In this document: piece after piece, positions 1 through 64,000 of the stretch
How the letters are laid out: every line of letters starts with the position of its first letter
Numbering within the stretch: position 1 is the first letter of the stretch
NCBI GenBank assembly: GCA_024398595.1
Contig: JAKSIX010000001.1
Span: forward strand, 9,873-73,872
Reading direction: 5' to 3'
Source of the DNA: Bacteroidaceae bacterium
GTDB taxonomy: Bacteria; Bacteroidota; Bacteroidia; Bacteroidales; Bacteroidaceae
Length of the DNA: 64,000 bases
The notes under the pieces: model-generated
Told to the model about the DNA's origin: nothing
The model's input: the letters and a program-made list of their open reading frames with translations, nothing else
Databases searched by the model: none
Made by a program: the position numbers and the translations under genes

Positions 1-2046
1 TCATCTCCAAAGACTATAATGAATGATGTTACAGTAGAGCATCATTACGAGGATGTGACATACGATCCGGCAAAATTCGAGGAATACCTGCAGAACGTAC
101 TGCAGCTTGAGGCTGTAGCCTGCAAGGACTGGCTCACGAACAAGGTGGACCGTTCCGTAACAGGAAAGATAGCACGCCAGCAGTGCCAGGGTGCCATACA
201 GCTTCCGCTTTCAGACTGCGGAGCAGTGGCTTTGGACTATCGCGGCAATAGCGGTATCGCCACATCGATAGGCCACGCCCCACAGGCCGGTCTTGCAGAC
301 CCGGCAGCAGGCTCGGTATTGTCTGTAGCAGAGGCCCTGACAAATATCGTATTCGCTCCGCTCACCGATGGTTTGGGAACTGTATCGCTCAGTGCCAACT
401 GGATGTGGCCGTGCCGCGCCCAGCAGGGAGAGGATGCAAGACTGTATAAAGGCGTGAAAGCCCTGTCGGACTTCTGCATAGAACTGGGAATCAATGTTCC
501 TACAGGAAAGGATTCGCTGTCAATGACACAGAAATATCCGGACGGAAGCAAGATTATCAGCCCTGGAACCGTCATCGTATCGGCAGGCGGTCAGGTATCA
601 GACGTAAAGAAGACTGTATCACCGGTATTGGCCGATGTGAAGGGAAGTGTGCTTATGCACATAGATTTCAGCTACGACCAGCTGAGACTCGGAGGCAGCG
701 CATTTGCACAGTCCATGAACCGTATAGGCAGCGATGTGCCTACAGTCAGGAGCGCGGAATACTTCATCGATGCATTCAATGCCGTACAGGGACTGGTTGG
801 CTCAGGTCTGTTGCTGGCAGGTCACGACATATCAGCCGGTGGTCTTGTCACCACACTTCTTGAGATGTGTTTTGCCAATACTGCGGGTGGACTGGATATC
901 AATCTGGATGCTCTGAACTGCACAGACATAGTAAAGACTCTGTTTGCAGAGAACCCTGGCATAGTAGTGCAGATTGACAAGAAGAAACTGGACAATGTGA
1001 CTGCCGCACTTGATGAGAGCGGTGTAGGATACGCCATCATCGGTCGTCCGACAACGGAACGCACCATAGTTTTCCACTCCGACAAGGAATGCAGGACTAT
1101 AGATATAGACAGGATGCGTGAACTGTGGTACAAACCATCATACCTGATGGAGCGCAGACAGGCTTCAAACGGCTGCGCTGAGAAGAGATACGCCAATTAT
1201 ATGAAGCAGCCGTTACGTATTAAGGTTCCATATACGTTCCAAGGTACTCTGGCACAGTACGGACTGAATCCGGACAGACGCAGCGCAAGCGGTATCAAGG
1301 CTGCCATCATACGCGAGAAGGGAACAAACGGCGAACGCGAAATGGCGTATTCCCTGTGGCTTGCAGGCTTCGATGTAAAAGATGTGACCATGACCGACCT
1401 TGTAAGCGGACGCGAGACTCTGGAAGACATCAATATGATAGTCTTCTGCGGAGGATTCTCCAACTCGGACGTACTGGGTTCAGCGAAAGGATGGGCAGGC
1501 GCGTTCCTGTTCAACCCTGCCGCAAAAAATGCGCTTGACCGTTTCTATGCACGCAAGGATACATTGTCATTGGGTATATGCAACGGATGCCAGCTTATGA
1601 TTGAACTTGGTCTGATCAATCCCGAGCACAAGGAGAAGAGCCGTATGCTCCACAATGACTCGCACAAGTTTGAGTCAGCATACCTGGGACTTGACATAAT
1701 GGACAACAGCAGCGTTATGCTCGGCACGCTCAGCGGCTCAAAACTTGGAGTCTGGGTGGCACACGGCGAGGGCAAGTTCCATCTGCCCTACCCGGAAGAG
1801 CAGTACAACATCGTAGCCAGATACAGTTATCCGGACTATCCGGCCAATCCGAACGGTTCGGACTACAACACGGCGGCTATAGCAAGCGCCGACGGAAGGC
1901 ACATAGCAATGATGCCGCACCCGGAGCGTGCCATCTTCCCGTGGCAGTGCGCATACTGGCCTGCAGACAGGAGCGGGGACGAGGTCACTCCTTGGATTGA
2001 GGCCTTCGTCAACGCACGCAAATGGGTCGGGAAGAACAGACATTAA
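1..2046 (+). CDS. purL: Phosphoribosylformylglycinamidine (FGAM) synthase, single-chain PurL, C-terminal ~680 aa; the 5' end lies outside the window
   Basis: The frame is open from base 1. The translation ends with class-I glutamine amidotransferase motifs (LGICNGCQL nucleophile elbow, MMPHPER His/Glu), preceded by AIR-synthase-like C-domains (LLAGHDISAGGL). Confidence 0.9.
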   Translation, partial: SSPKTIMNDVTVEHHYEDVTYDPAKFEEYLQNVLQLEAVACKDWLTNKVDRSVTGKIARQQCQGAIQLPLSDCGAVALDYRGNSGIATSIGHAPQAGLADPAAGSVLSVAEALTNIVFAPLTDGLGTVSLSANWMWPCRAQQGEDARLYKGVKALSDFCIELGINVPTGKDSLSMTQKYPDGSKIISPGTVIVSAGGQVSDVKKTVSPVLADVKGSVLMHIDFSYDQLRLGGSAFAQSMNRIGSDVPTVRSAEYFIDAFNAVQGLVGSGLLLAGHDISAGGLVTTLLEMCFANTAGGLDINLDALNCTDIVKTLFAENPGIVVQIDKKKLDNVTAALDESGVGYAIIGRPTTERTIVFHSDKECRTIDIDRMRELWYKPSYLMERRQASNGCAEKRYANYMKQPLRIKVPYTFQGTLAQYGLNPDRRSASGIKAAIIREKGTNGEREMAYSLWLAGFDVKDVTMTDLVSGRETLEDINMIVFCGGFSNSDVLGSAKGWAGAFLFNPAAKNALDRFYARKDTLSLGICNGCQLMIELGLINPEHKEKSRMLHNDSHKFESAYLGLDIMDNSSVMLGTLSGSKLGVWVAHGEGKFHLPYPEEQYNIVARYSYPDYPANPNGSDYNTAAIASADGRHIAMMPHPERAIFPWQCAYWPADRSGDEVTPWIEAFVNARKWVGKNRH

Positions 2047-2052
2047 ACGGCT

Positions 2053-2592
2053 ATGCTGGGCAAGCTCTTCACTACATTTTTCAAAATAGGGCTATTCACC
2101 ATAGGTGGTGGCTATGTGATGATACCACTGATTGAGAAAGAGGTCGTAGAGCGCAACAAATGGATTGACAGTCAGGAATTCTCTGACATTCTGGCAATAT
2201 CTCAGGCAGCGCCTGGGATATTTGCCGCTAATATATCCATATTCATCGGATATAAGCTGAAAGGCATAAAAGGCAGCATTGCCTGCACAGCCGGTACCGT
2301 ATTGCCATCCGTGACAATCATATTGCTCATTGCCCTGTTTTTTCAGAGATTCAAGGAGATACCTCTCGTAGAGAACATCTTCAAAGGCATCAGACCTGCC
2401 GTCATCGCACTGATTCTGACACCTGCATTGAGACTCGCAGGACACGCTGATCTGGACCGCCGGACCATCTGGATACCGGTAGCATCTGCTCTTGCAATTT
2501 GGCTGCTCGGAGTGTCACCTATATATATCATAGCCGCTGCCATAGCAGGTGTGATTCTGTACCATTTCTACAAAAGGAGAAGCAGACTATGA
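2053..2592 (+). CDS. Chromate transporter family protein (short-chain CHR, first of a pair)
   Basis: ATG at 2053. N-terminus FFKIGLFTIGGGYVMIPLIEKEVVERNKWI is the typical CHR signature, and the protein is multi-TM. Confidence 0.8.
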   Translation: MLGKLFTTFFKIGLFTIGGGYVMIPLIEKEVVERNKWIDSQEFSDILAISQAAPGIFAANISIFIGYKLKGIKGSIACTAGTVLPSVTIILLIALFFQRFKEIPLVENIFKGIRPAVIALILTPALRLAGHADLDRRTIWIPVASALAIWLLGVSPIYIIAAAIAGVILYHFYKRRSRL

Positions 2593-3161
2593 TTTTCTGG
2601 CAGTTGTTCTACACATTCTTCACCATAGGCCTGTTCGGCTTTGGCGGAGGATACGGTATGCTCTCTCTCATACAGAATCTGATAGTGGTGAAATTCGGAT
2701 GGATAAGCAGCTCGGAGTTCACCGACATCGTAGCCGTAAGCCAGATGACACCGGGTCCCATAGGCATCAACTCGGCTACATACGTAGGATATACGGCGGT
2801 CATCAACGCTGGTATGGGCAAAGGTGCGGCAGTTGCAGGATCACTGCTGGCATCATTTTCCATAATGCTGCCGTCATTTATACTGATGCTGCTGATAAGC
2901 ATGTTTTTTATGAAATACAGCAGCCACCCGATGGTAAAGGATGTTCTTATCTGGCTACGGCGTGTGGTCGTCGGACTGTTGGCCGCTGCGGTACTGTCAC
3001 TGATAAGCAGGGAGAATTTCGGTACGGATAACATCCGGATTGCGGCAAGCATATCCATATTTGCCGCATCTTTCCTTCTGACTTACCGTCTGAAATGGAA
3101 TCCCATACTTGTGATTGTCATTGCAGGCATCTTCGGTGGAGTATTCAATACCCTTGTATGA
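2589..3161 (+). CDS. Chromate transporter family protein (short-chain CHR, second of a pair)
   Basis: The ORF-track start at 2499 was trimmed to the in-frame ATG at 2589 (MIFWQLFYTFFTIGLFGFGGGYGML). This gives an ATGA 4-bp overlap with the upstream stop. It carries the same CHR signature as its partner. Confidence 0.8.
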   Translation: MIFWQLFYTFFTIGLFGFGGGYGMLSLIQNLIVVKFGWISSSEFTDIVAVSQMTPGPIGINSATYVGYTAVINAGMGKGAAVAGSLLASFSIMLPSFILMLLISMFFMKYSSHPMVKDVLIWLRRVVVGLLAAAVLSLISRENFGTDNIRIAASISIFAASFLLTYRLKWNPILVIVIAGIFGGVFNTLV

Positions 3162-3179
3162 CCCCCGGCTGGAGCTGTC

Positions 3180-5570
3180 CTACTCTATAAGGAACTTATA
3201 TCCGTCACTGATATTGATTCCCCTGCTGGGAGTGCTGATATGCTGACCTGCGACATTGTATATCATATCGCCCTTCCATGTATCCGCAGGAATGTCATCA
3301 ACAGCACTCTCCGAGTCTATCACGTATGCCTCAATACCGCTCTTCGGAGTCGGGGCTGAATAATACGTGTTGAAATACAGGATTTTCTTGGCTGAATCAT
3401 AATGGGAAGACTCAGCCGGCAGCTGATGTCTTTTCAAATCGCCTATCAATATAACACCGTCATCGCCTGACCGGAAGCCGCTATCCTGATCTATGAACTC
3501 CAACTTATCGTCTTCATTCCAGGCGAACACAAGTTCCGTATCGCCCTGCATCGGATATAATCTCCATAAATAAGGTCTTGATACATCCTGATAAAGTTTG
3601 ACATTACTGCGCGTCTGGTTCACATACGTCTTGTAATAGTAAGCACCTGTGTATTTTTCCTTCCATTCGTGATTCATGTCCAACATCAGGGCATCCATAC
3701 ACCCTGCATAGTAACCACCGGGATGCCCGGCCGATGAATATATCACATACAGGGACAATGCTCCAAGCCTCCCGTCATAGACGCACGGATAGTCCCGGTA
3801 TGTATAACCGTCACTGAAGGATGGGGCATCGCTTATTATTATCTCATCCGAACCATTCATACATCCTGTCGATTGTTTCGGAACCCGGCACGCACCCGTC
3901 CGCAGATTAACATCTACCATCAATGACGCACCGGTGAACACCCCGTCAATTTTAATCTGCGCCTTATCACTGTCCTTATCAGACACGCGCCACTGCACGC
4001 TCACTTCAGACGGGCCAAAAATGTAAAATCCGCTTGAGTACTTTCCTGTACCACATTCCATCGGCATCCATTCCGACCATTCCTGCGATGCAGACTTGTC
4101 TGTAATATGCGAGAACAGCGACCACGGCAAAACAGATGAATATATATCCACCTTACCTGCCGGCACGACCAACACTGTATTGGAATAGACTCTGTTATCA
4201 AACACCGAGACATCACAGTCCAATGGAGAATTCCAGTTTACAACCAATGTATCAAGTTCCGTACAGGAAGCAAAGGCATAGCCTGATAGCCTTGTTATTG
4301 CTGATGGCAGTTCAACCTTGCTCACAGAAGAATTCATGAAAGCACCGCATCCCACGGAAATGACATCATACCCGCCGGGAACGGTATCCGGAACCTTGAC
4401 GTTTCCGGAATAACCGGATGATGACCCTTCCGGATACGACAGCTCCGTACTGTTACTGTTCAAGTGATTGTAGTACAGTTCACCGTACTTGTACTTCTGC
4501 CTGTCAGGAACGATGTCACATATAATCCCCTGTTCATCGCGATATGAGTCTGAAAGGGCAGACAGGTAATAACCGTCATTTTTTCCTCCCCATCCGAAAC
4601 AGAAGTGAAAATATCCCTCCGAGTCAAATCCGTCACATACGAAAGCATGTCCGCCGTCATTGCCCTGACCTGTATATATTACGGGCTGGAATCTTGTCAA
4701 CTGCTGTCTCAGCACATCATCCCATTGGTCTGCATTGTATTTGTTCCTGTAAACAAGATTTGCTGATTTGTACCTGAAATAATTTTTCAAGGCCTTGGGA
4801 ACATCCAGTGCAATAGCCCCACTGCCTCCAAGGTCATAATCCATATTTACAGCGACTCCGCAGTCATACATAAAACTGGAGATGGCATTAGCCTCTTCAG
4901 GTGTAATATGATAGACCAGGTATTTGTCTTTCATCATTGCCCAATCGTATTCAGACTTGCTGAAATCTGACGACAAGGTCTGACCATTCCATTTGTAGGA
5001 GTGGCTGCCTGTGGGATTCAGAGGCCATCTGTAATAATACATCACTTCACCCATCGCAACGGCGACACAACCCACGAGACAATTCTCATCTTTCTTTGAT
5101 GATTCGTTATATTTCTTAGGTGTTTTATTGTGAAACGGATATGTCTGCACCCATCTTACCTGACCAAGCAAAGGATGTATCACAATATGGCGGCCACCTG
5201 CTCCATCTGCAGTACCTTGTGGAGCTCTCAGCCTGATATGTTCCTTTCGGGCCTGCTCTATCTGTTTCTGATACTGGCCGAGCCACCATCTGGCATTGTC
5301 AGGCAAATTATCATAATCGAATGTTCCATCATCGGAATAGCCTATCACTATCTGCTCCCCGTCATACTCATCGGCCGACAGAATGACATACCCCTGCCTG
5401 TCCGCTCTGTTGAACACGTAAAAATCACTGAGTCCGTCGGTTCTTGCAACATACGCAAGCTTGACATCACCTCCAAGAAACGATTTTGCGAACCCGTCTG
5501 ACACGATGAGCTGCGGCCGTACGCTAAGGCATAGCAGCAGACACGGGACAATGATCAGTAAACGTTTCAT
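3180..5570 (-). CDS. Secreted peptidase C10 (streptopain/SpeB-like cysteine protease) with a BspA-type leucine-rich-repeat region and a short C-terminal sorting-like tail
   Basis: Signal peptide MKRLLIIVPCLLLCL. Catalytic Cys context NCLVGCVAVAMGEVMYYY and His context DGGHAFVCDGFDSEGYFHFCFGWGG. LRR_5-like segment GCGAFMNSSVSKVELPSAITRLSGYAFASCTELDTL. Its start overlaps the upstream stop by 4 bp (ATGA). Confidence 0.8.
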   Translation of the reverse strand: MKRLLIIVPCLLLCLSVRPQLIVSDGFAKSFLGGDVKLAYVARTDGLSDFYVFNRADRQGYVILSADEYDGEQIVIGYSDDGTFDYDNLPDNARWWLGQYQKQIEQARKEHIRLRAPQGTADGAGGRHIVIHPLLGQVRWVQTYPFHNKTPKKYNESSKKDENCLVGCVAVAMGEVMYYYRWPLNPTGSHSYKWNGQTLSSDFSKSEYDWAMMKDKYLVYHITPEEANAISSFMYDCGVAVNMDYDLGGSGAIALDVPKALKNYFRYKSANLVYRNKYNADQWDDVLRQQLTRFQPVIYTGQGNDGGHAFVCDGFDSEGYFHFCFGWGGKNDGYYLSALSDSYRDEQGIICDIVPDRQKYKYGELYYNHLNSNSTELSYPEGSSSGYSGNVKVPDTVPGGYDVISVGCGAFMNSSVSKVELPSAITRLSGYAFASCTELDTLVVNWNSPLDCDVSVFDNRVYSNTVLVVPAGKVDIYSSVLPWSLFSHITDKSASQEWSEWMPMECGTGKYSSGFYIFGPSEVSVQWRVSDKDSDKAQIKIDGVFTGASLMVDVNLRTGACRVPKQSTGCMNGSDEIIISDAPSFSDGYTYRDYPCVYDGRLGALSLYVIYSSAGHPGGYYAGCMDALMLDMNHEWKEKYTGAYYYKTYVNQTRSNVKLYQDVSRPYLWRLYPMQGDTELVFAWNEDDKLEFIDQDSGFRSGDDGVILIGDLKRHQLPAESSHYDSAKKILYFNTYYSAPTPKSGIEAYVIDSESAVDDIPADTWKGDMIYNVAGQHISTPSRGINISDGYKFLIE

Positions 5571-7294
5571 TCAAACACTGTTTTATTTCCACCAACAATA
5601 TAAGCCTTACCCCTTGTAGGAAAATGCGGATGTCTGCCGGACATATCAACTACGTCACCGCCATTCCAATCAATCACATCGTCCTGGGCTATCATGCCGA
5701 CAGCTGATTCCACCTCGCCCTGAACAACAGGTATCTCCACTATCTTTCCGAAAAGTTCAAGTTCCACTGTTCCCTGCCGGCCCTTAATGCCTGCCGGCAG
5801 AGGTTCGCCGCCTATGAACACATTTATCTGGCCATACTCAATATATTCATCAGAAATTTTCTTTACACTTATCCAACTCTCGTCCTCATCCAGAAATACA
5901 TTCCAGTTCTTTGCGGAATCCAACGTCAGAATCGCATAATCCTCATACCATTTCTTTTCGACATCATCATATATGGTCATGGTCTTCCTGCCGTCTTCGG
6001 AGATACGCACCACTACATCCTTCATCTCATCTACCACCTCAGCAACCGGAAGTGCACCATAAAAAGATATGAAGAAGCTTGACCATGGATAATAACCGAA
6101 TGTCTCAAACGACCCGTCATCAAGCAAAGCGTACGCATTGCCATTATAGAATTTCTCATCGGCAAACGGGCAATACCATTTCGAACCAAGCCTGTCAAAT
6201 CCCGATATTACAACCATGTAATCATATTCCCCATCCAGAACTATTGGAGCCTCAGTATATTGGAAAATCGGATCATAATCCATGAATCTGAAATTCACCG
6301 AGCAATACACATCGTTATATTCGTTCCTGCTCAATGTTACGTCCTCATCAACAGCAAATGCCTCAGCTACGACAGTGAAGCCATTTTCATCAAATCTCTG
6401 CACACTGGCAAACAAGGTATCACCCTCCAACGGTTTCCTGTCACTGTATTTTCCACCGGCCTTGGAGAGTATCAGCTTTATGCTGACTGATTCCGCATAC
6501 AGCAAATCACCCGGAGCGGAGAAGTACTCGGCAAAACCTACACACTTCTTGCCGGTATTCATTACCCGAGTCTTACCGGATTCATCTTCAACAAAAATAG
6601 AGAAATCCGCATTTGACTCGTAGTTCAAGCCACTGCCATAACCGACCCAAATGGAATCCATCGGATTTGCATTCCCCAGATGTACAAGGCCCTCACTTCC
6701 TCCGCGCCATAACGGTCCGGAACCTTCCTCAACATCCTCAGTATCGGCGTGGTACTGATATGAGGCCAGAGCTTTTACGTGTTTTTTATCTTCAGGGGCA
6801 TACACGTGAATATATGGTGTATTCTTGATGCCAAACAGGGATTCATACAAATCTCCATACCTATTTACCACTCCGGGAGCCCTGATTTCCTTAGCTACCC
6901 CATCTTCATACACCATTTCCGTCCATTCCACACTATCCCTCAAGGCCAGTTTACCGTCCAGCATGGAACAATTCTGCCAGTACACCTCCACCATGCCGGG
7001 TGTATATACTCTACTGTTATTCCACGCCAGCCAGTCTTGGTCCATACCTTCAACAAATGCATTGTAAGGTCTGTCATACCAGGCCTCGGCTTCCGGTGCT
7101 GCAGTTCCTGCAAGCATCACTCTTTCAGCATACAGGGAACGGGACATCTGCGGAATACGCTCCACACGCATGGAATTGACATCAACCACATTGTTTATCT
7201 GAGATTCTGTCTTATACATTACCCTATTGAACTGCGCATGGACGGTCACAGTTCCGCATAACACCGCCAAAATAAAAAAGAACTTTCTTATCAT
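5567..7294 (-). CDS. Secreted hypothetical protein, possibly with a BACON-like domain near the C-terminus
   Basis: Long ORF with signal peptide MIRKFFFILAVLCGTVTVHAQ, translationally coupled to the C10 peptidase gene. No catalytic motif recognised. The segment WISVKK...GRQGTVELELFGKIVEIPVVQG resembles BACON domains. Confidence 0.5.
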   Translation of the reverse strand: MIRKFFFILAVLCGTVTVHAQFNRVMYKTESQINNVVDVNSMRVERIPQMSRSLYAERVMLAGTAAPEAEAWYDRPYNAFVEGMDQDWLAWNNSRVYTPGMVEVYWQNCSMLDGKLALRDSVEWTEMVYEDGVAKEIRAPGVVNRYGDLYESLFGIKNTPYIHVYAPEDKKHVKALASYQYHADTEDVEEGSGPLWRGGSEGLVHLGNANPMDSIWVGYGSGLNYESNADFSIFVEDESGKTRVMNTGKKCVGFAEYFSAPGDLLYAESVSIKLILSKAGGKYSDRKPLEGDTLFASVQRFDENGFTVVAEAFAVDEDVTLSRNEYNDVYCSVNFRFMDYDPIFQYTEAPIVLDGEYDYMVVISGFDRLGSKWYCPFADEKFYNGNAYALLDDGSFETFGYYPWSSFFISFYGALPVAEVVDEMKDVVVRISEDGRKTMTIYDDVEKKWYEDYAILTLDSAKNWNVFLDEDESWISVKKISDEYIEYGQINVFIGGEPLPAGIKGRQGTVELELFGKIVEIPVVQGEVESAVGMIAQDDVIDWNGGDVVDMSGRHPHFPTRGKAYIVGGNKTVFE

Positions 7295-7304
7295 ATACTA
7301 TCTG

Positions 7305-8657
7305 TCATTTTTCAATATCAAACCTGAACCAAATACTATCACCCGCCTGATTCCACTTGAGACTGTTCAGACAGAAACAGGATTTGACGCTGCAAATGGA
7401 ATAATCCCCCGCTACAGCTTTCAACAGTTCGTCAAAAGCCGTGAACACGGAAAGCACGCTCTCCGACTGACTGCCCACAGGGACAGGATTCTTCATACTC
7501 ACCACACCGGAACCAACTGAATAGTCATAATCATAGCGGACTTTTATTCTGGTGTTCCTGTTTTTCCGGAATGTGACATCCACACTCAGTATTGCATCTT
7601 CTGACTGCGCATCGTGAATAGTGCAGTACCACGACTCCAACTCATACTTATCCCTCTGTGCCGCCATCTGCGACAGCAGACGCTTGTATATACTGTACAG
7701 TTGCGCACACATTGCGTCCTCCGAGAGTTTCATTGACCATCCCAAGCCGTTTCTGACCGTTTCGTCAAAAAAAGCCACGGCATCAGGAGCCTTCAATGTC
7801 ACTTTCCCAAAGTTATCTCCAGCCGCAAAACAATTTCTGTCCGGATCAAACACAAGTTCCTGAACATCGTCCGCACCAAGATGCAGCACATCGCGGAAAC
7901 GCAGATGATACCCGTCTTTATGCAACGTAATCAGATATGGAGCACGTTTTTCATTGGCCACCGGGTCACCGTCCACAGGATAGATATTCGGTATTCCGCC
8001 ACTTATACTATCCACACGATACACGGCATTCCCGGTACTCAGCAGATTGTAATTCACTGCATCATACGGGAACAGCGAATCTTTGAACGCTTCTACCCCG
8101 TCTATATATCTCTCATGATTGCCTTCCGCCAGCTGGGACATCCTCACATACACGCCTCTTTTCTTGCCTTTCATCATAACAGAACGGGATTCTGTAGCAG
8201 TGTCTGCAAGCACGAACTCATAGTCACCACCCATTCCCGTACCAAGTTCCCGATACGACGGATCTGAAAAACGATGAAGACAGCTGTTATAAGTCGGAAA
8301 CGACAGCACCGGTCCGTTATCCTTTCTTATCTCCCATACAGAAGTGTCCCTGAGTGCTTTATAATCTGATGCACTGTTTTTCATAGTCATCACAGCCGAC
8401 CCGTCATTCATGAAATCAAGCACTATCAGATACCCTCTGCCGGTTGTATGATTCACCGAGTTGGTCGGATAATATTCCATCACCCATCCCTCCGGCGATG
8501 ATGTGAGATATGCAGAATAGTCAGACACAGCCCTGTCAATACGCTCGGCGGCAGTAAGCGTAAAAAGGCTGTCAACCTCGTGACTGCACGCAGCCGTAAT
8601 GGCGGAAACAATCAGGCAGACAAGCCAAGAACAGATGTTATTCCGATATTTTCCCAT
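7305..8657 (-). CDS. Lipoprotein, DUF4302-like (the usual partner of the SusCD-associated zinc metallohydrolase lipoprotein)
   Basis: Start trimmed to the ATG at 8657 (MGKYRNNICSWLVCLIVSAITAAC, with lipobox Cys). The family call rests on position downstream of the HEXXH lipoprotein and is made from memory. Confidence 0.5.
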   Translation of the reverse strand: MGKYRNNICSWLVCLIVSAITAACSHEVDSLFTLTAAERIDRAVSDYSAYLTSSPEGWVMEYYPTNSVNHTTGRGYLIVLDFMNDGSAVMTMKNSASDYKALRDTSVWEIRKDNGPVLSFPTYNSCLHRFSDPSYRELGTGMGGDYEFVLADTATESRSVMMKGKKRGVYVRMSQLAEGNHERYIDGVEAFKDSLFPYDAVNYNLLSTGNAVYRVDSISGGIPNIYPVDGDPVANEKRAPYLITLHKDGYHLRFRDVLHLGADDVQELVFDPDRNCFAAGDNFGKVTLKAPDAVAFFDETVRNGLGWSMKLSEDAMCAQLYSIYKRLLSQMAAQRDKYELESWYCTIHDAQSEDAILSVDVTFRKNRNTRIKVRYDYDYSVGSGVVSMKNPVPVGSQSESVLSVFTAFDELLKAVAGDYSICSVKSCFCLNSLKWNQAGDSIWFRFDIEK

Positions 8658-9891
8658 ATTCAAATACCTGATTACGAAGTTCCTGAAGCAGAGTCGTCCC
8701 GTCAGGACGGACAAAAGTGAGATTGTTTATAAAGCGGCCGCCGGCATCCAGCACAAAATCGCCGTTCCCATCAGTCAGCCACTGACGGTGCTGCACACCC
8801 ATACGGAGCTTATCCAGATTGACGTTGAAATAGCGCATCAGCCATTCCCTGACCATATTGAGTTTATGTTCTATAACCTGATTGCCTATTACACCCGATG
8901 TATGCAGATATACTATATTTCCATCGGCATCGGTAAGCGCGTATTTCCCGTCATCATCACGCATAATTGATTTCCTGACTATTCCGTATGTTAAAGCCTC
9001 ATCACCTGCAAGCGATGTCTTCTTCACGAAATAGCCCACAGAATCACGCACGGCCTCACCCCTTCCGACTTTTTCATTCAGCTGATTCCACCATGCAGCA
9101 TCCACATCATCAACATATTCCCACTGATATGAGGCTGTCCGCATCATACTGTTCCAACTGACCGTATCGGTCACGATATAGACAGCGGTCAGCTCGACCC
9201 AATCCTCTGCAGCTTGGGACGATGCGTATGGCGAAATGAATCCCTGGCTTAACGCCACAGAGTCTGGTGTGGCACTCCAGCTGACAGAATTGTATTTACC
9301 ATTCGATATACGGTCAAAGTCCGCAGGACGGTTGACATTCTGATTGAGTATATGTCCGAACTCATGATGCATAGTCTTGAAAAAGTACCGGTTCATATAC
9401 TCTATATTGTCCGGAGACAGATGTTCTGCATTGTACAGGGTAATCTTGATTCCACCCTCTGCCGTACCAAGCACCTCTGTACCCTGCACAGGATTGTAGG
9501 CAGGAGAGCCTATGACGTGAATTATTCTCGGACTGTACTTCTTGAGGAAGACCTCGCCATCCGGCACACTGTCACGATACACGTCATACCACAGATACTT
9601 GCAGAGTACAGCCAGCGACACGCTTTTATCGTAAGAGCAAGGCACGAGATTGTATTGCATATCCGAAGCAATGTCCTCCATCCTGTAAAGGAAACGCATA
9701 TTGTACGGTTCCAGAAAATTACGGACACAGAACGTATCCAAGGCGAAAGTGTAGCTTTTCCTGTCAAGAGGCCGCTTCTCCGTATCAAATATGGAGGGGC
9801 CGAAACTGTCGTTTCCACACGATATTACACACAGCAGCGTCAAGACTGCGGCAAGTCGGACTATATATCGCGATACGTTTCCCATCATCAT
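8638..9891 (-). CDS. Substrate-import-associated zinc metallohydrolase lipoprotein (HEXXH)
   Basis: Lipoprotein signal LTLLCVISCGN. Zinc-binding motif MHHEFGHILNQ. Located immediately downstream of SusD. Confidence 0.75.
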   Translation of the reverse strand: MMMGNVSRYIVRLAAVLTLLCVISCGNDSFGPSIFDTEKRPLDRKSYTFALDTFCVRNFLEPYNMRFLYRMEDIASDMQYNLVPCSYDKSVSLAVLCKYLWYDVYRDSVPDGEVFLKKYSPRIIHVIGSPAYNPVQGTEVLGTAEGGIKITLYNAEHLSPDNIEYMNRYFFKTMHHEFGHILNQNVNRPADFDRISNGKYNSVSWSATPDSVALSQGFISPYASSQAAEDWVELTAVYIVTDTVSWNSMMRTASYQWEYVDDVDAAWWNQLNEKVGRGEAVRDSVGYFVKKTSLAGDEALTYGIVRKSIMRDDDGKYALTDADGNIVYLHTSGVIGNQVIEHKLNMVREWLMRYFNVNLDKLRMGVQHRQWLTDGNGDFVLDAGGRFINNLTFVRPDGTTLLQELRNQVFEYGKISE

Positions 9892-9895
9892 TTTC

Positions 9896-11659
9896 CTATT
9901 CGTTTTCTACTTTGATTTTACCACACAGTCCTGTCATCCTCCGGCTCTGCACATTGTGGCTTACCTGTGACGGAGTCAAGTACGATGACGCCATTCCAGC
10001 CGCAAGCACATCCTGCGGGACCTCAATGGCGCGACGGGGATCGTTCCACTTCAATTTATACGCTGTTCCTTCTGCATTCCAGATATGTGTATATTCTATT
10101 CCAAAACGTTTCAGGTCAAAGAAACGGAGTCCGGTATAGGCAGTCTCATATCTGCGCATATCGTTCAGGCAGTTCATATAGGGATACAGGTCTTTCGGAA
10201 TATTGAAACCCAGACTCATGGAATCCGTAGTCGTCCAATCGGCTATGACATTGCTTTTGCCTGGCGTGGAATACCAGCGTTCAATCATGCTTTCCGTCAA
10301 CGGGCGCAATGCTCCGCCTGAAGTATAGAAGTCCAGATTTGACTTGGAGAATGACTGACGGCTGTTCTCGTACGCAATCAGATCCTCTGCGCAACCCTTC
10401 TTGTCGTGATTCCCGAGAAGTCTGGCTTCAGCCCTTTCCAGAAGCAGTTCCGTACAGGTAAACTCACGGCGCACAATATGCGCATAGCCTATTCCGGCAA
10501 TCTTGTCAGTATATTCAAATCTCTCGGCAATACGCGCACTGGTAAAGCCGTGGTCGGCATTTCCATCATAGAACGTACCTCCGCCGACACTTGCGGCGGG
10601 CATAAGGAACCAGTCCCAGTTAGGCCCGTAATGATACTCTATATCCTTCAATGCCTTACCGGCAGTTGCATAACGGTATCCTATATGTCGCCTGAACTGG
10701 ACGGAATATGTAGCTATCAGCATCAGATTATTCTCAGAGTCAGGATTCTGCCAAGCCTCTGCGAAATCTTCGGATGTCACACAGTCATCAAAGACGGAAT
10801 AATCCATAAGGACAGATGGCAATACGGAAGCATCCCGTCCGAGAACTGCATCCGCATGTTCAATGACTTTGTCATACTCACGCCGGAAAAGATAGAAACG
10901 TGCGGCAAAGGCGTGTGCCGCCTTGACATTGAAATGCCACTTTGGCTTCTCGTAATTGACATCGCTTATCAGGTCAAGCCCTCTCTCCAAGTCACTTTCA
11001 ATCCTGTCGTATGTATCAGTTACGTTACTGCGGTCATAATCCACCATAACCACATCCTCGGGAGTCATACAGTATGGTATTCCAATGTCATTACGGCTTG
11101 CATTGTCATCCTTGTATGCTTGGGAGAACACATTGACCAGTATGAAATGGTGATAGGCCCTGATCAGATACAGTTCCGCGTAGGCGGCCCTCATCTTTTC
11201 TGAAGTATCCTCCACCGGCACGTTTCCACGCAATCCGTCCAGAATCTGAAACGCATGGTTTGCTGTGGCAATCGCGTGGTAGCACCCCTCCCATATCTCT
11301 GACGGGGAGTCAGTGCCATTGGAAGACTTGACAGGCTCGAATCTGTAGGCCTCGCCGTCCATACGCTCATACTCCCGGAGATTGTAGCGCACCGGCACCT
11401 CACGTCCATCATCCTGAGTTGCCATATATGGAGCATTTATATCAATGATATTGTCACTTGACAGCTCACACAGCCATCCATAGTTTCCTGTAGAATATGC
11501 GGAACCTGCCAACTGTATTACCTGACTGAGTGTAGTAACCTCAACACGTTCATCAGGCGACTCGTCAAGGAATCTGTCTGCACACCCGTTCAAACCGACA
11601 GCCAGCATCAGGCCAATCACAAAATCCGGCAAACGCAGTTTCTTCATATCACCAATCAT
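9896..11659 (-). CDS. RagB/SusD family nutrient-uptake outer membrane lipoprotein
   Basis: Follows SusC with an ATGA overlap; an alternative start MKKL lies at 11647. Lipobox LNGCADRF. About 580 aa, with a helical TPR-like composition typical of SusD. Confidence 0.85.
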   Translation of the reverse strand: MIGDMKKLRLPDFVIGLMLAVGLNGCADRFLDESPDERVEVTTLSQVIQLAGSAYSTGNYGWLCELSSDNIIDINAPYMATQDDGREVPVRYNLREYERMDGEAYRFEPVKSSNGTDSPSEIWEGCYHAIATANHAFQILDGLRGNVPVEDTSEKMRAAYAELYLIRAYHHFILVNVFSQAYKDDNASRNDIGIPYCMTPEDVVMVDYDRSNVTDTYDRIESDLERGLDLISDVNYEKPKWHFNVKAAHAFAARFYLFRREYDKVIEHADAVLGRDASVLPSVLMDYSVFDDCVTSEDFAEAWQNPDSENNLMLIATYSVQFRRHIGYRYATAGKALKDIEYHYGPNWDWFLMPAASVGGGTFYDGNADHGFTSARIAERFEYTDKIAGIGYAHIVRREFTCTELLLERAEARLLGNHDKKGCAEDLIAYENSRQSFSKSNLDFYTSGGALRPLTESMIERWYSTPGKSNVIADWTTTDSMSLGFNIPKDLYPYMNCLNDMRRYETAYTGLRFFDLKRFGIEYTHIWNAEGTAYKLKWNDPRRAIEVPQDVLAAGMASSYLTPSQVSHNVQSRRMTGLCGKIKVENE

Positions 11660-14600
11660 AAGCCGACACGCACTGTAAATGTAAACTGTTTCGGCAGCGG
11701 AGCCGCAACTCCACCCGAATTCACGAACTCCGGATCCTGACCGTTCAGCACCCTGTCAGAATATATCAGGAACAGGTTCGTAGCGTCTATTCCCAATGAT
11801 GCTGATGCCAGCCCCATTCTCTTGAGGAAAGACATAGGCAGACTGTATGTCAGCGATATGTCCTTCATACGCACGAAGCCACCGTCAGCAACACGTGCAG
11901 TCGAGTAATTGTAGGCATTGTACGCATAGTCTATCATAGAACTGCCGTTGTACTGGCGCAGGCTCGCAATAACCGGAATATCAGTGACATTCTCATCGCC
12001 CGGCTGCACCCATCTGTTCTTGAACTCCTTTGTCATCGCACTCATATCGGAATATGCGGAGGCAAATACAGGATCCAGACGGACCTTGTTCCCGAAGGCA
12101 TACGATATGAATACATTGAGCCTCCAGTTACGCCAGATGAAAGTATTGTTCAGTCCCCCGGTCACAGGCGGTTCGGCAGGTCCCTCGTACTTCAGGTACT
12201 CCAGTTTGTCATACTCCTGGAAATTTATATCACCGGCCGTAACCTCACCCTTCTCATTCATAACTGTAGGGATACCTGCATCATTGAGACCTGTAAACGG
12301 TATTGAAAACAATGCGGATACAGGGTAGCCTTCCCTAAAATGATTTCCGCTGTTACCAGTCACCAGACTGATGACATTGCTTCTTGACTTGAGACCGGTA
12401 ATCACATTGTCCGCGTATGAAAAGACCAGATCTGTCGTCCACTTGAATCCGTTATGCATTATGTTCCGTGTCGTCAGCGACAGTTCCACGCCACCTGACC
12501 TCATGGATGCGACATTTGCAAGTTTGTCTATCATACCGCCTACACCCTGCGTCTGGGTGTAGCCTATCAGGTCATAGTTGTTTCTCCAGAAGCCATCCAC
12601 TGCAAGATTTATACGGTTATCCAAGAATCCTATATCGGCACCAATATTGAATTCGTGCTTTTTCTCGTAAGTCAGTTCCTTATTTGCAATCTCACTGAGC
12701 ACTATGACCGTCTCCATCTGATTCCCTTGCGGACGCCACGCATTCGATGAATAATAAATCGGCAATGCATTGGATACGGATGCCGGCCCGCGATCCGCAG
12801 TCAATGAATACGATGCCCTCAGCCGTAGGAATGACAGCCAGTTTCTGTGAGCATCCAGATAATCCCTCATCCACTTTTCCTCGTGCATATTCCACGCACC
12901 CGACACATTCCAGGTTGGGAGCCAGCGGGATTCACGGGCCTTACCCAGTTTGTTGGAGCCTTCATAACGGCCGGTCAGATTGGCCACGTATCTGTCATCA
13001 TACGAATAGCTGACACTGGCAAAACCTGCGAAATTCCTCACCCTGTCAGCTGAGAACGAACTCAGTACCGTATTCTCCTCCTTCGCCTGCTTGTAGAATT
13101 CAGGAGTTATGGTAACTATACGCTGGGCATCATAATCGACACCGTACTGGGAATCATACACCTGATCCCGGTCTGTCCTGTTCATCTCCATACCGCCGAA
13201 TACATTCATCACGTGAACATCCCTCCACACCTTGTTGTATTGTGCCGTGAGACGCAGGTCAAACTGGCTTACACTGTAATCCGAACGGGTATATATGCCG
13301 CCCTTCGGCATTACGGATATCGGATATGAGCCGGGTTTGTCCGGATCACTGTACAGATACCTGTTGGCATACTGTATATCCGGATTGCCCACTCCGGCAC
13401 GGTAGGCCTCCGCCTGATTGCTGCCATTCAGCACGAAATGCTCCTGCGATGACCTGTCAGTCCTGTATGCCGCCACAGCACGAATCTCAAGACCAAGCAG
13501 CGGTTTCACAGATACCTCTCCCTGAAATTTGAGGTCCGTTACAGACAGTTCCATATAATTATTGTCCAATTCACGCTTTACGTTGAACGGAGCGTAGTTT
13601 CTGGTATATTCCGCATCCGGATCCAGAACTCTCGATGTATTCAGGGCGTATGAGAACGGATTGATGTCAAAAGAACGGCTGACTCTGCCGCTGACCACAT
13701 CTACAGACCGCGTCAGAGTGCCCGGAGCCTGCTGGTTGCGGGAACTTCCATTGGCACTTAACGATACTGACACGTATTTGGACAAATCAAAATCGGCATT
13801 CACATTGGCAGTATAGCGTCTGACGTGGGAATCCATAGTCCAACCGGGATCGTTCATCACGCTGAGCGAGGCATATATCCCGGCCTTGTCGCTGCCTGAC
13901 GATACGCTCACCGAATGATTCTGCACGACATTGCTGTTGAAGAGCTCATCAAACCAGTCGGTATTCCGATATTCAGCCTCCCGCAGATAAGCGTTCATCG
14001 CGGCATCCGTGAACGGAAGTCCGAACCGGCCTGACATCTCATCGTATGTTGATATCAGATTGTACATTCTGCCGTAGATACCGCCGTTGGGGCTTTGTGC
14101 CAATGTCGCGAATTCCATCCACCCTTTATCCGACATCTCCCTGTAGATACCCATCTGCTCCTGCGAATCACAGATGTTGTAATTACGGTACGATGGTTTC
14201 AGCCTGTATGAGAATTCACCCGTATAATTCACAGACGAGCGTCCCTGATGCCCGCGTCTTGTAGTAATGACCACGACTCCGGCCATTGCTCTGGCTCCGT
14301 ATATCGATGTAGCGGAACCGTCTTTCAGAATCTGGAAACTTTCTATGTCATCGGCATTGAGTCCCGCTATGGCATTCGATATCAATGTTACGGCATCGCC
14401 GGATGAAAGCGCATCGGCATCAATATCCACAATATCCTCCTGAATTATGCCATCTATCACCCACAGAGGCTTGGAATCCCCATAGATGGACGTGGCACCA
14501 CGGACCCGTATCTTAGGGGCAGTTCCGAATGTTCCTGACACATTCTGCACCGACACGCCTGCTGCACGCCCTTCCAGTTCCCTGCTTATATCCGCAATTC

Positions 14601-14991
14601 CGCCCATTCTGACATCATCCGCACTGAGACTTACCGTAGCTCCGGTGAACAGTCTTTTATCCAAGCTCCGCATACCCTGCACCACAACCTCACCGACTTC
14701 ATTCGTCTCCGGGACAAGCCTTATACGCATATCCTCCGAAGCGGCAATCTCCTGACGCACATACCCTATATATGATACCAGCAGCATTGTGCCGGGTTGC
14801 ACATTGATTGTGAATGCGCCATTCAAATCGGAAACTGCGCCGACGGTCATATCGTCAATATTCTGAACCGTAGCTCCGACTACGGGTTCTCCTGCATTAT
14901 CCAATATCAGCCCGGACAGCGTCTGCGATTGTCCCGCATAGCAGAACATCAGGGCAATCAGCACAAACAGACATTTTCTTCTACTTGACAT
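11656..14991 (-). CDS. SusC/RagA family TonB-linked outer membrane protein
   Basis: 1111 aa. N-terminal carboxypeptidase-regulatory-like domain (LSGLILDNAGEPVVGATVQN...LLVSYIGY), a plug region (GAAGVSVQNVSGTFGTAPKIRVRGATSI) and a long beta-barrel. Confidence 0.92.
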   Translation of the reverse strand: MSSRRKCLFVLIALMFCYAGQSQTLSGLILDNAGEPVVGATVQNIDDMTVGAVSDLNGAFTINVQPGTMLLVSYIGYVRQEIAASEDMRIRLVPETNEVGEVVVQGMRSLDKRLFTGATVSLSADDVRMGGIADISRELEGRAAGVSVQNVSGTFGTAPKIRVRGATSIYGDSKPLWVIDGIIQEDIVDIDADALSSGDAVTLISNAIAGLNADDIESFQILKDGSATSIYGARAMAGVVVITTRRGHQGRSSVNYTGEFSYRLKPSYRNYNICDSQEQMGIYREMSDKGWMEFATLAQSPNGGIYGRMYNLISTYDEMSGRFGLPFTDAAMNAYLREAEYRNTDWFDELFNSNVVQNHSVSVSSGSDKAGIYASLSVMNDPGWTMDSHVRRYTANVNADFDLSKYVSVSLSANGSSRNQQAPGTLTRSVDVVSGRVSRSFDINPFSYALNTSRVLDPDAEYTRNYAPFNVKRELDNNYMELSVTDLKFQGEVSVKPLLGLEIRAVAAYRTDRSSQEHFVLNGSNQAEAYRAGVGNPDIQYANRYLYSDPDKPGSYPISVMPKGGIYTRSDYSVSQFDLRLTAQYNKVWRDVHVMNVFGGMEMNRTDRDQVYDSQYGVDYDAQRIVTITPEFYKQAKEENTVLSSFSADRVRNFAGFASVSYSYDDRYVANLTGRYEGSNKLGKARESRWLPTWNVSGAWNMHEEKWMRDYLDAHRNWLSFLRLRASYSLTADRGPASVSNALPIYYSSNAWRPQGNQMETVIVLSEIANKELTYEKKHEFNIGADIGFLDNRINLAVDGFWRNNYDLIGYTQTQGVGGMIDKLANVASMRSGGVELSLTTRNIMHNGFKWTTDLVFSYADNVITGLKSRSNVISLVTGNSGNHFREGYPVSALFSIPFTGLNDAGIPTVMNEKGEVTAGDINFQEYDKLEYLKYEGPAEPPVTGGLNNTFIWRNWRLNVFISYAFGNKVRLDPVFASAYSDMSAMTKEFKNRWVQPGDENVTDIPVIASLRQYNGSSMIDYAYNAYNYSTARVADGGFVRMKDISLTYSLPMSFLKRMGLASASLGIDATNLFLIYSDRVLNGQDPEFVNSGGVAAPLPKQFTFTVRVGL

Positions 14992-16471
14992 GGCATCTGA
15001 TTTTTACGGGTTTCGACTCAGCCTGGACACGCGACAAAGCGGTCACGACATATATACAATCCTTATCGGCACTGTCCATCCGGAAATACACATTATCCAC
15101 AATGCCTGCTATATGCGATGCATCTTCCGTATCAATGGTTTCCTTCTCAGAAAACTTATACACAACATATTTGCAGGCCCTGTCTTCCTCCGAATGCCCA
15201 GCAGGTGCTGTCCAGTAAAGTACATTTCCGTCAACGGTAGGTATAATGCGGAGCTTGCGCACCTTTCCCGGCCTTTCTAAAGCCATTCTGGAAGGAAGGG
15301 GCTGCAGGGCAGGTGTCGCGTAATATTCCTTGGCCAGCACATCCCTGTAAGCACCCGGATTGTCCACGACAGATTTTGCAGGCCAGTGACAACTGCCGGC
15401 CAGCTCACTGCGTCCACGCTGCAGATCCATCTTCAGACGCTCCTGATGCTGTGAGGCATTGTTCGGATCTTTTTCCTTTACCGTGCGCTCCACATCCTGG
15501 CCTATGTACATGAGACAGCCGTATGCATGATCCGCCCACCAGTTGACAAGTTCCTGATAATCTGCAATCCTGTAGCTGACATTCCAATACAACTGCGGAA
15601 TACAGTAGTCCATCCACCTTTGTTCCAGCCAATACAGCACATCAGCATACAAACCGCTGTAGTTCTCAAAGCCGTTCGTGGCACTTCCATCCGGATATTC
15701 CTCTGTCTTGTTTCTGTAAATGCCGAATGGCGATATGCCAAACTTCACCCACGGCTTTATACTGCGTATCGTATCTGCCAACTGCTCTACAAACAGGTTT
15801 ACATTATCCCTGCGCCAGTCATCCTTATTCCTGAATCCACGCGGATCACGGATAAAATCAGCATCATCATTGAACTTCAGCCCATCCTCAGGATATGGAT
15901 AAAAGTAATCGTCAATATGAAAGCCGTCAATATCATAGCGTCGCACAATATCCGCTGCAATGGAACAGATATAATCCCGGTTCTCCTTCAGAGCCGGATT
16001 GAAAAGGGCCAGTTTTCCATAACGCACAAAACGTTCCGGATGCATTGACATCTGATGTGCCAGTGCAAGTTCCTCTGTGGATACAGTCTTGGCTCTGAAC
16101 GGATTAATCCAGGCATGAAGTTCCATCCCATGATTATGGCACAGCTCCAGCATAAACTGGAGCGGATCCCAGTCCTCATCTGGTTCAAGTCCCTGTCTGC
16201 CGGTAAGGAATGCGCTCCACGGCTCAATGTCTGACTTATACAGTGCATCGCCCTCCACGCGCACCTGAAACATTATCGTGTTAATGCCACAGGATGACAG
16301 ACTCTCAATCTGCGAAGTCAATTCAGCCTTCAGCTCTTTTGCCGGTATTCCCTCAAACTGGTGATTCACAGCCTGTATCCAGGCACCCCTGAACTCTCTC
16401 TTCGGAGCCGTCTGACAAAAGGTGCAGACGGTCAGAGAGAGCAGAAATATTACTGTAATAACCCTTTTCAT
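14981..16471 (-). CDS. Glycoside hydrolase-like family 10 protein (GHL10/DUF187, YngK-like)
   Basis: Signal peptide, then the REFRGAWIQAV start typical of GHL10. TIM-barrel-like motifs ELHAWINPF and DGFHIDDYFYP. Its stop overlaps the SusC start by 11 bp. Confidence 0.72.
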   Translation of the reverse strand: MKRVITVIFLLSLTVCTFCQTAPKREFRGAWIQAVNHQFEGIPAKELKAELTSQIESLSSCGINTIMFQVRVEGDALYKSDIEPWSAFLTGRQGLEPDEDWDPLQFMLELCHNHGMELHAWINPFRAKTVSTEELALAHQMSMHPERFVRYGKLALFNPALKENRDYICSIAADIVRRYDIDGFHIDDYFYPYPEDGLKFNDDADFIRDPRGFRNKDDWRRDNVNLFVEQLADTIRSIKPWVKFGISPFGIYRNKTEEYPDGSATNGFENYSGLYADVLYWLEQRWMDYCIPQLYWNVSYRIADYQELVNWWADHAYGCLMYIGQDVERTVKEKDPNNASQHQERLKMDLQRGRSELAGSCHWPAKSVVDNPGAYRDVLAKEYYATPALQPLPSRMALERPGKVRKLRIIPTVDGNVLYWTAPAGHSEEDRACKYVVYKFSEKETIDTEDASHIAGIVDNVYFRMDSADKDCIYVVTALSRVQAESKPVKIRCHVK

Positions 16472-16531
16472 TCAGACAGACTGTTGTACTCCTCCAACGC
16501 TTCAGCCAACAGGCACAGCGCATCCTCCAAA

Positions 16532-19270
16532 TCATTCCCCCGACAAATACCTTTCTGCCTTACCTGTTTCCATATTCTTGACTATGAACAATCCGTTCCT
16601 GCCGGTAAGCCGGTATATTGCACTGCTTATCTCCGCCTCGTCACCGACTGTTATACTGCCTGCACTCGCACCCGTAAGAGAGAATACTTCGTAAGTGCCG
16701 CCGGATGCCGCCGGTATGTCCTCCACATCTGTCGGAGTCGTGCAAGTCAGCTTTATCTTATCTATACAACAGGAAGTGGAACCATAGCCAGCCACAATGG
16801 TGACACGTATTATCTGCTGTCCTGCCGGCAACTCCACAAGGAACTTACCGGATTTGACCTGATATTTATTGTTTCCTCCTGTATTGGGTATCTCCATAGT
16901 CGATAGAGTCTTGTATCCGGTAGAAGTCTTATAGGCTACCCTGATTCTGGAGCCCGTAACACCCGATGCCGCCGTTATATCGTATGAATATTTACCTGCT
17001 TCCTTCACATTTACAGTATATTCCATCCACTCATCAGTTACTATGTATCCCACACCATATCCGGAGCCTATTTTAATAATATCAAGTCCCTCATTATCAC
17101 TACGATAACCAGCCTTACCCTCATCCACATCGTCCGAATCGTGGAAGGACCGGCCGTCACCGCCCTTGTCAAAATTCTCGAACTCGATTGTGCCCGGAAT
17201 ATTCGTAGTCCTGTATGGAGCACGTACATTGAAAGCCGTCTGGAAATACTCCGATTCGCTGTCATCCTCCATAATAGCCACCGCCCTTACCGTATGATGC
17301 CCTACCGATGCACTACTGATGATATATTCGTATGGCTCAGCTGTAACAGAAGCCGTCTTTTTACCATCAATATAATAATCCACCGATTTCAGCACCACCT
17401 GCTCCGGCTTTGTCACAGCTGCAGAAATTGTCACAGGCTCATTTTGTACCGGGGATGCGGGACTCACAGACAAATTCAGTTTAACATCGTGATTTATTCC
17501 ACCCTTAATGTGGGTGAAGCCGACTTTGTCAATATTGCAGTTCGCTCCTTCAATTGTAATACGCAGTATCTGCTCACCGGACTCAAGCGGGATTGACGTA
17601 CGGTCAATGATTGTAGTGTATTTGCTCCAGTCATTATTGGCTGTCTGAGGCACACTGATTCTTGCAATCTCAGTCAGTTTGCCACCATTGTTGACACTTA
17701 TTGAGAAACTTGAACCTGTAGTACCGGATGAGGCTACGGCTGAAAATGTATAATACCCGGCCTGCGCCACATTGACCGAATATTCCATCCACTCCCCCGA
17801 ATTGGTATAGCCTACCACAGCTGTCCCATTACCGTGTACAATATCAACGCCATCAGAACGGTACGAACTGTAATCGCCTTGTCTGCTGCCTGAGTTGTGG
17901 AAAGTCACGCCTTCACCCCCCTTGTCATAATCAGCAGCCTTCACCGTACCGGGTATGGCAACAGGCTCACCTTTGAACGGTTTGCGCTGCTGATATACTT
18001 CAATATGCGAATATCTGGTATAGGCAGCTCCGTCTGTGGTATATACAATCGCCTTCAAAGTGGATTTCTGTCCGACTTTCCCAGCTTTCAGCCTGACAGT
18101 GTAGGGAATCTCCTTCATAACGACAGAATCCTTGTCAACATACAGCACCACCCTGTCAATGGTCTTGGTCCTCATCGAAGCGCGTACGGTAACTTCGTAG
18201 TCATCGCCGGTACAAGGTTTCAGCGTGGACGGCTTCACATAAACCGATGCTTCCTTGGTCCACCCGTTTGTGAGCGGGAAATTTTTACGGAATCCTGCTG
18301 TCAGAGCCTTTTCTGTCTTCATATATTCCCTAAGCCACTTCATGGCAGGACGTTCCTTTCCAACTCCGCCGGAAATCCCGGAATAATCCTCCCATGTCTT
18401 GCCCTGTATGAAGCCCCAGATGGTAATTCCTGCACAGTAATCACTCTCCCACATCAGAGGAATCTGTTCCTTGTAACGGAGCAGTTGTGTATCATCACTC
18501 TTCTGATTTATGTCATATTCGGTTATATACATAGGAATCTGAAGAGCATTCTGAATCTTTGCCATGACAGTCTTGAGGCTAGCACCCGACATATCGTTCA
18601 AATCGTGCGACTGGCATCCGTAGGCGTCAATCGGAGCACCGGCATCTATAAGGGTCCTGACCAGTTCGATATACCTGTCCGTATCCCACTGGAAAGTATT
18701 GAAGTCATTGTATATCAGAATCGCATCCGGCCAGCGCGTATGTACAAGTTCGAAGGCATTGACTATCCAGTCATATCCGCTTACTCCGGCACCGCCCAAA
18801 GCCTCTTCGAAATATCGTGTGCCCTGCTGATGCCCCGAAAGAGCCTCGTTGACAACATCTATCAGTTCCAGTTTGGGAAAATGCTTCTTGGCGGCATCTA
18901 TCCATTTCACAATCTCATCGTAACGTTCCTTTGCGGACAGCGTAGTAATCCATTCCGGATACTGCGAACCCCACGCAAAGCAGTGGAACTTGAAATGCAG
19001 ATCATTGTTCTTGGCATAGTTATACGAATTGTCGGCTCCATACCAGCTGAACGAACCGCGTGTCCCTTCCACCGAAGACCATTTCGTTTCATTCTCGGGT
19101 GTCACCTGATTCCAAAGGTCGGAATATTTGTAGCCGTCCGTATCCATCGCACCATAGGACGTGATGTTTCCGAGGAACTTATACGGATTCTTGGATATCT
19201 GAGCGCTACACAATAGTGGAGACATTGACACAAACAGCGCAGCTACAGTCATGAGCAGACTTCTCTTCAT
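16532..19270 (-). CDS. GH10 family glycoside hydrolase (endo-beta-1,4-xylanase-like) with two CBM6-like modules, an Ig-like spacer and a C-terminal sorting-like tail
   Basis: GH10 motifs: WNQVTPENETKW, HCFAWGSQYPEW, acid/base IDVVNEAL and nucleophile MYITEYDI. Two homologous modules: GTVKAADYDKGGEGVTFHNSG...GEWMEYSVNV and GTIEFENFDKGGDGRSFHDSD...DEWMEYTVNV. Confidence 0.8.
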   Translation of the reverse strand: MKRSLLMTVAALFVSMSPLLCSAQISKNPYKFLGNITSYGAMDTDGYKYSDLWNQVTPENETKWSSVEGTRGSFSWYGADNSYNYAKNNDLHFKFHCFAWGSQYPEWITTLSAKERYDEIVKWIDAAKKHFPKLELIDVVNEALSGHQQGTRYFEEALGGAGVSGYDWIVNAFELVHTRWPDAILIYNDFNTFQWDTDRYIELVRTLIDAGAPIDAYGCQSHDLNDMSGASLKTVMAKIQNALQIPMYITEYDINQKSDDTQLLRYKEQIPLMWESDYCAGITIWGFIQGKTWEDYSGISGGVGKERPAMKWLREYMKTEKALTAGFRKNFPLTNGWTKEASVYVKPSTLKPCTGDDYEVTVRASMRTKTIDRVVLYVDKDSVVMKEIPYTVRLKAGKVGQKSTLKAIVYTTDGAAYTRYSHIEVYQQRKPFKGEPVAIPGTVKAADYDKGGEGVTFHNSGSRQGDYSSYRSDGVDIVHGNGTAVVGYTNSGEWMEYSVNVAQAGYYTFSAVASSGTTGSSFSISVNNGGKLTEIARISVPQTANNDWSKYTTIIDRTSIPLESGEQILRITIEGANCNIDKVGFTHIKGGINHDVKLNLSVSPASPVQNEPVTISAAVTKPEQVVLKSVDYYIDGKKTASVTAEPYEYIISSASVGHHTVRAVAIMEDDSESEYFQTAFNVRAPYRTTNIPGTIEFENFDKGGDGRSFHDSDDVDEGKAGYRSDNEGLDIIKIGSGYGVGYIVTDEWMEYTVNVKEAGKYSYDITAASGVTGSRIRVAYKTSTGYKTLSTMEIPNTGGNNKYQVKSGKFLVELPAGQQIIRVTIVAGYGSTSCCIDKIKLTCTTPTDVEDIPAASGGTYEVFSLTGASAGSITVGDEAEISSAIYRLTGRNGLFIVKNMETGKAERYLSGE

Positions 19271-19368
19271 AGGCAGGTTTTTTTATTATTGTTCTACAAA
19301 GTAAACGATAATATGCCATTATTTCAAAATATCGGGCAATTTATTGCTGACGTGCTGAAAAATGCCAC

Positions 19369-19376
19369 TAATTTTG
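19369..19376 (+). promoter_or_regulatory. Candidate Bacteroidetes -7 box (TAnnTTTG) for the TrpB2 gene
   Basis: TAATTTTG lies 19 nt upstream of the ATG at 19395. It falls inside the longer ORF-track extension, which supports the shorter start. Confidence 0.4.
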
Positions 19377-19394
19377 CAGGAAACAACAAATGAA

Positions 19395-20744
19395 ATGAGA
19401 CAAAAGAGATTTTTTCTGACCGAGAGCGAGATACCTGAGAGATGGTACAATATACAGGCCGAAATGCCCAACAAACCTATGCCTCTCAAGAATCCGCAGA
19501 CAGGCGAAGTGATGAAGGCCGAAGACCTTTTCCCCATATTCTGTGAGGAATGCAGCCGTCAGGAGCTCAACCGTACGGACATCTGGATTGACATACCGGA
19601 GAAAGTACGTGAAATGTACACATTCTACCGCAGCACGCCGCTTGTCCGCGCATACGGACTTGAGCAGGCATTGGATACCCCCGCGCACATATATTTCAAG
19701 AACGAGAGTGTCAGTCCTGTAGGTTCCCACAAACTCAACTCCGCAATACCGCAGGCATATTACTGCAAGCAGGAAGGTGTGACCAACGTCACCACCGAGA
19801 CGGGTGCCGGCCAGTGGGGCACGGCACTGTCCTACGCAGCAAAAGTGTTCGGTCTGGAAGCCGCCGTATATCAGGTGAAAATCAGCTACGAACAGAAGCC
19901 GTACCGCCGCAACATGATGCAGGTATTCGGGGCGCAGGTCACGCCTTCCCCGTCAATGTCCACACGCGCAGGCAAGGACATTCTCACCGCCACTCCGAAT
20001 CATCAGGGATCACTTGGCACGGCAATTTCCGAGGCGGTTGAGCTGGCACGCACCACACCGAACTGCAAATACACGCTCGGCTCGGTATTGAGCCACGTGT
20101 CTCTCCATCAGACAATCATCGGACTTGAAGCTGAAAAGCAGATGGAACTGGCCGGTGAATACCCTGACGAGGTTATTGCCTGCTTCGGCGGAGGTTCAAA
20201 TTTCGGAGGCATAGCTTTCCCGTTCATGCGCCACACATTCAGCGGTCTGCATAAGGAAACAAGATACATCGCCGCAGAACCGGCTTCCTGCCCGAAACTC
20301 ACACGAGGCAGGTTCATGTATGACTACGGCGACGAAGCCGGCTACACGCCTATGATGCCGATGTTCTCTCTCGGACACAAGTTCGCCCCAGCCAACATTC
20401 ACGCCGGAGGTCTGCGCTATCACGGTGCCGGAGTAATCGTATCACAGCTGATGAAGGACGGATATATGGAGGCAATGGATGTGAATCAGCTTGAGACATT
20501 CGATGCCGGAATGCTTTTCGCACAGACCGAGGGCATAGTACCGGCTCCTGAGTCCTGCCACGCCATAGCAGCCACCATACGCCGCGCTATGGAATGCAGG
20601 GAAAGCGGAGAGAAGAAAGTACTGCTGTTCAATCTGACAGGACACGGTTTTATGGATATGTCGGCATACAACCAGTATCTCAGCGGAAACCTGACCAACT
20701 ATACTCTCACCGACGAGGAAATTGAGCGTCAGCTGAACAAGTAA
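19395..20744 (+). CDS. TrpB-like PLP-dependent enzyme (tryptophan synthase beta, TrpB2 type)
   Basis: N-terminus FLTESEIPERWYNIQAEMPNKP is typical of TrpB2. PLP-lysine context SPVGSHKLNSA and phosphate loop CFGGGSNFGG. Confidence 0.85.
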   Translation: MRQKRFFLTESEIPERWYNIQAEMPNKPMPLKNPQTGEVMKAEDLFPIFCEECSRQELNRTDIWIDIPEKVREMYTFYRSTPLVRAYGLEQALDTPAHIYFKNESVSPVGSHKLNSAIPQAYYCKQEGVTNVTTETGAGQWGTALSYAAKVFGLEAAVYQVKISYEQKPYRRNMMQVFGAQVTPSPSMSTRAGKDILTATPNHQGSLGTAISEAVELARTTPNCKYTLGSVLSHVSLHQTIIGLEAEKQMELAGEYPDEVIACFGGGSNFGGIAFPFMRHTFSGLHKETRYIAAEPASCPKLTRGRFMYDYGDEAGYTPMMPMFSLGHKFAPANIHAGGLRYHGAGVIVSQLMKDGYMEAMDVNQLETFDAGMLFAQTEGIVPAPESCHAIAATIRRAMECRESGEKKVLLFNLTGHGFMDMSAYNQYLSGNLTNYTLTDEEIERQLNK

Positions 20745-20773
20745 GTAGAGGTCGTACAGGGATATTACGGAAT

Positions 20774-22606
20774 ATGGGTGATTACGGTTTCATCAGAATT
20801 GCCGCTTGCATACCGGAAGTAAAGGTCGGAAGACCCGCCGGCAACGCGGCTGAAATAGTCCGTCAGGCAAAATCCGCAGCAGCTGAGGGCGCACGTATTA
20901 TCTGCTTTCCGGAGTTGTGTCTGACCGGCTGCACACTCGGAGACCTGACTGTCAGCCGTCTTATTCTGAAAGAATCCCTCAATGCACTGTCATACATCAG
21001 AGACCACAGCAGCGATACAGGCATAATAATAAATGCGGGACTTCCCATAGAATACAACGGGAACATCTATGATGCGACCGCCACGATTGCAGACGGCCGC
21101 ATCTTTGGAATCACACTCCACAGCAATCCTGCGGACAAGCGTCATTTTTCACAGGCAGGACATATCTGCGGCACTGCCCGTATCTGCGGGGATGAAACTG
21201 CCATATCGGACTGTCCCATATTCAAGCTGGCAGATGCGACATTCGCCATTCAGCCGGCCGGGCTTGCCTCCAATACCGGAGCAGACATAATATTGCATCC
21301 ATCCTGCTATCCGGAAATTGCAGGCAGGACGGCAGAACTGCGTACGATGGTGCGTCAGCGTTCCGCAGACTCCATATCAGCAATTGTCCTGACATCGGCC
21401 GGAAACGGTGAATCAACGACCGACAACCTGTTTGCCGGTCACGCAATCATTGCCGAAGATGGGGAGATAATCTGTGAAAAGCATTTTGAGAACGGCACAC
21501 TGATAGCCGACATCGACATAGAACTGCTCCGCAACAGACGGCCGGATAACCGCATGGCAACGGCCGGAAATATCATTGACATTACAGGAATCCCGCAGAC
21601 TGACAGCGGCGATGATATTCTGTACCGTACCGTCAGCCCGAATCCATTCCAATACTGCGACGAGGTCTTTGCCGACACATTCCGCATACAGACCGGAGGA
21701 CTGGCCACGCGCCTCAGACAAACTGGCATAAGCAGGGTCGTGATAGGCATATCCGGCGGACTTGACTCCACACTTGCGCTTCTGGTATGCGTGAAGGTTT
21801 TTGACCGGATGGGCTTGGACAGAAAACTCATCACAGGTATCACTATGCCCGGATTCGGCACTACAGGCCGTACATATACAAATGCCGTAGGAATGATGCG
21901 TTCATTAGGCATAGACTGGCGCGAGATAAGCATCAGAGAAGCGAGTCTGCTTCATCTCAAGGACATAGGTCACGACATAGACATACACGATTCCGCATAC
22001 GAGAACACCCAGGCACGGGAGCGCACACAGATTCTTATGGATGTAGCCAACGGAATAGGGGCTGTAGTTGTCGGGACAGGCGACCTGTCGGAACTGGCCA
22101 TAGGATGGTGCACCTACAATGGAGACCATATGTCAATGTACGCTGTCAATGCCGGAGTTCCCAAGACACTGATACCGGGAATCATCCGATATGCCGCAGA
22201 ATCAGAACAGTTTTCAGCCGCAAAAGCGAACCTGCTGGATGTCATTGACACCCCTATCACTCCAGAGCTGCTCCCATCCGACAGTAACGGCAGAATCGTA
22301 CAGAAAACCGAGGATATAATAGGCCCTTACGAGCTTCACGATTTCTTCCTCTATCATACCGTAAAGAACGGCTTTACACCAGCCAAGATACTATATCTCG
22401 CCATACACGCATTTGACGGCAAATACGAAGAGACTGTCATACGCAAGTGGCTGACACTGTTCCTCAAACGCTTCTTCACCAACCAGTTCAAGCGTTCCTG
22501 TATGCCAGACGGTCCGGCCACCGGCCCCGTAAGCCTGTCACCACGCGGAGGCTGGCAGATGCCAAGCGACATATCGTCCGCAGCCTGGCTGGAATCACTC
22601 GGATAA
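20774..22606 (+). CDS. nadE: Glutamine-dependent NAD+ synthetase
   Basis: N-terminal CN-hydrolase domain (ICFPELCLTGC). C-terminal NAD synthetase PP-loop GISGGLDSTL. Confidence 0.9.
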   Translation: MGDYGFIRIAACIPEVKVGRPAGNAAEIVRQAKSAAAEGARIICFPELCLTGCTLGDLTVSRLILKESLNALSYIRDHSSDTGIIINAGLPIEYNGNIYDATATIADGRIFGITLHSNPADKRHFSQAGHICGTARICGDETAISDCPIFKLADATFAIQPAGLASNTGADIILHPSCYPEIAGRTAELRTMVRQRSADSISAIVLTSAGNGESTTDNLFAGHAIIAEDGEIICEKHFENGTLIADIDIELLRNRRPDNRMATAGNIIDITGIPQTDSGDDILYRTVSPNPFQYCDEVFADTFRIQTGGLATRLRQTGISRVVIGISGGLDSTLALLVCVKVFDRMGLDRKLITGITMPGFGTTGRTYTNAVGMMRSLGIDWREISIREASLLHLKDIGHDIDIHDSAYENTQARERTQILMDVANGIGAVVVGTGDLSELAIGWCTYNGDHMSMYAVNAGVPKTLIPGIIRYAAESEQFSAAKANLLDVIDTPITPELLPSDSNGRIVQKTEDIIGPYELHDFFLYHTVKNGFTPAKILYLAIHAFDGKYEETVIRKWLTLFLKRFFTNQFKRSCMPDGPATGPVSLSPRGGWQMPSDISSAAWLESLG

Positions 22607-22632
22607 ATTGGATATTTCGTCCTGCTACCCTA

Positions 22633-23433
22633 ATGGGAAAATTCAATAATAAGACAGTATGGATAACCGGTGCCTCATCAGGCATAGGAGAGGCCGTAGC
22701 ATACCGTCTGGCACAGGAGGGAGCGCGGCTTATCCTAACTTCCCGCACCAGAGAAGCACTTGAATCCGTGGCAGGCAAATGCAAATTGTCCGGAGCACCG
22801 GAAGTAAGAATTCTTCCCTACGACTTATCCGACACTGGCAATTTGGACAATCTCGCCGACACCGCCTGGCAGATGTTCGGCAGGATAGACATACTGTTCA
22901 ACAATGCAGGGATAAGCCAACGCAGTCTGGCAACCGAGACTGACGTGTCTGTAATACGTAAAATTATGGACATCAACTTTATGGCGCCCGTCATCCTCAC
23001 AAAGAGAATACTTCCCAGTATGATTGGTCAGGGAGGCGGCAATATCGCCGTAACCAGTAGCATCAATGGTCTGTTCGGTTTTCCATTGCGTTGCGCATAC
23101 TCGTCGTCCAAACACGCATTGTACGGATTTTTTGAAACAGTCAGAGCTGAATATCACGATACAGGAATACGTGTCACGATAGTCTGCCCCGGACGTGTAC
23201 GCACCAACATATCCATGAATGCCATAGATGCCAATGGCCTGCCACACGGCAAGATGGACTCAGGACAGGCCGGAGGCATATCGCCACAGAAAGCGGCAGA
23301 CAAGATAGTGAATGCCATCTATCGCGGAAAGCCAGAGGTCCTTGTAGGTGGGAAAGAGCTTATAATGGTATATATAAAGAGACTGTTTCCACGGCTTTGC
23401 GACCTCCTGTCAAGAAAAGTCAGTCCCACATAA
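22633..23433 (+). CDS. SDR family oxidoreductase
   Basis: Start trimmed to the ATG at 22633 (MGKFNNKTVWITGASSGIGEA, the TGxxxGxG motif). Active site YSSSKHAL (YxxxK). Confidence 0.85.
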   Translation: MGKFNNKTVWITGASSGIGEAVAYRLAQEGARLILTSRTREALESVAGKCKLSGAPEVRILPYDLSDTGNLDNLADTAWQMFGRIDILFNNAGISQRSLATETDVSVIRKIMDINFMAPVILTKRILPSMIGQGGGNIAVTSSINGLFGFPLRCAYSSSKHALYGFFETVRAEYHDTGIRVTIVCPGRVRTNISMNAIDANGLPHGKMDSGQAGGISPQKAADKIVNAIYRGKPEVLVGGKELIMVYIKRLFPRLCDLLSRKVSPT

Positions 23434-23438
23434 ATTTG
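23431..23438 (+). promoter_or_regulatory. Candidate -7 box (TAnnTTTG) for the MarR gene
   Basis: TAAATTTG lies 56 nt upstream of the ATG at 23494. Confidence 0.3.
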
Positions 23439-23493
23439 CAGGAATCGCTAATTTTCCCTACATTGCACTGTCATTATAACATATAGTATCGAA

Positions 23494-23922
23494 ATGCTAC
23501 TATCCAAGGAAATCGCAGTCTATCTGAATCTTTCGGCCTGCAAGCTGAAGCAATATACGGCAGCTATCCTACGACAGAACAATGTAGGACTCACCCCCGA
23601 GCAGTTTCTGCTCATTGACCTGTTATGGAACCAAGGTTCAATGACACAGCAGCAGATGGCCGATGCCATGCACAAGGACAAGAACTCCATCACCAAACTT
23701 GTCGATGCACTTGAAAAGAAAGGACTTGTAATCCGTCAGCAGGACAAGACCGACAGGCGTTCAAACAGACTGCTGCTCACTCCAGCCGCCGAGGAAATGA
23801 AATCCGGTGCCAAGGAATGTGGCATTTCGATGCTTGACAGCATACTTTCAGGCATTGACGAGGACGAATTGCGCAGTTTCCTGACTACGCTCGGCAAGAT
23901 AACGGACAATATGAGCAGGTGA
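23494..23922 (+). CDS. MarR family transcriptional regulator
   Basis: 142 aa. Winged-helix segment GSMTQQQMADAMHKDKNSITKLVDALEKKGLVIRQQDKTDRRSNRLLLT. Confidence 0.8.
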   Translation: MLLSKEIAVYLNLSACKLKQYTAAILRQNNVGLTPEQFLLIDLLWNQGSMTQQQMADAMHKDKNSITKLVDALEKKGLVIRQQDKTDRRSNRLLLTPAAEEMKSGAKECGISMLDSILSGIDEDELRSFLTTLGKITDNMSR

Positions 23923-23933
23923 CAGGTTTACTG

Positions 23934-25007
23934 CTAAGACACCTTTTCACGCATGGCAAGCCCCATCATCCTGAAAAGGAAACGCGGCAGCCTTTTCTCC
24001 GGATCTCTCTTTTTCATATTAAGATACCACCCTATTTTCTTTACAATAGGAATGCGGTGTGTCTCAACGAACTCCAGCAAAGTTCCATCGGGATCCTCAA
24101 TATACGTGAAATGTCCTGACGCATCGCCCATATCAAACTCCGTATCACCAGGACAGCTGTCAACCGTAAACGGATAGCCTTTCTTCTCGCAGAAACGTCC
24201 GAATGCACGTATGCCTGTCACGTCAAAACAGACCTGAATGAACCCGGGATCGCCCCAATAACGTCCCTCGTATATCTTTCTTGGAGTACGTTCCAAGGCC
24301 TGTACCAATTCAATTGAACTGCTGATAAAAAAACCGGAGAAAGCGCCCTTGCGCGGTTTCGATGTGGTCAGCAGCACCCTACGGAAATTCTGTTCTCCTG
24401 CAGGAAGCATGCCCCAGTCATCGGATTTCCCCGAATAATCATATACAACCTTGTCATATCCAAGTATCCCGCTATAGAATCTGACAGAGCTGTCAATATC
24501 ACTCACACCTATCACAGCACCTTCCACGCCCCCGGTCAGGCGATGCTGCTCAATGAAGACACCGCCGGTCTCTACAATCTGGAAATAATTTCCATACAGG
24601 TCTTTCACGAAAAAGCACACCGTCCCGTCCGGTAATACCGACAATGGCCCCACGTCATGCCATTTGGCTGATATCTCAGCGTGAAAGGCCATCGCGTCAC
24701 GACACTTTATCTTCGTCGCGAAAATGCCGAGATCTCCCACAGATATATCAAAATCGCAGTTCTTAGGCTCACGTTCTGAATATTGCCACACCTCCAATCC
24801 GCCACCGCCCTGAAGACTTACCGTAACACAGGCGTGACGCTTCTGCGGGACTCCACCGGTATAGCGCAGCATCCTCTCCGCCACAGTATTGTCCTCAAGC
24901 ACCCGTATATCAATCCCGAACATCTCAATATACCAGTTCCAAGACTTGCGGAAATCAGTCGTACCAACGCCAACCTGCTGAATACCAGCAATCAGAAAGT
25001 TATCCAT
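23934..25007 (-). CDS. VOC (glyoxalase/bleomycin-resistance/dioxygenase) family protein, multi-domain
   Basis: Start trimmed to the ATG at 25007 (MDNFLIAGIQQVGVGT). Repeated VOC-like beta-alpha-beta modules (GLEVWQY, DLYGNYFQIVE, DPDGTLLEFVE). The longer ORF-track N-terminus runs into a repeat element. Confidence 0.7.
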   Translation of the reverse strand: MDNFLIAGIQQVGVGTTDFRKSWNWYIEMFGIDIRVLEDNTVAERMLRYTGGVPQKRHACVTVSLQGGGGLEVWQYSEREPKNCDFDISVGDLGIFATKIKCRDAMAFHAEISAKWHDVGPLSVLPDGTVCFFVKDLYGNYFQIVETGGVFIEQHRLTGGVEGAVIGVSDIDSSVRFYSGILGYDKVVYDYSGKSDDWGMLPAGEQNFRRVLLTTSKPRKGAFSGFFISSSIELVQALERTPRKIYEGRYWGDPGFIQVCFDVTGIRAFGRFCEKKGYPFTVDSCPGDTEFDMGDASGHFTYIEDPDGTLLEFVETHRIPIVKKIGWYLNMKKRDPEKRLPRFLFRMMGLAMREKVS

Positions 25008-25044
25008 AACACTTACAAAGTATAGTTCACGCACAATAGCTCCG

Positions 25045-25052
25045 CAAATATA
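25045..25052 (-). promoter_or_regulatory. Candidate -7 box (TAnnTTTG on the minus strand) for the VOC gene
   Basis: CAAATATA on the plus strand equals TATATTTG on the minus strand, 38 nt upstream of the ATG at 25007. Confidence 0.35.
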
Positions 25053-25131
25053 GTAAAAGGTTATACTATATCCGCTTTTATTGACAACATTTTTACCATT
25101 CAAGAATATAGCCTTGAAATCAGCAGGATAA

Positions 25132-25180
25132 TAATCTGTTTTGAAATGTTCCAATTAATCGAACATTTCAAAAGAGATTC
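25132..25180 (+). repeat. Arms-only (49-bp) derivative of the 164-bp hairpin element
   Basis: tAATCTGTTTTGAAATGTTCCAATTAATCGAACATTTCAAAAGAGATTC is the left arm joined directly to the right arm of the full element. Perfect 13-bp stem 25139-25151/25161-25173 with a 9-nt loop. TAA on both sides (25129-25131 and 25181-25183). Confidence 0.85.
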
Positions 25181-25183
25181 TAA

Positions 25184-25347
25184 GAAGTTGTTTAAATTTG
25201 TTCGATTAAAAATTTTATGAAGGATTTTCGAGATGAAAAATCCGCTTGTTTGAAGGAGTGATGGGGTTCCATCATGACTGAAAAGAAACGGATTTTCAGC
25301 CGGAAAGACTTTATAAAAGATTAATTGGAATAAATTTAAACAGCTTC
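25184..25347 (+). repeat. Long-hairpin intergenic element, copy 1 (MITE/Correia-like)
   Basis: Near-identical to 28265-28427 and 38915-39078. Terminal inverted arms GAAGTTGTTTAAATTTGTTCGATTAA / TTAATTGGAATAAATTTAAACAGCTTC. Flanked by TAA on both sides. Its last base plus the flanking TA form the uvrA stop codon. Confidence 0.9.
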
Positions 25348-28196
25348 TAATATATGTCAGTGAAATATCTGGACCGCAAAACGCGTCCTGTATAAGATTC
25401 AGCACAAGCCGCCACCTGTTCCGGTGTACCACAGACTACCACATTGCCACCCTTATCACCACCTTCAGGCCCCAAATCTATCACATGGTCGGCACACTTT
25501 ATCACCTCCATATTGTGTTCAATGACAATTACCGTATGCCCGCGCCGTATAAGTGCATTGAAGGCATCAAGCAGCTTGCGTATATCGTGGAAATGGAGCC
25601 CCGTGGTAGGCTCATCGAATATGAATACAGTCGGTTCGGTCTTTTCTATACTCAGATAATACGCCAGTTTCACGCGCTGACTCTCGCCACCCGACAATGT
25701 CGATGATGACTGCCCGAGTTTGACATAGCCCAGTCCAACCTGCTGCAACGGGCGCAGACGGCGGACAATACGCTTTTCCTCCGCACCGTCGGACTCCCCG
25801 AAGAACTCTATCGCCTGATTGACCGTCATTTCCAATATGTCCCAGATATTCCTGTCCCGGTATGTCACATCCAGAACATCCTTCTTGAAGCGTTTGCCAT
25901 GACAGCTCTCACATTCCAGCACCAGATCGGACATAAATTGCATTGACACGACAGTAGTTCCCTCCCCCTTGCATTCCTCACAGCGTCCGCCCTCCGAATT
26001 GAAAGAGAAATGGGTAGCCTTGAATCCCATCTGGCGTGATACCTGCTGGTCTGCGAACAGTTTCCTTATCTCATCGTACGCCTTGACGTATGTGACAGGA
26101 TTGGAACGCGAAGACCTGCCTATAGGATTCTGATCCACAAACTCCACGCCCGACACCATACGCAGGTCACCATCTATAGAGCGGAATTCACCCGGCCGTT
26201 CTCCGACTTCATCGTAAAGCCTCTTCAGACCGAGATACAGCACATCACGCACCAGAGTACTCTTGCCGGAACCGCTCACACCAGTAACCACGGTCAGCAC
26301 ATTCAGCGGGAATTTCACATCTATGCAGCGCAGGTTATTGTGACAGGCGCCCTTGACTTCTATATAATTGTTCCACGGCCGTCTGGAAGAAGGCAGCGGT
26401 ATCTGCTCCCTACCGCTGAGATACCCGGCGGTATAGCCCACACCACTCGCACAGATTTCATCGGGCGAGCCCATACTGACTATCTCTCCCCCATTCCGAC
26501 CGGCTTCCGGCCCCACATCTATGACCACATCCGCAGCACGGATAATATCCTCATCGTGCTCCACAACAATCACGGTGTTGCCAATCTGCTGCAACTGCCT
26601 CAAGACTGCCGTAAGACGGGCCGTATCGCGGCTGTGAAGTCCTATGCTCGGTTCGTCCAATACATACAGTGAGCCCACCAGACTGCTCCCTAAGGATGTG
26701 ACCAGATTGATACGCTGGCTCTCACCGCCCGACAGGGTATTGCTCAGCCTGTTCAGAGTCAGATACTCCAGCCCTACATCTATCAGCAAATCTATGCGAT
26801 GCCTTATCTCGTGCAACAGACGCTCAGCAGTCAGAGCATCATATTCATCCAGTTCCAGAGTATCAAAGAATGATTTCAGTTCCAATATCGGCAAATCCAC
26901 CAGATCCAATATGGACTTGCCACCAACCTTGACATACGATGCCTCCTTGCGCAGTCTCTTGCCATGGCATTCCGGGCAAACGGTCTTTCCGCGATAGCGT
27001 GCCAGCATCACTCTGTTCTGAATCTTGTACTGATTATGCTCCAGCATTCTGAAGAAATTGTCAATACAGCACTCCGGCCATTCCTCACCGTTGACGGTTA
27101 TAGTCTTGCCTGTGCCGTGCCACAGATAATCCTTCTCCTGCTGTGTCAGCTGGTAATAAGGGGTGAATATCGGAAATCCGTGCTTCTCTGCCTCCAGAAT
27201 GAAATAGTTGAGCCATTCGCCGAGCTTATCTCCACGCCAGCATACAACCGCCCCGTCATACACGCTCAGACTCTTGTCCGGGACGACAAGTTCCTCGTCT
27301 ATACCGACAATGCGTCCGAATCCTTCACATACAGGGCACGCCCCCATCGGCGAATTGAACGAGAACAGCTTGTCCGACGGCTCCTCAAACTTTATGCCGT
27401 CCGCCTCGAAATGGTAGCTGAATGTCTTCAGCGTAGTTTCCGGACAATCATATATACGCAGCATACATACGCCCTTGCCCTCGTAGAAAGCCGTTTCCGC
27501 AGAATCAGCCAGACGGTCAGTCACTTCCTGAGAGACGTCAGCCGAAAGCCTGTCAATAAGCAGGCATACGGGACTCGCGTCATTCTCCACCTCCTTCAGA
27601 CGGTGTCCGTCCTTCAGCACATCCTCTATGCGGATGAATTCGCCGTTACAGTCAAGTCTCGTGAAACCCTCCTTCATACAAGTCTCCAACTGTTCGCGGA
27701 AAGTACGTCCTCCCGAAACCTGCAATGGTGCAATCAAGGCAATACGGGTACCCTTTGGCAACTCACATACGCACTGAATCAGATCCTCCGTACTGTGCTT
27801 TCTCACAATATCGCCGCTGACCGGAGAATATGTCCTGCCTATACGCGCGAACAGAAGCCTCATATAATCGTATATTTCGGTAGATGTGCCTACCGTAGAT
27901 CTTGAATTCCGCGTAGTGACTTTCTGTTCGATGGCTATTGTGGGAGGCAGGCCGGCAATAGAGTCGCACTCCGGTTTTTTCATACGTCCCAGAAACTGAC
28001 GCGCATACGATGACAGGGACTCTACATAGCGCCGCTGTCCTTCCGCATACAGAGTGTCAAACGCAAGCGATGACTTGCCGGATCCTGACAGTCCCGTAAT
28101 AACGATGAACCTGTCACGCGGAATATCCAGCGAGACACCCTTCAGATTGTTGACTCTGGCATTCCGTATCTCAATGAGCCCGTCAGTATCACCCAT
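25347..28196 (-). CDS. uvrA: Excinuclease ABC subunit UvrA
   Basis: Two ABC modules (Walker A GLSGSGKSS and GVSGSGKST; signature LSGGESQR twice). Zinc modules CPVCEGFG, CPECHGKR, CEECKGEG and CESCHGKRF. The ORF-track start at 28226 is a TTG, so I trimmed to the ATG at 28196 (MGDTDGLIEIRNARVNNLKG). Confidence 0.93.
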   Translation of the reverse strand: MGDTDGLIEIRNARVNNLKGVSLDIPRDRFIVITGLSGSGKSSLAFDTLYAEGQRRYVESLSSYARQFLGRMKKPECDSIAGLPPTIAIEQKVTTRNSRSTVGTSTEIYDYMRLLFARIGRTYSPVSGDIVRKHSTEDLIQCVCELPKGTRIALIAPLQVSGGRTFREQLETCMKEGFTRLDCNGEFIRIEDVLKDGHRLKEVENDASPVCLLIDRLSADVSQEVTDRLADSAETAFYEGKGVCMLRIYDCPETTLKTFSYHFEADGIKFEEPSDKLFSFNSPMGACPVCEGFGRIVGIDEELVVPDKSLSVYDGAVVCWRGDKLGEWLNYFILEAEKHGFPIFTPYYQLTQQEKDYLWHGTGKTITVNGEEWPECCIDNFFRMLEHNQYKIQNRVMLARYRGKTVCPECHGKRLRKEASYVKVGGKSILDLVDLPILELKSFFDTLELDEYDALTAERLLHEIRHRIDLLIDVGLEYLTLNRLSNTLSGGESQRINLVTSLGSSLVGSLYVLDEPSIGLHSRDTARLTAVLRQLQQIGNTVIVVEHDEDIIRAADVVIDVGPEAGRNGGEIVSMGSPDEICASGVGYTAGYLSGREQIPLPSSRRPWNNYIEVKGACHNNLRCIDVKFPLNVLTVVTGVSGSGKSTLVRDVLYLGLKRLYDEVGERPGEFRSIDGDLRMVSGVEFVDQNPIGRSSRSNPVTYVKAYDEIRKLFADQQVSRQMGFKATHFSFNSEGGRCEECKGEGTTVVSMQFMSDLVLECESCHGKRFKKDVLDVTYRDRNIWDILEMTVNQAIEFFGESDGAEEKRIVRRLRPLQQVGLGYVKLGQSSSTLSGGESQRVKLAYYLSIEKTEPTVFIFDEPTTGLHFHDIRKLLDAFNALIRRGHTVIVIEHNMEVIKCADHVIDLGPEGGDKGGNVVVCGTPEQVAACAESYTGRVLRSRYFTDIY

Positions 28197-28223
28197 AATT
28201 CCGTATCTTGCGTTTGAATCGCG

Positions 28224-28231
28224 CAAATTTA
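28224..28231 (-). promoter_or_regulatory. Candidate -7 box (TAnnTTTG on the minus strand) for uvrA
   Basis: CAAATTTA on the plus strand equals TAAATTTG on the minus strand, 28 nt upstream of the ATG at 28196. Element copy 2 begins about 31 nt further upstream. Confidence 0.4.
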
Positions 28232-28264
28232 CTCAAAAATCTGCTCATGTCATAAGGACATTAA

Positions 28265-28427
28265 GAAGCTGTTTTGAAATGTCCGATTAAAAATTTTATG
28301 AAGGATTTTTGAGATGAGAATCCGCTTGTTTGAAGGAGTGATGGGGTTCCATCATGACTGAAAAGAAACGGATTTTCAGCCGGAAAGACTTTATAAAAGA
28401 TTAATTGGAACATTTCAAAACAGATTC
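28265..28427 (+). repeat. Long-hairpin intergenic element, copy 2
   Basis: Same core as copies 1 and 3. Arms GAAGCTGTTTTGAAATGTCCGATTAA / TTAATTGGAACATTTCAAAACAGATTC. TAA at 28262-28264 and 28428-28430. Sits in the divergent uvrA / ABC-importer promoter region. Confidence 0.9.
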
Positions 28428-28496
28428 TAAAGCCAAATGTCCGGGAGGTGACGGATGAACGGAACCTGTTCCCTGTTCACCTTAAGTTATTTTTAC

Positions 28497-28504
28497 TATC
28501 TTTG
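28497..28504 (+). promoter_or_regulatory. Candidate -7 box (TAnnTTTG) for the fused ABC importer gene
   Basis: TATCTTTG lies 22 nt upstream of the ATG at 28526. Confidence 0.4.
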
Positions 28505-28525
28505 CCGTGATATAGACACAAACTT

Positions 28526-31276
28526 ATGCGTAATCTGAAATTCATACTCCTCCCGATGATAATGTTCCTCGCACAGCCTTGCGCTGCAGCGGAAAAAACC
28601 GGTCTGTGGGGCAAACTGAGAGAGTCATTCTACAGTAACCTGATATTGGAGAACCGCTACATGCTGATTCTGGACGGATTGAAGACCACTCTGATAATCA
28701 CGCTTTTTGCCGTAATACTCGGCACGCTGCTGGCAGGTCTGATATGCTGGATGCGTATGAGCCGTAACAAATGGCTGTCCGGCTTCGCCAGATCATATAT
28801 TTTCATAGTACGCGGCACACCTGTACTGGTGCTGCTTATGATTATGTTCTATGTAGTTCTGGCATCATCCAATGCATCGGGAGTACTCGTATCCATCATC
28901 ACCTTCGCACTCAACTCCGCCGCATACTTCGCCGAAATGATGCGCACCAGCATACAGAGCATTGAGAAAGGCCAGACCGAAGCCGGTCTCTCACTCGGTC
29001 TCACCAAGACACAGACCTTCATGCACATTGTCCTTCCTCAGGCGGCACGCAATGTCATTCCCGTATACATAGGTGAGGTCATCAGCCTCCTGAAAGGTAC
29101 AGCCATAGTCGGATACGTAGCCGTCATCGATATGACCAAGGCTTCGGACATAATCAGGGCACGCACATTCGATGCATTCTTCCCCCTACTGCTTACCGCC
29201 GGCATCTACCTGCTGCTCTCGTGGCTCATTATCATCTTGCTCCGATACGCCACCGGAGCGGACAGCCAGTCCCCGCAGAAAGGCAATGAAACCTTTGCCA
29301 AAGTTTTGTCCATTCTGATGATGGTATCGGTATTCACCTCGTGTGAGAGCCGGACTGGAAACGCGGAAATCACCTGCAAGGAAGACCTCAAAGGGAAGAA
29401 AGTCGGAGCATTGATGGGTGCATATTACGAAAGTATGCTCTCCGACACATACGGCACAAACAATGTAATGCTGTTCAACAATTACCCTGACGCATACGAA
29501 GCCTTGCGGAAAAAGAAACTTGCAGGTTTCTATGATGATGACGCAATGGCAATCAATGTCCTGCGGAAATACAGGGAGTTTGACACAATATCCGCCGGTA
29601 TGCCAATACTCCCTGTCGGTGCCGGATTCCACAAAGACAGTGTGGAGCTGAGTTCCCTTTTCCGGAATTTCATAGAAGAGTTCAAGGGCAGCCCGGAAGA
29701 ACAGGAAATGCACGAACGGTGGTATAACCACCCTGTTGAGGAATGTCACAGGGATATTGAAGCAATCAAATACGGCAAGCCCATATTGGTAGCCACACTT
29801 GCCAGCGTACCTCCATTCTCATTTATGTCCGACGGTGAATTGGACGGATACGAAATTGAGCTGACACGGAGATTCGCACTATGGGCAGGAAGACCTGTAG
29901 AATTTGTCACAATGGATTTCAACGCCGTTATTTCAAGCCTCATATCCGGCCGCATAGATATGTTCATGACACTCACAAACATCACGGAAGAACGGTTGAA
30001 AAGAATATCGATGGTCCAGTATATGGAGAGCCACCTGATTATTTTCATCAATACCGCCACTGATGAGAGCAAAGGCAATGCAGGTGCCACAGCCATATCC
30101 ATCATTGCACTTCTGGCAATAGCAGGTTGTATTGTCATATTCCAGACAAGGAAACGGCATAAAAGACATATACCGGCAGACCACGGCAATGACAATGATA
30201 CGATTGTCAGCATATCACACTTGCGGAAAATATACGAAGACGGAGTCACGGTTTTGAAAGACGTCAGCGCAGAAATACGGAAAGGTGAAGTGATTTCAAT
30301 AATCGGTCCGTCCGGCACAGGCAAGAGTACGTTGCTGAGATGTCTGAATCTTCTCGGCAAGCCGACGGCAGGCAGCATTCTGATAAACGGTGAAGACATT
30401 CTGGCTTCTGATGCCGATGTACCGTTGCTGAGACAGAGAATGGGAATGGTATTCCAGTCGTTCAATCTGTTCAATGGCAAGACGATACTTGACAACGTCA
30501 CACTGGCACCCGTACTTCTTGGCAGGAAAACCAAGGAAGAGGCTGAGACAAAAGCGATGGAACTGCTGAAAATGGTAGGTATGGCAAACAAGGCTTACTC
30601 ATATCCGGAGCAATTGTCCGGAGGTCAGAAACAGCGTGTCGCCATTGCCCGTGCATTGGCAATGGAACCTGAGATACTGCTGTTCGATGAGCCTACATCG
30701 GCACTTGACCCGACAATGGTAAGCGAAGTCCTCGGAGTAATCCGCACATTGGCACGCAAGGGTATGACAATGATGATTGTCACTCACGAAATGAGTTTTG
30801 CACGTGAGGTGAGCAGCCGTATTTTCTATATGGACGAGGGTACTATCTACGAGGACGGCACTCCCGAGCAGATATTTGACAATCCGCAACGCGAGAAGAC
30901 ACGCATATTCATAAACAGGATTAGGGAATGCCGGTATGAGATAACGGAGAGCCACAACGACTACTATGGAATGATGGGCAAGATTTACAATTTCTGCGTA
31001 CGCTACAATATGTCATCGCAGGAGATTGACCACATTACACATACAGTCGAGGAAGGTCTGCTGCTTCTCGGCACAAAAGACGGAACAAAAGTCGTGATAA
31101 CCCATTCCGAGAAGACAGCTGCCAAACAGGTATGCATCTCTACGCCGTGCAGAATCGAGGCAACCATACTCGACAATAGCGAGAATGCCATTCAGGCCTC
31201 CATCCTGCGTGGATTCTGCAAAACAGTCAGAATAGAGAGCGGAGACCGGGAGAGTCAGCTTATCTGCGAAATATGA
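28526..31276 (+). CDS. Single-chain polar amino acid ABC importer: permease, TM, substrate-binding domain, TM, ATPase, uncharacterised C-terminal domain
   Basis: One uninterrupted 916-aa frame. His/Glu/Gln/Arg-type permease (aa ~40-245; SIEKGQTEAGLSLGLTKTQTFMHIVLPQA). SBP_bac_3-like domain (aa ~285-510). TM helix (aa ~521-540). NBD with Walker A GPSGTGKST, signature LSGGQKQR, Walker B LLFDEPTSALD and H-loop VTHEM. About 119 extra C-terminal residues. Confidence 0.8.
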   Translation: MRNLKFILLPMIMFLAQPCAAAEKTGLWGKLRESFYSNLILENRYMLILDGLKTTLIITLFAVILGTLLAGLICWMRMSRNKWLSGFARSYIFIVRGTPVLVLLMIMFYVVLASSNASGVLVSIITFALNSAAYFAEMMRTSIQSIEKGQTEAGLSLGLTKTQTFMHIVLPQAARNVIPVYIGEVISLLKGTAIVGYVAVIDMTKASDIIRARTFDAFFPLLLTAGIYLLLSWLIIILLRYATGADSQSPQKGNETFAKVLSILMMVSVFTSCESRTGNAEITCKEDLKGKKVGALMGAYYESMLSDTYGTNNVMLFNNYPDAYEALRKKKLAGFYDDDAMAINVLRKYREFDTISAGMPILPVGAGFHKDSVELSSLFRNFIEEFKGSPEEQEMHERWYNHPVEECHRDIEAIKYGKPILVATLASVPPFSFMSDGELDGYEIELTRRFALWAGRPVEFVTMDFNAVISSLISGRIDMFMTLTNITEERLKRISMVQYMESHLIIFINTATDESKGNAGATAISIIALLAIAGCIVIFQTRKRHKRHIPADHGNDNDTIVSISHLRKIYEDGVTVLKDVSAEIRKGEVISIIGPSGTGKSTLLRCLNLLGKPTAGSILINGEDILASDADVPLLRQRMGMVFQSFNLFNGKTILDNVTLAPVLLGRKTKEEAETKAMELLKMVGMANKAYSYPEQLSGGQKQRVAIARALAMEPEILLFDEPTSALDPTMVSEVLGVIRTLARKGMTMMIVTHEMSFAREVSSRIFYMDEGTIYEDGTPEQIFDNPQREKTRIFINRIRECRYEITESHNDYYGMMGKIYNFCVRYNMSSQEIDHITHTVEEGLLLLGTKDGTKVVITHSEKTAAKQVCISTPCRIEATILDNSENAIQASILRGFCKTVRIESGDRESQLICEI

Positions 31277-31962
31277 CGCTTGATGCGGATTGAATTTATG
31301 ATTCGCCCGCATTCCGTTCCTTCGCGCCTCGCCGAGTAGAACCTCACGTCCCCGTAAGTGCAGATGTCGCAGGAGTGAATGTTTTCAGGTCTGACACCTG
31401 ACATTTCCAACAGCCACCTGTTTGCCCGAATCAGATCGATGTGATGGCCTCCTCTCATAGTGCCCGGAACGGGCTCACCGTCATACTGCCAGATTTCATC
31501 CATTGGGAAGCCGCTATCCCTGAACATATCGGCGACCTCCTCTCCTACCTGGAAACTGCGTCTGCTGATGCCGGGGCCTATCACTGCAATCAGGGCTGAA
31601 GCGTCTGTCCCGAAAGCATCGCCCATAGTCAGAACGGTATGCCGTGATATTCTGCGCACCGTCCCCTTCCATCCTGAATGCACGGCCGCTACAGCCTCAT
31701 GCTGCGGGTCATACAACAGGACCGGAATGCAGTCCGCCGTCCTCACCCCTATCGCGCAGCCTTTCAGATTGGTAATAAAGGCATCATACCCCTCCAAGTC
31801 CTCACGGGTCAGGTCTGGCCTGTCTATGACCGCCACTCTGACATCATGAACCTGATGTCCGCAGATTACATTATACGGCAGCTGCGCATCGCGCATTGTG
31901 GAGAACGCTTCCACCCCATCGCCTAACGAATGATACAGCAGACCGTCCGATACCAATTCCAT
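31255..31962 (-). CDS. pgeF: Laccase-domain / polyphenol oxidase family protein (YfiH/PgeF peptidoglycan editing factor)
   Basis: Motifs TADCIPVLLYD, AAVHSGWKGT and CDICTYGDVRFYSARRE. Its 3' end overlaps the convergent ABC gene by 22 bp. Confidence 0.8.
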   Translation of the reverse strand: MELVSDGLLYHSLGDGVEAFSTMRDAQLPYNVICGHQVHDVRVAVIDRPDLTREDLEGYDAFITNLKGCAIGVRTADCIPVLLYDPQHEAVAAVHSGWKGTVRRISRHTVLTMGDAFGTDASALIAVIGPGISRRSFQVGEEVADMFRDSGFPMDEIWQYDGEPVPGTMRGGHHIDLIRANRWLLEMSGVRPENIHSCDICTYGDVRFYSARREGTECGRIINSIRIKRHISQIS

Positions 31963-32001
31963 ATTCTATAGCCTCTACTCTCTCAGTAACCTGTCCCCCG
32001 T

Positions 32002-32775
32002 TCATAGACAGCGGCATTTCTTCATTTCCAGTACGGTCTCAAACCTCTCCCCATCGCTGTCTTCCCGCAACGCCGTCCATATCATCTTCTCATCATTGCA
32101 CACTTCTATGTCCCACCATTCCCTGTACTGGACTCCATCCTTAATCCATCTGAAACAGAGCACGTCCCCTGCCACATAGAACAGGTTCTCCGTGTTCAGC
32201 GGGTCGGCCTCCCACACACCGGCGGCATTCTTCGTGTAATAGACATACGTTCCATCCTCAAGAAACTCCCATCTGTGCTCCGCTGCGCCATAGGTCTCAG
32301 GCCCCGTCAGTTTTACGCCTTCCCACAGTCCGAGAATCGCTTGTGAATAATCGCCGGACACTCTCTCCATCTCCCCGATTCCTTCATTTTCCGTACCAGG
32401 AATATCAGACATAGTCTGCAAGGTCACAGCTCTGCCATCATGGAATGACACCAGACATTCAGACGAGAAATTCCGGGCATAGTGCATAGTCAGCTTATTC
32501 CCGGATACGGTATAACTGCCGACTTCGCCACAGAACCACAAACCGTTCGTGAATATTGTATATACGTATTTCCCATCCGGGAGATACTCGTTGATAGCCC
32601 TTTCGTTTGTAAGGCAAAGTTCATCCCCCAGGGAATATGTTTTCCACATACCCAAAATGCTCTCCTTCAAATATTCTTCCTCTTCATTCACTTCCGAGCA
32701 GCCGATGACCGCATTCATCGCCGCAATCATAAAAACTGATATTGCCAAACGGCAAGTGTTCTTTAAAATCCTCAT
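32002..32775 (-). CDS. Lipoprotein with two lipocalin-like repeats, function unknown
   Basis: Signal/lipobox AAMNAVIGCSE. Duplicated ILGMWKT... / ILGLWEGV... modules typical of lipocalin-like (DUF-type) Bacteroidales lipoproteins. Confidence 0.55.
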   Translation of the reverse strand: MRILKNTCRLAISVFMIAAMNAVIGCSEVNEEEEYLKESILGMWKTYSLGDELCLTNERAINEYLPDGKYVYTIFTNGLWFCGEVGSYTVSGNKLTMHYARNFSSECLVSFHDGRAVTLQTMSDIPGTENEGIGEMERVSGDYSQAILGLWEGVKLTGPETYGAAEHRWEFLEDGTYVYYTKNAAGVWEADPLNTENLFYVAGDVLCFRWIKDGVQYREWWDIEVCNDEKMIWTALREDSDGERFETVLEMKKCRCL

Positions 32776-32840
32776 AATCTGTGTTATTAATAATTGATTG
32801 TCATTGAGTTACATGAATACCACCAATCGCCTGCAAATGC

Positions 32841-32858
32841 AGAACCTGTTTTGAAATG
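32841..32858 (+). repeat. Solo left-arm fragment of the hairpin element
   Basis: AGAACCTGTTTTGAAATG matches the element left arm AGAATCTGTTTTGAAATG at 17 of 18 positions. No matching right arm is nearby. Confidence 0.6.
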
Positions 32859-32915
32859 GTTTACTGCCTCAGCATCAATCCGCAACATTCACAATTACAT
32901 CACCCTATTCAACAG

Positions 32916-33427
32916 TCAGACCGGTTCCATACCATATGACCACGCGCTGTATTCATCACCCAAGTCCAACATTCTGAGAAACTTTCCGGAATAGTCATAG
33001 TACTTTATCTGATAGCTCGATTCGAAGTCAATAATCACCACTTCGTTCCACACCGGATCCAATGTCCATTCGGCAATTCCGAGATACTCGTATTTGGCAC
33101 GTCCCTGATGGCTGATGTCATGCAGATAGTGTCCTGCTGAATCAAAAACCTTGATGTCATCCGTGCTCGGCTGCCTCGAACCGACAAAGAACAGTCCGTC
33201 ATCATATTTCACCCTTGATGTCAGCAATCAGAGCCTCCTTAGAAGTCCTCCAGGAACACAGGTTCCCAACTTTCCACCATCACGCCGTCAAACGACCTGT
33301 CCAAAGCAATGATGTCCTCCTCATTGATCTGGAACACGCCGTTCTCCACCTCACGACCACCACCGCCACCGCATCCGGCAAGCATCATCGCGCCCGACAC
33401 CGCCAACAAATATCGCAAACGTCTCAT
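32916..33427 (-). pseudogene. Frameshifted and 3'-truncated remnant of a BF3164-like (6-bladed beta-propeller) lipoprotein gene
   Basis: ORF 33239-33427 encodes a lipoprotein N-terminus (LAGCGGGGG). The continuation, ORF 32916-33227, is in a different frame and has only a TTG pseudo-start. The two total ~165 aa, against my recollection of ~350-400 aa for this family. The segment IKVFDSAGHYLHDISHQGRAKYEYLGI resembles the family repeat. Confidence 0.45.
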
Positions 33428-33531
33428 AATTCAGGGACTGTTATCGTTCACACAAAAATACTGATTTTGCTGGAAACATCCGTCATTACGTTGCTCCCAT
33501 TTTCCTTCGAGCTCTGTTTCTCATTTTTCAA

Positions 33532-33717
33532 AGTGTGCGCACACTCCCTCATTTTTCACCTTCGCAACTCACTGCTAATCAACACAATCCTTACAACATC
33601 TTCCAATACAGTGCTCACACTACCGAATTACCACCATTGTGCGCACACTCATGATAACAAAACATAACGTGGATATGCCACAAAACGTACAATAATAGGC
33701 GAGTGTGCGCACACTCG
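33532..33717. repeat. REP-like palindrome cluster A (3 copies of the GTGTGCGCACAC core)
   Basis: AGTGTGCGCACACT at 33532-33545, ATTGTGCGCACACT at 33636-33649 and the perfect 18-mer CGAGTGTGCGCACACTCG at 33700-33717. A degenerate copy CAGTGCTCACAC is at about 33609-33620. Lies just downstream of the RAYT-like gene's stop. Confidence 0.85.
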
Positions 33718-33742
33718 ACTATTTTGGAAACAAGCCGTCAAC

Positions 33743-34651
33743 TCAATTTTTAAGAAAATGCAGCTCCACAGATCTCATACGTAGGATTCTGGCTATCCGG
33801 TTTACAGATGCGTTAGTCTTTTTCTTCAAATGAACTGCAATTATCCTCTTCTGTTCTTTGGTTAATTGATTCAACTGGTTGACACTGAACTTTGTCGCAG
33901 CTATGTTTGATGCCTCCGAAACCAATTCATCGTCACTAAATTTCAAGTGCACTTCAACGTATCTTGCTTCTTCAGAGGCGGACTTCGTCATCAGAATTGA
34001 ACGGAAGAAATCAGTCTTGCTGCCGAATATCAATTCTACGGATTCAAAATCGACAAACGACTTGAGAAGCAGATTATTCTGATTATCAATCACAAAGCCT
34101 GATTGTTTGAGGTCGTGTCTCGTTCTCAGTGCTGTTCTAATCTGTCGCACCGGCAATGAAGACAGAGCCACTTCGCCATAATCAGTAGAAATGCCGCCGA
34201 AATATACATTGAATGAAGACCATTGGTAATCCTCAGGACGACTTACGACGTGCGGAACAACAGGATTCATCAGTACATATGAAATGCAATTCCGCAAGTA
34301 ATACAAATCATCAATCTCTTTAGGCTTTGCATTTACATCGCGATAAATCATTGACATACCATGCTCTAAGTACATATATCTGCCATAATCACGTTTGAAT
34401 CCAATGGCAAACATTCGCGCTTGAGCAAATGTTTTGCACCTGATAACAAAGTGCGAATGAGAGGACATATGGCAGAAGCATAGTATTTTTACTCCTGTCA
34501 CATAGGCCGTAATTGCACTAATTATAGTTGATTGCCTGTAATCAGCAACACTTGTGTGCACTATACCGTTTGACAGCCCATCAGTACACACGTGAAAGAA
34601 CAATTCAGATTTTGAAATTTCAATAGGGATAGGATGTTTTTCCATAAGCAT
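33743..34651 (-). CDS. HUH/Y1 transposase-like protein (IS200-like/COG1943, REP-associated tyrosine transposase type) with a C-terminal DnaA-like HTH
   Basis: HUH-type motif CFCHMSSHSHFVIRC. Tyrosine-motif region YYLRNCISYVLMNPVVPHVVSRPEDYQWSS, which matches the pattern Y..NP......P.dY.WSS. C-terminal KEQKRIIAVHLKKKTNASVNRIARILRMRSVEL resembles the DnaA C-terminal HTH. Flanked by palindrome clusters. Confidence 0.7.
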   Translation of the reverse strand: MLMEKHPIPIEISKSELFFHVCTDGLSNGIVHTSVADYRQSTIISAITAYVTGVKILCFCHMSSHSHFVIRCKTFAQARMFAIGFKRDYGRYMYLEHGMSMIYRDVNAKPKEIDDLYYLRNCISYVLMNPVVPHVVSRPEDYQWSSFNVYFGGISTDYGEVALSSLPVRQIRTALRTRHDLKQSGFVIDNQNNLLLKSFVDFESVELIFGSKTDFFRSILMTKSASEEARYVEVHLKFSDDELVSEASNIAATKFSVNQLNQLTKEQKRIIAVHLKKKTNASVNRIARILRMRSVELHFLKN

Positions 34652-34682
34652 TTCTTAGTATCAGATTATCGTGATAAATGTA

Positions 34683-34690
34683 CAAATCTA
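34683..34690 (-). promoter_or_regulatory. Candidate -7 box (TAnnTTTG on the minus strand) for the RAYT-like gene
   Basis: CAAATCTA on the plus strand equals TAGATTTG on the minus strand, 32 nt upstream of the ATG at 34651. Confidence 0.35.
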
Positions 34691-34718
34691 TTTCCAATTA
34701 ATGCTCCATTATCGCAAA

Positions 34719-34757
34719 CATTTCGAGAGTGAGCACAGTTCATCACCTCTCGAAATG
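34719..34757. other. Perfect 11-bp stem hairpin upstream of the RAYT-like gene
   Basis: CATTTCGAGAG (34719-34729), a 17-nt loop, then CTCTCGAAATG (34747-34757). Confidence 0.7.
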
Positions 34758-34801
34758 TACATTACTGAGATACAGCCTGTTAGGAATCGCACTATGAGTT
34801 G

Positions 34802-34916
34802 ATTGTGCGCACACTGGCAACGGACAGGGAGTGTGAGCACGCCGACGCAAGCCCATTTCCGACACCGCACATTATCAAGCAATTAGCGATGGCAAAACGA
34901 CCGAGTGTGCGCACAC
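34802..34916. repeat. REP-like palindrome cluster B (2 copies of the GTGTGCGCACAC core)
   Basis: ATTGTGCGCACACT at 34802-34815 and CGAGTGTGCGCACAC at 34902-34916. A degenerate copy GAGTGTGAGCAC is at about 34829-34840. Lies upstream of the RAYT-like gene. Confidence 0.85.
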
Positions 34917-35044
34917 ACCACAGGAAGGGAAACGAACCGCTCTGCGTCAGGCAAACGGAAACGCACAATGAATAAGATGCCGACAGCACATACTGTGAAC
35001 TGCCGGCACCTTATCGTAAAAACTAACCGGTCAAGCTGTAGGGA

Positions 35045-38000
35045 TTACCACTCCATCTTGCTCATACGGATGTAAGAGGCATAACGCTTCTTGGCCATCT
35101 CTTCAGCCTTGTCGAAGAGCTCCTGAGCCTCGGCCGGGTACTGCTTCATTACGGAAGCGTAGCGGACTTCGCCCTTCAGGAATTCCTGGAACTTATCCCA
35201 CTGTGGCTCCTTTGAGTCAAGAGAGAACGGATTCTTGCCCTCTTCCTCTAAAGCCGGGTTATAACGCCACAGATGCCAGTAACCGCACTCGACTGCGGCA
35301 GCCTCCTCGGCCTGCGCCTTCCCCATACCCTTCTTCAGACCATGATTGATACACGGAGCGTAGGCAATTATGATGGACGGTCCAGGATAAGCCTCAGCCT
35401 CACGTATAGCCTTCAGACACTGTGCATTGTCGGCACCCATTGCAATCTGAGCGGCATAAACGTAACCGTATGTGGTGGCAATCATACCGAGATCCTTCTT
35501 GCGGACGCGCTTGCCGCTTGCAGCGAACTTGGCGATTGCGCCGAGAGGTGTTGACTTCGAAGCCTGACCGCCGGTATTTGAATATACCTCAGTATCAAGT
35601 ACAAGGATGTTGACATCCTCACCGCTTGCTATTACGTGGTCAAGACCGCCGTAACCTATATCGTACGATGCGCCGTCGCCACCTATAATCCACTGACTGC
35701 GTTTGATCAGATAATCCTTGCAGTCCAGAATCTGCTTGCAGGTATCGCAGCCGCATGCCTCGCAGCCGGCTATAATCTTCGGAGCAAGAGCCTTGGTAGC
35801 CTCTGCATCGTTTTTCTTCCCAATCCACTCGTTAAACAGAGCCTTCAGCTCATCTGAGCAGCAGGTGCAGCTCTGAGCCTCACCCATCAGACGCTCCAGA
35901 CGCATACGCATCTTGCGGTTTGCGAGCTGCATACCCATACCGTACTCACAGAAGTCCTCGAACAGTGAGTTTGCCCAGGCAGGACCGTGACCTTCCTCGT
36001 TCTTGGTATAAGGAGTGGAAGGAATCGAGCCGGAATAGATTGACGAACAGCCTGTAGCGTTCGATGCAATCTCGCGGTCGCCGAACAGCTGCGATATGAG
36101 TTTCAGATACGGAGTCTCACCGCAACCTGAACAGGCGCCTGAGAACTCGAACAGAGGAGTAGCGAACTGTGAGTTCTTCGCGCTCTGCTGTATGTCAATA
36201 AGGTTCTGCTTTGACTTGACATTCTTCACGCAGTATTCCCAGTTTGCAGCCTCTGCCTCCTGTCCCTCGAACGGAACCATTGTGAGGGCTGAGCCACCGA
36301 GTTTCGGATTGCCCGGACATACATCGGCACAGTTGCCGCAACCGAGACAGTCCATAACGCCCACCTGCATACGGAATCTCATGCCCTTGAATGCGGCCGG
36401 AGCCTTCATCTCAAGAGTCTCAGCCTTGAAGCCTGCAGCTTCCTTCTCGTCCATTACGAACGGACGGATACAAGCGTGAGGACAGACGTATGCGCACTTG
36501 TTGCACTGTATACACTTCTCCGGATCCCATACAGGTACGAATGCGCTTACACCGCGCTTCTCGTATGCGGCTGTACCTGATGGCCATGTACCGTCTATGC
36601 TCTCCTTGAATGCGCTTACCGGGAGCAGGTCACCGTTCTGGGCATTGATAGGACGAACCACTTCGTTGATGAATGCAGGGTCATCGTTTGCAGCGGCAGC
36701 CGGAGCCTCAAGTGAAGCCCAAGCCGGATCAACAGTCAGTTTCTTATATTCGTCACCGCGGTCTACAGCTGCATAGTTCTTGTTGACCACATCCTCACCC
36801 TTCTTGCCGTAGGACTTGACGATAAACTTCTTCATCTGCTCAATGGCAAGATCTACCGGGATAACTTCGGTGATACGGAAGAAAGCAGACTGCAGAATGG
36901 TGTTGGTACGGTTGCCCAGACCAATCTCCTGAGCAATCCTGGTGGCATTGATATAATATACAGTAATGTCGTTCTTCGCGAAATATGCCTTGACATTCGC
37001 AGGCAGGTTGGCTGCAAGCTCCTCCTCGTTCCAGATGGTGTTCAGCAGGAATGTACCGCCTTTCTGGAGTCCGCGTGTGACATCGTACATCTTCAGGTAT
37101 GCCTGAACGTGGCAAGCCACGAAATTCGGGGTATTGACCAGATATGTGGAGCGTATAGGGCTGTCGCCAAAACGCAGGTGTGAGCAGGTGAAACCGCCCG
37201 ACTTCTTTGAATCGTAGCTGAAGTAGGCCTGGCAGTGCTTGTCGGTGTTGTCACCGATAATCTTGACAGAGTTCTTGTTTGCACCTACTGTACCGTCAGC
37301 ACCAAGTCCGTAGAACTTTGCCTCGAACATTCCCTTGCCACCGAGAGCGATTTCCTCGCCCTGTGGCAGAGAGGTGAATGTGACATCGTCCTTGATACCC
37401 AATGTGAACTGATTCTTGGGCTGTGCCAATGACAGATTAGCATAGACAGCCAGAATCTGGGCTGGAGTGGTGTCGTGTGAGCCGAGACCGTAACGGCCGC
37501 CCACGATGACAGGGTTGATGGCCTTCAGCTCTGTGCTCTGCGCGAATGCCTCGACAACATCCAGATACAGAGGCTCGCCATTTGCGCCCGGTTCCTTGGT
37601 ACGGTCAAGTACAGCAATACGCTTCACTGTCTTGGGCAGTACGGCACTCAGATACTTGACTGAGAACGGACGATACAGATGGACTGCCACGATACCGACT
37701 TTCTCACCCTTCTCTGTCAGATAGTCGATAACCTCCTTGGCAGCCTCGGTGACTGTACCCATAGCTATAATCACACGCTCCGCGTCCTCTGCACCGTAAT
37801 ATGTGAAAGGCTTGTACTCGCGGCCTGTAATCTTGCTGATTTCCTTCATATAGTCAGCGACAATGTCAGGAACAGCCTCATAATACTTGTTGCATACCTC
37901 ACGGTGTGTGAAGAATGTATCGGGGTTCTCAGCCATACCGCGCATTACCGGATTGTTCGGATTGAGGGCACGCTCACGGAACTCCTTCAGAGCCTGCCGG

Positions 38001-38587
38001 TCAATGAGACCTGCCAGATCCTCATTCTCAAGAGCCTCAATCTTCTGAATCTCGTGCGATGTACGGAAACCGTCAAAGAAGTTCACAAACGGAACTCTTG
38101 ACTTGATTGCTGACAGATGAGCGACACCGGCCAAATCCATAACTTCCTGGACAGAGCCCTCGCACAACATTGCAAACCCTGTCTGACGGCAGGCCATCAC
38201 ATCCTGATGGTCACCGAAGATGCAGAGTGAATGTGATGCAAGCGTACGTGCTGATACGTGGAATACGCAAGGAAGCAGCTCACCTGCTATCTTGTACATA
38301 TTCGGAATCATCAGCAGGAGTCCCTGCGATGCGGTGAATGTGGTGGTCAGTGCACCTGCCTGCAGAGAGCCGTGCACGGCACCTGCGGCACCGCCCTCGG
38401 ACTGCATCTCCTGTACCATTACGGTCTCACCGAAGATGTTCTTGCGGCCCTGGGCTGCCCACTCGTCAACATACTCTGCCATCGTTGAGGACGGCGTGAT
38501 AGGATAGATGGCGGCGACCTCCGAGAACATGTATGCTACATGAGCGGCGGCCTGATTACCATCACAAGTCAAAAATTTCTTTGCCAT
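35045..38587 (-). CDS. nifJ: Pyruvate:ferredoxin (flavodoxin) oxidoreductase
   Basis: 1180 aa. Ferredoxin-type clusters CIQCNKCAYVCPHACIRP and CLGCGNCADVCP. TPP-binding GGDGASYDIGYGGLDH. N-terminus MAKKFLTCDGNQAAAHVAY is typical of PFOR. Confidence 0.95.
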   Translation of the reverse strand: MAKKFLTCDGNQAAAHVAYMFSEVAAIYPITPSSTMAEYVDEWAAQGRKNIFGETVMVQEMQSEGGAAGAVHGSLQAGALTTTFTASQGLLLMIPNMYKIAGELLPCVFHVSARTLASHSLCIFGDHQDVMACRQTGFAMLCEGSVQEVMDLAGVAHLSAIKSRVPFVNFFDGFRTSHEIQKIEALENEDLAGLIDRQALKEFRERALNPNNPVMRGMAENPDTFFTHREVCNKYYEAVPDIVADYMKEISKITGREYKPFTYYGAEDAERVIIAMGTVTEAAKEVIDYLTEKGEKVGIVAVHLYRPFSVKYLSAVLPKTVKRIAVLDRTKEPGANGEPLYLDVVEAFAQSTELKAINPVIVGGRYGLGSHDTTPAQILAVYANLSLAQPKNQFTLGIKDDVTFTSLPQGEEIALGGKGMFEAKFYGLGADGTVGANKNSVKIIGDNTDKHCQAYFSYDSKKSGGFTCSHLRFGDSPIRSTYLVNTPNFVACHVQAYLKMYDVTRGLQKGGTFLLNTIWNEEELAANLPANVKAYFAKNDITVYYINATRIAQEIGLGNRTNTILQSAFFRITEVIPVDLAIEQMKKFIVKSYGKKGEDVVNKNYAAVDRGDEYKKLTVDPAWASLEAPAAAANDDPAFINEVVRPINAQNGDLLPVSAFKESIDGTWPSGTAAYEKRGVSAFVPVWDPEKCIQCNKCAYVCPHACIRPFVMDEKEAAGFKAETLEMKAPAAFKGMRFRMQVGVMDCLGCGNCADVCPGNPKLGGSALTMVPFEGQEAEAANWEYCVKNVKSKQNLIDIQQSAKNSQFATPLFEFSGACSGCGETPYLKLISQLFGDREIASNATGCSSIYSGSIPSTPYTKNEEGHGPAWANSLFEDFCEYGMGMQLANRKMRMRLERLMGEAQSCTCCSDELKALFNEWIGKKNDAEATKALAPKIIAGCEACGCDTCKQILDCKDYLIKRSQWIIGGDGASYDIGYGGLDHVIASGEDVNILVLDTEVYSNTGGQASKSTPLGAIAKFAASGKRVRKKDLGMIATTYGYVYAAQIAMGADNAQCLKAIREAEAYPGPSIIIAYAPCINHGLKKGMGKAQAEEAAAVECGYWHLWRYNPALEEEGKNPFSLDSKEPQWDKFQEFLKGEVRYASVMKQYPAEAQELFDKAEEMAKKRYASYIRMSKMEW

Positions 38588-38914
38588 AACCCGTTTTTAT
38601 ATTGTTATAATTCCAATTCTATGTTTCGCACGCTTCTGACACATTGTTCACCCGAAGCAGGATGGATATACGTGCTTAATCTGCAAAATTAACGAAAAAT
38701 GCGGGACAATGCCAAACGGGAATTGCAAAAACGCCATCGGCCGAACGAAATTTAACACCAATCAAGAAAGCCGGAGACAGCATAGATTATTTTGTGAATC
38801 TATTACAATTATGGATTAATGCCAAGCATCCGTCTGTTTTTCCGCAATTTATGGAACTGTTGCCAAGTTGTCATGAGAAATATTCAATATTTGTGTATAT
38901 TTTGTAATTCCGTA

Positions 38915-39078
38915 GAATCTGTTTGAATTTGTTCAATTAAAAATTTTATGAAGGATTTTCGAGATGGAAATCCGTTTGTTTGAAGGAGTGATGGGGTTCC
39001 ATCATGACTGAAAAGAAACGGATTTTTCAGCCGGAAAGACTTTATAAAAGATTAATTGGAACATTTCAAAACAGATTC
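38915..39078 (+). repeat. Long-hairpin intergenic element, copy 3
   Basis: Same core as copies 1 and 2. Arms GAATCTGTTTGAATTTGTTCAATTAA / TTAATTGGAACATTTCAAAACAGATTC. Left flank GTA, right flank TAA. Sits in the divergent nifJ / purN intergenic region. Confidence 0.9.
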
Positions 39079-39086
39079 TAACTTTG
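39079..39086 (+). promoter_or_regulatory. Candidate -7 box (TAnnTTTG) for purN, formed at the element/flank junction
   Basis: TAACTTTG: the TAA is the element's right flank. It lies 29 nt upstream of the ATG at 39115. Confidence 0.4.
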
Positions 39087-39114
39087 CCAATGGAAACAGA
39101 ACTCACGAAAGATA

Positions 39115-39786
39115 ATGATAAGACTTGCAATACTGGCATCCGGCAACGGGACTAACGCGGAGGCGATTCTTGAGGCAGTGCGTGACGGCAGACTTGATGC
39201 TGATGTCCGTGTGATACTGACCAACAGGCCTGAGGCCGGAGTGATAGAACGCGCCCGCAGATGGAGCATTCCCGTGGAGACAGTACCGTCAAAAGGTCAC
39301 AAAGACCGTGCGGAATACGACAGTCTGGTCGTTGGGGCTCTGTCGCATTACAACGTGGATACAATAGCGTTGGCCGGCTGGATGAGAATACTGAGCCAGG
39401 TCTTTTTAGATGCTTTTCCAAACCGTATAATAAACCTGCATCCCGCAATTCTCCCGAGTTTCAAAGGCGGGGCAGGCATAAAGGACGCGTATGAGTACGG
39501 AGTGCGGATTTCCGGCTGTTCTGTACATCTGGTATGTCCCGAACTGGACAATGGCCCGCTGATTATACAGGCGGCCGTACCTGTACGCGGAACACTTGAT
39601 GAGTTTGAGGCACAGATACACCGCATTGAGCACCGCATATTGCCCCAGGCACTCCAATGGTTCAGTGAGGGCCGCATAACAACAGACGGTAGGAAAGTCA
39701 TTGTTGCAGAGCCGACACACCCGGTACGCAGGACAGATTACATTGAGGGTTGTCTGGTATCGCCTGCCCTTGAAGACAGAATCTGA
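39115..39786 (+). CDS. purN: Phosphoribosylglycinamide formyltransferase
   Basis: Motifs LAILASGNGTNAEAIL, NLHPAILPSFKGG and SGCSVHLVCPELDNGP. Confidence 0.9.
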   Translation: MIRLAILASGNGTNAEAILEAVRDGRLDADVRVILTNRPEAGVIERARRWSIPVETVPSKGHKDRAEYDSLVVGALSHYNVDTIALAGWMRILSQVFLDAFPNRIINLHPAILPSFKGGAGIKDAYEYGVRISGCSVHLVCPELDNGPLIIQAAVPVRGTLDEFEAQIHRIEHRILPQALQWFSEGRITTDGRKVIVAEPTHPVRRTDYIEGCLVSPALEDRI

Positions 39787-41208
39787 CTAATCCTTAGGAT
39801 GCTGTTTGAAGTAATACCAGTGCCAGCGCCAGAACAGTACAAGGAAGTCTACCGTTATCAGGGCTGTTATTGGATATGCCAGTCTGATTGGCACATTAAA
39901 GCCTTCGGGAGCAATCTGTATGTATGTTATGGTGACGAACGACATAAACACGGCAGGAATCAGCGTCATAAGGAAGTTCTTCCGATGTTTTGCCAGATAT
40001 ACGGACAAAGCCCAGAAAGTGAATACCGAGAGTACCTGATTGCACCAGGCAAAGTATCGCCACATTATAGAGAATCCGTCCGGATTTGTCAGACTGAAAA
40101 ACAGAAGTCCGAGTGCTACCGCAAACAGGGGTATCGTAATCATCAGACGGTGGTGAATCTCCTTCTGACTGAACTTGAATGAATCGGCTACAATCAGACG
40201 GGCAGAGCGCAGGGCGGTATCGCCTGTCGATATAGGAGCTGCCACGATTCCGAGTATGGCTATGATTCCGCCGAAGTTGCCAAGCATCTCCTTAGAAATA
40301 TTCATTGCTACGTCTGCCGCAGTCTCTCCGGTTCCGTGATTCTGGAAATACGCTGTCGAGGCAGCAGCCCAGATCAGGGCAACTATACCTTCACTCACCA
40401 TAGAGCCATAGAATACGAAACGTCCGTTTTTCTCACTACGGATACAACGTGCCATCAATGGAGACTGGGTAGCGTGGAATCCGCTCACTGCACCGCAGGC
40501 TATCGACACGAACATCATCGGGAATATCGGCGACTTCTCATAGCGTGTGCCGAATCCGTTCCACATTTCAGGCAGTTCAGGCCGCGATACATACAGTGAT
40601 ATGAGTATGCCGAAAGCCATAAACAGCAGGGCGGCCCCCATAAACGGATACAGATGCCCTATTATCTTGTCAATCGGGAACAGGGTGGCTACCAGATAAT
40701 ACGCGAAAATCACCAACATCCAGAAATTGACATTCAGCGATGACGGCGTAAGACCCGCCAGCAATGCCGCAGGCTGTGACGCGAACACGCAGCACACCAT
40801 AATCATAAGTACGATGAGGAAAATGGTGAATATTTTCTTCACCACATCGCCCAGATAGCGGCCTACCAGTTCGGACAGGCTCTCACCGCCGTGACGCAGC
40901 GAAACCATACCGGAAAGATAGTCGTGGACTGCACCTCCGAAAATCGTTCCTAAGACAATCCACAGATATGATGCCGTTCCGAACTTCGCACCCATGATGG
41001 CACCGAATATCGGTCCGAGTCCGGCAATGTTCAGGAATTGTATCATATAGGCCTTCCAGGTAGGAAGTTCCATGTAATCAACTCCGTCGGCCATCGATTT
41101 GGATGGCACAGTACGCGAGGCGTCAGCCCCGAAATGACGTTCCACTATACGTCCATAAACGACGTATCCTAAAATCAGAAACAGAAGCGCTATTGAAAAA
41201 GTAATCAT
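39787..41208 (-). CDS. cstA: Carbon starvation protein A (CstA/BtsT-type peptide/pyruvate transporter)
   Basis: 473-aa polytopic membrane protein. Motif FLNIAGLGPIFGAIMGAKFG and overall CstA-like N-terminus. Its stop abuts the purN stop. Confidence 0.88.
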   Translation of the reverse strand: MITFSIALLFLILGYVVYGRIVERHFGADASRTVPSKSMADGVDYMELPTWKAYMIQFLNIAGLGPIFGAIMGAKFGTASYLWIVLGTIFGGAVHDYLSGMVSLRHGGESLSELVGRYLGDVVKKIFTIFLIVLMIMVCCVFASQPAALLAGLTPSSLNVNFWMLVIFAYYLVATLFPIDKIIGHLYPFMGAALLFMAFGILISLYVSRPELPEMWNGFGTRYEKSPIFPMMFVSIACGAVSGFHATQSPLMARCIRSEKNGRFVFYGSMVSEGIVALIWAAASTAYFQNHGTGETAADVAMNISKEMLGNFGGIIAILGIVAAPISTGDTALRSARLIVADSFKFSQKEIHHRLMITIPLFAVALGLLFFSLTNPDGFSIMWRYFAWCNQVLSVFTFWALSVYLAKHRKNFLMTLIPAVFMSFVTITYIQIAPEGFNVPIRLAYPITALITVDFLVLFWRWHWYYFKQHPKD

Positions 41209-41217
41209 ACTTCCATT

Positions 41218-44163
41218 TTATTTGATTAATGCCTTATGTCCAAGTCCATCTATACATATATCTATATCACGTTCAAACCTGACGTGCCTTATGAACTCAG
41301 TTTCCCCGACCGCAGGCATCGCCTCCAACGCATCGTAATCGAACACGCAATTGTTTCCGCGATACGGGTCAAGATCAATGTATCCGGCGTTGAAAGATGT
41401 CAGGTTCTGGAAGAAATGGGTACCCTGACTCGGATCCACGCGGAAATTTTCCAGACTACATTCCACAATCACCTTCGCTTCGGATATATCGCTCCATTGC
41501 ACAGGAACGCCGAGAGACGGTATGCTTGAGCCCCAGCGGCCATATCCTATCAGCACATAATTGGCGTGGGCATCCCGCATCTGCCGGTTAATGGCCGTAA
41601 GTTCAGATGCCATCTGAGTGGTCTTTGTAACATCAAATCTGTCACGTTTCAGATAGACTATGTCACGCACTCCCTTTATCCATCCCGTACCCAACGCACT
41701 TTCAGAATATATCAGCGCACCGTCACAGTCAATCCCGTTCCAGTCAACATCCGCATTACGGCTGTCAACAGATATCGGACGTATCTGCAGCACATTGAAT
41801 ATGGCAGGAAGGCCATCTTCCCTGTCCATATTGGCCGCAAACTCTATCTCCACACCACATTTCATTTCCTTCTGGGCAACATCCAGGAGTTCGGACACTA
41901 TTTCAGCAAGAGGGAATGTGTTGTATTTCAATATCTGGGCGAAAGTCACGTATTTTGGACCTTCCGGAACGGCAGAATCTACAACACGCATATTCTCATT
42001 GTCCCACGTGGATACAACGTGCTTAAGGTTACGGAAGCCTGTGCACGAAGATATCGGTATGCGTTCCAGATTGACAGCATCGTCAACGGAGGTCTTGAAC
42101 TTCTCAGGCTGCAGATTAAGCGCAAACATAGAGCGCTGGGTCTCTGTCATGACCTGTTCCGTGGTGGATGTCTGCAGTACGTGCTTAGGATACTTCGGAG
42201 AGAACCTCAGCACCTGATCGCCGTCAACCACAGCCTTGCCCAGACCGAACGCCACCTTGACGATGCCGTCCTCGGCCTTTTCGTGCCCTATCGGATAGAA
42301 ATTGACCGAACGCGCCACACCGGAGAACGTCGGGAAATAATAGTCTCCGTCACGCGAGCCGCAAACTTCCTGCAGTATAATGCCCATTTTCTCCTCAGAT
42401 ATGACATTGGCCGTAGCGGCTATGTAGCCACGCGATGCGGCAAAATATATTGACGCATAGACGCTCTTGATGGCTTTGCTCAGCAGACGCAGCATCTGGT
42501 CCTCGTTCTCCGTACGCGGAATCATATACGTTGAATACACCCCGGCAAACGGCTGATAGTACGAATCCTCCAGTTTCGACGATGAGCGTACTGCAATCGG
42601 TCTGTGCATGCTGTGTATGAATACTTTCAGCGCTTCGGTCAAATCAGACGGCAATGTCGATGCGACAAATTCCGAAAGAATCTCCGTATCCGAGATATCC
42701 GCATTTATCACATACTGCAGACCGTTCTCTATGATGAACCTGTCAAAATAATCAGTCGTAATGACCAGCGTTCGCGGCACCATTATCCTGACGTGCTCCC
42801 ACTTCTTGTAGAAGTCGTACTTCAACAGCACGTGGTTCACGAATGCCAGTCCACGGGCCTTTCCTCCGAGTGATCCGTCACCTATTTTCGAGAATCTGAT
42901 GGCATCGTTGTAGCTGTCCTTATTGAAACGCGCCACCACTCCTACTGCCTGCGATATGCGGAAATCCTTTATAGCCTTAATATTTATACGGCGTATCTCG
43001 GGTATGTCCGATGTATCACGTATCGTCAATGGGCGGAGGAATTTGCCGAGAGCGAAGATACCGCGTGCAAACAGCCAGCGCGATATGTAGTTCCGGTCTG
43101 AAAGATACCTGAAGGCCGGTTCGGAGATATTTGACATAATCTTCTCAAACCCGTACAGGTCGCTGGCACGCATAAGTTCCTCTCCCGTATCCGGATCTAT
43201 GACTACAAAATCGCCGAAACCGAACTCACGGCCTATGTATTCCGACAAATCGTGGGTAAGTGTCTTGGAAGTCTTGACCACGAATCCGACACCAAGTTTC
43301 TCAGCGACTTCACGCATACTTTCCTGCGATGACTGCAATATAAGCGGCATCGTAGGATTATCCTTCCGGATATAGTCGCACAACACTATTCCGGCATCAA
43401 GCCGTTCGCTCTCAGGCGGGTCATCACGGTGCATAACGAAACCGATGTCGGATATTATGCCAAGTATGTTGTTCCTGTAACGTTCATACAGTTCAAGAGC
43501 CTCATCGTAGCAGGTAGCCATCAGTATCTTAGGTCGCGAACGTTTTCTAAGAATCTGCTGCTTTTCGTTGAGAGCATCACGTATTGACTCGCTGTTCTGC
43601 TGCAGGACAAGCTTGTACAGCATCGGCAGGTACGTCGAATAATACCGCACGGAATCCTCTATCAGCAATATGGCACGGACACCGGACTCCAATATATCCT
43701 TATCCGCATTCATCTTGTCCTCGAGCATCTTGATGATAGTCACAATCAGGTCTGTCGAGTTGTTCCAACAGAAGAAATAATCTATTGCCGAAGAAGCGTG
43801 ATCCTGTACACGATTGTAAATCTCGCGGGAGAAAGTTGCCAGCAGTACTATAGGGGTATCCGGTGACAGCCGCTTCATCTGTACGGAAAAATCAAAGACA
43901 TCGACCTTGCCCACATTGTACATGGTGATGACCAGGTCATACGTCTCGCCGCAGTTCATAAGTTCCAGAGCCTCGGCAGTTGTCTCCACACGATGGAATT
44001 CAGGAGGATTACTCAGATTCAGATCCGCATAATCCTGGGCGATACGGCTTTCTATACGACCGTCTTCCTCAAGCGTATAGCTGTCATAGTTATTGCAAAC
44101 CAGAAGAACCCGGCGGATTCTTCTGGTCATAAGTTGTGTGTAGTCCGGTTCGTCCCGCGTCAT
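41218..44163 (-). CDS. PEP/pyruvate-binding (PPDK_N ATP-grasp) domain protein with N-terminal receiver-like domains
   Basis: 981 aa. Central GDGSLGGKARGLAFVN and SVAVRSSSKLEDS-type motifs match the PEP-synthase/PPDK nucleotide-binding domain. I recognised no swivel-His or PEP-utiliser TIM-barrel motifs. The N-terminal ~300 aa have a CheY-like alternating pattern. Confidence 0.7.
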   Translation of the reverse strand: MTRDEPDYTQLMTRRIRRVLLVCNNYDSYTLEEDGRIESRIAQDYADLNLSNPPEFHRVETTAEALELMNCGETYDLVITMYNVGKVDVFDFSVQMKRLSPDTPIVLLATFSREIYNRVQDHASSAIDYFFCWNNSTDLIVTIIKMLEDKMNADKDILESGVRAILLIEDSVRYYSTYLPMLYKLVLQQNSESIRDALNEKQQILRKRSRPKILMATCYDEALELYERYRNNILGIISDIGFVMHRDDPPESERLDAGIVLCDYIRKDNPTMPLILQSSQESMREVAEKLGVGFVVKTSKTLTHDLSEYIGREFGFGDFVVIDPDTGEELMRASDLYGFEKIMSNISEPAFRYLSDRNYISRWLFARGIFALGKFLRPLTIRDTSDIPEIRRINIKAIKDFRISQAVGVVARFNKDSYNDAIRFSKIGDGSLGGKARGLAFVNHVLLKYDFYKKWEHVRIMVPRTLVITTDYFDRFIIENGLQYVINADISDTEILSEFVASTLPSDLTEALKVFIHSMHRPIAVRSSSKLEDSYYQPFAGVYSTYMIPRTENEDQMLRLLSKAIKSVYASIYFAASRGYIAATANVISEEKMGIILQEVCGSRDGDYYFPTFSGVARSVNFYPIGHEKAEDGIVKVAFGLGKAVVDGDQVLRFSPKYPKHVLQTSTTEQVMTETQRSMFALNLQPEKFKTSVDDAVNLERIPISSCTGFRNLKHVVSTWDNENMRVVDSAVPEGPKYVTFAQILKYNTFPLAEIVSELLDVAQKEMKCGVEIEFAANMDREDGLPAIFNVLQIRPISVDSRNADVDWNGIDCDGALIYSESALGTGWIKGVRDIVYLKRDRFDVTKTTQMASELTAINRQMRDAHANYVLIGYGRWGSSIPSLGVPVQWSDISEAKVIVECSLENFRVDPSQGTHFFQNLTSFNAGYIDLDPYRGNNCVFDYDALEAMPAVGETEFIRHVRFERDIDICIDGLGHKALIK

Positions 44164-44164
44164 A

Positions 44165-45520
44165 TCAAACCAGACCCTGATCTACCATTGCATTGGCAAC
44201 CTTTATGAAACCTGCTATGTTGGCACCCTTCACATAGTTGATATAGCCGTCCTCCTCAGTACCATACTTCAGACAGGCGGCGTGGATGTCGGCCATTATA
44301 CGGTGCAGTTTCTCATCGACTTCCTCGGATGTCCATTTCAGACGCATTGAGTTCTGGGACATTTCAAGACCTGATGTCGCTACGCCGCCGGCATTCGACG
44401 CCTTACCCGGCGAATAGAGCAGCTTAGCCTTCTGGAAGATGGCGATAGCATCCGGAGTGGTAGGCATATTGGCTCCCTCGCAAACGCAGTAGCAGCCGTT
44501 TGCCACCAGTTTCTCAGCATCGGCAGCCTCAATCTCGTTCTGAGTGGCGCAAGGCATTGCAATATCACACTTGATACCCCAAGGACGCTGTCCCTCAAGA
44601 TACTGTGCATTAGGATACTTCTTCACATATTCCCTGATACGTCCGCGAATGACGTTCTTAAGCTGCTTTACGTATGCAATCTTCTCCTCGGTGAATCCCT
44701 CCGGATCATAGATTGAGCCGTTGCTGTCCGACAGGGAAACGACCTTTGCGCCGAGACGCATAGCTTTCTCCGCCGCGTGCTGTGCCACATTTCCCGAGCC
44801 GGAAACCAGCACTGTCTGACCCTCGAAACTCTTGCCGCGTGTGGCAAGCATGGCCTGTGCAAAATAGCAGGCGCCGTAACCGGTAGCCTCAGGACGCATA
44901 AGGCTTCCGCCCCAACCCTGACCCTTGCCGGTATAGGTACCGGTCCACTCATCACGCAGACGCTTGTACTGACCGAACATAAAGCCTACCTCACGGCCAC
45001 CGACACCTATATCACCTGCAGGAACATCCGTATTTGCGCCGATATGACGGTACAGCTCATTCATAAAGCTCTGGCAGAAACGCATTACCTCTGCATCGGA
45101 CTTGCCGCGCGGACTGAAGTCAGAACCTCCCTTGGCGCCACCCATAGGCAGTGTGGTGAGGCTGTTCTTGAATGTCTGCTCGAAAGCCAGGAACTTCATG
45201 ATACTCAGATTTACGCTTGAGTGGAAGCGGATACCGCCTTTGTACGGTCCGATAGCACTGTTCATCTGTACACGGAAGCCACGGTTCACATGAACTTCCC
45301 CCTGATCGTCCATCCACGGGACACGGAACATGATGACGCGCTCCGGCTCGACTATACGCTCCATAATTTTCTGGTCCTTGAGATAAGGATAAGCCATGAT
45401 GTAAGGAGCGACGCTCTCTACAACCTCGCGTACCGCCTGATGGAATTCTTTTTCACCCGGGTTCTTGGCTATCACGTCAGCCATGAAACTCTCAACGTAA
45501 TTCTTTGTCTGATTGTCCAT
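44165..45520 (-). CDS. gdhA: NAD(P)-specific glutamate dehydrogenase
   Basis: Motifs GPYKGGIRFH, LPMGGAKGGSDF (catalytic Lys) and the dinucleotide fold VSGSGNVAQ. Confidence 0.93.
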   Translation of the reverse strand: MDNQTKNYVESFMADVIAKNPGEKEFHQAVREVVESVAPYIMAYPYLKDQKIMERIVEPERVIMFRVPWMDDQGEVHVNRGFRVQMNSAIGPYKGGIRFHSSVNLSIMKFLAFEQTFKNSLTTLPMGGAKGGSDFSPRGKSDAEVMRFCQSFMNELYRHIGANTDVPAGDIGVGGREVGFMFGQYKRLRDEWTGTYTGKGQGWGGSLMRPEATGYGACYFAQAMLATRGKSFEGQTVLVSGSGNVAQHAAEKAMRLGAKVVSLSDSNGSIYDPEGFTEEKIAYVKQLKNVIRGRIREYVKKYPNAQYLEGQRPWGIKCDIAMPCATQNEIEAADAEKLVANGCYCVCEGANMPTTPDAIAIFQKAKLLYSPGKASNAGGVATSGLEMSQNSMRLKWTSEEVDEKLHRIMADIHAACLKYGTEEDGYINYVKGANIAGFIKVANAMVDQGLV

Positions 45521-45595
45521 AATATCCTGTTTCTAATATAACATTTTTCCGTCATTTCAACAGATTTCATATTAATCTGTCATTAAAAACCGCCG

Positions 45596-45603
45596 CAAAG
45601 TTA
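45596..45603 (-). promoter_or_regulatory. Candidate -7 box (TAnnTTTG on the minus strand) for the gdhA operon
   Basis: CAAAGTTA on the plus strand equals TAACTTTG on the minus strand, 76 nt upstream of the ATG at 45520. Confidence 0.3.
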
Positions 45604-45691
45604 CATTTTGTCATTAATATATCCAAAAAACCTGCAATTTTTTCACATTATCCATATCCGGTGCCCTGCATTACCCCCAAGCACGCCCGCA

Positions 45692-46729
45692 TCACGGTCT
45701 TAACGGATTACGGTCTGAGCTGAACCATTCAATAAACCGGCCTATCCCATCGTGCAGCGATGTTGAAGGACGATACCCTATCTCTTTCTCCAACAGCGAC
45801 GTATCTGCGTATGTCCGATACACATCACCTGGCTGCATAGGCAGGAAAACTTTCTTTGCCTCCTTGCCGAGGGCATTCTCAATCTCACTTATAAAGTCCA
45901 TCAGCCGCACAGGGCTTGAGCACCCTATGTTATATATCCTGTACGGAACGCCATTAGGGCATTCCGAAGCCACAGGCCGATGGTCTATCACCCCGATTGT
46001 GCCATTGACTATATCATCAACGAAAGTAAAATCGCGGCTCATATCGCCGTTGTTGAACACTTTGATGGGATTGCCCGCGCTGATAGCAGTGGCAAAAAGC
46101 ATCGGGGCCATGTCTGGACGACCCCACGGGCCATAGACAGTAAAGAAACGCAGTCCTGTAGCAGGGATTCCGTAAAGTTTACTGTATGCGTGAGCCATAA
46201 GCTCATTCGACTTCTTGGTGGCGGCATACAGGCTGACAGGATTATCCACCTGATCGGATTCGCGGAACGGCACCCTGTCGCACATCCCATAGACCGAACT
46301 GGACGATGCATACACCAGATAACCCACACTGTAATTGCGGCAGCACTCCAGAATATTCATAAATCCCACCAGATTGCTGTCAAGATATGCATACGGATTG
46401 GTTATGGAATAGCGCACACCCGCCTGGGCCGCGAGATTGACAACGATATCAAAATTCCCCTCCCTGAAAAGCGATGACAGCGCATCACGGTCTGCCAGAT
46501 TCATTCTGACGAAGCTGTAATTCGGATAAATGGAGCTGACATGTCTCTTCCCGTCAGAAAAGCCGGCATCTGAAGAGACTCCGCATTCCTGCAGCCGTCC
46601 GAGTTTCAGCCTTATATCGTAGTAGTCGTTTATGTTGTCAATTCCGACCACTTCGTCACCACGCTCCGCCAATCTGCACGCCAAAGCCGACCCGATAAAG
46701 CCGGCAGTTCCGGTCACCAATATTCTCAT
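45692..46729 (-). CDS. NAD-dependent epimerase/dehydratase (UDP-glucuronate 4-epimerase-like)
   Basis: Rossmann motif MRILVTGTAGFIGS. Catalytic YAATKKSNE (YxxxK). About 345 aa. Confidence 0.8.
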   Translation of the reverse strand: MRILVTGTAGFIGSALACRLAERGDEVVGIDNINDYYDIRLKLGRLQECGVSSDAGFSDGKRHVSSIYPNYSFVRMNLADRDALSSLFREGNFDIVVNLAAQAGVRYSITNPYAYLDSNLVGFMNILECCRNYSVGYLVYASSSSVYGMCDRVPFRESDQVDNPVSLYAATKKSNELMAHAYSKLYGIPATGLRFFTVYGPWGRPDMAPMLFATAISAGNPIKVFNNGDMSRDFTFVDDIVNGTIGVIDHRPVASECPNGVPYRIYNIGCSSPVRLMDFISEIENALGKEAKKVFLPMQPGDVYRTYADTSLLEKEIGYRPSTSLHDGIGRFIEWFSSDRNPLRP

Positions 46730-46744
46730 AGCAAAATCATTTTC

Positions 46745-47869
46745 TCAAAACACATCATATTCATTATTCTCCTGCCGCGTTACAGCCATACATTCCATTT
46801 CAACCAGCCATCCCGGACGGCATACCGGAGCATATACAATCTGCATGGGCATATCCGGAAACCTTCCGCCAAGCATATCCGCAACGGATTTGTAATCAGC
46901 AATATCCCTTAAATACACGACCGCATACAGGACATCCCGGAACGAGCTTCCTCCCTCTTCCAGCAGGACTCCGACATTTTCCAGCATACGCTCCGTCTGT
47001 CTGAGCACATTTCCCGGATACACCACATTGCCCCGATTGTCAATGCTGGCAGTCCCGGATATTATCACGTGACGGCGGTCTCCGTAGCCGACCACAGTCC
47101 CGCGTTCAAAGCTGACCCCGTATTCACACGTCCTGTTCAAATGCGAAGGTGCGTACAGATATGTCATCTGCCCGGGTTTGAGCCCGGCTATGGAATAGGC
47201 ATCCATCATCACGTATGATGATTTTGACTCCGTCCGGCCTCCGATGCCTGTGCTGGCGATGAAATGGGTATCGCGTGTAAGTCCCTGGGAGCAGAACACC
47301 TCATTCCGCGCAGCCACCACACCGGCATAGTTGGCATCTATGTTCTGAACGAAGAACCACGTCCTCACGCAATTGCCTGCAAGTGAGCAGGACATTTCCC
47401 CTATCTGCTCGCTGTAGCTGACAAGCAGTTCTTTGGTCTGCTGTTTCGAGTCGTGCCCGGCAACCGTCATTCCTCCCGACCACAGATGGCTGTACCCGCC
47501 ACGCGAAACTGCGAAAAAACCGTTTCCGATATTTCTCACCTCTGCATTTTCCTGAAGATACGCCAGAAGCGCAACTTTGGAGCCATTCAGAGGCGGCTGT
47601 TCCACTATTGATACCGCACAGTTGCGATACCCTGCCAATCCTCGGAGACATTCAGCCTGATTGGCGGCATCACTGATGAAATAGCGTTCAAACACAGGAA
47701 CTATGCCCTTCATCTCCGCTATCGCAGCTGTATACGCACTCATCAGAGCCCGGAACTGTTCCTCAAAACCTGCAATGGTACTGTCCGGACAGACGGTCAG
47801 GCAGCATTCACCGGAGCCGCCCCCCGGCTTGAACCCACGAACGCATACTCCATCCTGTCCTTTTCCCAT
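46745..47869 (-). CDS. RidA/YjgF-fold protein, probably an FkbO/Hyg5/XanB2-type chorismatase
   Basis: Motifs recalled from the family: RTWFFVQNI, IISGTASIDNRGNVVYPGNVLRQTERMLENV, VVYLRDIADY and VCRPGWLVEMECMAV. Confidence 0.5.
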   Translation of the reverse strand: MGKGQDGVCVRGFKPGGGSGECCLTVCPDSTIAGFEEQFRALMSAYTAAIAEMKGIVPVFERYFISDAANQAECLRGLAGYRNCAVSIVEQPPLNGSKVALLAYLQENAEVRNIGNGFFAVSRGGYSHLWSGGMTVAGHDSKQQTKELLVSYSEQIGEMSCSLAGNCVRTWFFVQNIDANYAGVVAARNEVFCSQGLTRDTHFIASTGIGGRTESKSSYVMMDAYSIAGLKPGQMTYLYAPSHLNRTCEYGVSFERGTVVGYGDRRHVIISGTASIDNRGNVVYPGNVLRQTERMLENVGVLLEEGGSSFRDVLYAVVYLRDIADYKSVADMLGGRFPDMPMQIVYAPVCRPGWLVEMECMAVTRQENNEYDVF

Positions 47870-47891
47870 ATCTCTGCGTACTTGAAACGCG

Positions 47892-47899
47892 CAAAATTA
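47892..47899 (-). promoter_or_regulatory. Candidate -7 box (TAnnTTTG on the minus strand) for the chorismatase-like gene
   Basis: CAAAATTA on the plus strand equals TAATTTTG on the minus strand, 23 nt upstream of the ATG at 47869. Confidence 0.4.
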
Positions 47900-47952
47900 G
47901 CAATTTTAAGATTATTTTCAGCAGAATCCATTCCCTTTTGGAGTCAATTGAC

Positions 47953-47960
47953 TATATTTG
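47953..47960 (+). promoter_or_regulatory. Candidate -7 box (TAnnTTTG) for recJ
   Basis: TATATTTG lies 97 nt upstream of the ATG at 48057, which is a long spacing and lowers confidence. Confidence 0.25.
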
Positions 47961-48056
47961 CTTGTTTTCAGGCCGGATGCACCGGGAATCATTTTTTACA
48001 ACGGCCTATATCCAACATTGGCAACTATATGGAAAAAGAAAAAAACAACATAAATA

Positions 48057-49790
48057 ATGGACTTCAAATGGAACTACGAGGCCCCGACACAGGAATTGAT
48101 GGAGGAAGCGCGTGAACTGTCACGCGCTGTAGGAATCAGTCCCATACTCTGCAAGCTTCTCATAGAAAGGGGCATAAAGAGTAAGGAGGAGGCCGAAAAA
48201 TTCTTCAACCCGCAGCTGAGCGAGCTGCACGACCCTTCGCTTATGCCCGATATGGACATAGCTGTCGACAGGTTGAACAAGGCTATCGAGAGGAACGAAA
48301 GGATACTTATCTACGGAGATTACGATGTTGACGGCACCACTGCGGTGGCACTGGTCTATAATTTTCTGAAACGCTATCACAAGAATCTCGACTACTATAT
48401 CCCCGACCGCAACAACGAGGGATATGGCGTATCACGTACCGGCGTAGACTATGCCTACGAGACAGGAGTGACTCTTGTCATTGTACTGGACTGTGGCATA
48501 AAGGCTATCGGGGAAATCGGCTATGCCCGACAGAGAGGCATAGATTTCATAGTGTGCGACCACCACGTGCCCGATGACGAGCTGCCTCCCGCCATTGCCA
48601 TTATCAATGCCAAAAGGGTTGACTCTACATATCCTTTTGAGCATCTGTCAGGTTGCGGAGTCGGGTTCAAGTTCATGCAGGCGTTTGCCATGAGCAACGG
48701 CATACAGTTTCAGGAACTTACGCCATTTCTGGACCTTGTGGCCGTAAGCACGGCATCCGACATAGTCCCTATAATGGGCGAGAACAGGGTATTGGCCTGC
48801 TACGGATTACAGCAGCTCAATACACGCCCCTGTACCGGGCTGAAGGCTATGATACACGTCTGCAAACTGGACGGCAAGGAGTTGAACATCAACGACATCA
48901 TTTTCAAGATAGGTCCGCGCCTCAACGCATCCGGACGTCTGTACAGCGGCAAGGAAGCAGTAGATCTGATGGTGGAGACCGACTACGGCAGGGCACTTGA
49001 GCTTGCCATGAACATCAATGCCCACAATGAGGAGCGGAAGGAGCAGGACAAGCGTATGACGGCCGAGGCAAACCAGATTGTAGATACGCTGGAGGGATTG
49101 TCAGAACGCCGTTCAATAGTATTGTACAATGAAGTCTGGAACCGTGGCGTAATAGGGATAGTCGCATCACGGCTTACCGAGATTTACTACAGGCCTGCCG
49201 TAGTATTGACCAGGACAGGCGATGTGGCGACAGGTTCCGCACGCTCCGTAGCAGGTTTTGACGTATATAAGGCCATTGAAAGCTGCAAGGATCTTCTGGA
49301 GAATTTCGGAGGTCACACATACGCGGCCGGTCTGTCCATGAAGGTGGAGAATGTTGGGGAATTCTCCCGCAGATTTGAGGAATTCGTATCAGACCACATC
49401 GAGCCCGAACAGATAACGGCATCCATCGACATTGATGCCGAGTTGGGATTCAAAGACATTACGCCTGAATTTTTCAGAGACCTGACACATTTCCAGCCGT
49501 TCGGCCCTGATAACCACAAGCCGGTTTTCTGCACCGGAAATGTGTATGATTACGGAGGCAGCAAGGTGGTAGGACGCGGGCACGAACATATACAGCTTGA
49601 CCTCATAGACTGTACCAACAATACCCGCAAAGGCATCGCCTTCGGACAGAATGAGTACATATCGCTCATCAAGACAAAAAGTTCGTTCGACATCTGCTAT
49701 ACACTCGAAGAGGACAACTTCCATCCCGGGCACCCCATTCTCCAGATTGAGAACATCAGGCCCGGAGGCAACGGCAGGACAGGGAAATAG
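48057..49790 (+). CDS. recJ: Single-stranded-DNA-specific exonuclease RecJ
   Basis: DHH-family motifs: ILIYGDYDVDGTTA, VLDCG, FIVCDHH and GGHTYAAG. Confidence 0.92.
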   Translation: MDFKWNYEAPTQELMEEARELSRAVGISPILCKLLIERGIKSKEEAEKFFNPQLSELHDPSLMPDMDIAVDRLNKAIERNERILIYGDYDVDGTTAVALVYNFLKRYHKNLDYYIPDRNNEGYGVSRTGVDYAYETGVTLVIVLDCGIKAIGEIGYARQRGIDFIVCDHHVPDDELPPAIAIINAKRVDSTYPFEHLSGCGVGFKFMQAFAMSNGIQFQELTPFLDLVAVSTASDIVPIMGENRVLACYGLQQLNTRPCTGLKAMIHVCKLDGKELNINDIIFKIGPRLNASGRLYSGKEAVDLMVETDYGRALELAMNINAHNEERKEQDKRMTAEANQIVDTLEGLSERRSIVLYNEVWNRGVIGIVASRLTEIYYRPAVVLTRTGDVATGSARSVAGFDVYKAIESCKDLLENFGGHTYAAGLSMKVENVGEFSRRFEEFVSDHIEPEQITASIDIDAELGFKDITPEFFRDLTHFQPFGPDNHKPVFCTGNVYDYGGSKVVGRGHEHIQLDLIDCTNNTRKGIAFGQNEYISLIKTKSSFDICYTLEEDNFHPGHPILQIENIRPGGNGRTGK

Positions 49791-49814
49791 ACATACAGGA
49801 TTTTCCACACAACT

Positions 49815-51713
49815 ATGACGTATTCAGAGATACTCCATAAATACTGGGGATACAACGGATTCCGTGGTATTCAGGCTGAAATAATAGAGAGTATCGGAAG
49901 CGGACATGACACGCTCGGTCTGATGCCTACAGGCGGTGGCAAGAGCATAACATTCCAGGTACCCGCCATGGCAATGGATGGTGTTTGTCTGGTCATCACA
50001 CCACTGATAGCCCTGATGAAAGACCAGATCAGCAACCTGCGCCGGCACGGGATACGGGCGGCAGCCATATTCAGTGGAATATCACGCAATGACATCGTGG
50101 AGATTCTGGAGGACTGCATATTCGGAGGATGCAAGTTCCTGTACGTATCGCCGGAACGTCTGTCTTCGGAATTGTTCCAGACAAAACTGAAGCATCTGAA
50201 AGTCTCAATGATAACCGTCGATGAGGCTCACTGCATATCACAGTGGGGGTACGATTTCCGGCCGGCATATCTCAACATCTCAGCCATAAGGGAAATACTG
50301 CCAGGCGTACCCGTGCTTGCACTTACAGCTACGGCCACCCCGAAAGTCGCGGATGACATTCAAGACAAGCTGGGATTCTCCAGAAAGAATGTCATCCGCA
50401 TGAGCTTCAACAGGGACAATCTGCGGTATGTGGTTCGGGACACGGAAAACAAGGAAAAGGAACTCACCCATATCCTGTCAAGGCTTGAAGGTTCAAGCAT
50501 AGTTTATGTCAGGAACCGAAGGGAAACCAAAGAGATTGCCGGCAGGCTGAATGCTATAGGAATATCCGCCGAATTCTATCACGCCGGACTTGAACAGAAA
50601 ACAAAGGATGACAGGCAGACGAAGTGGAGTACCGGAGTCTCAAGGGTGATGGTGGCCACCAATGCTTTCGGTATGGGCATTGACAAGCCCGATGTCCGCT
50701 CAGTCATACATATAGATATTCCGGACTCCCCCGAAGCCTATTTCCAGGAGGCCGGCAGGGCCGGCAGAGACGGCCGGACGGCATACGCGGTGCTGCTGTA
50801 TTCTCCGGGAGACAAGCGTATCCTGAGCAAGAGGGTCAGTGACGCATATCCGGAAAAGGATTTTATACGCAAGGTCTATGACAAGCTGAGTTATTTGCAC
50901 TGTATGGCTGTAGGAGACGGCAGAAACTGTACATTCAGTTTCTCGCTTGCCGATTTCTGCAGTCATTACTCATTGCCTGTATTACAGACAGACAATGCTC
51001 TGCGAATACTTACCCGAATGGGTTACATAGAATATGTGGATGAGGCAGACTACGCCGCATCGCTTCTGCTGACCACCACGAGAGAAGCGCTTTATGAGCT
51101 CAGGCATAACGACAGTACCACAGACAGGATACTCAGCACGATACTGCGCACATACAGCGGAATCTTCACGGAGAAGGCTTTTCTGGACGAGAAGCTGATA
51201 TGCGACAAAGCGGATGTCAGTCAGGATACGCTGTACAATACCCTCACCTGGCTGAGTAAAAACGGGATGGCCAGCTACATACCGGCCAGACGCACGCCCC
51301 TTATAACATGGAAGCGGGAGAGAGTAGAATCTTCCAGACTTAATTTCGACCCGGAATCGTACGATTTCCGCAAGGAAGAATACAAGGAGAGAATCAAAGC
51401 CATGACAGACTATGCCACCTGCAAGTGTGGATGCCGTAATGAAATGCTTCTCAAATACTTTGGAGAAAATCCACAAGGGCCGTGCAAGCAATGCGACCTG
51501 TGTCTTTCTACAGGCAGGAATATTCCTGACAAGGAAGAATCAGACAGAATCAGACAGGATATCATAAAAGCACTGGCCAATGCTCCGGAAATGCAGGATT
51601 GCATATATACACTGCCTTATAAGAGAGAAGATTTGGAAGCCGTGCTGCACCGTATGTTCGATGAGGAAGAACTTGAAATGCAGGGAGATTCGATTGTCGT
51701 AAAAACCAGATAA
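49815..51713 (+). CDS. recQ: ATP-dependent DNA helicase RecQ
   Basis: Motifs PTGGGKS, VDEAHCISQWGYDFRP (DEAH box), LTATAT, AFGMGIDKPDVR and QEAGRAGRDG. Zinc-binding CKCGCRNEMLL...CKQCDLC. Confidence 0.92.
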   Translation: MTYSEILHKYWGYNGFRGIQAEIIESIGSGHDTLGLMPTGGGKSITFQVPAMAMDGVCLVITPLIALMKDQISNLRRHGIRAAAIFSGISRNDIVEILEDCIFGGCKFLYVSPERLSSELFQTKLKHLKVSMITVDEAHCISQWGYDFRPAYLNISAIREILPGVPVLALTATATPKVADDIQDKLGFSRKNVIRMSFNRDNLRYVVRDTENKEKELTHILSRLEGSSIVYVRNRRETKEIAGRLNAIGISAEFYHAGLEQKTKDDRQTKWSTGVSRVMVATNAFGMGIDKPDVRSVIHIDIPDSPEAYFQEAGRAGRDGRTAYAVLLYSPGDKRILSKRVSDAYPEKDFIRKVYDKLSYLHCMAVGDGRNCTFSFSLADFCSHYSLPVLQTDNALRILTRMGYIEYVDEADYAASLLLTTTREALYELRHNDSTTDRILSTILRTYSGIFTEKAFLDEKLICDKADVSQDTLYNTLTWLSKNGMASYIPARRTPLITWKRERVESSRLNFDPESYDFRKEEYKERIKAMTDYATCKCGCRNEMLLKYFGENPQGPCKQCDLCLSTGRNIPDKEESDRIRQDIIKALANAPEMQDCIYTLPYKREDLEAVLHRMFDEEELEMQGDSIVVKTR

Positions 51714-51718
51714 GCCGT

Positions 51719-52762
51719 ATGAATCCGTCAAAGACAATAATTGCAGGGCCCTGCAGTGCAGAGACAGAGCGACAGGTTATGAATACCGCAAGAAGTCTTG
51801 CCACTGCCGGAATAAGTATTTTCAGGGCCGGTATATGGAAGCCGCGCACAAAGCCCGGCCAATTCGAGGGCATAGGCACACCGGGGTTGGAATGGTTGCG
51901 CGATGTCAGAGAAGAGACAGGTATGAGAGTCACGACCGAAGTCGCCAATTCCAGACACGTGGAAGCGGCTCTCAAGGCTGAAATTGATATTCTGTGGATT
52001 GGAGCCAGAACAACTGCAAACCCGTTCGCCGTACAGGAAATAGCCGACAGTTTGAGAGGTTGCGGCATACCTGTTATGGTCAAGAATCCGATAAATCCTG
52101 ACATCGAGTTATGGACAGGTGCCATAGAACGACTGCAGAATGCCGGCATACGGATTTTTGCAGCAATACATCGCGGTTTCTCAACATACGGAGAACAGAC
52201 ATACCGCTATGCTCCACAATGGCAGATTCCGATAGAGTTACGCAGACGTATGCCATCATTGCCTATATTATGCGATCCGAGCCATATGGGAGGCAAGCGC
52301 GAGCACGTGCTACCACTTGCCCAGGCCTCATACCAGATGAACGCGGACGGCCTGTTCGTCGAAGTGCACTGCAATCCGGACGAAGCGCTCAGCGACTCCC
52401 GGCAGCAGCTTACGCCGGATATGTTCATCCAACTATTGGAGCAGCTGAGGCAACATAAAGTTCCCGACTCCGCAGAGACCGGCAATCTGGCCGGTTTCCG
52501 CAACCGCATTGATGGCTGTGACCGCCAGATAGTGGAAATCCTTGCCAAGCGTATGGATATAGTAAAGGAAATCAGTGCCTATAAAAACGAGCACGACCTG
52601 ACAGTGTTGCAGTCCGAACGTTACAACGATATAATCAACAATCTCATACAGGAGGGGAGAAAGTTCGGACTGTCTGAAAATTTTGTCAAAAACCTGTTCG
52701 GGATGATACACACGGAAAGTGTGAATCTGCAATTATCTGCAATTCAGAACCATAAACTGTAG
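51719..52762 (+). CDS. Bifunctional 3-deoxy-7-phosphoheptulonate (DAHP) synthase / chorismate mutase type II
   Basis: N-terminal type I-beta DAHP/KDO8P synthase-like barrel (IIAGPCSAE, LCDPSHMGG). C-terminal AroQ chorismate mutase helix pattern (LAGFRNRIDGCDRQIVEILAKRMDIVKEISAYK). Confidence 0.85.
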   Translation: MNPSKTIIAGPCSAETERQVMNTARSLATAGISIFRAGIWKPRTKPGQFEGIGTPGLEWLRDVREETGMRVTTEVANSRHVEAALKAEIDILWIGARTTANPFAVQEIADSLRGCGIPVMVKNPINPDIELWTGAIERLQNAGIRIFAAIHRGFSTYGEQTYRYAPQWQIPIELRRRMPSLPILCDPSHMGGKREHVLPLAQASYQMNADGLFVEVHCNPDEALSDSRQQLTPDMFIQLLEQLRQHKVPDSAETGNLAGFRNRIDGCDRQIVEILAKRMDIVKEISAYKNEHDLTVLQSERYNDIINNLIQEGRKFGLSENFVKNLFGMIHTESVNLQLSAIQNHKL

Positions 52763-52810
52763 TAATTTCAAGTAATAATTTGTCTAACATATAGAAACTG
52801 TTTGGAAGTT

Positions 52811-53467
52811 ATGAGAAAAAGTACTTTTATGTTCATTATCGCTACTATAGCACTCACCCTTATCTCTTGTCAGAAAGAACCGGTCAGAGTAGCCTGTGTA
52901 GGAGACAGCATTACCTACGGGCACGGCATTGCCGACCGCGGGCATGACACATACCCGGCCATACTGGACTCTCTTTTAGGAGACGGGTACGATGTCCGCA
53001 ATTTCGGGATATCAGGACGTAACCTGATAAACCGGGGCGACTACCCGTATATGAAAGAACAGATTTTCCGGGATGCACTGGATTTTATGCCGGACATAGT
53101 GACAATTGCACTGGGGACCAATGACAGCAAACCTCAGAACTGGATATTCAGTCAGGATTTCAAGGACGATATGAAACTTATGATTGACAGTTTCAAGGCA
53201 CTTGAGCCAGCCCCCGAGATATGGCTATGTCTGCCGACACCGGCAATGGGACACGCCTGGAATATTAACGACAGCATAATCAGCAATGGAGTGATTCCAT
53301 ATATAAAAGAGGTGGCTGAAGAACTGGGGTTGGATATAATTGACTTGAACACTCCACTCCAGGCAAGACGCGACTATTTCCCGGACACGATACACCCGAA
53401 CGAGGCCGGTCAGGAGGAAATTGCCGGAATAATCTTCAACGCTATCAGGAATTCCAGAAAAAAATAA
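52811..53467 (+). CDS. SGNH/GDSL hydrolase family lipoprotein (acetylesterase-like)
   Basis: The ORF-track start at 52802 is a TTG; the ATG at 52811 gives MRKSTFMFIIATIALTLISC. Block I VACVGDSITYG, block III ALGTNDS and block V DTIHPN. Confidence 0.75.
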   Translation: MRKSTFMFIIATIALTLISCQKEPVRVACVGDSITYGHGIADRGHDTYPAILDSLLGDGYDVRNFGISGRNLINRGDYPYMKEQIFRDALDFMPDIVTIALGTNDSKPQNWIFSQDFKDDMKLMIDSFKALEPAPEIWLCLPTPAMGHAWNINDSIISNGVIPYIKEVAEELGLDIIDLNTPLQARRDYFPDTIHPNEAGQEEIAGIIFNAIRNSRKK

Positions 53468-53479
53468 ATTTCCACAAAA

Positions 53480-54406
53480 ATGGATACGATTCTTAAAATT
53501 GAAAATGTCTCAAAGACCTATACCGGCCACAAGGCACTGGATAATGTCTCTATGGAGATTGGGCGGGGCACCATCTACGGGTTGCTCGGTCCGAACGGTG
53601 CGGGCAAATCCACACTGATACGCATCATCAACAGAATCACATTGCCGGACTGCGGCAAGGTGATGCTGAACGGACATGAGATTACAACTGAGGACATTAT
53701 GAAAATCGGTTACCTGCCGGAAGAGCGTGGACTGTACAAGAAGATGCGTGTGGGTGAACAGGCGGTATTCTTCGCACGTCTGAAAGGACTGGACAGGACG
53801 ACTGCACGTAAAAGACTGATGGATTGGTTTGAGCGTCTGTCCATCACAGACTGGTGGGACAAGAAAATAGAAGACCTCTCCAAGGGCATGGCTCAGAAAG
53901 TACAGTTTATATGCACAGTAATCCATCAGCCCGAACTGCTTATCTTCGATGAGCCGTTCTCCGGATTTGACCCTATCAACGCAGATTTGCTTAAGCGTGA
54001 GATACTCAGGCTTCGCGATAACGGCGCAACCGTTATTTTCTCAACCCACAATATGGAATCCGTTGAGGAAATCTGTGACAGTATGACCTTAATCAACAAA
54101 TCAAGGAACATTCTGTCCGGCTCAGTAGAAGAGATAAGGCGCAAGGCAGGTGCCAACATCTTCCAGATTGTTTTCAGTGACATGACCCGCCCGCTTGCCG
54201 AAATCACAGGCAATAAGGCCGAATGCATAGGAGAATCCGAGAGCATTATCGGAGGGTTCACCCAGCAGAAAATCCACATCGCCTCCGATGATGATGTTCA
54301 CGATGTCATAGCAGCTGTCAATGACAATTGCCGCCTCCGTTCATTCCAGGAGATCGTTCCTACAATGAACGACATATTCATCCGTGCCGTCAATGATCAA
54401 TTGTAA
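53480..54406 (+). CDS. ABC transporter ATP-binding protein (ABC-2/NatA-like)
   Basis: Walker A GPNGAGKST, signature LSKGMAQKV and Walker B LLIFDEPFSGFD. Confidence 0.85.
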   Translation: MDTILKIENVSKTYTGHKALDNVSMEIGRGTIYGLLGPNGAGKSTLIRIINRITLPDCGKVMLNGHEITTEDIMKIGYLPEERGLYKKMRVGEQAVFFARLKGLDRTTARKRLMDWFERLSITDWWDKKIEDLSKGMAQKVQFICTVIHQPELLIFDEPFSGFDPINADLLKREILRLRDNGATVIFSTHNMESVEEICDSMTLINKSRNILSGSVEEIRRKAGANIFQIVFSDMTRPLAEITGNKAECIGESESIIGGFTQQKIHIASDDDVHDVIAAVNDNCRLRSFQEIVPTMNDIFIRAVNDQL

Positions 54407-54451
54407 ACAACTCAAGTTCCGCATGAGAAACTTGAATAAATACATACTATT

Positions 54452-55738
54452 ATGAGTAGAATTGGAATTATCATATCACGTGAGTTCAAGGAGAGGGTTC
54501 AGAAGAAATCCTTCATTATTATGACAATACTCACACCTGTCCTTATGATAGCACTCGGTGCCGCACCCACCCTGATGATGCTGCACAGCACAGGTGACGC
54601 AAAACAGATAGTCGTCGTAGACGATACCGAAGGCGCTTTCGTAGGCCGCGCTCTGAAATCAGGGTCACTCGTCAGTTTCCAATTGTTGGAAAACATGACC
54701 AGACAGGAAGCTATCGTGGCATATAGTGACGAGGACAAAGCCTTCGGTATCCTGTGGGTAGGCCGGGACTTTGTCAGACATCCGGACAATGTCAAGCTTA
54801 TCACCAACACATCATCCTCCGTGATGATTGAGGAAGAGATATCCGGCCAGTTGTCCGACATACTGAAAGTGGCAAGACTCCACGAATACAATATCGACAA
54901 CATTGAGCAGATTCTTGCCGATGCAGATGTAAAGGTATCGCTTGCGACAATGAAGAATGACGGCAGCGGAGACGACGGGAATATGGAACAGATGTCATCG
55001 GATATAGCGACAATGATAAGTCTGGTATTCGGAATGATGCTCTACATGTTCATCATAATCTACGGCCAGCAGGTTCTGGCCAGTGTCATCGAAGAGAAGC
55101 AGAGCCGCGTACTTGACGTAATGGTCACCTCCTGCACACCGTTTGAGATGATGATGGGCAAGATTCTTGGAATAGCAGCCGTAGCGGCCGTACAGGTGGC
55201 CATCTGGTGTGTGCTGATATCATTCGCAAGCCAATTCCTCATACCGATGATTCCTATGGAGGAGATGGAGAACCCTGCATTCGCATCTACCATATCCACG
55301 ACATTCGGAGATATATTCTACATACTGAAGCTGTTTGCAATGCTGCTGCTCTACATCATAGGAGGATTCCTGCTTTATGCCTCACTGTTCGCCGCTGCAG
55401 GCTCGGCTGTTGATGTGAATCAGGACGCGCAGCAGTTCAACACGATAATTATGCTGCCGATAATACTCGGACTCATCGTGATGATGTCTGTATTCAATGA
55501 CCCGAACTCACCCATGGCACTGTGGTTCTCGATAATACCGTTCACCTCACCTATAGTGATGATGGCACGTATTCCGTTCGACATACCATTCTGGCAGATT
55601 GCCGTATCACTGACAACACTGTACGCATCTTTCATCCTATCCACCTGGATAGCGGCAAGGATTTACAGAATCGGAATATTCATGCACGGCAAGAAACCGT
55701 CCTGGAAGGATCTCGGTTCGTGGCTCAGAACAAAATAA
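54452..55738 (+). CDS. ABC-2 type transporter permease (NatB-like)
   Basis: N-terminal TM, a large extracytoplasmic loop and then a cluster of 5 TMs. Follows the ATPase gene. Confidence 0.72.
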   Translation: MSRIGIIISREFKERVQKKSFIIMTILTPVLMIALGAAPTLMMLHSTGDAKQIVVVDDTEGAFVGRALKSGSLVSFQLLENMTRQEAIVAYSDEDKAFGILWVGRDFVRHPDNVKLITNTSSSVMIEEEISGQLSDILKVARLHEYNIDNIEQILADADVKVSLATMKNDGSGDDGNMEQMSSDIATMISLVFGMMLYMFIIIYGQQVLASVIEEKQSRVLDVMVTSCTPFEMMMGKILGIAAVAAVQVAIWCVLISFASQFLIPMIPMEEMENPAFASTISTTFGDIFYILKLFAMLLLYIIGGFLLYASLFAAAGSAVDVNQDAQQFNTIIMLPIILGLIVMMSVFNDPNSPMALWFSIIPFTSPIVMMARIPFDIPFWQIAVSLTTLYASFILSTWIAARIYRIGIFMHGKKPSWKDLGSWLRTK

Positions 55739-55755
55739 CAGATACTCCGGCAAGC

Positions 55756-56868
55756 ATGAAATGCGGACTCAGACAATTGGCAATCCTTTCATTGTCCATC
55801 CTGACCTCAGCCTGTCACGACTCAGGGAACCGGGCTTCCGATAACATTCTCGAATATCCGGAATTCATTACCGTAAGTCTGGAAGGGCAGGATTGCATCA
55901 GCGCGACAGTGATGAATCCCTGGAAAAAGGGCAGAATACTGCACTCATATATATTGTGCGGAAAAGACAGGAATGACAGCATTTCCTCACGCGGAAAAAG
56001 TCTGGTTCACATTCCCCTGCAACGTGTCATCGTGATGAACAACAGCCATTGCAGGCTATTGTCGGAATTGGGCATCGCACACTCCATAGCCGGAGTGTGC
56101 GAATCCGGATACATATCCGACCCTGTCATATTGGCCGGAATCAAGGACGGGAGCATAACAGACTGCGGCAACAGTATGTACCCGAGTATAGAGAAGATTA
56201 TAGAACTGCACCCGGATGCAATCCTGCTGTCTCCGTTTGAAGACAGCGGATACGGTCAGCTGGAAAAACTCGGCATCCCATTGATAGAATGTGCCGACTA
56301 TATGGAGACCTCGCCGTTGGGACGTGCCGAGTGGATGAGATTCTACGGATTGCTGTTCGGCGTAGGAGACAAGGCAGACTCCCTGTTCGAGAGTGTGAGT
56401 TCCAGCTATACAGGCATAAAGGAAAAAGCATCCGGATATAGTGCAAGACCCAAAGTCATGCTTGACACCAAAGGAGGTGCGGCCTGGTATATGGCAGGTG
56501 GCAGGAGTACTGTCGGACAGCTTATATCAGATGCGGGCGGCGAATACGTTCTGGCCGATGACAATCATCCCGGTGCAATTCCACTGTCATTTGAATCTGT
56601 ATATGAGAAAGCCTCCGATTCAGATATCTGGCTGCTTAAAAACAGTATGACAAAAAATCTCACGTATGCTGCACTTGCACAGGATTTCCAGTCATATTCG
56701 CGTTTCAAACCATATCAGACCCGCAACATCTGGGTCTGCAATGTATACGAGACCCCCTATTTTGAGATTACTCCATTCCACCCGGAGCTGCTGCTGCAGG
56801 ACTTTGTCTCAATATTCCACACAAACGGCACTGACAGCGTCCGTTTCTATGCCCCCATGCAGGAATAG
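55756..56868 (+). CDS. ABC transporter substrate-binding lipoprotein (BtuF/FhuD-like, iron-siderophore/cobalamin class)
   Basis: Start trimmed to the ATG at 55756 (MKCGLRQLAILSLSILTSAC lipobox). Periplasmic-binding-protein type 2 pattern (RVIVMNNSHCRLLSELG, HPDAILLSPFE). Confidence 0.7.
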   Translation: MKCGLRQLAILSLSILTSACHDSGNRASDNILEYPEFITVSLEGQDCISATVMNPWKKGRILHSYILCGKDRNDSISSRGKSLVHIPLQRVIVMNNSHCRLLSELGIAHSIAGVCESGYISDPVILAGIKDGSITDCGNSMYPSIEKIIELHPDAILLSPFEDSGYGQLEKLGIPLIECADYMETSPLGRAEWMRFYGLLFGVGDKADSLFESVSSSYTGIKEKASGYSARPKVMLDTKGGAAWYMAGGRSTVGQLISDAGGEYVLADDNHPGAIPLSFESVYEKASDSDIWLLKNSMTKNLTYAALAQDFQSYSRFKPYQTRNIWVCNVYETPYFEITPFHPELLLQDFVSIFHTNGTDSVRFYAPMQE

Positions 56869-56877
56869 GGAATCTGA

Positions 56878-58113
56878 CTACACACTGATTCTGGCTCTGA
56901 TACGTTCCCTCACCTCAGCCCTTTTGTCTCTGAGATATTTTGCCCCCGGAATATCGTAGAACCTGTACATCCTTATATATATCAGCATTGACACCAGGAA
57001 ATAGGCTCCGGACTGTATCCAAAGGCATACATACTCCCGTTTGACATCCACAAGCGAGGCTGCCATGCCGGACAGTCTGACAAATCCGTTGATACCGAAT
57101 GTTGAGGGGAAGCAATACGACAGACCCCTCCAGAATCCGGGGATGGCAGACGATGGCCAGGAAATTCCCGACATGAAAAGTATAGGCACCGATGCAAATA
57201 CAAAGAGCAGGAAACAGGACTCACGGTCTCTGACAAAATAAGAGACTGTTATGGCAAAGAATATACAGGAGAGCAGGAGCGGAACCATGAACAGCACCAA
57301 ATCCATAGGCTGCCACAACTGGGGCAAATCAAACATCAGTGGAACCAGGCACAGCACGTACAGGCTCACGAAGGCATAAATCAGGAAATAACACAATCCC
57401 TTACCAAGCAGCACCGCCATAGGGTTCTCATAATGACTTGACAGAAAAATCACACCTCTGCGGCGACGCTCGGTCTCCGTTCCTGCAAGCATCGATATGC
57501 CGAGAACCAGAGTCTGTTGGATTACGACAATCAGCACAGCCGGGATTATGAAAGAACAGAACCCATTCTGAGGATTGGCCATTGCCACATACTCATAGCT
57601 GATAGGCTGGACCGTATTTTCCTTCTCAGCATTGGAACGTCCTGACAGACGGGCCATCTTTATGTCCTTGTTCATTGAAAGCGACACCTTGGTACATCCG
57701 CTCAGCAGAGCCTTATAGTAGAGCATACCGCTCATATCGCAATACAGATTAACCGTACTCTGCCTCCCCGCAGCCACTTCCTTGGAAAACTCCTTAGGAA
57801 CGTGGATAAGCCCGTATGCCTTGTGCTTCCGTATCAGTTCACGCGCTTCCTCCATATCGGAGCAGTACGATATTATCTTCAGGTCGGCAGTAGCATCGGA
57901 CTTACGCAGGAATTCACGGCTCAATGACGAACGGCACTCATCAACGGCAACGACAGGCACTTCGTGAACCACCTCATTGCTATACAGATATGCATACAGC
58001 AGAGGATAGCCCATAGGGACTATGAAAAAGAATACCAACGCGCCGACATCGGTAAAAGCCTTCTTCAACTCACGCAGTGCAACCTCAAATATGCTTCCAA
58101 TGAACTTTTTCAT
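56878..58113 (-). CDS. ABC-2 family transporter permease (YhhJ/YbhR-like)
   Basis: N-terminal TM, a large periplasmic loop and a C-terminal 5-TM bundle. Last gene of the TolC-HlyD operon. Confidence 0.72.
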   Translation of the reverse strand: MKKFIGSIFEVALRELKKAFTDVGALVFFFIVPMGYPLLYAYLYSNEVVHEVPVVAVDECRSSLSREFLRKSDATADLKIISYCSDMEEARELIRKHKAYGLIHVPKEFSKEVAAGRQSTVNLYCDMSGMLYYKALLSGCTKVSLSMNKDIKMARLSGRSNAEKENTVQPISYEYVAMANPQNGFCSFIIPAVLIVVIQQTLVLGISMLAGTETERRRRGVIFLSSHYENPMAVLLGKGLCYFLIYAFVSLYVLCLVPLMFDLPQLWQPMDLVLFMVPLLLSCIFFAITVSYFVRDRESCFLLFVFASVPILFMSGISWPSSAIPGFWRGLSYCFPSTFGINGFVRLSGMAASLVDVKREYVCLWIQSGAYFLVSMLIYIRMYRFYDIPGAKYLRDKRAEVRERIRARISV

Positions 58114-58118
58114 AAGAA

Positions 58119-59291
58119 TCAGTATGTATATTCATAGTGCAGTGCCGCATGTTTGAGAAGCCTCAAATCTATCAGAGGCATCAATGCAAAACCGAGCAAA
58201 GCCAAGTAGAACCAGCTTGAATAATGGATAGGCAGGCCATCCAATGCCTGATCTACATATATCAGGAAATAATACCTCAGAGGAAAAAGATATGACAAGG
58301 CCTTTAACGCCGGTGGCATCGCCATAACGGGAAAAGAGAAGCCCGCAATGGGAATTGACAGGACACCCCACAATGTAGAGAGGCTGAGAGCCCATCTGAG
58401 CGAAGGAATGGCCGAGCATATAAACAGGGCAAAGCCCTCCGATGCAAGCACCAGCAATACCCCGGCAAGTATCATTGGCCAGATGGGATTATTCAACGGA
58501 AAAGCCAGATACCCGTAAAGCCATATCTGTGCCCCGCACACCATAAGACAGAACACGAGGGTCTGGGGAAGCAGTTTACCTGCAACAGCCACATAGACAT
58601 TGCCCCCGGCCATTTCCATCCACGCCTTGGAACTTCCGTCTTTCAGTTCCGTATGTACGGAAAATGCCGTAACCAGCATTATCATAAGCATTATCACTGC
58701 CGGTATGAGCGTATTGTTCAGATATATCGAATAACTCAGCCACGGATTTCCTACAGCACGCATATCCATTTTTATAGGTTGTAGAAAGCCCATCGCCTGA
58801 TCCATGGTATATCCCCTTGCCAACAGCATTTCCCGTCCGACACCCGCCGAAGCGTACTCGGACATCATTGTCATATCCCGGTACAACAGCGATGCCGGTA
58901 CCAGATATGCGGCATTCGTATAGAATGACACCTTAGCCTGCTCAAACCTCTGGGCCTTCTGCGTCGTTCCTTCCGGAATATAATAGATACCGTAAATCTC
59001 ACCGCGCTGCATGGCATTCCTGGCATCGATGAAATTGGGATACTGACTGACTATCTGTGTCTGCTGGAACGAGTCCAGATTACGGAGTATCCTTCTCGTC
59101 ACAGCGGTATTGTCATCATCGACCACACCGGCAGGGAGATTCTGCGGCAAACCCTCCTTCATCAGACTTGTGAAATAGATGAAGCAGAACAACGGCGCCC
59201 CTATCATACACAGCATATACAGCGGACGCTGCATCATACGTACGACTTCCCTCCGCGACAACCTGTATATCCTGCTCTCCTTGAACTCCAT
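58119..59291 (-). CDS. ABC-2 family transporter permease (YhhJ/YbhS-like)
   Basis: Same architecture as its neighbour, from which it is separated by 5 bp. Confidence 0.72.
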   Translation of the reverse strand: MEFKESRIYRLSRREVVRMMQRPLYMLCMIGAPLFCFIYFTSLMKEGLPQNLPAGVVDDDNTAVTRRILRNLDSFQQTQIVSQYPNFIDARNAMQRGEIYGIYYIPEGTTQKAQRFEQAKVSFYTNAAYLVPASLLYRDMTMMSEYASAGVGREMLLARGYTMDQAMGFLQPIKMDMRAVGNPWLSYSIYLNNTLIPAVIMLMIMLVTAFSVHTELKDGSSKAWMEMAGGNVYVAVAGKLLPQTLVFCLMVCGAQIWLYGYLAFPLNNPIWPMILAGVLLVLASEGFALFICSAIPSLRWALSLSTLWGVLSIPIAGFSFPVMAMPPALKALSYLFPLRYYFLIYVDQALDGLPIHYSSWFYLALLGFALMPLIDLRLLKHAALHYEYTY

Positions 59292-59306
59292 ATCAGCCAG
59301 CGTGTA

Positions 59307-60296
59307 TTATTTGCCGAGCAATGCCGTCATGCCGGGACGCAGGCCATCCACCTTGGATACCGGCACTCCCCTTACCTCGAATGTCTTCAGGTCATACTGT
59401 CCGCTGGCCTTCGTTGCCTTCCACGCGGCATACGACCCCAAATCCTTTATATACGTAATTTCCACATCGGCATACACATCCAATGCCGGAATATAGGCAC
59501 TCTGCACACTGCCCATAGTCAGTTCCTTCAGCCTGTCCTCGCGGACGTTGAATGAAATCCACGTCCTGTCCATCACGGCGATGTTCATAACCGGTGCGCC
59601 AGTTCCAACCAGTTCGCCTACCATCGGGAATATCTCACTGACCTCACCATCGTCCGATGCCAGCAGGAATGTCTCGTCAATATAGGAGCTCACCTCTGCA
59701 ACAACGCCCTCGGCCTGATGCATCTGGGCCGCTGCCATAGCCTTTATCTCCTTCTCGGCACCATTCTTCGCCATTGTATATTGGGCGAGTGCAGCCTGCT
59801 CCGTAGCAACCGCAGCATCATACTGGGCTTTGGCCTCATCGCGTTTCTGCTCACTCACCACACCCTGGTTGAACAGATTCTCCACGCGCCTGTATGATTT
59901 CTCCATTATCTCCAGCCCGGCCTTCGCCTTCTGCCATATCTCGTAAGTGGCCATCACCTCCTCTTCACGGGCACCCTTCTGTGCCTTCGCGTTCTGAGCC
60001 GTAGCAGCCACACGTACGGCCTCAGCCTGAGCCATCTTGGCCTCTATGTCGGGAGCCTCAAGTACAGCAAGGGTATCACCGGCCTTTACACGCTGCCCTT
60101 CCGATACCCGCAACTCAAGAATACGGCCCGGCACCTTGCTTGACACACGATACTCACTGGCCTCAGCCTGACCCTGTATAAAGTCAGCCTCCTCACGATG
60201 GAACGCGATTACACCGACCACGCATACAAGTATGATTATCACCACAAAAGAAGTCAACGCCAAAATGATATTGGCTCTTTGAGCTTTATGTTCCAT
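59307..60296 (-). CDS. HlyD family secretion (periplasmic adaptor) protein
   Basis: Start trimmed to the ATG at 60296 (MEHKAQRANIILALTSFVVIIILV membrane anchor). Lipoyl-like VSEGQRVKAGDTLAVLE, a long coiled coil and a beta-barrel domain. Confidence 0.8.
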   Translation of the reverse strand: MEHKAQRANIILALTSFVVIIILVCVVGVIAFHREEADFIQGQAEASEYRVSSKVPGRILELRVSEGQRVKAGDTLAVLEAPDIEAKMAQAEAVRVAATAQNAKAQKGAREEEVMATYEIWQKAKAGLEIMEKSYRRVENLFNQGVVSEQKRDEAKAQYDAAVATEQAALAQYTMAKNGAEKEIKAMAAAQMHQAEGVVAEVSSYIDETFLLASDDGEVSEIFPMVGELVGTGAPVMNIAVMDRTWISFNVREDRLKELTMGSVQSAYIPALDVYADVEITYIKDLGSYAAWKATKASGQYDLKTFEVRGVPVSKVDGLRPGMTALLGK

Positions 60297-60312
60297 AACG
60301 ATATTGATTTTT

Positions 60313-61818
60313 TTAATTATTCCACATTCCTGTTGCCTTGCGCAGATACACATTGGCCATTATCCTGTCAATACGTGCGTCTATCTCCTCCGAACGCGCC
60401 TGCATCCAGGCTGTCTGTGCCTGCATTACTACAGAGGACTCAAGAACACCCTCGCTGAAACCGACATTGGCCATACGCAGGTTCTCTTCCGCATTCTCCA
60501 TATTCTTTCCTGCCATCGCCAGCCTGACTTCAGCCTCATCTATCTTCTTCTCATATTGGGATACCTGCAAGGATATTTTCTCCCGGGCATCGTCCAGCTG
60601 ATACTTTGCTATCAGCGCATCAGACCTGGCATGTCTCACCTTGTTCATACCTTCCCCGAAATGGAACACCGGGACTCTGGCAACGACACTGACATTCCAC
60701 AATCCGTGGAAGCTCTTGTCAAAACCGTTTGACAGATTCGGATTAGTCAGGACGTAATTGCCCATAACGGCCAGTGCCGGCAGATAATCAGACTTGACTA
60801 TCTTTGTCTTCTGGTCATACATCTTTACCGCGAGACGGAGGCTCTTCAGTTCCGTACGGTTTTCCTCTATATCGCTGACGGTATATTCCAACGGCCTGAT
60901 ATCATCATCAATGACTATCCCGTTCTCATCGGCAAGTGTTATATCACTGTCTATCTCAAGTCCGCAGAGCTGACAAAGCAGCATCTTTGAGAGTGCCAGA
61001 CCATTCTTTGCCTTGACCTGAATCATTTCGGCCTCATTCAGCTTTACTTTAACCGAAAGCTGGTCAGACATGGTGGCCACGCCCTCCCGTCTCATTTTTT
61101 CCACATCCGAGTTCAAATTCTGCAGAAGCCCGACATACTGATCCGCCAGTTTCAGCTTGGCCGCAATCGATACAATCTGCCAGTAAGCCTCGTCCGTAGT
61201 AACGATTATCTTGCCTTCCTCCCCCTTAAGCTGGACTTCGGCAAGTTCCTGCGCATAACCGGCAACCTTATTGTAGGCACGTATCTTGCCACCGGCATAC
61301 AAAGGTTCCTCAAGCGTAACGGCACCGACGAACACATTGGTGACATCAAACTGGAACTTCTCTGCCACCTTCTGACCGATAGCGTTCAACGGCCCTTCTA
61401 TATCCAGCGCACTGGCCTGACTGATAAGATACCTCATCCCGGGATCCGCAAGCATGGTTACCCAGAACTCAGGGTCAGCCATCATCTGCGTGATGTATTG
61501 CTCCATTCCCGAACTGACTGCCGTGCCGATACCTGACAAGGTTGATACAGCCGCATTGTCAAGCATTGATATTCCTTCGCTGTTATGCATATACGCTCCC
61601 GTCACCGACAATTTGGGAAGATAGTTCGAACGTGCGGTCTTTCTGTCGTATTCCGCAGCGTTTGACTTCTCCCTGGCGATTGCCAGATTATGGTTGTTCC
61701 GGACGGCCAGTTCCCTGCACTCCTGAAGAGACAGGACACGCTGCGCCCCTGCGTTCACACCTGCTGCTGTCAAGGCAAAGACGAGCAACAGGTTTCTGAT
61801 ATATGACCTTACTCTCAT
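60313..61818 (-). CDS. TolC family outer membrane efflux protein
   Basis: Start trimmed to the ATG at 61818 (MRVRSYIRNLLLVFALTAAGVNAGAQ). Typical LSLQECRELAVRNNHNLAIA start and duplicated OEP repeats. Confidence 0.85.
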   Translation of the reverse strand: MRVRSYIRNLLLVFALTAAGVNAGAQRVLSLQECRELAVRNNHNLAIAREKSNAAEYDRKTARSNYLPKLSVTGAYMHNSEGISMLDNAAVSTLSGIGTAVSSGMEQYITQMMADPEFWVTMLADPGMRYLISQASALDIEGPLNAIGQKVAEKFQFDVTNVFVGAVTLEEPLYAGGKIRAYNKVAGYAQELAEVQLKGEEGKIIVTTDEAYWQIVSIAAKLKLADQYVGLLQNLNSDVEKMRREGVATMSDQLSVKVKLNEAEMIQVKAKNGLALSKMLLCQLCGLEIDSDITLADENGIVIDDDIRPLEYTVSDIEENRTELKSLRLAVKMYDQKTKIVKSDYLPALAVMGNYVLTNPNLSNGFDKSFHGLWNVSVVARVPVFHFGEGMNKVRHARSDALIAKYQLDDAREKISLQVSQYEKKIDEAEVRLAMAGKNMENAEENLRMANVGFSEGVLESSVVMQAQTAWMQARSEEIDARIDRIMANVYLRKATGMWNN

Positions 61819-61848
61819 ACGCAAGATTTTTCTTAATTCAACAGACTG

Positions 61849-61856
61849 CAAAGGTA
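61849..61856 (-). promoter_or_regulatory. Candidate -7 box (TAnnTTTG on the minus strand) for the TolC-HlyD-ABC-2 operon
   Basis: CAAAGGTA on the plus strand equals TACCTTTG on the minus strand, 31 nt upstream of the ATG at 61818. Confidence 0.4.
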
Positions 61857-61924
61857 GCCATTTTCCAAGACTTGAGATGTTTAAAAAAATATAAAAAAAA
61901 GAGAATGCATCAATTGAGAAACTG

Positions 61925-61932
61925 TATCTTTG
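61925..61932 (+). promoter_or_regulatory. Candidate -7 box (TAnnTTTG) for the beta-barrel OMP gene
   Basis: TATCTTTG lies 16 nt upstream of the ATG at 61948. Confidence 0.4.
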
Positions 61933-61947
61933 CAAAAAATATCAGGT

Positions 61948-62568
61948 ATGAAAACTTTTGGGAAATTCATCATCACTGCACTGCTCATCGCTTTGAGCCA
62001 GAATACAATGGCACAGTTCGAGGTCGGACTGCACGGAGGTTATTCCGGCCATTGGATACTTGACACGGCACTGAACGGTAACGAGTCCATACATCCTCAC
62101 AATGGCTATTACGCTGGAATAATCGGGAGCTGCACATTCAACAATGACATCCTGATTGAGACCCAGATAAACTATGCGTCCAAAGGACATTCTGACATAA
62201 GCATGAACGACGGTCATTACAAACGCGACCTGTATTATCTTGACATACCTGTCTTCATCGGATACCGCCTCAACTGGAGACTGAGCCTTATGGCCGGAGC
62301 CCAGTTCGGATATCTGCTGCGGGCAAAGAAGAATACCGAAGGTAACGTCATAGACGGCAGAGATGACTGCTATCCCTGCAACGCTTCTCTGGTAGGGCAA
62401 TGCACTTTCATGTTTACCGACAGGTTCGGCCTGAACGCCACATTCGACTATGCCCTTACAAGGACATTCAACAGACCATATACAAACAACGACGGTAAAA
62501 TCGAAGAGGATCCGGGACACAATATCGGATTTCAGGTAGGAATCTGCTATAAACTGGAGATTGACTGA
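61948..62568 (+). CDS. Outer membrane beta-barrel (porin family / OmpA-like barrel) protein
   Basis: Start trimmed to the ATG at 61948 (MKTFGKFIITALLIALSQNTMAQ). Alternating amphipathic strands. Ends ...GFQVGICYKLEID, which is not a canonical C-terminal aromatic. Confidence 0.6.
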   Translation: MKTFGKFIITALLIALSQNTMAQFEVGLHGGYSGHWILDTALNGNESIHPHNGYYAGIIGSCTFNNDILIETQINYASKGHSDISMNDGHYKRDLYYLDIPVFIGYRLNWRLSLMAGAQFGYLLRAKKNTEGNVIDGRDDCYPCNASLVGQCTFMFTDRFGLNATFDYALTRTFNRPYTNNDGKIEEDPGHNIGFQVGICYKLEID

Positions 62569-62585
62569 CTTTCACATCCGGGAGT

Positions 62586-63611
62586 ATGGGAATTCGGACA
62601 AGGCACGTCTGCATAGCACTGTCAGCTGCAATTCTTATTCTCATATCAGTGAACCTCTGCATCGGAACAGTGCATATCCCGTTAAAGAACACAATATCTG
62701 TACTGACAGGTGGTACCACAGGCAGGGAGAGCTGGGATTTCATCATTCTGCAGTCAAGGATACCCTCCACGCTTACAGCCATATTGGCAGGACTCTCGCT
62801 GTCCGCTTCCGGACTTATATTGCAGACTGCGTTCAACAACCCGCTGGCAGGTCCTGACATACTTGGCATAAACGGCGGTGCCGGATTGGGAGTAGCAGTG
62901 GTAATGATGCTTCTGGGAGGCATAACCGCAGGGACGGCATCTCCCGGTGGAAGTGTGTCCGTCATTGCCGGCGCATTCATAGGAGCTATGGCAGTTATGG
63001 GTATCATTCTGCTGTTGTCGGCACGGCTCAACAGCCCGGTAATGCTTCTCATCGCAGGTATAATGGTAAGCTACCTGACATCTGCAGCCATATCGCTGCT
63101 GAACTTTTTCTCCACGGCAGAAGGCGTACACTCATATATGATGTGGGGTATGGGCAATTTCGGAGGTGTCACGCTGGGGCAGATTCCGGTTTACGGAACG
63201 GCCACCCTTGCAGGACTGGCCATTGCCGTCTGCCTCACAAAAGCGTTGAACGCCATGCTGCTCGGACAGTACTACGCTGAGAATCTCGGAATCAACATCA
63301 GGCGCACCAGAACGCTGCTCCTGATTTCCACGGGCATTATGGTGGCTACCACCACCGCTTTCTGCGGACCTGTATCATTCATAGGTCTGGCTGTACCGCA
63401 TATTGCCCGTCTGCTTCTGAACAACGGGAACCATCGGAGTCTGATGCCGGTATGTCTGCTGGCCGGAGCCGCTACGGCCCTTCTGTGCAACACCGTCAGC
63501 ATACTGCCTGGAGACCGCGGTCTGATACCGCTGAATGCCGTCACCCCCGCAATCGGTGCTCCGGTCATACTGTATGTCCTGATAAAAGGGAAGCAGAATA
63601 TAAGGCAATAG
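62586..63611 (+). CDS. FecCD family (BtuC-like) iron/cobalamin ABC transporter permease
   Basis: 341 aa, about 10 TMs. Typical segments ILQSRIPSTLTAILAGLSLSASGLILQ and FIGLAVPHIARLL. Confidence 0.85.
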   Translation: MGIRTRHVCIALSAAILILISVNLCIGTVHIPLKNTISVLTGGTTGRESWDFIILQSRIPSTLTAILAGLSLSASGLILQTAFNNPLAGPDILGINGGAGLGVAVVMMLLGGITAGTASPGGSVSVIAGAFIGAMAVMGIILLLSARLNSPVMLLIAGIMVSYLTSAAISLLNFFSTAEGVHSYMMWGMGNFGGVTLGQIPVYGTATLAGLAIAVCLTKALNAMLLGQYYAENLGINIRRTRTLLLISTGIMVATTTAFCGPVSFIGLAVPHIARLLLNNGNHRSLMPVCLLAGAATALLCNTVSILPGDRGLIPLNAVTPAIGAPVILYVLIKGKQNIRQ

Positions 63612-63616
63612 CGTCA

Positions 63617-64000
63617 TCACCCCCTACGGCGCAGGCACTTGTCCATCGTACAGATATTGCAGGTATAAGGCATCCTGCGGACATCGGCTCCTATGCCGAT
63701 TATGCCGCTTACCGATTTTTCAGGCATCATCAGACAGGACTCGGTCAGAGTCACACCGCAGGGATGACCATCCGGAAACAGGCTGAACAGGAGAGGCTGC
63801 TGGGAAACAGACCATCCGCAGTAACCGGGACTGAAACGGTTGGTATATCCCAGACCGCTCTGATACAGGTATTCATGTAAGCGTTTTTCCATAAAGTCGG
63901 CAGTGCTTTCAACAATCTGACTGCCAATACAGTCGGCCACATAGCTCTGCAGCACATCGCCACGGTCCGATACAAGCCGCATCCATTGTCTCCAGCCCTC
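63617..64000 (-). CDS. Vitamin-B12-dependent methionine synthase activation-domain-like protein (C-terminal part; 5' end outside the window)
   Basis: The frame stays open through base 64000, upstream of the first Met. Segment SPGYCGWSVSQQPLLFSLF...GVTLTESCLMMPEKSVSGIIGIG matches my recollection of the Met_synt_B12 domain. Confidence 0.5.
   Translation of the reverse strand, partial: EGWRQWMRLVSDRGDVLQSYVADCIGSQIVESTADFMEKRLHEYLYQSGLGYTNRFSPGYCGWSVSQQPLLFSLFPDGHPCGVTLTESCLMMPEKSVSGIIGIGADVRRMPYTCNICTMDKCLRRRG

Follow-up and report, generated by a model that had tools for sequence, protein, structure and literature searches.

The 64,000-nucleotide stretch of Bacteroidaceae DNA analysed here (the window) contains three copies of a long hairpin repeat in the same orientation. 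This raises the question of what kind of element they represent and how it came to be dispersed. A sequence-only reading had taken the copies for a MITE-like mobile hairpin, and the inverted repeats, 3-bp duplication, lack of coding content, dispersed copies and empty sites described below all agree with that proposal. We conclude that the element is very probably a MITE, a non-autonomous DNA transposon measuring 163-164 bp, which is moved in trans and carries a hairpin as passenger. The MITE is previously undescribed and has moved recently in uncultured gut or rumen Bacteroidales.

The element and its parts occupy the following positions in the window. The state of the orthologous site is given for the sister-species MAG JAZRYP01 (JAZRYP), which has about 90% nucleotide identity to the window.

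25132-25180, minus strand: arms-only mini element of 49 bp, two arms joined at a shared TTAA, no core
25184-25347, plus strand: MITE copy 1, arm subfamily B; orthologous JAZRYP site without a copy
25252-25296, plus strand: invariant apical 45-mer of copy 1; apex stem GUGAUGG-GGUU-CCAUCAU, bounded on either side by internal loops
28265-28427, plus strand: MITE copy 2, arm subfamily A; orthologous JAZRYP site without a copy
28332-28376, plus strand: invariant apical 45-mer of copy 2
32842-32861, plus strand: possible solitary arm remnant GAACCTGTTTTGAAATGGTT, 17/20 arm bases, intergenic; uncertain, either a remnant or chance
38915-39078, plus strand: MITE copy 3, an older insertion common to JAZRYP (L007/L029)
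38982-39026, plus strand: invariant apical 45-mer of copy 3

All three bodies proposed before were recovered on the plus strand; the earlier list had, however, overlooked the mini element at 25132-25180. Each copy begins with GAAG and ends with CTTC, homology extending from GAAGCTG to CAGCTTC. For comparison, 32 copies were aligned (three from the window, 28 from the MAG JAZRYP01 and one from JAZUEH). The terminal inverted repeats measure 26-27 bp and fall into two subfamilies, represented by TTTTGAAATGTTC/GAACATTTCAAAA in copies 2 and 3 (subfamily A) and by TTTAAATTTGTTC/GAATAAATTTAAA in copy 1 (subfamily B). The differences between A and B are compensating changes. Arms of about 26 nt, as previously described, are present throughout, but copy 1 carries a variant arm pair. 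The right arm recurs, with an inverted occurrence at 25132-25158. Between the arms, the interior of about 110 bp forms a long imperfect hairpin with a highly conserved apex, whose 45 nt are identical in 3/3 window copies (chance expectation 0). When folded as plus-strand RNA, copy 2 reached -75.8 kcal/mol (z = -11.8 versus dinucleotide shuffles), which bears out the imperfect palindrome that had been described from end to end of each copy. The apical stem with its GGTT loop, likewise predicted, appears in the fold as GUGAUGG-GGUU-CCAUCAU. Copy 1 together with its upstream neighbour, folded as DNA, gave z = -10.2 versus shuffles.

The ORF check agreed with the claim that no ORF explains the element, whose coding capacity is limited to peptides of 6-16 codons. 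A coding role was rejected, as the small ORFs MGFHHD* and MTEKKRIFSRKDFIKD* are not conserved in the homologous leader hairpins described below. The solitary arm-like 20-mer at 32842-32861 was unsupported by nhmmer. Two truncated copies (L004 and L011) are explained by simple deletion and contain no interrupting IS.

Directly outside both element ends lies a T-N-A triplet, and the 3-bp duplication matches in 9/13 complete copies (five with TAA/TAA, three with TTA/TTA and one with TCA/TCA). The flanking TNA triplets are direct, not inverted, repeats and are therefore target-site duplications outside the palindrome. In the window they are located as follows.

25129-25131: left target duplication of the mini element, TAA, matching the TAA at 25181-25183
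25181-25183: TAA common to the mini element (right duplication) and copy 1 (left duplication)
25348-25350: right target duplication of copy 1, TAA
28262-28264: left target duplication of copy 2, TAA
28428-28430: right target duplication of copy 2, TAA
38912-38914: left target duplication of copy 3, decayed, GTA; CAA in the orthologous JAZRYP copy
39079-39081: right target duplication of copy 3, TAA

Comparison with JAZRYP contig 35 (L047) demonstrated mobility directly by filled and empty sites. This contig covers the orthologous uvrA region, with proteins about 88-99% and DNA about 90-92% identical. At the copy 2 site, the window reads GGACAT-TAA-MITE-TAA-AGCCAAATG; the empty JAZRYP site has a single TAA and reads CAGCCC-TAA-AGCCAAATC (in short form CCC-TAA-AGCCAAAT). 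At the copy 1 site, the window has the mini element followed by TAA-MITE-TAA-TATATGTC (flank also written as TATATGTCAGTG), and JAZRYP has the mini element followed by TAA-TACATGTC (also written as TACATGTCGGTG). Copies 1 and 2 are therefore precise insertions that duplicated TAA, and no copy was found around uvrA in relatives whose UvrA is 81-82% identical. Copy 3 occupies the same place upstream of purN in the window and in JAZRYP, and its decayed left duplication is expected of an older insertion. The sites compared thus comprise the polymorphism among relatives that had been proposed as a check (copies 1 and 2) and one shared insertion (copy 3). Since copy 3 is shared and copies 1 and 2 are missing from the JAZRYP sites, the element was active both before and after the species split. 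Next to the shared copy, JAZRYP carries an extra gene (L007 2823-4040, minus strand) for a 405-aa AAA-ATPase-like protein, which is not in the window and lies between a pyruvate:ferredoxin oxidoreductase-like gene and the MITE.

The mini element adjoining copy 1 is oriented opposite to it and is flanked by TAA on both sides. It is also present at the orthologous JAZRYP site (L047 about 7851-7903) and hence predates copy 1. Its centre is inverted between the two species (CCAATTAATCG in the window, CGATTAATTGG in JAZRYP), which suggests either a flip-flop inversion by arm recombination or excision followed by re-insertion. A second mini element, a 40-bp arms-only hairpin with TAA/TAA flanks, was found at L045 9915-9954. 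This locus is an unrelated ENA metagenome contig, FLNX01002828.1, indicating that the arm sequence circulates beyond the two species compared. Judging from such TAA-flanked elements without a core, transposition probably requires no more than the arms.

The search for further copies in related genomes, which had been suggested, yielded dozens of dispersed ones. BLAST and nhmmer detected 29 related copies outside the window, 84-97% identical to copy 2. In a one-genome-per-species GTDB set, the 22-mer of the apex occurred at 31 loci, 26 of them in the MAG JAZRYP01, where many lie exactly at contig ends. Such a position is what a repeat that interrupts assembly at k = 141 should show. JAZRYP01, assembly GCA_045600825.1 and labelled 'Bacteroidaceae bacterium' at NCBI, holds about 19-27 copies, a range because a copy at a contig break can show on two contigs. 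JAZUEH holds one copy (L027 3221-3385, minus strand), which is 84% identical, has a TTA/TTA duplication and lies 14 nt from a cobalamin riboswitch (RF00174, 94 bits; L027 3399-3594, plus strand). The density in the window is three copies and one mini element per 64 kb. Short-read contigs from other samples that encode PurN or UvrA proteins identical to those of the window start or stop inside the element. The window UvrA clusters with the named member MCQ2073589.1 from a Bacteroidaceae MAG, and the window PurN is recorded in GCA_024500545.1.

The expectation that no described family would match was upheld. Rfam 15 gave no hit on the window at gathering thresholds; when E-values were relaxed, the only matches were to generic hairpin (microRNA precursor) models and far below threshold. 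A literature search for MITEs in Bacteroidales returned Porphyromonas gingivalis only. Neither the whole element nor the arm or the apex matched plasmids, phages or viral contigs (noise at E = 4). Scanning of JGI metagenomes with a 20-nt arm produced nine hits, among them five inside ORFs (chance), the true mini element of L045, and two intergenic arm-like ends (L043 and L044) with too little interior to judge; the scan returned no full MITE and no parent IS.

How the element moves can be outlined from its ends. A DDE transposase whose gene lies at another genomic location would bind the terminal inverted repeats (GAAGCTGTTTTGAAATGTTCGATTAA ... TTAATTGGAACATTTCAAAACAGMTTC, 20-27 bp), excise the element and insert it at T-N-A triplets, which would thereby become duplicated on both sides. 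The arms would serve as transposition signals, with the interior of about 110 bp as passenger. Surviving insertions are intergenic, the majority of them within divergent promoter regions or precisely at stop codons. A 3-bp TNA duplication combined with short inverted repeats is the signature of DDE transposases of the IS5-family (IS1031/IS427-group) and PIF/Harbinger type. A 3-nt insertion site is described as common to the IS1031 group of the IS5 family (PMC2516522). From the TNA duplication alone we infer an IS5/Harbinger-type DDE enzyme, as no autonomous IS with matching arms was found. A parent IS should carry GAAKYTGTTTWRAWWTRTTC at its ends, and none with matching arms was detected in the window, in about 360 kb of related loci, or in the plasmids, phages and viral contigs. 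Repeated proteins among the examined loci, used as a proxy for transposases, were orthologues and one periplasmic-binding-protein paralogue pair only. The palindrome covers the whole element, and its least variable part is the interior apex and not the arms, which makes the MITE unlike a simple deletion derivative of an IS.

Genes flanking the element are unrelated from copy to copy. Where both neighbours were visible, 7/10 copies lay in divergent promoter regions; other copies are placed right at stop codons. Copy 2 separates uvrA from an ABC-transporter fusion gene in such a divergent region, and copy 3 ends 36 nt upstream of purN. The description of all copies as intergenic requires one correction, since the final nucleotide of copy 1 (25347) also belongs to the uvrA stop codon, of which it is the first base in plus-strand order. 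The TAG stop of uvrA (25347-28196, minus strand) reads CTA at 25347-25349 on the plus strand and consists of two bases of the duplicated TAA and the terminal base of the element. In JAZRYP the uvrA stop is likewise part-element, its terminal base being provided by the mini element. UvrA comprises 949 aa in the window versus 943-945 aa in element-free relatives. With its stop built from element and TAA, the C-terminus of UvrA was redefined by an ancestral insertion.

Several copies abut sequences resembling the Bacteroidetes -7 promoter box.

39079-39086, plus strand: match to the -7 box, TAACTTTG (TAnnTTTG), formed by the duplicated TAA and its flank, 29 nt upstream of the purN ATG
L008 about 6560-6745, L006 about 5590 and L005 about 1835: -7 box matches abutting element ends

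TAnnTTTG was found within 0-5 nt of the element end in window copy 3, on both sides of L008b, in L006 and in L005a. In these copies the -33 position lies within arm sequence, with ATTG suitably spaced from the box, so that the arms of some copies may occupy the expected position of the -33 promoter element of the neighbouring gene. The motif match suggests promoter activity of the element-abutting boxes. Compared with JAZRYP, 25 nt are deleted in the window at the purN-side box TAACTTTG, which arose after this loss. The left arm of subfamily B contains a perfect -7 box that faces inward, TAAATTTG, at element positions 9-16 (window 25192-25199); this box does not occur in subfamily A. By its sequence, this box could drive transcription of the plus-strand hairpin.

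Orientation of the copies relative to genes is not random, counter to the prediction for symmetric cut-and-paste transposition. Copies facing the 3' end of a gene are antisense to it in 13/16 cases, and in 9/10 when within 25 nt of the stop codon. Local GC skew is negative in the element frame at 21/32 loci. Each of the three copies in the window is located on the C-rich strand. Candidate explanations for the bias are selection against a stable plus-strand duplex in mRNA 3' ends or against hairpin extrusion on the lagging-strand template. Stop-codon context was dismissed as the cause: both element ends show the incoming gene the same first 20 nt or so, and a by-eye frame analysis would favour the opposite orientation.

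Two explanations other than a transposase-moved MITE were weighed against these data. A hairpin doublet of the REP/REPIN type, which is recognised in single-stranded form and dispersed by a RAYT (Y1/HUH) transposase, would also be a long intergenic hairpin, and both the strand-asymmetric pairing described below and the GC-skew-linked orientation could fit a single-strand mechanism. However, the present element has clear terminal inverted repeats and a 3-bp direct duplication created by precise TAA-duplicating insertions, whereas movement of the RAYT and IS200/IS605 type leaves no target duplication. Moreover, a RAYT gene was not seen in the loci examined. With terminal inverted repeats and target duplication present, the element is not a REPIN, and we regard this origin as highly improbable. 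Equally remote is the chance that the element is a palindrome with a cis-regulatory role in the host (for example an operator, a terminator or a REP-like hairpin that stabilises mRNA) which was duplicated together with neighbouring genes and is not mobile. The near-promoter placement and the -7 boxes abutting the element in several copies would suit it, but the neighbours are unrelated across copies, and the empty orthologous sites in the sister species refute it as the origin. In addition, copies adjoin 5' as well as 3' gene ends, and the element lacks an intrinsic-terminator signature; a role as intrinsic terminator was separately rejected for want of any terminator-like site. A secondary regulatory effect of the MITE on host genes is possible.

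The passenger hairpin deserves separate consideration, as its two strands are not equivalent. In 12/12 complete copies the plus-strand RNA folded 12-28 kcal/mol better than the minus strand, and the consensus energies were -67.3 (plus) versus -32.0 kcal/mol (minus). Pooling pairs predicted on either strand, which avoids single-strand folding bias, we counted the stem positions that are not Watson-Crick: 21 pairs are G·U on the plus strand and seven on the minus strand (binomial p = 0.0125). In eight pairs both partners differ among copies, one example being a G-C to A-U change private to L012. Variable columns are rarer in the apex (4/39) than elsewhere (42/127; Fisher p = 0.004, approximate because copies share descent), and the arms are among the more variable parts. 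The apex motif GA(A/G)GGAGUGAUGGGGUUCCAUCAUGAC(U/C)GA is almost invariant in about 30 MITE copies. An apical stretch, UGAAGGAGUGAUGG (e.g. window 28330-28343), lacks a single G to be fully complementary to the 3' tail of 16S rRNA (AAGGAGGUGAUC). Its counterpart in the leader hairpins is GAGGGAGUGAUGG, and the resemblance may be coincidence.

A homologue of this hairpin without arms was found in the leaders of tRNA-Leu(UAA). The MAGs RUG11955, RUG476, JAZSKR and JAZSLV each contain the 22-mer once, in a hairpin of about 110 nt located between a conserved Bacteroidetes-type promoter (TTTG...TACTTTTG) and the tRNA gene.

L018 1385-1497: armless leader hairpin
L024 about 6928-7040: armless leader hairpin
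L003 4928-5036: armless leader hairpin
L031 5151-5259, minus strand: armless leader hairpin

The 22-nt centre of the apex is identical in these armless insertions of other genera, and in nhmmer the MITE profile aligned with up to 70 nt of the leader hairpins (E = 2.6e-8 to 3.7e-6). A single secondary structure, 96.8% paired, is common to the MITE cores and the leader hairpins. In this joint structure 12/28 pairs are changed on both sides, compared with 6.4 +/- 1.5 in shuffles (0/500 reach 12) and at most six in slid controls. Across lineages with 80-87% identity in the flanking DNA, the central 75 nt of the leader hairpin have kept about 96% identity since insertion, and the outer stems have changed with compensation. 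Tandem arrangements occur, with one full and one partial hairpin in L003 and two hairpins in L031. Rfam found nothing relevant on the tRNA-Leu leader loci at either threshold setting. Capture of an ancient conserved leader hairpin by the MITE was ruled out by four syntenic relatives (L051-L054; esterase - promoter - tRNA-Leu - DUF3108), which have the same promoter, a leader of about 10-30 nt and no hairpin. The leader hairpin is thus itself an insertion.

From these data the element could be viewed as mainly a dispersed structured-RNA module (a small RNA, a site for RNase III or other processing, or a protein-binding hairpin) selected on the plus transcript, a reading that is compatible with the MITE and would make transposition its mode of spread only. 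It would account for the better plus-strand folding of every complete copy, the G·U excess, the pairs changed on both sides and the low variability of the apex. The armless homologues in four other MAGs add the conserved leader centre and a common structure with compensatory changes above shuffles; within a leader, the hairpin is necessarily part of the transcript, in the plus sense. On the other side, the element has no internal promoter or terminator except the -7-like TAAATTTG of subfamily B, and the majority of copies are situated either upstream of promoters or in antisense to the neighbouring gene, so that read-through would rarely give plus-strand RNA. Furthermore, pairs persist in palindromic DNA of any kind and the copies have a common ancestry, and covariation counts therefore overstate independent events. 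On balance we consider an element that is mainly an RNA module possible, if doubtful. That the passenger hairpin is a functional RNA module spread by transposition, with the apex perhaps a host-protein binding site or an RNase processing signal, is likewise a tentative and rather unlikely proposition. The main case for selection on the hairpin, probably as RNA, is made by leader conservation together with the invariant MITE apex. If transcribed, the element would form an RNA duplex of roughly -70 kcal/mol, which could affect mRNA processing or stability.

As a non-autonomous transposon, the element represents a mobile family new to this Bacteroidales group and a concrete cause of fragmented short-read assemblies in this uncultured clade. 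Two of the three window copies postdate the split from a species of about 90% identity, which offers insertion-polymorphism markers for strain tracking. With copies placed against -7 boxes and stop codons, and a uvrA stop that is part-element, expression of neighbouring genes may be altered. Should the hairpin be a functional module, each insertion would deliver a ready-made post-transcriptional or, via the arms, transcriptional control element to nearby genes. If the apex works as RNA, the MITE would clearly exemplify, in bacteria, the spread of a structured RNA module by a transposon.

Several known systems resemble the element in part. The IS200/IS605-derived palindromic elements (PATE) have subterminal hairpins and no terminal inverted repeats or duplication, and insert 3' of a fixed tetra- or pentanucleotide; the present MITE differs by its terminal inverted repeats and TNA duplication. 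ERIC/IRU sequences of enterobacteria are imperfect palindromes of about 127-170 bp, located in intergenic or transcribed DNA, in which RNA folding and gene-relative orientation matter, but they belong to another phylum and differ in sequence and target. To our knowledge, ERIC mobility has never been shown by clean pairs of filled and empty sites of the kind described above. The MITEs of Porphyromonas gingivalis (e.g. MITEPgRS) belong to hosts of another Bacteroidales family, and nothing in the present data points to a relationship. Correia elements of Neisseria (CREE/NEMIS) duplicate TA, have a consensus with an IHF site, and give rise to hairpin transcripts that are RNase III substrates. They share with the present element the build of a MITE of 100-160 bp with terminal inverted repeats of about 26 bp and a hairpin from end to end, as well as many intergenic near-promoter copies whose ends abut or create promoter boxes. 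In contrast, the duplication is TNA instead of TA and the hosts are Bacteroidales MAGs and not Neisseria; the element is therefore not a Correia element, and we know of no sequence similarity between the two. The earlier comparison with Correia and REPIN sequences accordingly stands as an analogy but fails as membership, on duplication and phylum for the former and on inverted repeats and target duplication for the latter. Tourist-type MITEs and the IS5-family and PIF/Harbinger elements are characterised by TNA/TWA duplication, short inverted repeats starting with GA or GG and non-autonomous copies moved in trans. The present MITE shares the 3-bp TNA duplication and short inverted repeats that start with GA, but its palindrome runs over the full length and includes a conserved passenger hairpin, and it is not an obvious derivative of an IS by internal deletion. 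By analogy, it resembles the Correia elements in its behaviour, as a promoter-adjacent MITE hairpin whose transcript can form a long duplex, and, by its duplication, an IS5/Harbinger-type 'Tourist-like' MITE.

Follow-up and report, generated by a model that had tools for sequence, protein, structure and literature searches.

The window that we analyzed (the whole 64-kb stretch of DNA from a gut Bacteroidales bacterium) contains, at 28526-31276 on the + strand (stop codon included), an open reading frame predicted to encode a complete single-chain ABC importer. It starts with ATG, is uninterrupted and specifies 916 amino acids. A sequence-only reading had described a single uninterrupted frame with a permease, a binding domain and an ATPase, and we found it exactly there. 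In order, the product has a leader, a five-TM permease of the HisM/ArtQ type, a hydrophobic linker, an SBP_bac_3 domain, a TM helix, an ATPase of the ArtP/GlnQ type and a tail of 119 aa. By hydropathy, the leader is at aa 4-22, the core has five TM segments, and there is a strong one at aa 521-539, followed by the basic motif TRKRHKRH. No other permease or binding-protein gene was found in the 64-kb window or next to the homologues. Thus, the chain must supply every module.

The spacer upstream of the frame is 299 nt long. TATCTTTG (28497-28504, + strand), 21 nt upstream of the ATG, is its sole match to TAnnTTTG, the consensus of the Bacteroidetes -7 promoter; 0.18 matches are expected in shuffled sequences. 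In a relative that is 92% identical (L081), the same Met has an equivalent motif, TATATTTG, 19 nt upstream. We regard TATCTTTG as a candidate -7 promoter. A scan for sigma-70 promoters and terminators is uninformative for Bacteroidota, and Rfam gave no matches across the whole window.

Residues 1-22 (28526-28591, + strand) resemble a signal peptide in hydropathy and motif, with a putative signal peptidase I site of the AxA type, between MRNLKFILLPMIMFLAQPCAAA and E, at which the leader may be cleaved. The motif C-x-A-A, with E after the site, is common to homologues P0003 and P0028, and P0001 has C-P-A-A, again followed by E. The leader that had been proposed is present in this protein, but is missing from ~71% of homologues with the same architecture. 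The permease domain of a type I importer follows (aa 41-245; 28646-29260, + strand). Its five TM helices were recognized by hydropathy and in the AlphaFold model, and Pfam BPD_transp_1 matched aa 64-241 with 74 bits against a cut-off of 26. Most of its EAA coupling loop (E152-G158) does not vary: E152, A153, G154, L155 and G158 were present in 83 of 83 sequences.

The ABC ATPase (aa 559-797; 30200-30916, + strand) is complete, as had been claimed, and is of the ArtP/GlnQ/TcyN type. Pfam ABC_tran matched aa 577-725, and NCBIfam models, best those of the TcyN/EhuA/GlnQ/HisP type, covered aa 561-799. The domain is 54-56% identical to ArtP/ArtN, with a TM-score of ~0.95, and a fold search with the full-length chain matched ATPases only. 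The key residues of Walker A and B, the Q-loop, LSGGQ and the H-switch were invariant in the 83 sequences. Together with the invariant EAA loop, this implies selection for an active transporter. Judged by sequence, the features of permease, ATPase and receptor all match those of type I polar amino acid importers (PAAT/HisPMQ-GlnPQ-ArtQN). None of the substrate-specific equivalog models of NCBIfam (TcyN, GlnQ, HisP, ArtP and others) reached its cut-off; for example, TcyN scored 283 bits against 406 and another model 277 against 379. Therefore, the substrate cannot be named.

Conservation of the fusion in Bacteroidales

All three Pfam domains were present in 120 of the 120 best database homologues (40-92% identity). 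Among 80 independently assembled genomes, the great majority, including nearly all untruncated cases, had one stop-to-stop ORF with the same domain order. The fused form was also found in isolate genomes (L016 and L056, from Xylanibacter ruminicola strains KHT3 and Ga6B6). Both junctions were conserved across homologues that are 45-92% identical, and this conservation, with the isolate genomes, rules out hidden frameshifts. In three relatives (L030, L063 and L071) there were two genes: the first ORF ended right after the binding domain, without a second TM helix, and the ATPase was encoded by a separate gene with its own Met start.

A separate ATPase gene in three relatives was all that we found in support of a sequencing or assembly error that merged separate permease, binding-protein and ATPase genes. 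Against such an error are the 120 homologues, the fusion in so many independent assemblies, isolates included, and a junction design that was kept despite sequence divergence. In addition, the split variants differ exactly as expected, lacking the return helix and having a Met start for the ATPase. We rejected this explanation, and its probability is negligible. The sequence-only reading had argued for a genuine evolved fusion and had proposed a survey of homologues; the survey bears this out.

Textbooks present type I ABC importers as machines of several subunits. Relatives of the permease were found in the genomes of at least 515 Bacteroidales species, among them the cultured Xylanibacter ruminicola. 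The family is common in Prevotellaceae and Bacteroidaceae of the rumen and hindgut, in which the nutrition of the host is affected by the economy of amino acids and ammonia, and is hidden by its database label, 'ABC transporter permease subunit'. Reviews describe receptor-permease fusions, and permease-ATPase fusions in exporters (PMC3971661). An importer with the three modules in one chain was not described in the open-access full-text papers that we searched, in agreement with the earlier statement that no TMD-SBD-NBD importer had been characterized.

The permuted receptor and its membrane linkers

Pfam SBP_bac_3 matched only aa 421-513, corresponding to profile positions 2-95. Comparison with PDB structures revealed that the binding domain spans ~aa 279-516 and is circularly permuted (C-terminal half, then N-terminal half) throughout the family. 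Thus, the SBP_bac_3-type domain stands, with an amendment: the permutation had not been mentioned. The domain is of class F, and its C-terminal half (canonical residues ~103-232) comes first, at aa 286-405 (29381-29740, + strand). A connector at aa 406-419 (29741-29782, + strand; pLDDT ~86-91) links the ancestral C- and N-termini. Its length is fixed in the family, with 20 residues between W399 and I420. The N-terminal half (canonical residues ~12-107) is placed second, at aa 420-516 (29783-30073, + strand). Both halves match class F structures, with the order in the chain atypical, and in the AlphaFold model the domain folds confidently as a single unit (pLDDT ~76-94). R490, the alpha-carboxylate Arg, was kept in 83 of 83 sequences. 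The alpha-ammonium Asp, D338, is D or E in 67 of 83, and we counted its lack of invariance against an importer. A search for free-standing permuted binding proteins, with the N-terminal receptor of P0098 as query, gave nothing at E <= 1e-5, and none of the 80 genome loci had, within 5 kb, an ORF for a permuted receptor that lacks a permease.

The new termini of the permuted receptor are at the hinge, at canonical residues ~103-107. The predicted periplasmic tether on the N-side (aa 274-285; 29345-29380, + strand) has 13 residues between the Cys273 and D287 columns, compared to a family median of 14. Median lengths of the two tethers in the family are 14 and 16 aa, and those of this protein are ~11-13 residues. 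The linkers of GlnPQ are 14 and 19 aa (PMC8025302), and we counted the agreement in range for an importer. Both tethers exit on the hinge side and docking uses the cleft side, which we counted against one, in a model that is of the monomer only.

The second linker is a TM helix at aa 519-543 (30080-30154, + strand), followed by the basic patch and recognized by hydropathy, in homologues and by AlphaFold. The two-gene variants lack it; that is, the return helix exists only where the ATPase is fused. As far as sequences can tell, these variants confirm the topological logic of the return helix, and they agree with the proposal that the extra membrane segments are where topology requires them. 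Other members of the family have one, two or three receptor domains, N-terminal receptor domains, or a split ATPase. Such modular variation is typical of working tethered-receptor importers.

Of the two TM segments that had been proposed as linkers, the return helix held up and the first proved atypical. The first linker (aa 246-273; 29261-29344, + strand) consists of a predicted cytoplasmic spacer and a look-alike of a lipoprotein signal peptide. Its hydrophobic part (aa 259-272) falls short of a normal TM helix in both strength and length. It has a basic n-region (K258), an h-region of the required 7-22 aa (VLSILMMVSVFTS) and a lipobox, F-T-S-C273. Unlike the signal in a lipoprotein precursor, it is internal, behind a five-TM domain, and not N-terminal. 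Each linker segment has a basic patch on the side that is predicted to be cytoplasmic. Both had low pLDDT (<50 across aa 246-273); we counted this, and the lipobox, which suggests that the chain may not stay intact, against an importer.

The tail, the proposed importer and its alternatives

The tail (aa 798-916; 30917-31273, + strand) had been noted as an extension of 119 aa. It is real, in that it is conserved and confidently folded (model pLDDT 91), and we can add that, by predicted structure and conservation, it appears to be a domain specific to the family that has a GHKL fold, like that of SpoIIAB/RsbW, but degenerate motifs. Foldseek matched SpoIIAB, RsbW, UsfX and SiaB only (probability 1.0, TM-score 0.6-0.66). 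The tail forms 23 clusters among 1.84 billion proteins, and it accompanied the ATPase in 118 of 120 homologues and 67 of 70 genome loci, split variants included. The only tail-bearing protein in another context (P0123) was a mix of unrelated fragments and is probably a chimeric assembly.

SpoIIAB, RsbW and UsfX are small dimeric regulatory modules whose fold was matched over the whole length of the tail. The tail differs from them in that it is shorter (119 aa compared to ~135-145), is fused to an ABC ATPase, and is only 8-12% identical, with no match to a Pfam family or profile. Pfam (even at E = 10) and phmmer against the PDB found no match for it, and hhalign of the tail profile with a SpoIIAB sequence gave a probability of 2.5%. 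A marginal local profile match to the TRAP/MtrB hairpin (E ~1e-3) was judged to be chance because the confident model of the tail has a different fold. Residue E56 of the tail is nearly invariant, and alignment to SpoIIAB by eye puts its helix at the N-box. None of the invariant or nearly invariant columns is Asn or Gly, and the N-box Asn, the G1 motif DxGxG and the G2 glycines were not conserved. Thus, ATP binding and kinase activity are unlikely. By analogy with the C-terminal domains of MetN, MalK and ModC, these pseudo-GHKL tails probably pair beneath the ATPases as a regulatory or dimerization module, which would be a new fold among ABC regulatory domains.

We think it probable that the gene encodes a self-contained, homodimeric type I importer of a polar amino acid or close derivative, translated as one chain and with tethered receptors. 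Permease domain, tethered receptor and ATPase would each be present twice in the homodimer. The leader would place the N-terminus outside, the five TM helices would end in the cytoplasm, and the signal-peptide-like segment (aa 258-273) would carry the chain outward. The permuted receptor would then be in the periplasm on two tethers of ~11-13 residues, both from the hinge region. The helix at aa 519-543 would bring the chain back, and a linker of ~18 residues would lead to the ATPase, which would engage the EAA coupling loop. If the cycle is like that of Art(QN)2, GlnPQ and OpuA, a tethered receptor would capture substrate and dock on the permease dimer, and docking would trigger ATP-dependent closure of the ATPase dimer and release of substrate inward.

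It is possible, from the sequence of the first linker, that the chain is cleaved into two at Cys273. In this case, the chain would be translated whole, Lgt would lipidate Cys273 and signal peptidase II would cut before it. The products, a permease of six helices (aa ~23-272) and a receptor-TM-ATPase chain anchored by lipid (aa 273-916), would assemble 2:2. The internal signal peptide would have been inherited from a fused lipoprotein receptor gene, and its continued use by the two enzymes would make the protein a membrane 'polyprotein'. The fusion would serve stoichiometry and co-assembly, not a true single-chain pump, and the mechanism of transport would otherwise be unchanged. The earlier description of one polypeptide, correct for the primary translation product, may then hold for that product only. 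Behind the hydrophobic run, 95 of 116 members (~82%, with a loose pattern) have a lipobox-like [SGA]-C, and a strict lipoprotein pattern ends in the first linker in 66 of 117, compared to 0.6% of shuffled linkers. The Cys is absent in the other 18% of members, and where it is present it could be an evolutionary relic of a fused lipoprotein gene, or could be lipidated yet uncleaved. In members with the Cys, the h-region has a median length of 15 aa, compared to 20 aa in those that lack it (p = 8e-10), indicating signal-peptide length in the first group and TM-helix length in the second. In relatives whose receptors are N-terminal, the chain starts with a genuine lipoprotein signal peptide bearing the same motif, and the internal lipobox and the N-terminal lipobox leader are mutually exclusive (0/96 and 9/21; Fisher p = 3.6e-8), although the nine reciprocal cases probably belong to a single clade and few independent events are behind this test. 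The model, with pLDDT <50, does not predict packing of the linker against the core. We know of no precedent for Lgt and LspA acting on a signal peptide behind five TM helices, and our search of the open-access literature found no such internal processing. On balance, we consider processing at Cys273 doubtful. If it occurs, it would be the first case in which the lipoprotein pathway processes an internal site to yield stoichiometric transporter subunits, here in a protein that also has a permuted receptor and a regulatory domain of pseudo-GHKL type, and the known substrate range of the pathway would widen.

An intact chain might also do something other than import. A receptor held by its hinge might not be able to dock cleft-down; ligand closure would then pull the flanking helices and gate the permease, as linkers do in ionotropic glutamate receptors. 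The termini at canonical residues ~103-107, the short tethers (11-13 aa), and the many homologues that score with PF10613 (Lig_chan-Glu_bd) fit such a gate or regulator. However, relatives with two or three serial receptors, N-terminal receptors or a free receptor C-terminus cannot pull at two points, yet keep the permuted domain, and tether lengths are within the GlnPQ range (PMC8025302). We find a gate improbable. There is a similarly slim chance that the protein is a transceptor, with transport secondary or lost. The tail would be a partner-switching module from an anti-sigma-factor kinase, and extracellular amino acids or flux would be reported to a sigma or STAS partner. The invariant ATPase and coupling motifs point instead to real transport, no sigma, anti-sigma or STAS genes were found adjacent to the gene, and importer ATPases often have regulatory C-terminal domains without a signaling role. 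The structural relatives of the tail, which are solely proteins of the SpoIIAB group, its restriction to and universality within the family, and E56 at the by-eye N-box position speak for signaling, but without a sequence-level relationship (2.5% in hhalign with a SpoIIAB sequence; nothing in Pfam) and without conserved Asn, G1 and G2 boxes.

The single-chain importer is the reading that we prefer. In a natural importer from a single gene, the stoichiometry would be fixed at 1:1:1 and the receptor would of necessity be tethered, and one construct would be enough for cryo-EM, single-molecule FRET or synthetic-biology transplantation. The split, fused, one- to three-receptor and N-terminal-receptor forms are a series in which gene fusion and topogenic helix recruitment can be studied together, as can circular permutation by register-shifted tandem duplication.

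Comparison with known importers and receptors

Importers of the Art(QN)2, HisQMP2 and GlnPQ type (PAAT, TC 3.A.1.3) have, like the protein described here, a five-TM BPD_transp_1 permease with an EAA loop, an ATPase of the ArtP/ArtN kind (54-56% identical, as above) and a class F receptor with a carboxylate-binding Arg. The alternating-access cycle of Art(QN)2, with its homodimeric permease, is the one that we presume here. In contrast to these importers, the protein described here has all its modules encoded in a single frame, with a permuted receptor between permease and ATPase, and contains two additional membrane segments and an additional domain at the C-terminus.

OpuA of Lactococcus lactis consists of OpuABC, in which a TMD is joined to an SBD by a signal-anchor helix, and OpuAA, an ATPase with CBS regulatory domains. 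OpuA is likewise homodimeric, with the order permease, anchor helix, receptor and with a C-terminal regulatory module on the ATPase. The two-gene variants (L030, L063 and L071) have exactly the OpuA organization. OpuA differs in its SBP class and permease family, and has a receptor that is not permuted, no return helix or ATPase fusion, and a CBS rather than a GHKL-like module.

The hinge position at ~103-107 is presumably about where the channel interrupts the ligand-binding domains of glutamate receptors. GluR0 and the ionotropic glutamate receptors (S1-channel-S2) have a class F-like clamshell joined to membrane helices at what is probably about the same hinge position. Their clamshell is interrupted by a channel, whereas that of this protein is permuted and flanked by single transporter helices.

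TpMglB-2 (Tp0684) of Treponema pallidum is likewise a binding protein that is tethered to the membrane and naturally circularly permuted, and its authors suggested that permutation is an adaptation to anchoring (PMC4990184). It has a type I/cluster B sugar-binding fold with another permutation point, and is a free-standing lipoprotein, whereas the receptor here is part of the transporter chain. Being class F, this receptor is analogous, not homologous, to the 'Type Ic / Cluster Bc' permuted proteins (PMC4990184).

In GlnPQ of L. lactis (SBD1-SBD2-TMD with separate GlnQ; PDB 6h30), one to several receptors per chain are covalently tethered by linkers of 14-19 residues (PMC8025302). In GlnP, the receptors are at the N-terminus, keep the canonical order and are held by a single tether, with the ATPase made as a protein of its own. 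The permuted receptor aligns collinearly with residues 97-334 of 6h30, across the SBD1/SBD2 boundary. Compared to GlnPQ, the array here is shifted by half a domain, comes after the permease, has an anchor at either end and runs on into the ATPase. The family shares with the tethered-receptor class (GlnPQ/OpuA) the covalent fusion of receptor and permease, and shares its separate ATPase only in L030, L063 and L071.

One reading frame, one family

We found that the importer is encoded from an ATG in one uninterrupted frame (28526..31276, + strand; 916 aa). ORF calling, Pfam, NCBIfam and hydropathy placed each part where the sequence-only reading had put it: a leader (aa 4-22), a permease (BPD_transp_1, aa 64-241) with five core TM segments, a weak hydrophobic segment (around aa 259-275), a receptor (SBP_bac_3, aa 421-513), a strong TM segment (aa 521-539) followed by TRKRHKRH, an ATPase (ABC_tran, aa 577-725) and a C-terminal tail (aa 798-916). 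NCBIfam models matched the ATPase end to end (aa 561-799), with TcyN/EhuA/GlnQ/HisP as the top group, and it scored under each NCBIfam equivalog cut-off. No other importer component was found within the 64-kb window. The remaining ATPase matches there were UvrA and an unrelated ABC-2 type exporter pair (53480-55738, + strand), a DrrA-like ATPase with DrrA1-3_C followed by an ABC2_membrane_3 permease.

The fusion had been argued to be genuine, and it is. In a collection of 5.8 billion proteins, the three Pfam domains were on one chain in 120/120 best matches (40-92% identity). Among 80 genome loci kept, which come from independent assemblies, nearly all untruncated ones had the identical domain order within one stop-to-stop ORF. 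Within the family, the design of both junctions is conserved although their sequence has drifted: identity was 6-20% in the linkers versus 69-73% in the permease and ATPase. The one-chain homologues, the independent assemblies and the conserved junction design rule out an assembly artefact.

The family is not rare. When one genome per species was scanned, at least 515 had its permease motifs. Every taxonomically labelled locus among the 80 was from Bacteroidales (one was titled merely 'uncultured bacterium'), in the Prevotellaceae, Bacteroidaceae, Rikenellaceae and Paludibacteraceae; the Prevotellaceae loci include those of cultured Xylanibacter ruminicola KHT3 and Ga6B6. Most loci originated from rumen and horse faeces. 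Where matches do have a name, which is seldom, it is 'ABC transporter permease subunit' or 'polar amino acid transport system substrate-binding protein'. Although it occurs widely in an ecologically important group, the family is effectively unannotated.

A TAnnTTTG motif (the Bacteroidetes -7 consensus) supports the 916-aa product: it precedes the ATG at 28526 by 21 nt and, in P0001, a 92%-identical relative, it precedes the same Met by 19 nt. The database gene call for P0001 adds 20 codons ahead of the conserved MRNLKF Met (6001-6060 of its locus, L081) and so crosses the likely -7 promoter motif; its length of 936 aa is probably an over-extended call. The leader, with a C-x-A-A|E motif, recurs in close relatives and is missing from most of the family. 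Housekeeping genes surround the importer gene: uvrA (divergent), a YfiH-like gene (convergent) and, further on, PFOR. This synteny is kept in L081, and there was no Rfam element within the window. The importer ORF and the YfiH/PgeF-like gene (Cu-oxidase_4; 31255-31962, - strand) overlap at their 3' ends by 22 nt (31255-31276), and L081 has the same arrangement. Two other ORFs are nearby on the - strand. One (32002-32775, 257 aa) has a hydrophobic N-terminal segment closing in a lipobox-like AVIGC and a single sub-threshold lipocalin-like match (PF13648, E = 0.0018). The other (33743-34651, 302 aa) matched no Pfam family at a cut-off as loose as E = 0.01; its 'HSHFVI' recalls the HUH motif of IS200/IS605-type or REP-associated transposases.

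Modular variants and a permuted receptor

The sequence-only reading had proposed surveying homologues for the same architecture. We mapped the query's domains onto 120 best homologues, and 84 had permease, one receptor, ATPase and tail. About 27 had two receptors and three had three; one had receptors flanking the permease on both sides, and in three others N-terminal receptor(s) preceded a directly fused permease-ATPase. As a query, the first 275 residues of one homologue, P0098, gave no match at E <= 1e-5, not even P0098 itself, although it is among the representatives in the collection; this points to a word-index limitation for that query more than to relatives being truly absent.

Three genomes (loci L030, L063 and L071) carry a two-gene version. 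The first ORF encodes permease, linker and receptor and ends directly after the receptor, lacking any later TM helix; the second encodes ATPase and tail from its own Met. The return helix is thus confined to forms with a fused ATPase. This is the clearest confirmation of the earlier argument that the two extra helices sit where topology requires them. Some genomes have two family members near each other. In L063, from a Paludibacteraceae MAG, the split version (4761-7419) is followed ~1.5 kb downstream by an N-terminal-receptor-type member (8953-10458); L061 and L073 share contig JAFPGC010000027, and P0038 and P0056 share one 186,797-bp contig.

The receptor is circularly permuted, with its C-half before its N-half. 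Alignment to solved structures of canonical class F binding proteins pairs aa ~279-404 with their residues ~103-232, and aa ~423-516 with residues ~12-107, so the Pfam match is limited to aa 421-513, the start of the profile. The sole collinear structure match was the GlnP tandem SBD1-SBD2 (6h30), spanning the domain boundary. All receptors of all family members mapped (120 homologues) have this order. The connector between the ancestral termini has constant length and is confidently modelled, and the receptor is predicted to fold as a single unit (pLDDT ~76-94). R490 is invariant and D338 is D/E in 67/83; we take these to be the backbone-binding Arg and Asp equivalents of GlnH, as a guide to position only.

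In two-receptor relatives, the N-half of the first receptor and the C-half of the second form one continuous domain in canonical order (for example, aa 404-610 of P0004 align with GlnH 15-220). Receptor arrays are therefore tandem repeats offset by half a domain, with the minimal [C-half][N-half] form in the query, as predicted by a duplication-and-truncation route to circular permutation. Because the new termini are in the hinge region, both domain ends exit from one spot, an arrangement well suited to a domain set between two membrane segments. Such a setting does not strictly require permutation, since the split and N-terminal variants also have it.

The permease-receptor junction and the tail

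At the permease-receptor junction, a basic patch and a short hydrophobic run lead to [S/G/A]-Cys (K258-VLSILMMVSVFTS-C273 in the query). The Cys was present in 95/116 permease-first members, and a strict lipoprotein pattern ended in the linker in 66/117 versus 0.6% of shuffled linkers. The h-region is 15 aa (IQR 14-17) in members with the Cys versus 20 aa (IQR 18-22) in those without (p = 8e-10). N-terminal-receptor relatives open with ordinary lipoprotein signal peptides that have the same motif. Nine members, all without the internal Cys, have a lipobox-type leader at the extreme N-terminus, against 0/96 members with that Cys (Fisher p = 3.6e-8; 117 proteins, the nine cases probably being one clade). 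These nine (P0091, from Prevotella sp. Rep29, P0094, P0097, P0100, P0103, P0105, P0108, P0110 and P0113) are of Prevotella type, and their leader (e.g. ...LTGC) precedes the permease. By its sequence features, the segment clearly derives from a lipoprotein signal peptide. The same features raise the main rival to an intact chain, that the segment is still lipidated and cleaved at Cys273, which we consider possible but rather doubtful.

The tail (30917-31273 in the window) had no Pfam or PDB sequence match. A search of 1.84 billion proteins gave only 23 representative clusters, nearly all from its own family or fragments of it, and a tail HMM matched 118/120 homologues and 67/70 genome loci, as well as the ATPase encoded separately in the split variants. 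The sole tail-bearing protein outside the family context, the metagenome protein P0123 (544 aa; lipoprotein leader, Epimerase_2 fragment, CotH, tail), is most likely a chimeric assembly. Modelled alone (pLDDT 91, pTM 0.84), the tail has a beta-alpha-alpha-beta-beta-alpha-beta-beta topology. Its only convincing structural matches were the anti-sigma-factor serine kinases SpoIIAB, RsbW, UsfX and SiaB, which have a similar fold (E <= 0.011, probability 1.0; TM-score 0.6-0.66, 8-12% identity). Tail residues T5, F8, D25 and F36 are invariant, and I9, I12, Y27, E56, S74 and E75 nearly so; the family alignment has no conserved Asn or Gly, and a profile comparison with SpoIIAB gave no match. Based on the model, we interpret the tail as a degenerate domain of the GHKL fold, in which ATP binding would have been lost. 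It may be a dimerisation or regulatory module, by analogy with the C-terminal domains of MetN, MalK, ModC and OpuAA. There was also a marginal local profile match (E ~1e-3) between aa ~847-890 and the beta-hairpin of TRAP/MtrB, the trp RNA-binding attenuation protein (..GxxRGTxxKFHHSEK.. versus ..GxxxGTxVxxSYSEK..). 'SEK' is nearly invariant in the importer family; the match is probably due to chance, as the predicted fold of the tail differs.

A proposed mechanism and known transporters

Key residues of all catalytic motifs and of the EAA coupling loop were invariant in 83/83 sequences, the ATPase model fits ArtP/ArtN with a TM-score of ~0.95, and the tether lengths match those of GlnPQ (PMC8025302). 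We think it likely that the protein works as a homodimer, a self-sufficient type I importer of polar amino acids. Two identical chains would pair, each bringing a permease, one tethered permuted receptor and an ATPase. Overall, the finding is real and its original interpretation is supported.

The sequence-only reading knew of no all-in-one importer, and we found no description of the permease-receptor-ATPase single-chain architecture in the open-access full text searched. The same literature gave no description of a permuted class F receptor, an internal lipobox within a transporter, or a GHKL-like tail on an ABC ATPase. Reviews mention receptor-permease fusions and the occasional fusion of three subunits in prokaryotic transporters, with no receptor-containing triple fusion described (PMC3971661). 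In an ABC inventory of C. difficile, the hyphenated 'SBD-TMD-NBD' denotes gene order, not fusion. TpMglB-2 is also a naturally permuted receptor, although of another class, and its authors tied permutation to tethering (PMC4990184). The importer is a variation on a known machine that combines four unusual features, rather than a new kind of machine.

Follow-up and report, generated by a model that had tools for sequence, protein, structure and literature searches.

Work on REP/RAYT systems has dealt almost exclusively with Proteobacteria. The stretch of gut Bacteroidaceae DNA analysed here (64,000 nucleotides, hereafter the window) contains a RAYT-like gene with clusters of a GC-rich palindrome on both sides, which raises the question of whether gene and palindrome form such a system and how the repeats and the enzyme might act on each other. 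We estimate a probability of roughly 75% that the locus is of the REPtron/TIRtron type, that is, a single-copy, vertically inherited Y1 HUH enzyme of the RAYT/TIRYT kind lying amid its cognate palindrome, GAGTGTGCGCACACTC.

The consensus repeat is a 16-bp perfect palindrome. Its core, TGTGCGCACA, is limited in the 64 kb to five sites, at 33534, 33638, 33704, 34804 and 34906, against 0.09 expected from shuffled sequence, with none of 100 shuffles reaching five; the 8-mer GTGCGCAC is also confined to these five sites. The initial annotation had placed five cores within 220 bp downstream and 270 bp upstream of the gene and had seen none elsewhere by eye, and both statements hold: on the downstream side the most distant copy begins 209 bp from the stop codon, and on the upstream side the most distant one ends 264 bp from the start codon. 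The "two or three" degenerate copies that it mentioned number three, the forms GTGAGCAC and GTGCTCAC being found in the window solely at 33611, 34729 and 34833, all inside the locus. The locus therefore holds eight repeat units in 1.4 kb (two full and two degenerate upstream of the gene, three full and one degenerate downstream), and the other 62 kb of the window have none. In order of position, the units and a promoter-like block are:

33531..33546, no strand: full palindrome AAGTGTGCGCACACTC, the downstream-most copy
33607..33622, no strand: degenerate copy with core GTGCTCAC at 33611 and one full downstream copy on either side
33635..33650, no strand: full palindrome ATTGTGCGCACACTCA
33701..33718, no strand: perfect palindrome of 18 bp, CGAGTGTGCGCACACTCG, its end 25 nt short of the stop codon as read on the plus strand
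34683..34690, minus strand: promoter-like TAGATTTG, 32-39 nt upstream of the ATG (alignment A3)
34724..34740, no strand: degenerate copy GAGAGTGAGCACAGT, within a hairpin with a 10-bp stem
34801..34816, no strand: full palindrome ATTGTGCGCACACTGG
34828..34843, no strand: degenerate copy GGAGTGTGAGCACGCC, its position conserved in relatives
34903..34918, no strand: full palindrome GAGTGTGCGCACACAC, the upstream-most copy, right after the PFOR terminator hairpin

The downstream-most copy is bracketed by an 11-bp direct repeat, CTCATTTTTCA, at 33520 and 33548. The degenerate copy at 33607..33622 keeps its position in relatives, as does the GTGCTCACTCTC motif of the degenerate copy at 34724..34740. 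Hairpins formed by single copies are short and weak as ssDNA (-1.8 to -6.5 kcal/mol), the most stable being that of the 18-mer directly downstream of the gene, a perfect palindrome as first described; the hairpin around 34724..34740 reaches -14.3 kcal/mol (z = -5). Among more than 30 copies from four genomes, no guide tetranucleotide of the GTAG (or GT[AG]G)/CGTC type was found beside the palindrome, and the flanks share just a symmetric GAG...CTC extension with no conserved asymmetric tag. TAGATTTG lies in a block conserved in three lineages and fits the Bacteroides -7 consensus, TAnnTTTG, making it a candidate promoter. A CRP-like operator (TGTGA-N6-TCACA) was considered and rejected because its spacing, judged by eye, is wrong, and an Rfam scan of 33200-35200 gave just one sub-threshold miRNA model, which was dismissed.

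The gene itself was read correctly from the start as a 302-aa ORF on the minus strand containing SHSHFVI and the Y...NP...WSS pattern (YVLMNPVVPHVVSRPEDYQWSS). Its parts are:

33743..34651, minus strand: RAYT-like gene, 302 aa (ORF, family alignment, AF2 model, Foldseek, dN/dS)
34196..34609, minus strand: Y1 HUH catalytic core, about residues 15-152 (alignment, Foldseek, profile match)
33746..34189, minus strand: C-terminal extension, residues 155-302, helical, with the final ~70 residues HTH-like

The core motifs are HSH at residues 65-67, Tyr125 within Y-x3-NP, and a WSS tail motif. H65, H67, Y125, N129, Y142, S145 and S146 are invariant in a family alignment of 26 homologs, and H65, H67 and Y125 are also invariant in an alignment of 51 sequences, where they line up with the HMH and Y motifs of TnpAREP. 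Across both alignments the Y-x3-NP motif, which reads Y125-V-L-M-N129-P130, keeps its Y and N without exception and its P nearly so, and WSS is invariant or nearly so. These residues point to an HUH metal-binding motif followed by a helix bearing a single, presumably catalytic Tyr. The protein carries Y-x3-N-P, the signature of class-2 TnpAY1, where classes 1 and 3 have Y-x3/4-Q (PMC6006769). It is atypical in that the middle HUH residue is Ser in the clade of the window protein, a hydrophobic residue being usual, and the Trp motif conserved in class-2 TnpA is absent.

The predicted structure agrees with the motifs. The AF2 model (pLDDT 88) retrieved first in Foldseek 4er8, the E. coli RAYT (TnpAREP) in complex with a REP hairpin (E 1.9e-4, TMt 0.57), and after it ISDra2, IS608, IS200 and Sulfolobus TnpA, all at a probability of ~1.0. 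A profile built from the 51 sequences (A5) also gave 4er8 as its best PDB match (E 0.008), the HUH, Y-x3-NP and WSS columns being in register; a first profile (A1) had returned protein A repeats through the C-terminal helices, which were judged spurious, and 4er8 was reached with the broader A5. Standard models do not recognize the window protein by itself: it matches nothing in Pfam at E<=1, Y1_Tnp (PF01797) included, reaches 19.8 bits with NCBIfam REP_Tyr_transpos, whose cutoff is 80, and in a single-sequence PDB search finds just a designed repeat protein (E = 8). A Y1_Tnp match, the lack of which the initial annotation would have taken as a refutation, is thus missing for this protein alone, while in its family the model is matched weakly by 22 of the 26 homologs (best E 9.8e-6) and by four of ten more distant members at 28-31 bits, above the 23-bit gathering threshold. 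Because of these family matches, the 4er8 profile match and the Foldseek ranking, we consider the missing match overridden and assign the protein a predicted HUH/Y1 fold.

The initial annotation had also described a DnaA-like C-terminal HTH, and the second half of that label survives. The C-terminal region is modelled at pLDDT 80.5, its helical/HTH part is conserved across homologs, and weak HTH-type matches occur among the 26 homologs (Sigma70_r4_2, HTH_5, and HTH_23 in two at E 0.15). "DnaA-like" was dropped because Bac_DnaA_C matches neither the window protein nor 36 family members, because hhalign against an approximate sequence of E. coli DnaA domain IV gave a probability of 0.1%, and because Foldseek with the isolated C-terminal model found nothing at E < 0.6, DnaA domain IV appearing weakly and non-significantly (E~1, probability 0.66-0.77).

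Gene and repeats are both conserved. The protein belongs to a family of ~300-aa proteins comprising 422 clusters (50% identity, E<=1e-30). In the window, as in relatives with 85% (L003) and 75% (L179) protein identity, the gene adjoins a PFOR gene, and this synteny is kept over 75-100% identity; in a relative with 52% identity (L008) it lies beside PFOR too, but on the other side. Its dN/dS values of 0.078 and 0.054, with dS above 1, indicate strong purifying selection, and together with the conserved synteny they fit vertical inheritance. RAYT domestication, as Bertels reportedly framed it in 2017, means low copy number and vertical inheritance; the pattern found here agrees with both, the copy number being one within the 64-kb window.

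The palindromes stand out as invariant islands amid diverged intergenic DNA in three lineages, and the palindrome-flanked arrangement is also kept in L003-L007 and L179. Six distant homologs (L008, L009, L010, L300, L301 and L302) have their own lineage-specific hairpin repeats in the flanks, with long loops and arms 11-28 nt apart, and a loose shared core, AGTG(N)GGC / GTGNGCAC, is visible among flanking repeats. Gene and repeat are adjacent in every lineage examined (the window, L003, L179 and these six); the gene is thus flanked by a lineage-specific palindromic repeat, the arrangement of a REPtron, and an adjacency that recurs with each lineage's own repeat sequence is how a cognate pair would be expected to co-vary. 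The proposal that a RAYT-like gene is here flanked by its cognate REP-like palindromes is therefore supported by motifs, fold, family profile and flanking repeats across lineages.

In related MAGs the repeat is dispersed, as REP sequences were expected to be. The exact 16-mer is intergenic on seven contigs of JAZUJU01 and four of JAKSIW01, both related Bacteroidaceae MAGs, so that the palindrome is not restricted to this locus. Palindrome-bearing composite elements of ~240 nt occur on three contigs at ~95% identity, and such elements often contain the dispersed 16-mer in related MAGs. Repeat clusters are also present at other loci without the gene, and the L010-type hairpin has solo copies away from its gene in a metagenome. 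A scan of 596 Gb for the 16-mer gave 104 stretches, 13 of them in four Bacteroidaceae MAGs (JAZUJU01, JAKSIW01, JAKSIS01 and JAZLKB01); the other ~90 are single matches in unrelated taxa, a number in line with the ~140 that we estimate by chance for a 16-mer palindrome in 596 Gb, and the four that were checked all fall inside long ORFs; the contig of the window is not among the 104. From the dispersal seen in related MAGs, the abundance of the 16-mer looks moderate, not in the hundreds. JAZUJU, which has the most dispersed copies among the relatives, is missing the gene at the syntenic site, and no family gene was seen in the 8-kb pieces of this MAG. A link to phages was rejected because viral contigs gave 40 isolated single 14-mer matches, which is chance level.

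Deletions in relatives end exactly in palindromes. L002 is missing precisely the DNA that lies between copies 1 and 3 on the downstream side; L218 has the PFOR gene and one palindrome where L003 has the whole gene cassette; and L280 shows the same relation to L279, with the cassette missing and the boundaries in repeats. Such palindrome-to-palindrome deletions could equally be products of host recombination or replication slippage.

E. coli TnpAREP and IS200/IS605 TnpA serve as analogies for how the enzyme might act on its repeats. In the single-stranded state each copy would fold up as a small hairpin (stem 6-7 bp, loop GCGC) to be bound by the N-terminal domain. With a metal ion held by His65 and His67, Tyr125 would cut the DNA, forming a 5'-phosphotyrosine link, and would then rejoin it to another copy, while the C-terminal HTH region probably contributes DNA binding or targeting. 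Repeated cycles of cutting and rejoining between copies could spread, duplicate and delete palindrome-bearing segments, in which case the enzyme, rather than host recombination, would have made the rearrangements described above.

A possible but unlikely extension is that the whole cassette is mobile through REP-to-REP site-specific recombination, with the HTH reading the duplex palindrome. The HTH, seated on the perfect duplex, would position the HUH domain; the enzyme would cut equivalent positions in two direct palindrome copies, releasing a circle with one palindrome and the gene and leaving one palindrome behind, as in L218 and L280; and any solo palindrome could then take the circle up again. 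The gene's position on either side of PFOR and the piling up of breakpoints at the clusters would be accounted for, and the ~300-aa family would be a distinct class of still-active REP-borne elements and not purely domesticated enzymes. Dual recognition of duplex and single-stranded DNA has, to our knowledge, not been described for RAYTs.

We give little credence to the locus being an autonomous insertion sequence of the IS200/IS605 type, in which gene and flanking hairpins would excise and insert as one unit in single-stranded form. The Y1 HUH fold, the presence or absence of the gene with boundaries exactly in the flanking repeats (L218 vs L003; L280 vs L279) and its opposite position relative to PFOR in L008 would all fit. 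However, the window has one gene copy, and conserved synteny with dS >1 and dN/dS of 0.05-0.08 is the pattern of vertical inheritance. Each side has several identical symmetric palindromes in place of a left end that differs from the right, there is no tnpB gene, the motif is Y-x3-NP and not the Y-x3-Q of IS200/IS605, and there are repeat clusters at other loci that lack the gene. Excision of the IS608 type takes away both end hairpins, yet the "empty" site here keeps one palindrome.

It is similarly improbable that the palindromes are double-stranded operators for an HTH dimer, serving local regulation or autoregulation with the HUH domain irrelevant or inactive and no mobilization involved. 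A perfect palindrome of 16 bp without a loop is what a dimeric HTH operator classically looks like, copies are found close to the conserved promoter-like block, the HTH region is conserved, and the ssDNA hairpins are weak. This reading does not account for the same 16-mer at unrelated intergenic sites and in multi-copy composite elements of related genomes, for the three full copies downstream of the gene, or for the invariance of the HxH and Tyr catalytic residues under strong purifying selection, and the long-loop hairpins of the distant homologs, with arms 11-28 nt apart, are ill-suited to a dimeric operator. About as improbable is that the repeats are host elements (terminators, mRNA stabilizers or sites for another protein) or were spread by another enzyme, with the adjacency incidental or due to hitch-hiking: one copy does lie ~25 nt past the stop codon, a T run comes after the L010-type hairpin, as at an intrinsic terminator, and JAZUJU has many copies and no gene at the syntenic site, but adjacency across all lineages examined, with a repeat sequence particular to each, and eight units in 1.4 kb against zero elsewhere in the 64 kb argue against it.

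A single-copy REPtron/TIRtron-type enzyme with its cognate palindrome, our preferred reading, matters in several respects. First, it brings to light a large, divergent family of ~300-aa proteins, below standard annotation thresholds, whose genes are clearly associated with repeats in Bacteroidales of gut and rumen. Second, the repeat is unusual, being short, perfectly symmetric over 16 bp and devoid of a guide tetranucleotide, and natural alleles display rearrangements ending exactly in it. Third, the locus offers a tractable pair of substrate and enzyme for asking how a Y1 HUH enzyme recognizes a tag-less perfect palindrome and what role the HTH extension has. Lastly, assemblies and rearrangements in Bacteroidaceae MAGs are likely to break at these repeats.

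Among known systems, the TnpA proteins of IS200/IS605 (IS608, ISDra2) share the Y1 HUH fold and, by analogy, the logic of recognizing ssDNA hairpins, but they are class-1 proteins with Y-x3-Q where this family has Y-x3-NP, they measure ~130-150 aa without an HTH extension against ~300 aa with one, and they belong to mobile elements that are present in multiple copies and whose left and right ends differ, whereas the window gene is single with a symmetric palindrome on both sides. The initial annotation had called REP/RAYT systems poorly described in Bacteroidales; in Bacteroidetes such systems are not undescribed, subclasses 2.4 and 2.6 occurring there (Quentin 2018, PMC6006769). TnpAY1 subclass 2.6 (Bertels group 5), consisting mainly of Bacteroidetes RAYTs, comes from the same phylum as the window gene; its members are short (median 179 aa), lack a large C-terminal domain and have the motifs NH[LIV]H, WQ and YIH[QN]NP, all of which differ from the ~300-aa family. 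The TIRYT proteins of TIRtrons (Di Nocera 2013, PMC3733652), which are TnpAY1 subclass 2.1 (Quentin 2018, PMC6006769), are long and RAYT-like, extended at the C-terminus by an HTH (Bac_DnaA_C, HTH_23 or HTH_28) and bearing an SS motif, and their flanking repeats lack GTAG, some of these repeats being self-complementary, of moderate abundance and grouped as dimers or clusters (PMC3733652, PMC6006769). Set beside them by description, the present family agrees in length, in having a C-terminal extension that is HTH-like, in the SS motif and in GTAG-less, self-complementary, clustered repeats. It differs in that no tested member matches Bac_DnaA_C, that the Y motif is YVLxNP and not YIELNP or Y[IV]HLNP, and that the TIR consensus GGGGWSAS was not evident in the flanks inspected; moreover, Quentin et al. 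(2018, PMC6006769) detected no REP-like sequences beside genes of subclass 2.1, whereas the flanking repeats here are obvious and, in related MAGs, dispersed.

The best structural and profile match is E. coli TnpAREP (YafM/RayT; Quentin subclass 2.2 / Bertels group 2; 4er8). The protein described here is about twice as long owing to its ~150-aa C-terminal region with the HTH, has Ser as the U of HUH, is missing the conserved Trp motif, falls below Pfam and NCBIfam thresholds, and is encoded by Bacteroidaceae and not Proteobacteria; its repeat is a 16-bp perfect palindrome with neither a bulge nor GTAG as a guide, which leaves the stems much shorter. The two share the HUH and Y-x3-NP signature and the SS tail motif, and the loci share a single-copy gene with a cognate palindromic repeat on both sides, the repeat being dispersed intergenically (here in related MAGs) and often clustered in the manner of BIMEs. 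It is well supported that this system is a Bacteroidales version of REP/RAYT, which extends the known concept rather than overturning it.

The 302-aa open reading frame on the minus strand contains SHSHFVI and YVLMNPVVPHVVSRPEDYQWSS and lies between two clusters of a palindrome, arranged as follows:

33534, 33638 and 33704: full palindrome copies, TGTGCGCACA, downstream of the gene
33611: degenerate copy (GTGAGCAC/GTGCTCAC), downstream of the gene
33701-33718: perfect 18-mer CGAGTGTGCGCACACTCG, the full copy listed above at 33704
33743-34651 (minus strand): RAYT-like gene, 302 aa
34729 and 34833: degenerate copies (GTGAGCAC/GTGCTCAC), upstream of the gene
34804 and 34906: full copies, TGTGCGCACA, upstream of the gene

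The eight units thus comprise three full and one degenerate copy downstream and two full and two degenerate copies upstream, the degenerate forms being interspersed among the full ones and found only at these three positions of the window. The 8-mer GTGCGCAC was likewise confined to the five TGTGCGCACA sites, and the other 62 kb held no palindrome copy. Dinucleotide-preserving shuffles (n = 100) gave an expectation of 0.09 copies of TGTGCGCACA, and none reached five. The reading frame with its SHSHFVI motif, the five flanking cores absent from the rest of the 64 kb, the perfect 18-mer and the two or three degenerate copies, of which there are three, were all as the initial annotation had described them.

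Three further observations were made at this locus. First, the downstream-most copy (33520-33558) sits between perfect 11-bp direct repeats, CTCATTTTTCA / AAGTGTGCGCACACTCC / CTCATTTTTCA, which resemble the target-site duplication of a 17-bp insert; to our knowledge, such duplications are not expected from HUH enzymes. The bracket is also present in L001, a locus of the same species, and missing at the equivalent copy of the related locus L003. Second, a strong hairpin, ATTTCGAGAG...CTCTCGAAAT (34715-34785, minus strand; -14.3 kcal/mol as ssDNA, z = -5), holds a degenerate copy just upstream of a conserved promoter-like block; the GTGCTCACTCTC motif is kept in L003 and L179, while the stem is not. 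Lastly, a match to Rfam mir-2763 (33291-33343, minus strand), which at 27.7 bits stays below the gathering score of 50 and lies in or beside a small ORF, is almost certainly spurious.

Taken alone, the window protein falls under database thresholds, with no Pfam match at E<=1 and 19.8 bits against NCBIfam REP_Tyr_transpos (cutoff 80 bits), yet it is a member of a coherent family. A word-indexed search returned 60 clusters, and an exhaustive profile search returned 422 clusters (50% identity) at E<=1e-30 and 5655 at E<=1e-10; nearly all of the best 150 profile matches were full-length, at 280-320 aa. H65, H67, Y125 and N129 were invariant in alignments of both 26 and 51 sequences, Y142 in the former and nearly so in the latter; S145 and S146 were invariant and P130 nearly invariant among the 26. 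These residues form the HxH pair, the defining Y-x3-NP signature of class 2 (TnpAREP-type) Y1 proteins (Quentin et al. 2018, PMC6006769), and an "SS" tail motif. Two features depart from this pattern: Ser occupies the central HUH position in the clade of the window protein, and the conserved Trp motif of class 2 is missing. The Y1_Tnp assignment implied by the initial annotation failed for the window protein itself and held in part for its relatives, being matched weakly by 22 of 26 homologs and above its gathering score by 4 of 10 more distant members. The top PDB match of an AlphaFold model (pLDDT 88) was 4er8, E. coli TnpAREP with a REP hairpin (E 1.9e-4), followed by IS200/IS605 transposases; 4er8 was also the best sequence match of the 51-sequence profile (E 0.008), in an alignment that pairs the HUH, Y-x3-NP and WSS columns.

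The C-terminal half (residues 155-302) is helical and conserved, and an HTH there is plausible because homologs match Sigma70_r4 and HTH_5 weakly. Its proposed likeness to DnaA was not confirmed: Bac_DnaA_C matched none of 36 family members, a comparison with E. coli DnaA domain IV by hhalign (with an approximate domain IV sequence) gave a probability of 0.1%, and Foldseek with the isolated C-terminal model returned nothing significant, DnaA domain IV (2hcb, 3pvp) being among its weak matches (E~1, probability 0.66-0.77, ~70 aligned columns).

Intergenic alignments of three lineages on both sides of the gene showed the 16-mers as invariant islands amid diverged DNA, with the degenerate copies holding their positions, and the arrangement of 2+3 full copies was identical in L003-L007 and L179. 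The consensus is a symmetric GAGTGTGCGCACACTC, and no asymmetric guide such as GTAG was found in it or in the flanks of the compared copies. By sequence comparison, the palindromes are constrained and probably cognate to the RAYT-like gene. Distant homologs are flanked by other, lineage-specific hairpin repeats:

Repeats flanking distant homologs
L008: AGTGTGGCCACTCC hairpins
L009: 15-bp arms, AATATGCCCACTATC
L010: ~90-nt direct repeat with a long hairpin, either side of the gene
L300: CCCACTCCC...GGGAGTGGGCAA, either side of the gene
L301: GGAGTGTGCACACC
L302: ATGTGGCCGCTGTA hairpins

Such co-variation of gene lineage and flanking repeat, as seen here, is the hallmark of RAYT/REP pairs.

An exact 16-mer scan of one genome per species (596 Gb) returned 104 stretches. 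Four Bacteroidaceae MAGs account for 13 of them; the remaining ~90 were single matches in unrelated taxa, a number consistent with chance, and the four examined for open frames all lay inside long ORFs. The alternative that the palindrome is confined to its locus does not hold in these relatives, where the 16-mer occurs on 7 contigs of JAZUJU01 and 4 of JAKSIW01, JAKSIS01 carries the orthologous gene locus, JAZLKB01 has one intergenic copy, and all copies lie between long ORFs. They are usually clustered, copies recurring at distances of 55, ~103 and ~150 nt with partial copies between. In JAZUJU01, a ~240-nt composite element of two full and two truncated palindromes recurs on three contigs at ~95% identity, each copy with a unique flank. 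In a metagenome scan, the L010-type hairpin, part of a ~110-nt nested palindrome and often at contig ends, adjoined a family gene at 8 loci; at others it stood alone, at least three times clearly contig-internal. Because their copies are intergenic, clustered and dispersed in related genomes, the repeats are REP/BIME-like, of moderate abundance, with no further copies in the window. Contigs often end in or beside repeat elements (the end of L225 and the start of L273, JAZUJU01 contigs 156 and 024, and many L279-L299 loci), which suggests that short-read assemblies of these MAGs break at the repeats and that repeat counts from them would be underestimates.

Three rearrangements end at repeats. 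Compared with L003, L002 has lost precisely the DNA that separates downstream copy 1 from copy 3. L218 (JAZUJU010000146.1 of JAZUJU01, site 5800-6000) has a pyruvate:ferredoxin oxidoreductase gene (PFOR; 89% nucleotide identity to that of the window), a terminator and a single palindrome, followed by unrelated genes (an MsrA/B-like ORF), without the RAYT-like gene; its left flank matches that of L003's first upstream copy and its right flank that of L003's last downstream copy. L280 relates to L279 in a similar way, as an allele of that locus with one hairpin and no gene. Beyond the last palindrome, the window, L002/L003 and L218 carry different DNA, and the cluster thus marks a breakpoint of rearrangement. 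These events could be enzyme-mediated or ordinary short-repeat recombination, and the data do not discriminate between the two.

The RAYT-like gene lies directly downstream of PFOR in the window, L003 (85% protein identity) and L179 (75%), and beside PFOR, but on the opposite side, in L008 (52%). Estimates of dN/dS were 0.078 and 0.054 at dS of 1.2 and 2.9, where synonymous sites are saturated; the window has a single copy, and a 286-aa subfamily (P0046) keeps a single stable housekeeping context across many samples. On this basis, the gene is probably domesticated and not an active IS. Two further observations were made. The ffh (SRP54)/RAYT-like segment of L008 (8447-10933) is inverted against that of L301 (1878-4311) relative to its neighbors (143-aa, 211-aa and C_GCAxxG genes); the two genomes carry homologs of ~50% identity, and one breakpoint adjoins the gene's downstream hairpins. 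The 916-aa ORF at 28526-31276 (plus strand), judged by eye from its translation only, looks like a single-polypeptide fusion in which an amino-acid ABC permease domain is joined to a periplasmic binding-protein-like domain, another TM segment, an ABC ATPase and, at the C-terminal end, a domain of ~150 aa; a similar C-terminal end occurs in L218 (7509-7958).

For the gene and its palindromes, we commit to the RAYT model as the preferred mechanism, in which the HUH domain would recognise the hairpin that the palindrome forms in single-stranded DNA, Tyr125 would cleave and then rejoin DNA between copies, and the HTH region would assist DNA binding. Recognition of the palindrome as duplex by a dimer through the HTH, instead of or beside hairpin recognition, stays a live alternative or complement because a single copy forms a weak hairpin (-1.8 to -6.5 kcal/mol as ssDNA) and, as duplex, the site is perfectly palindromic. 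The long-loop hairpins beside distant homologs speak for hairpin recognition as the theme of the whole family.

The initial reading of a RAYT flanked by its cognate REPs is borne out by the family motifs, the 4er8 matches, the conserved repeats and their dispersal in relatives. That such systems are poorly described in Bacteroidales stood in so far as a full-text literature search found no paper on such a system in Bacteroides, and needs qualifying for the subclass 2.6 RAYTs of Bacteroidetes, which are short and described as having "atypical secondary structures" (Quentin et al. 2018, PMC6006769). Among known systems, two come closest: the E. coli REPtron, in structure and logic, and TIRYT/subclass 2.1, whose proteins carry a long HTH extension at the C-terminus and whose repeats lack GTAG and are sometimes self-complementary and clustered (PMC3733652). 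The RAYT/REP type of system is already known, and the present family is a divergent one: subclass 2.1 genes were reported to have no REPs beside them (Quentin et al. 2018, PMC6006769), whereas here a long RAYT-like architecture is joined to a clear REP association, in Bacteroidales.
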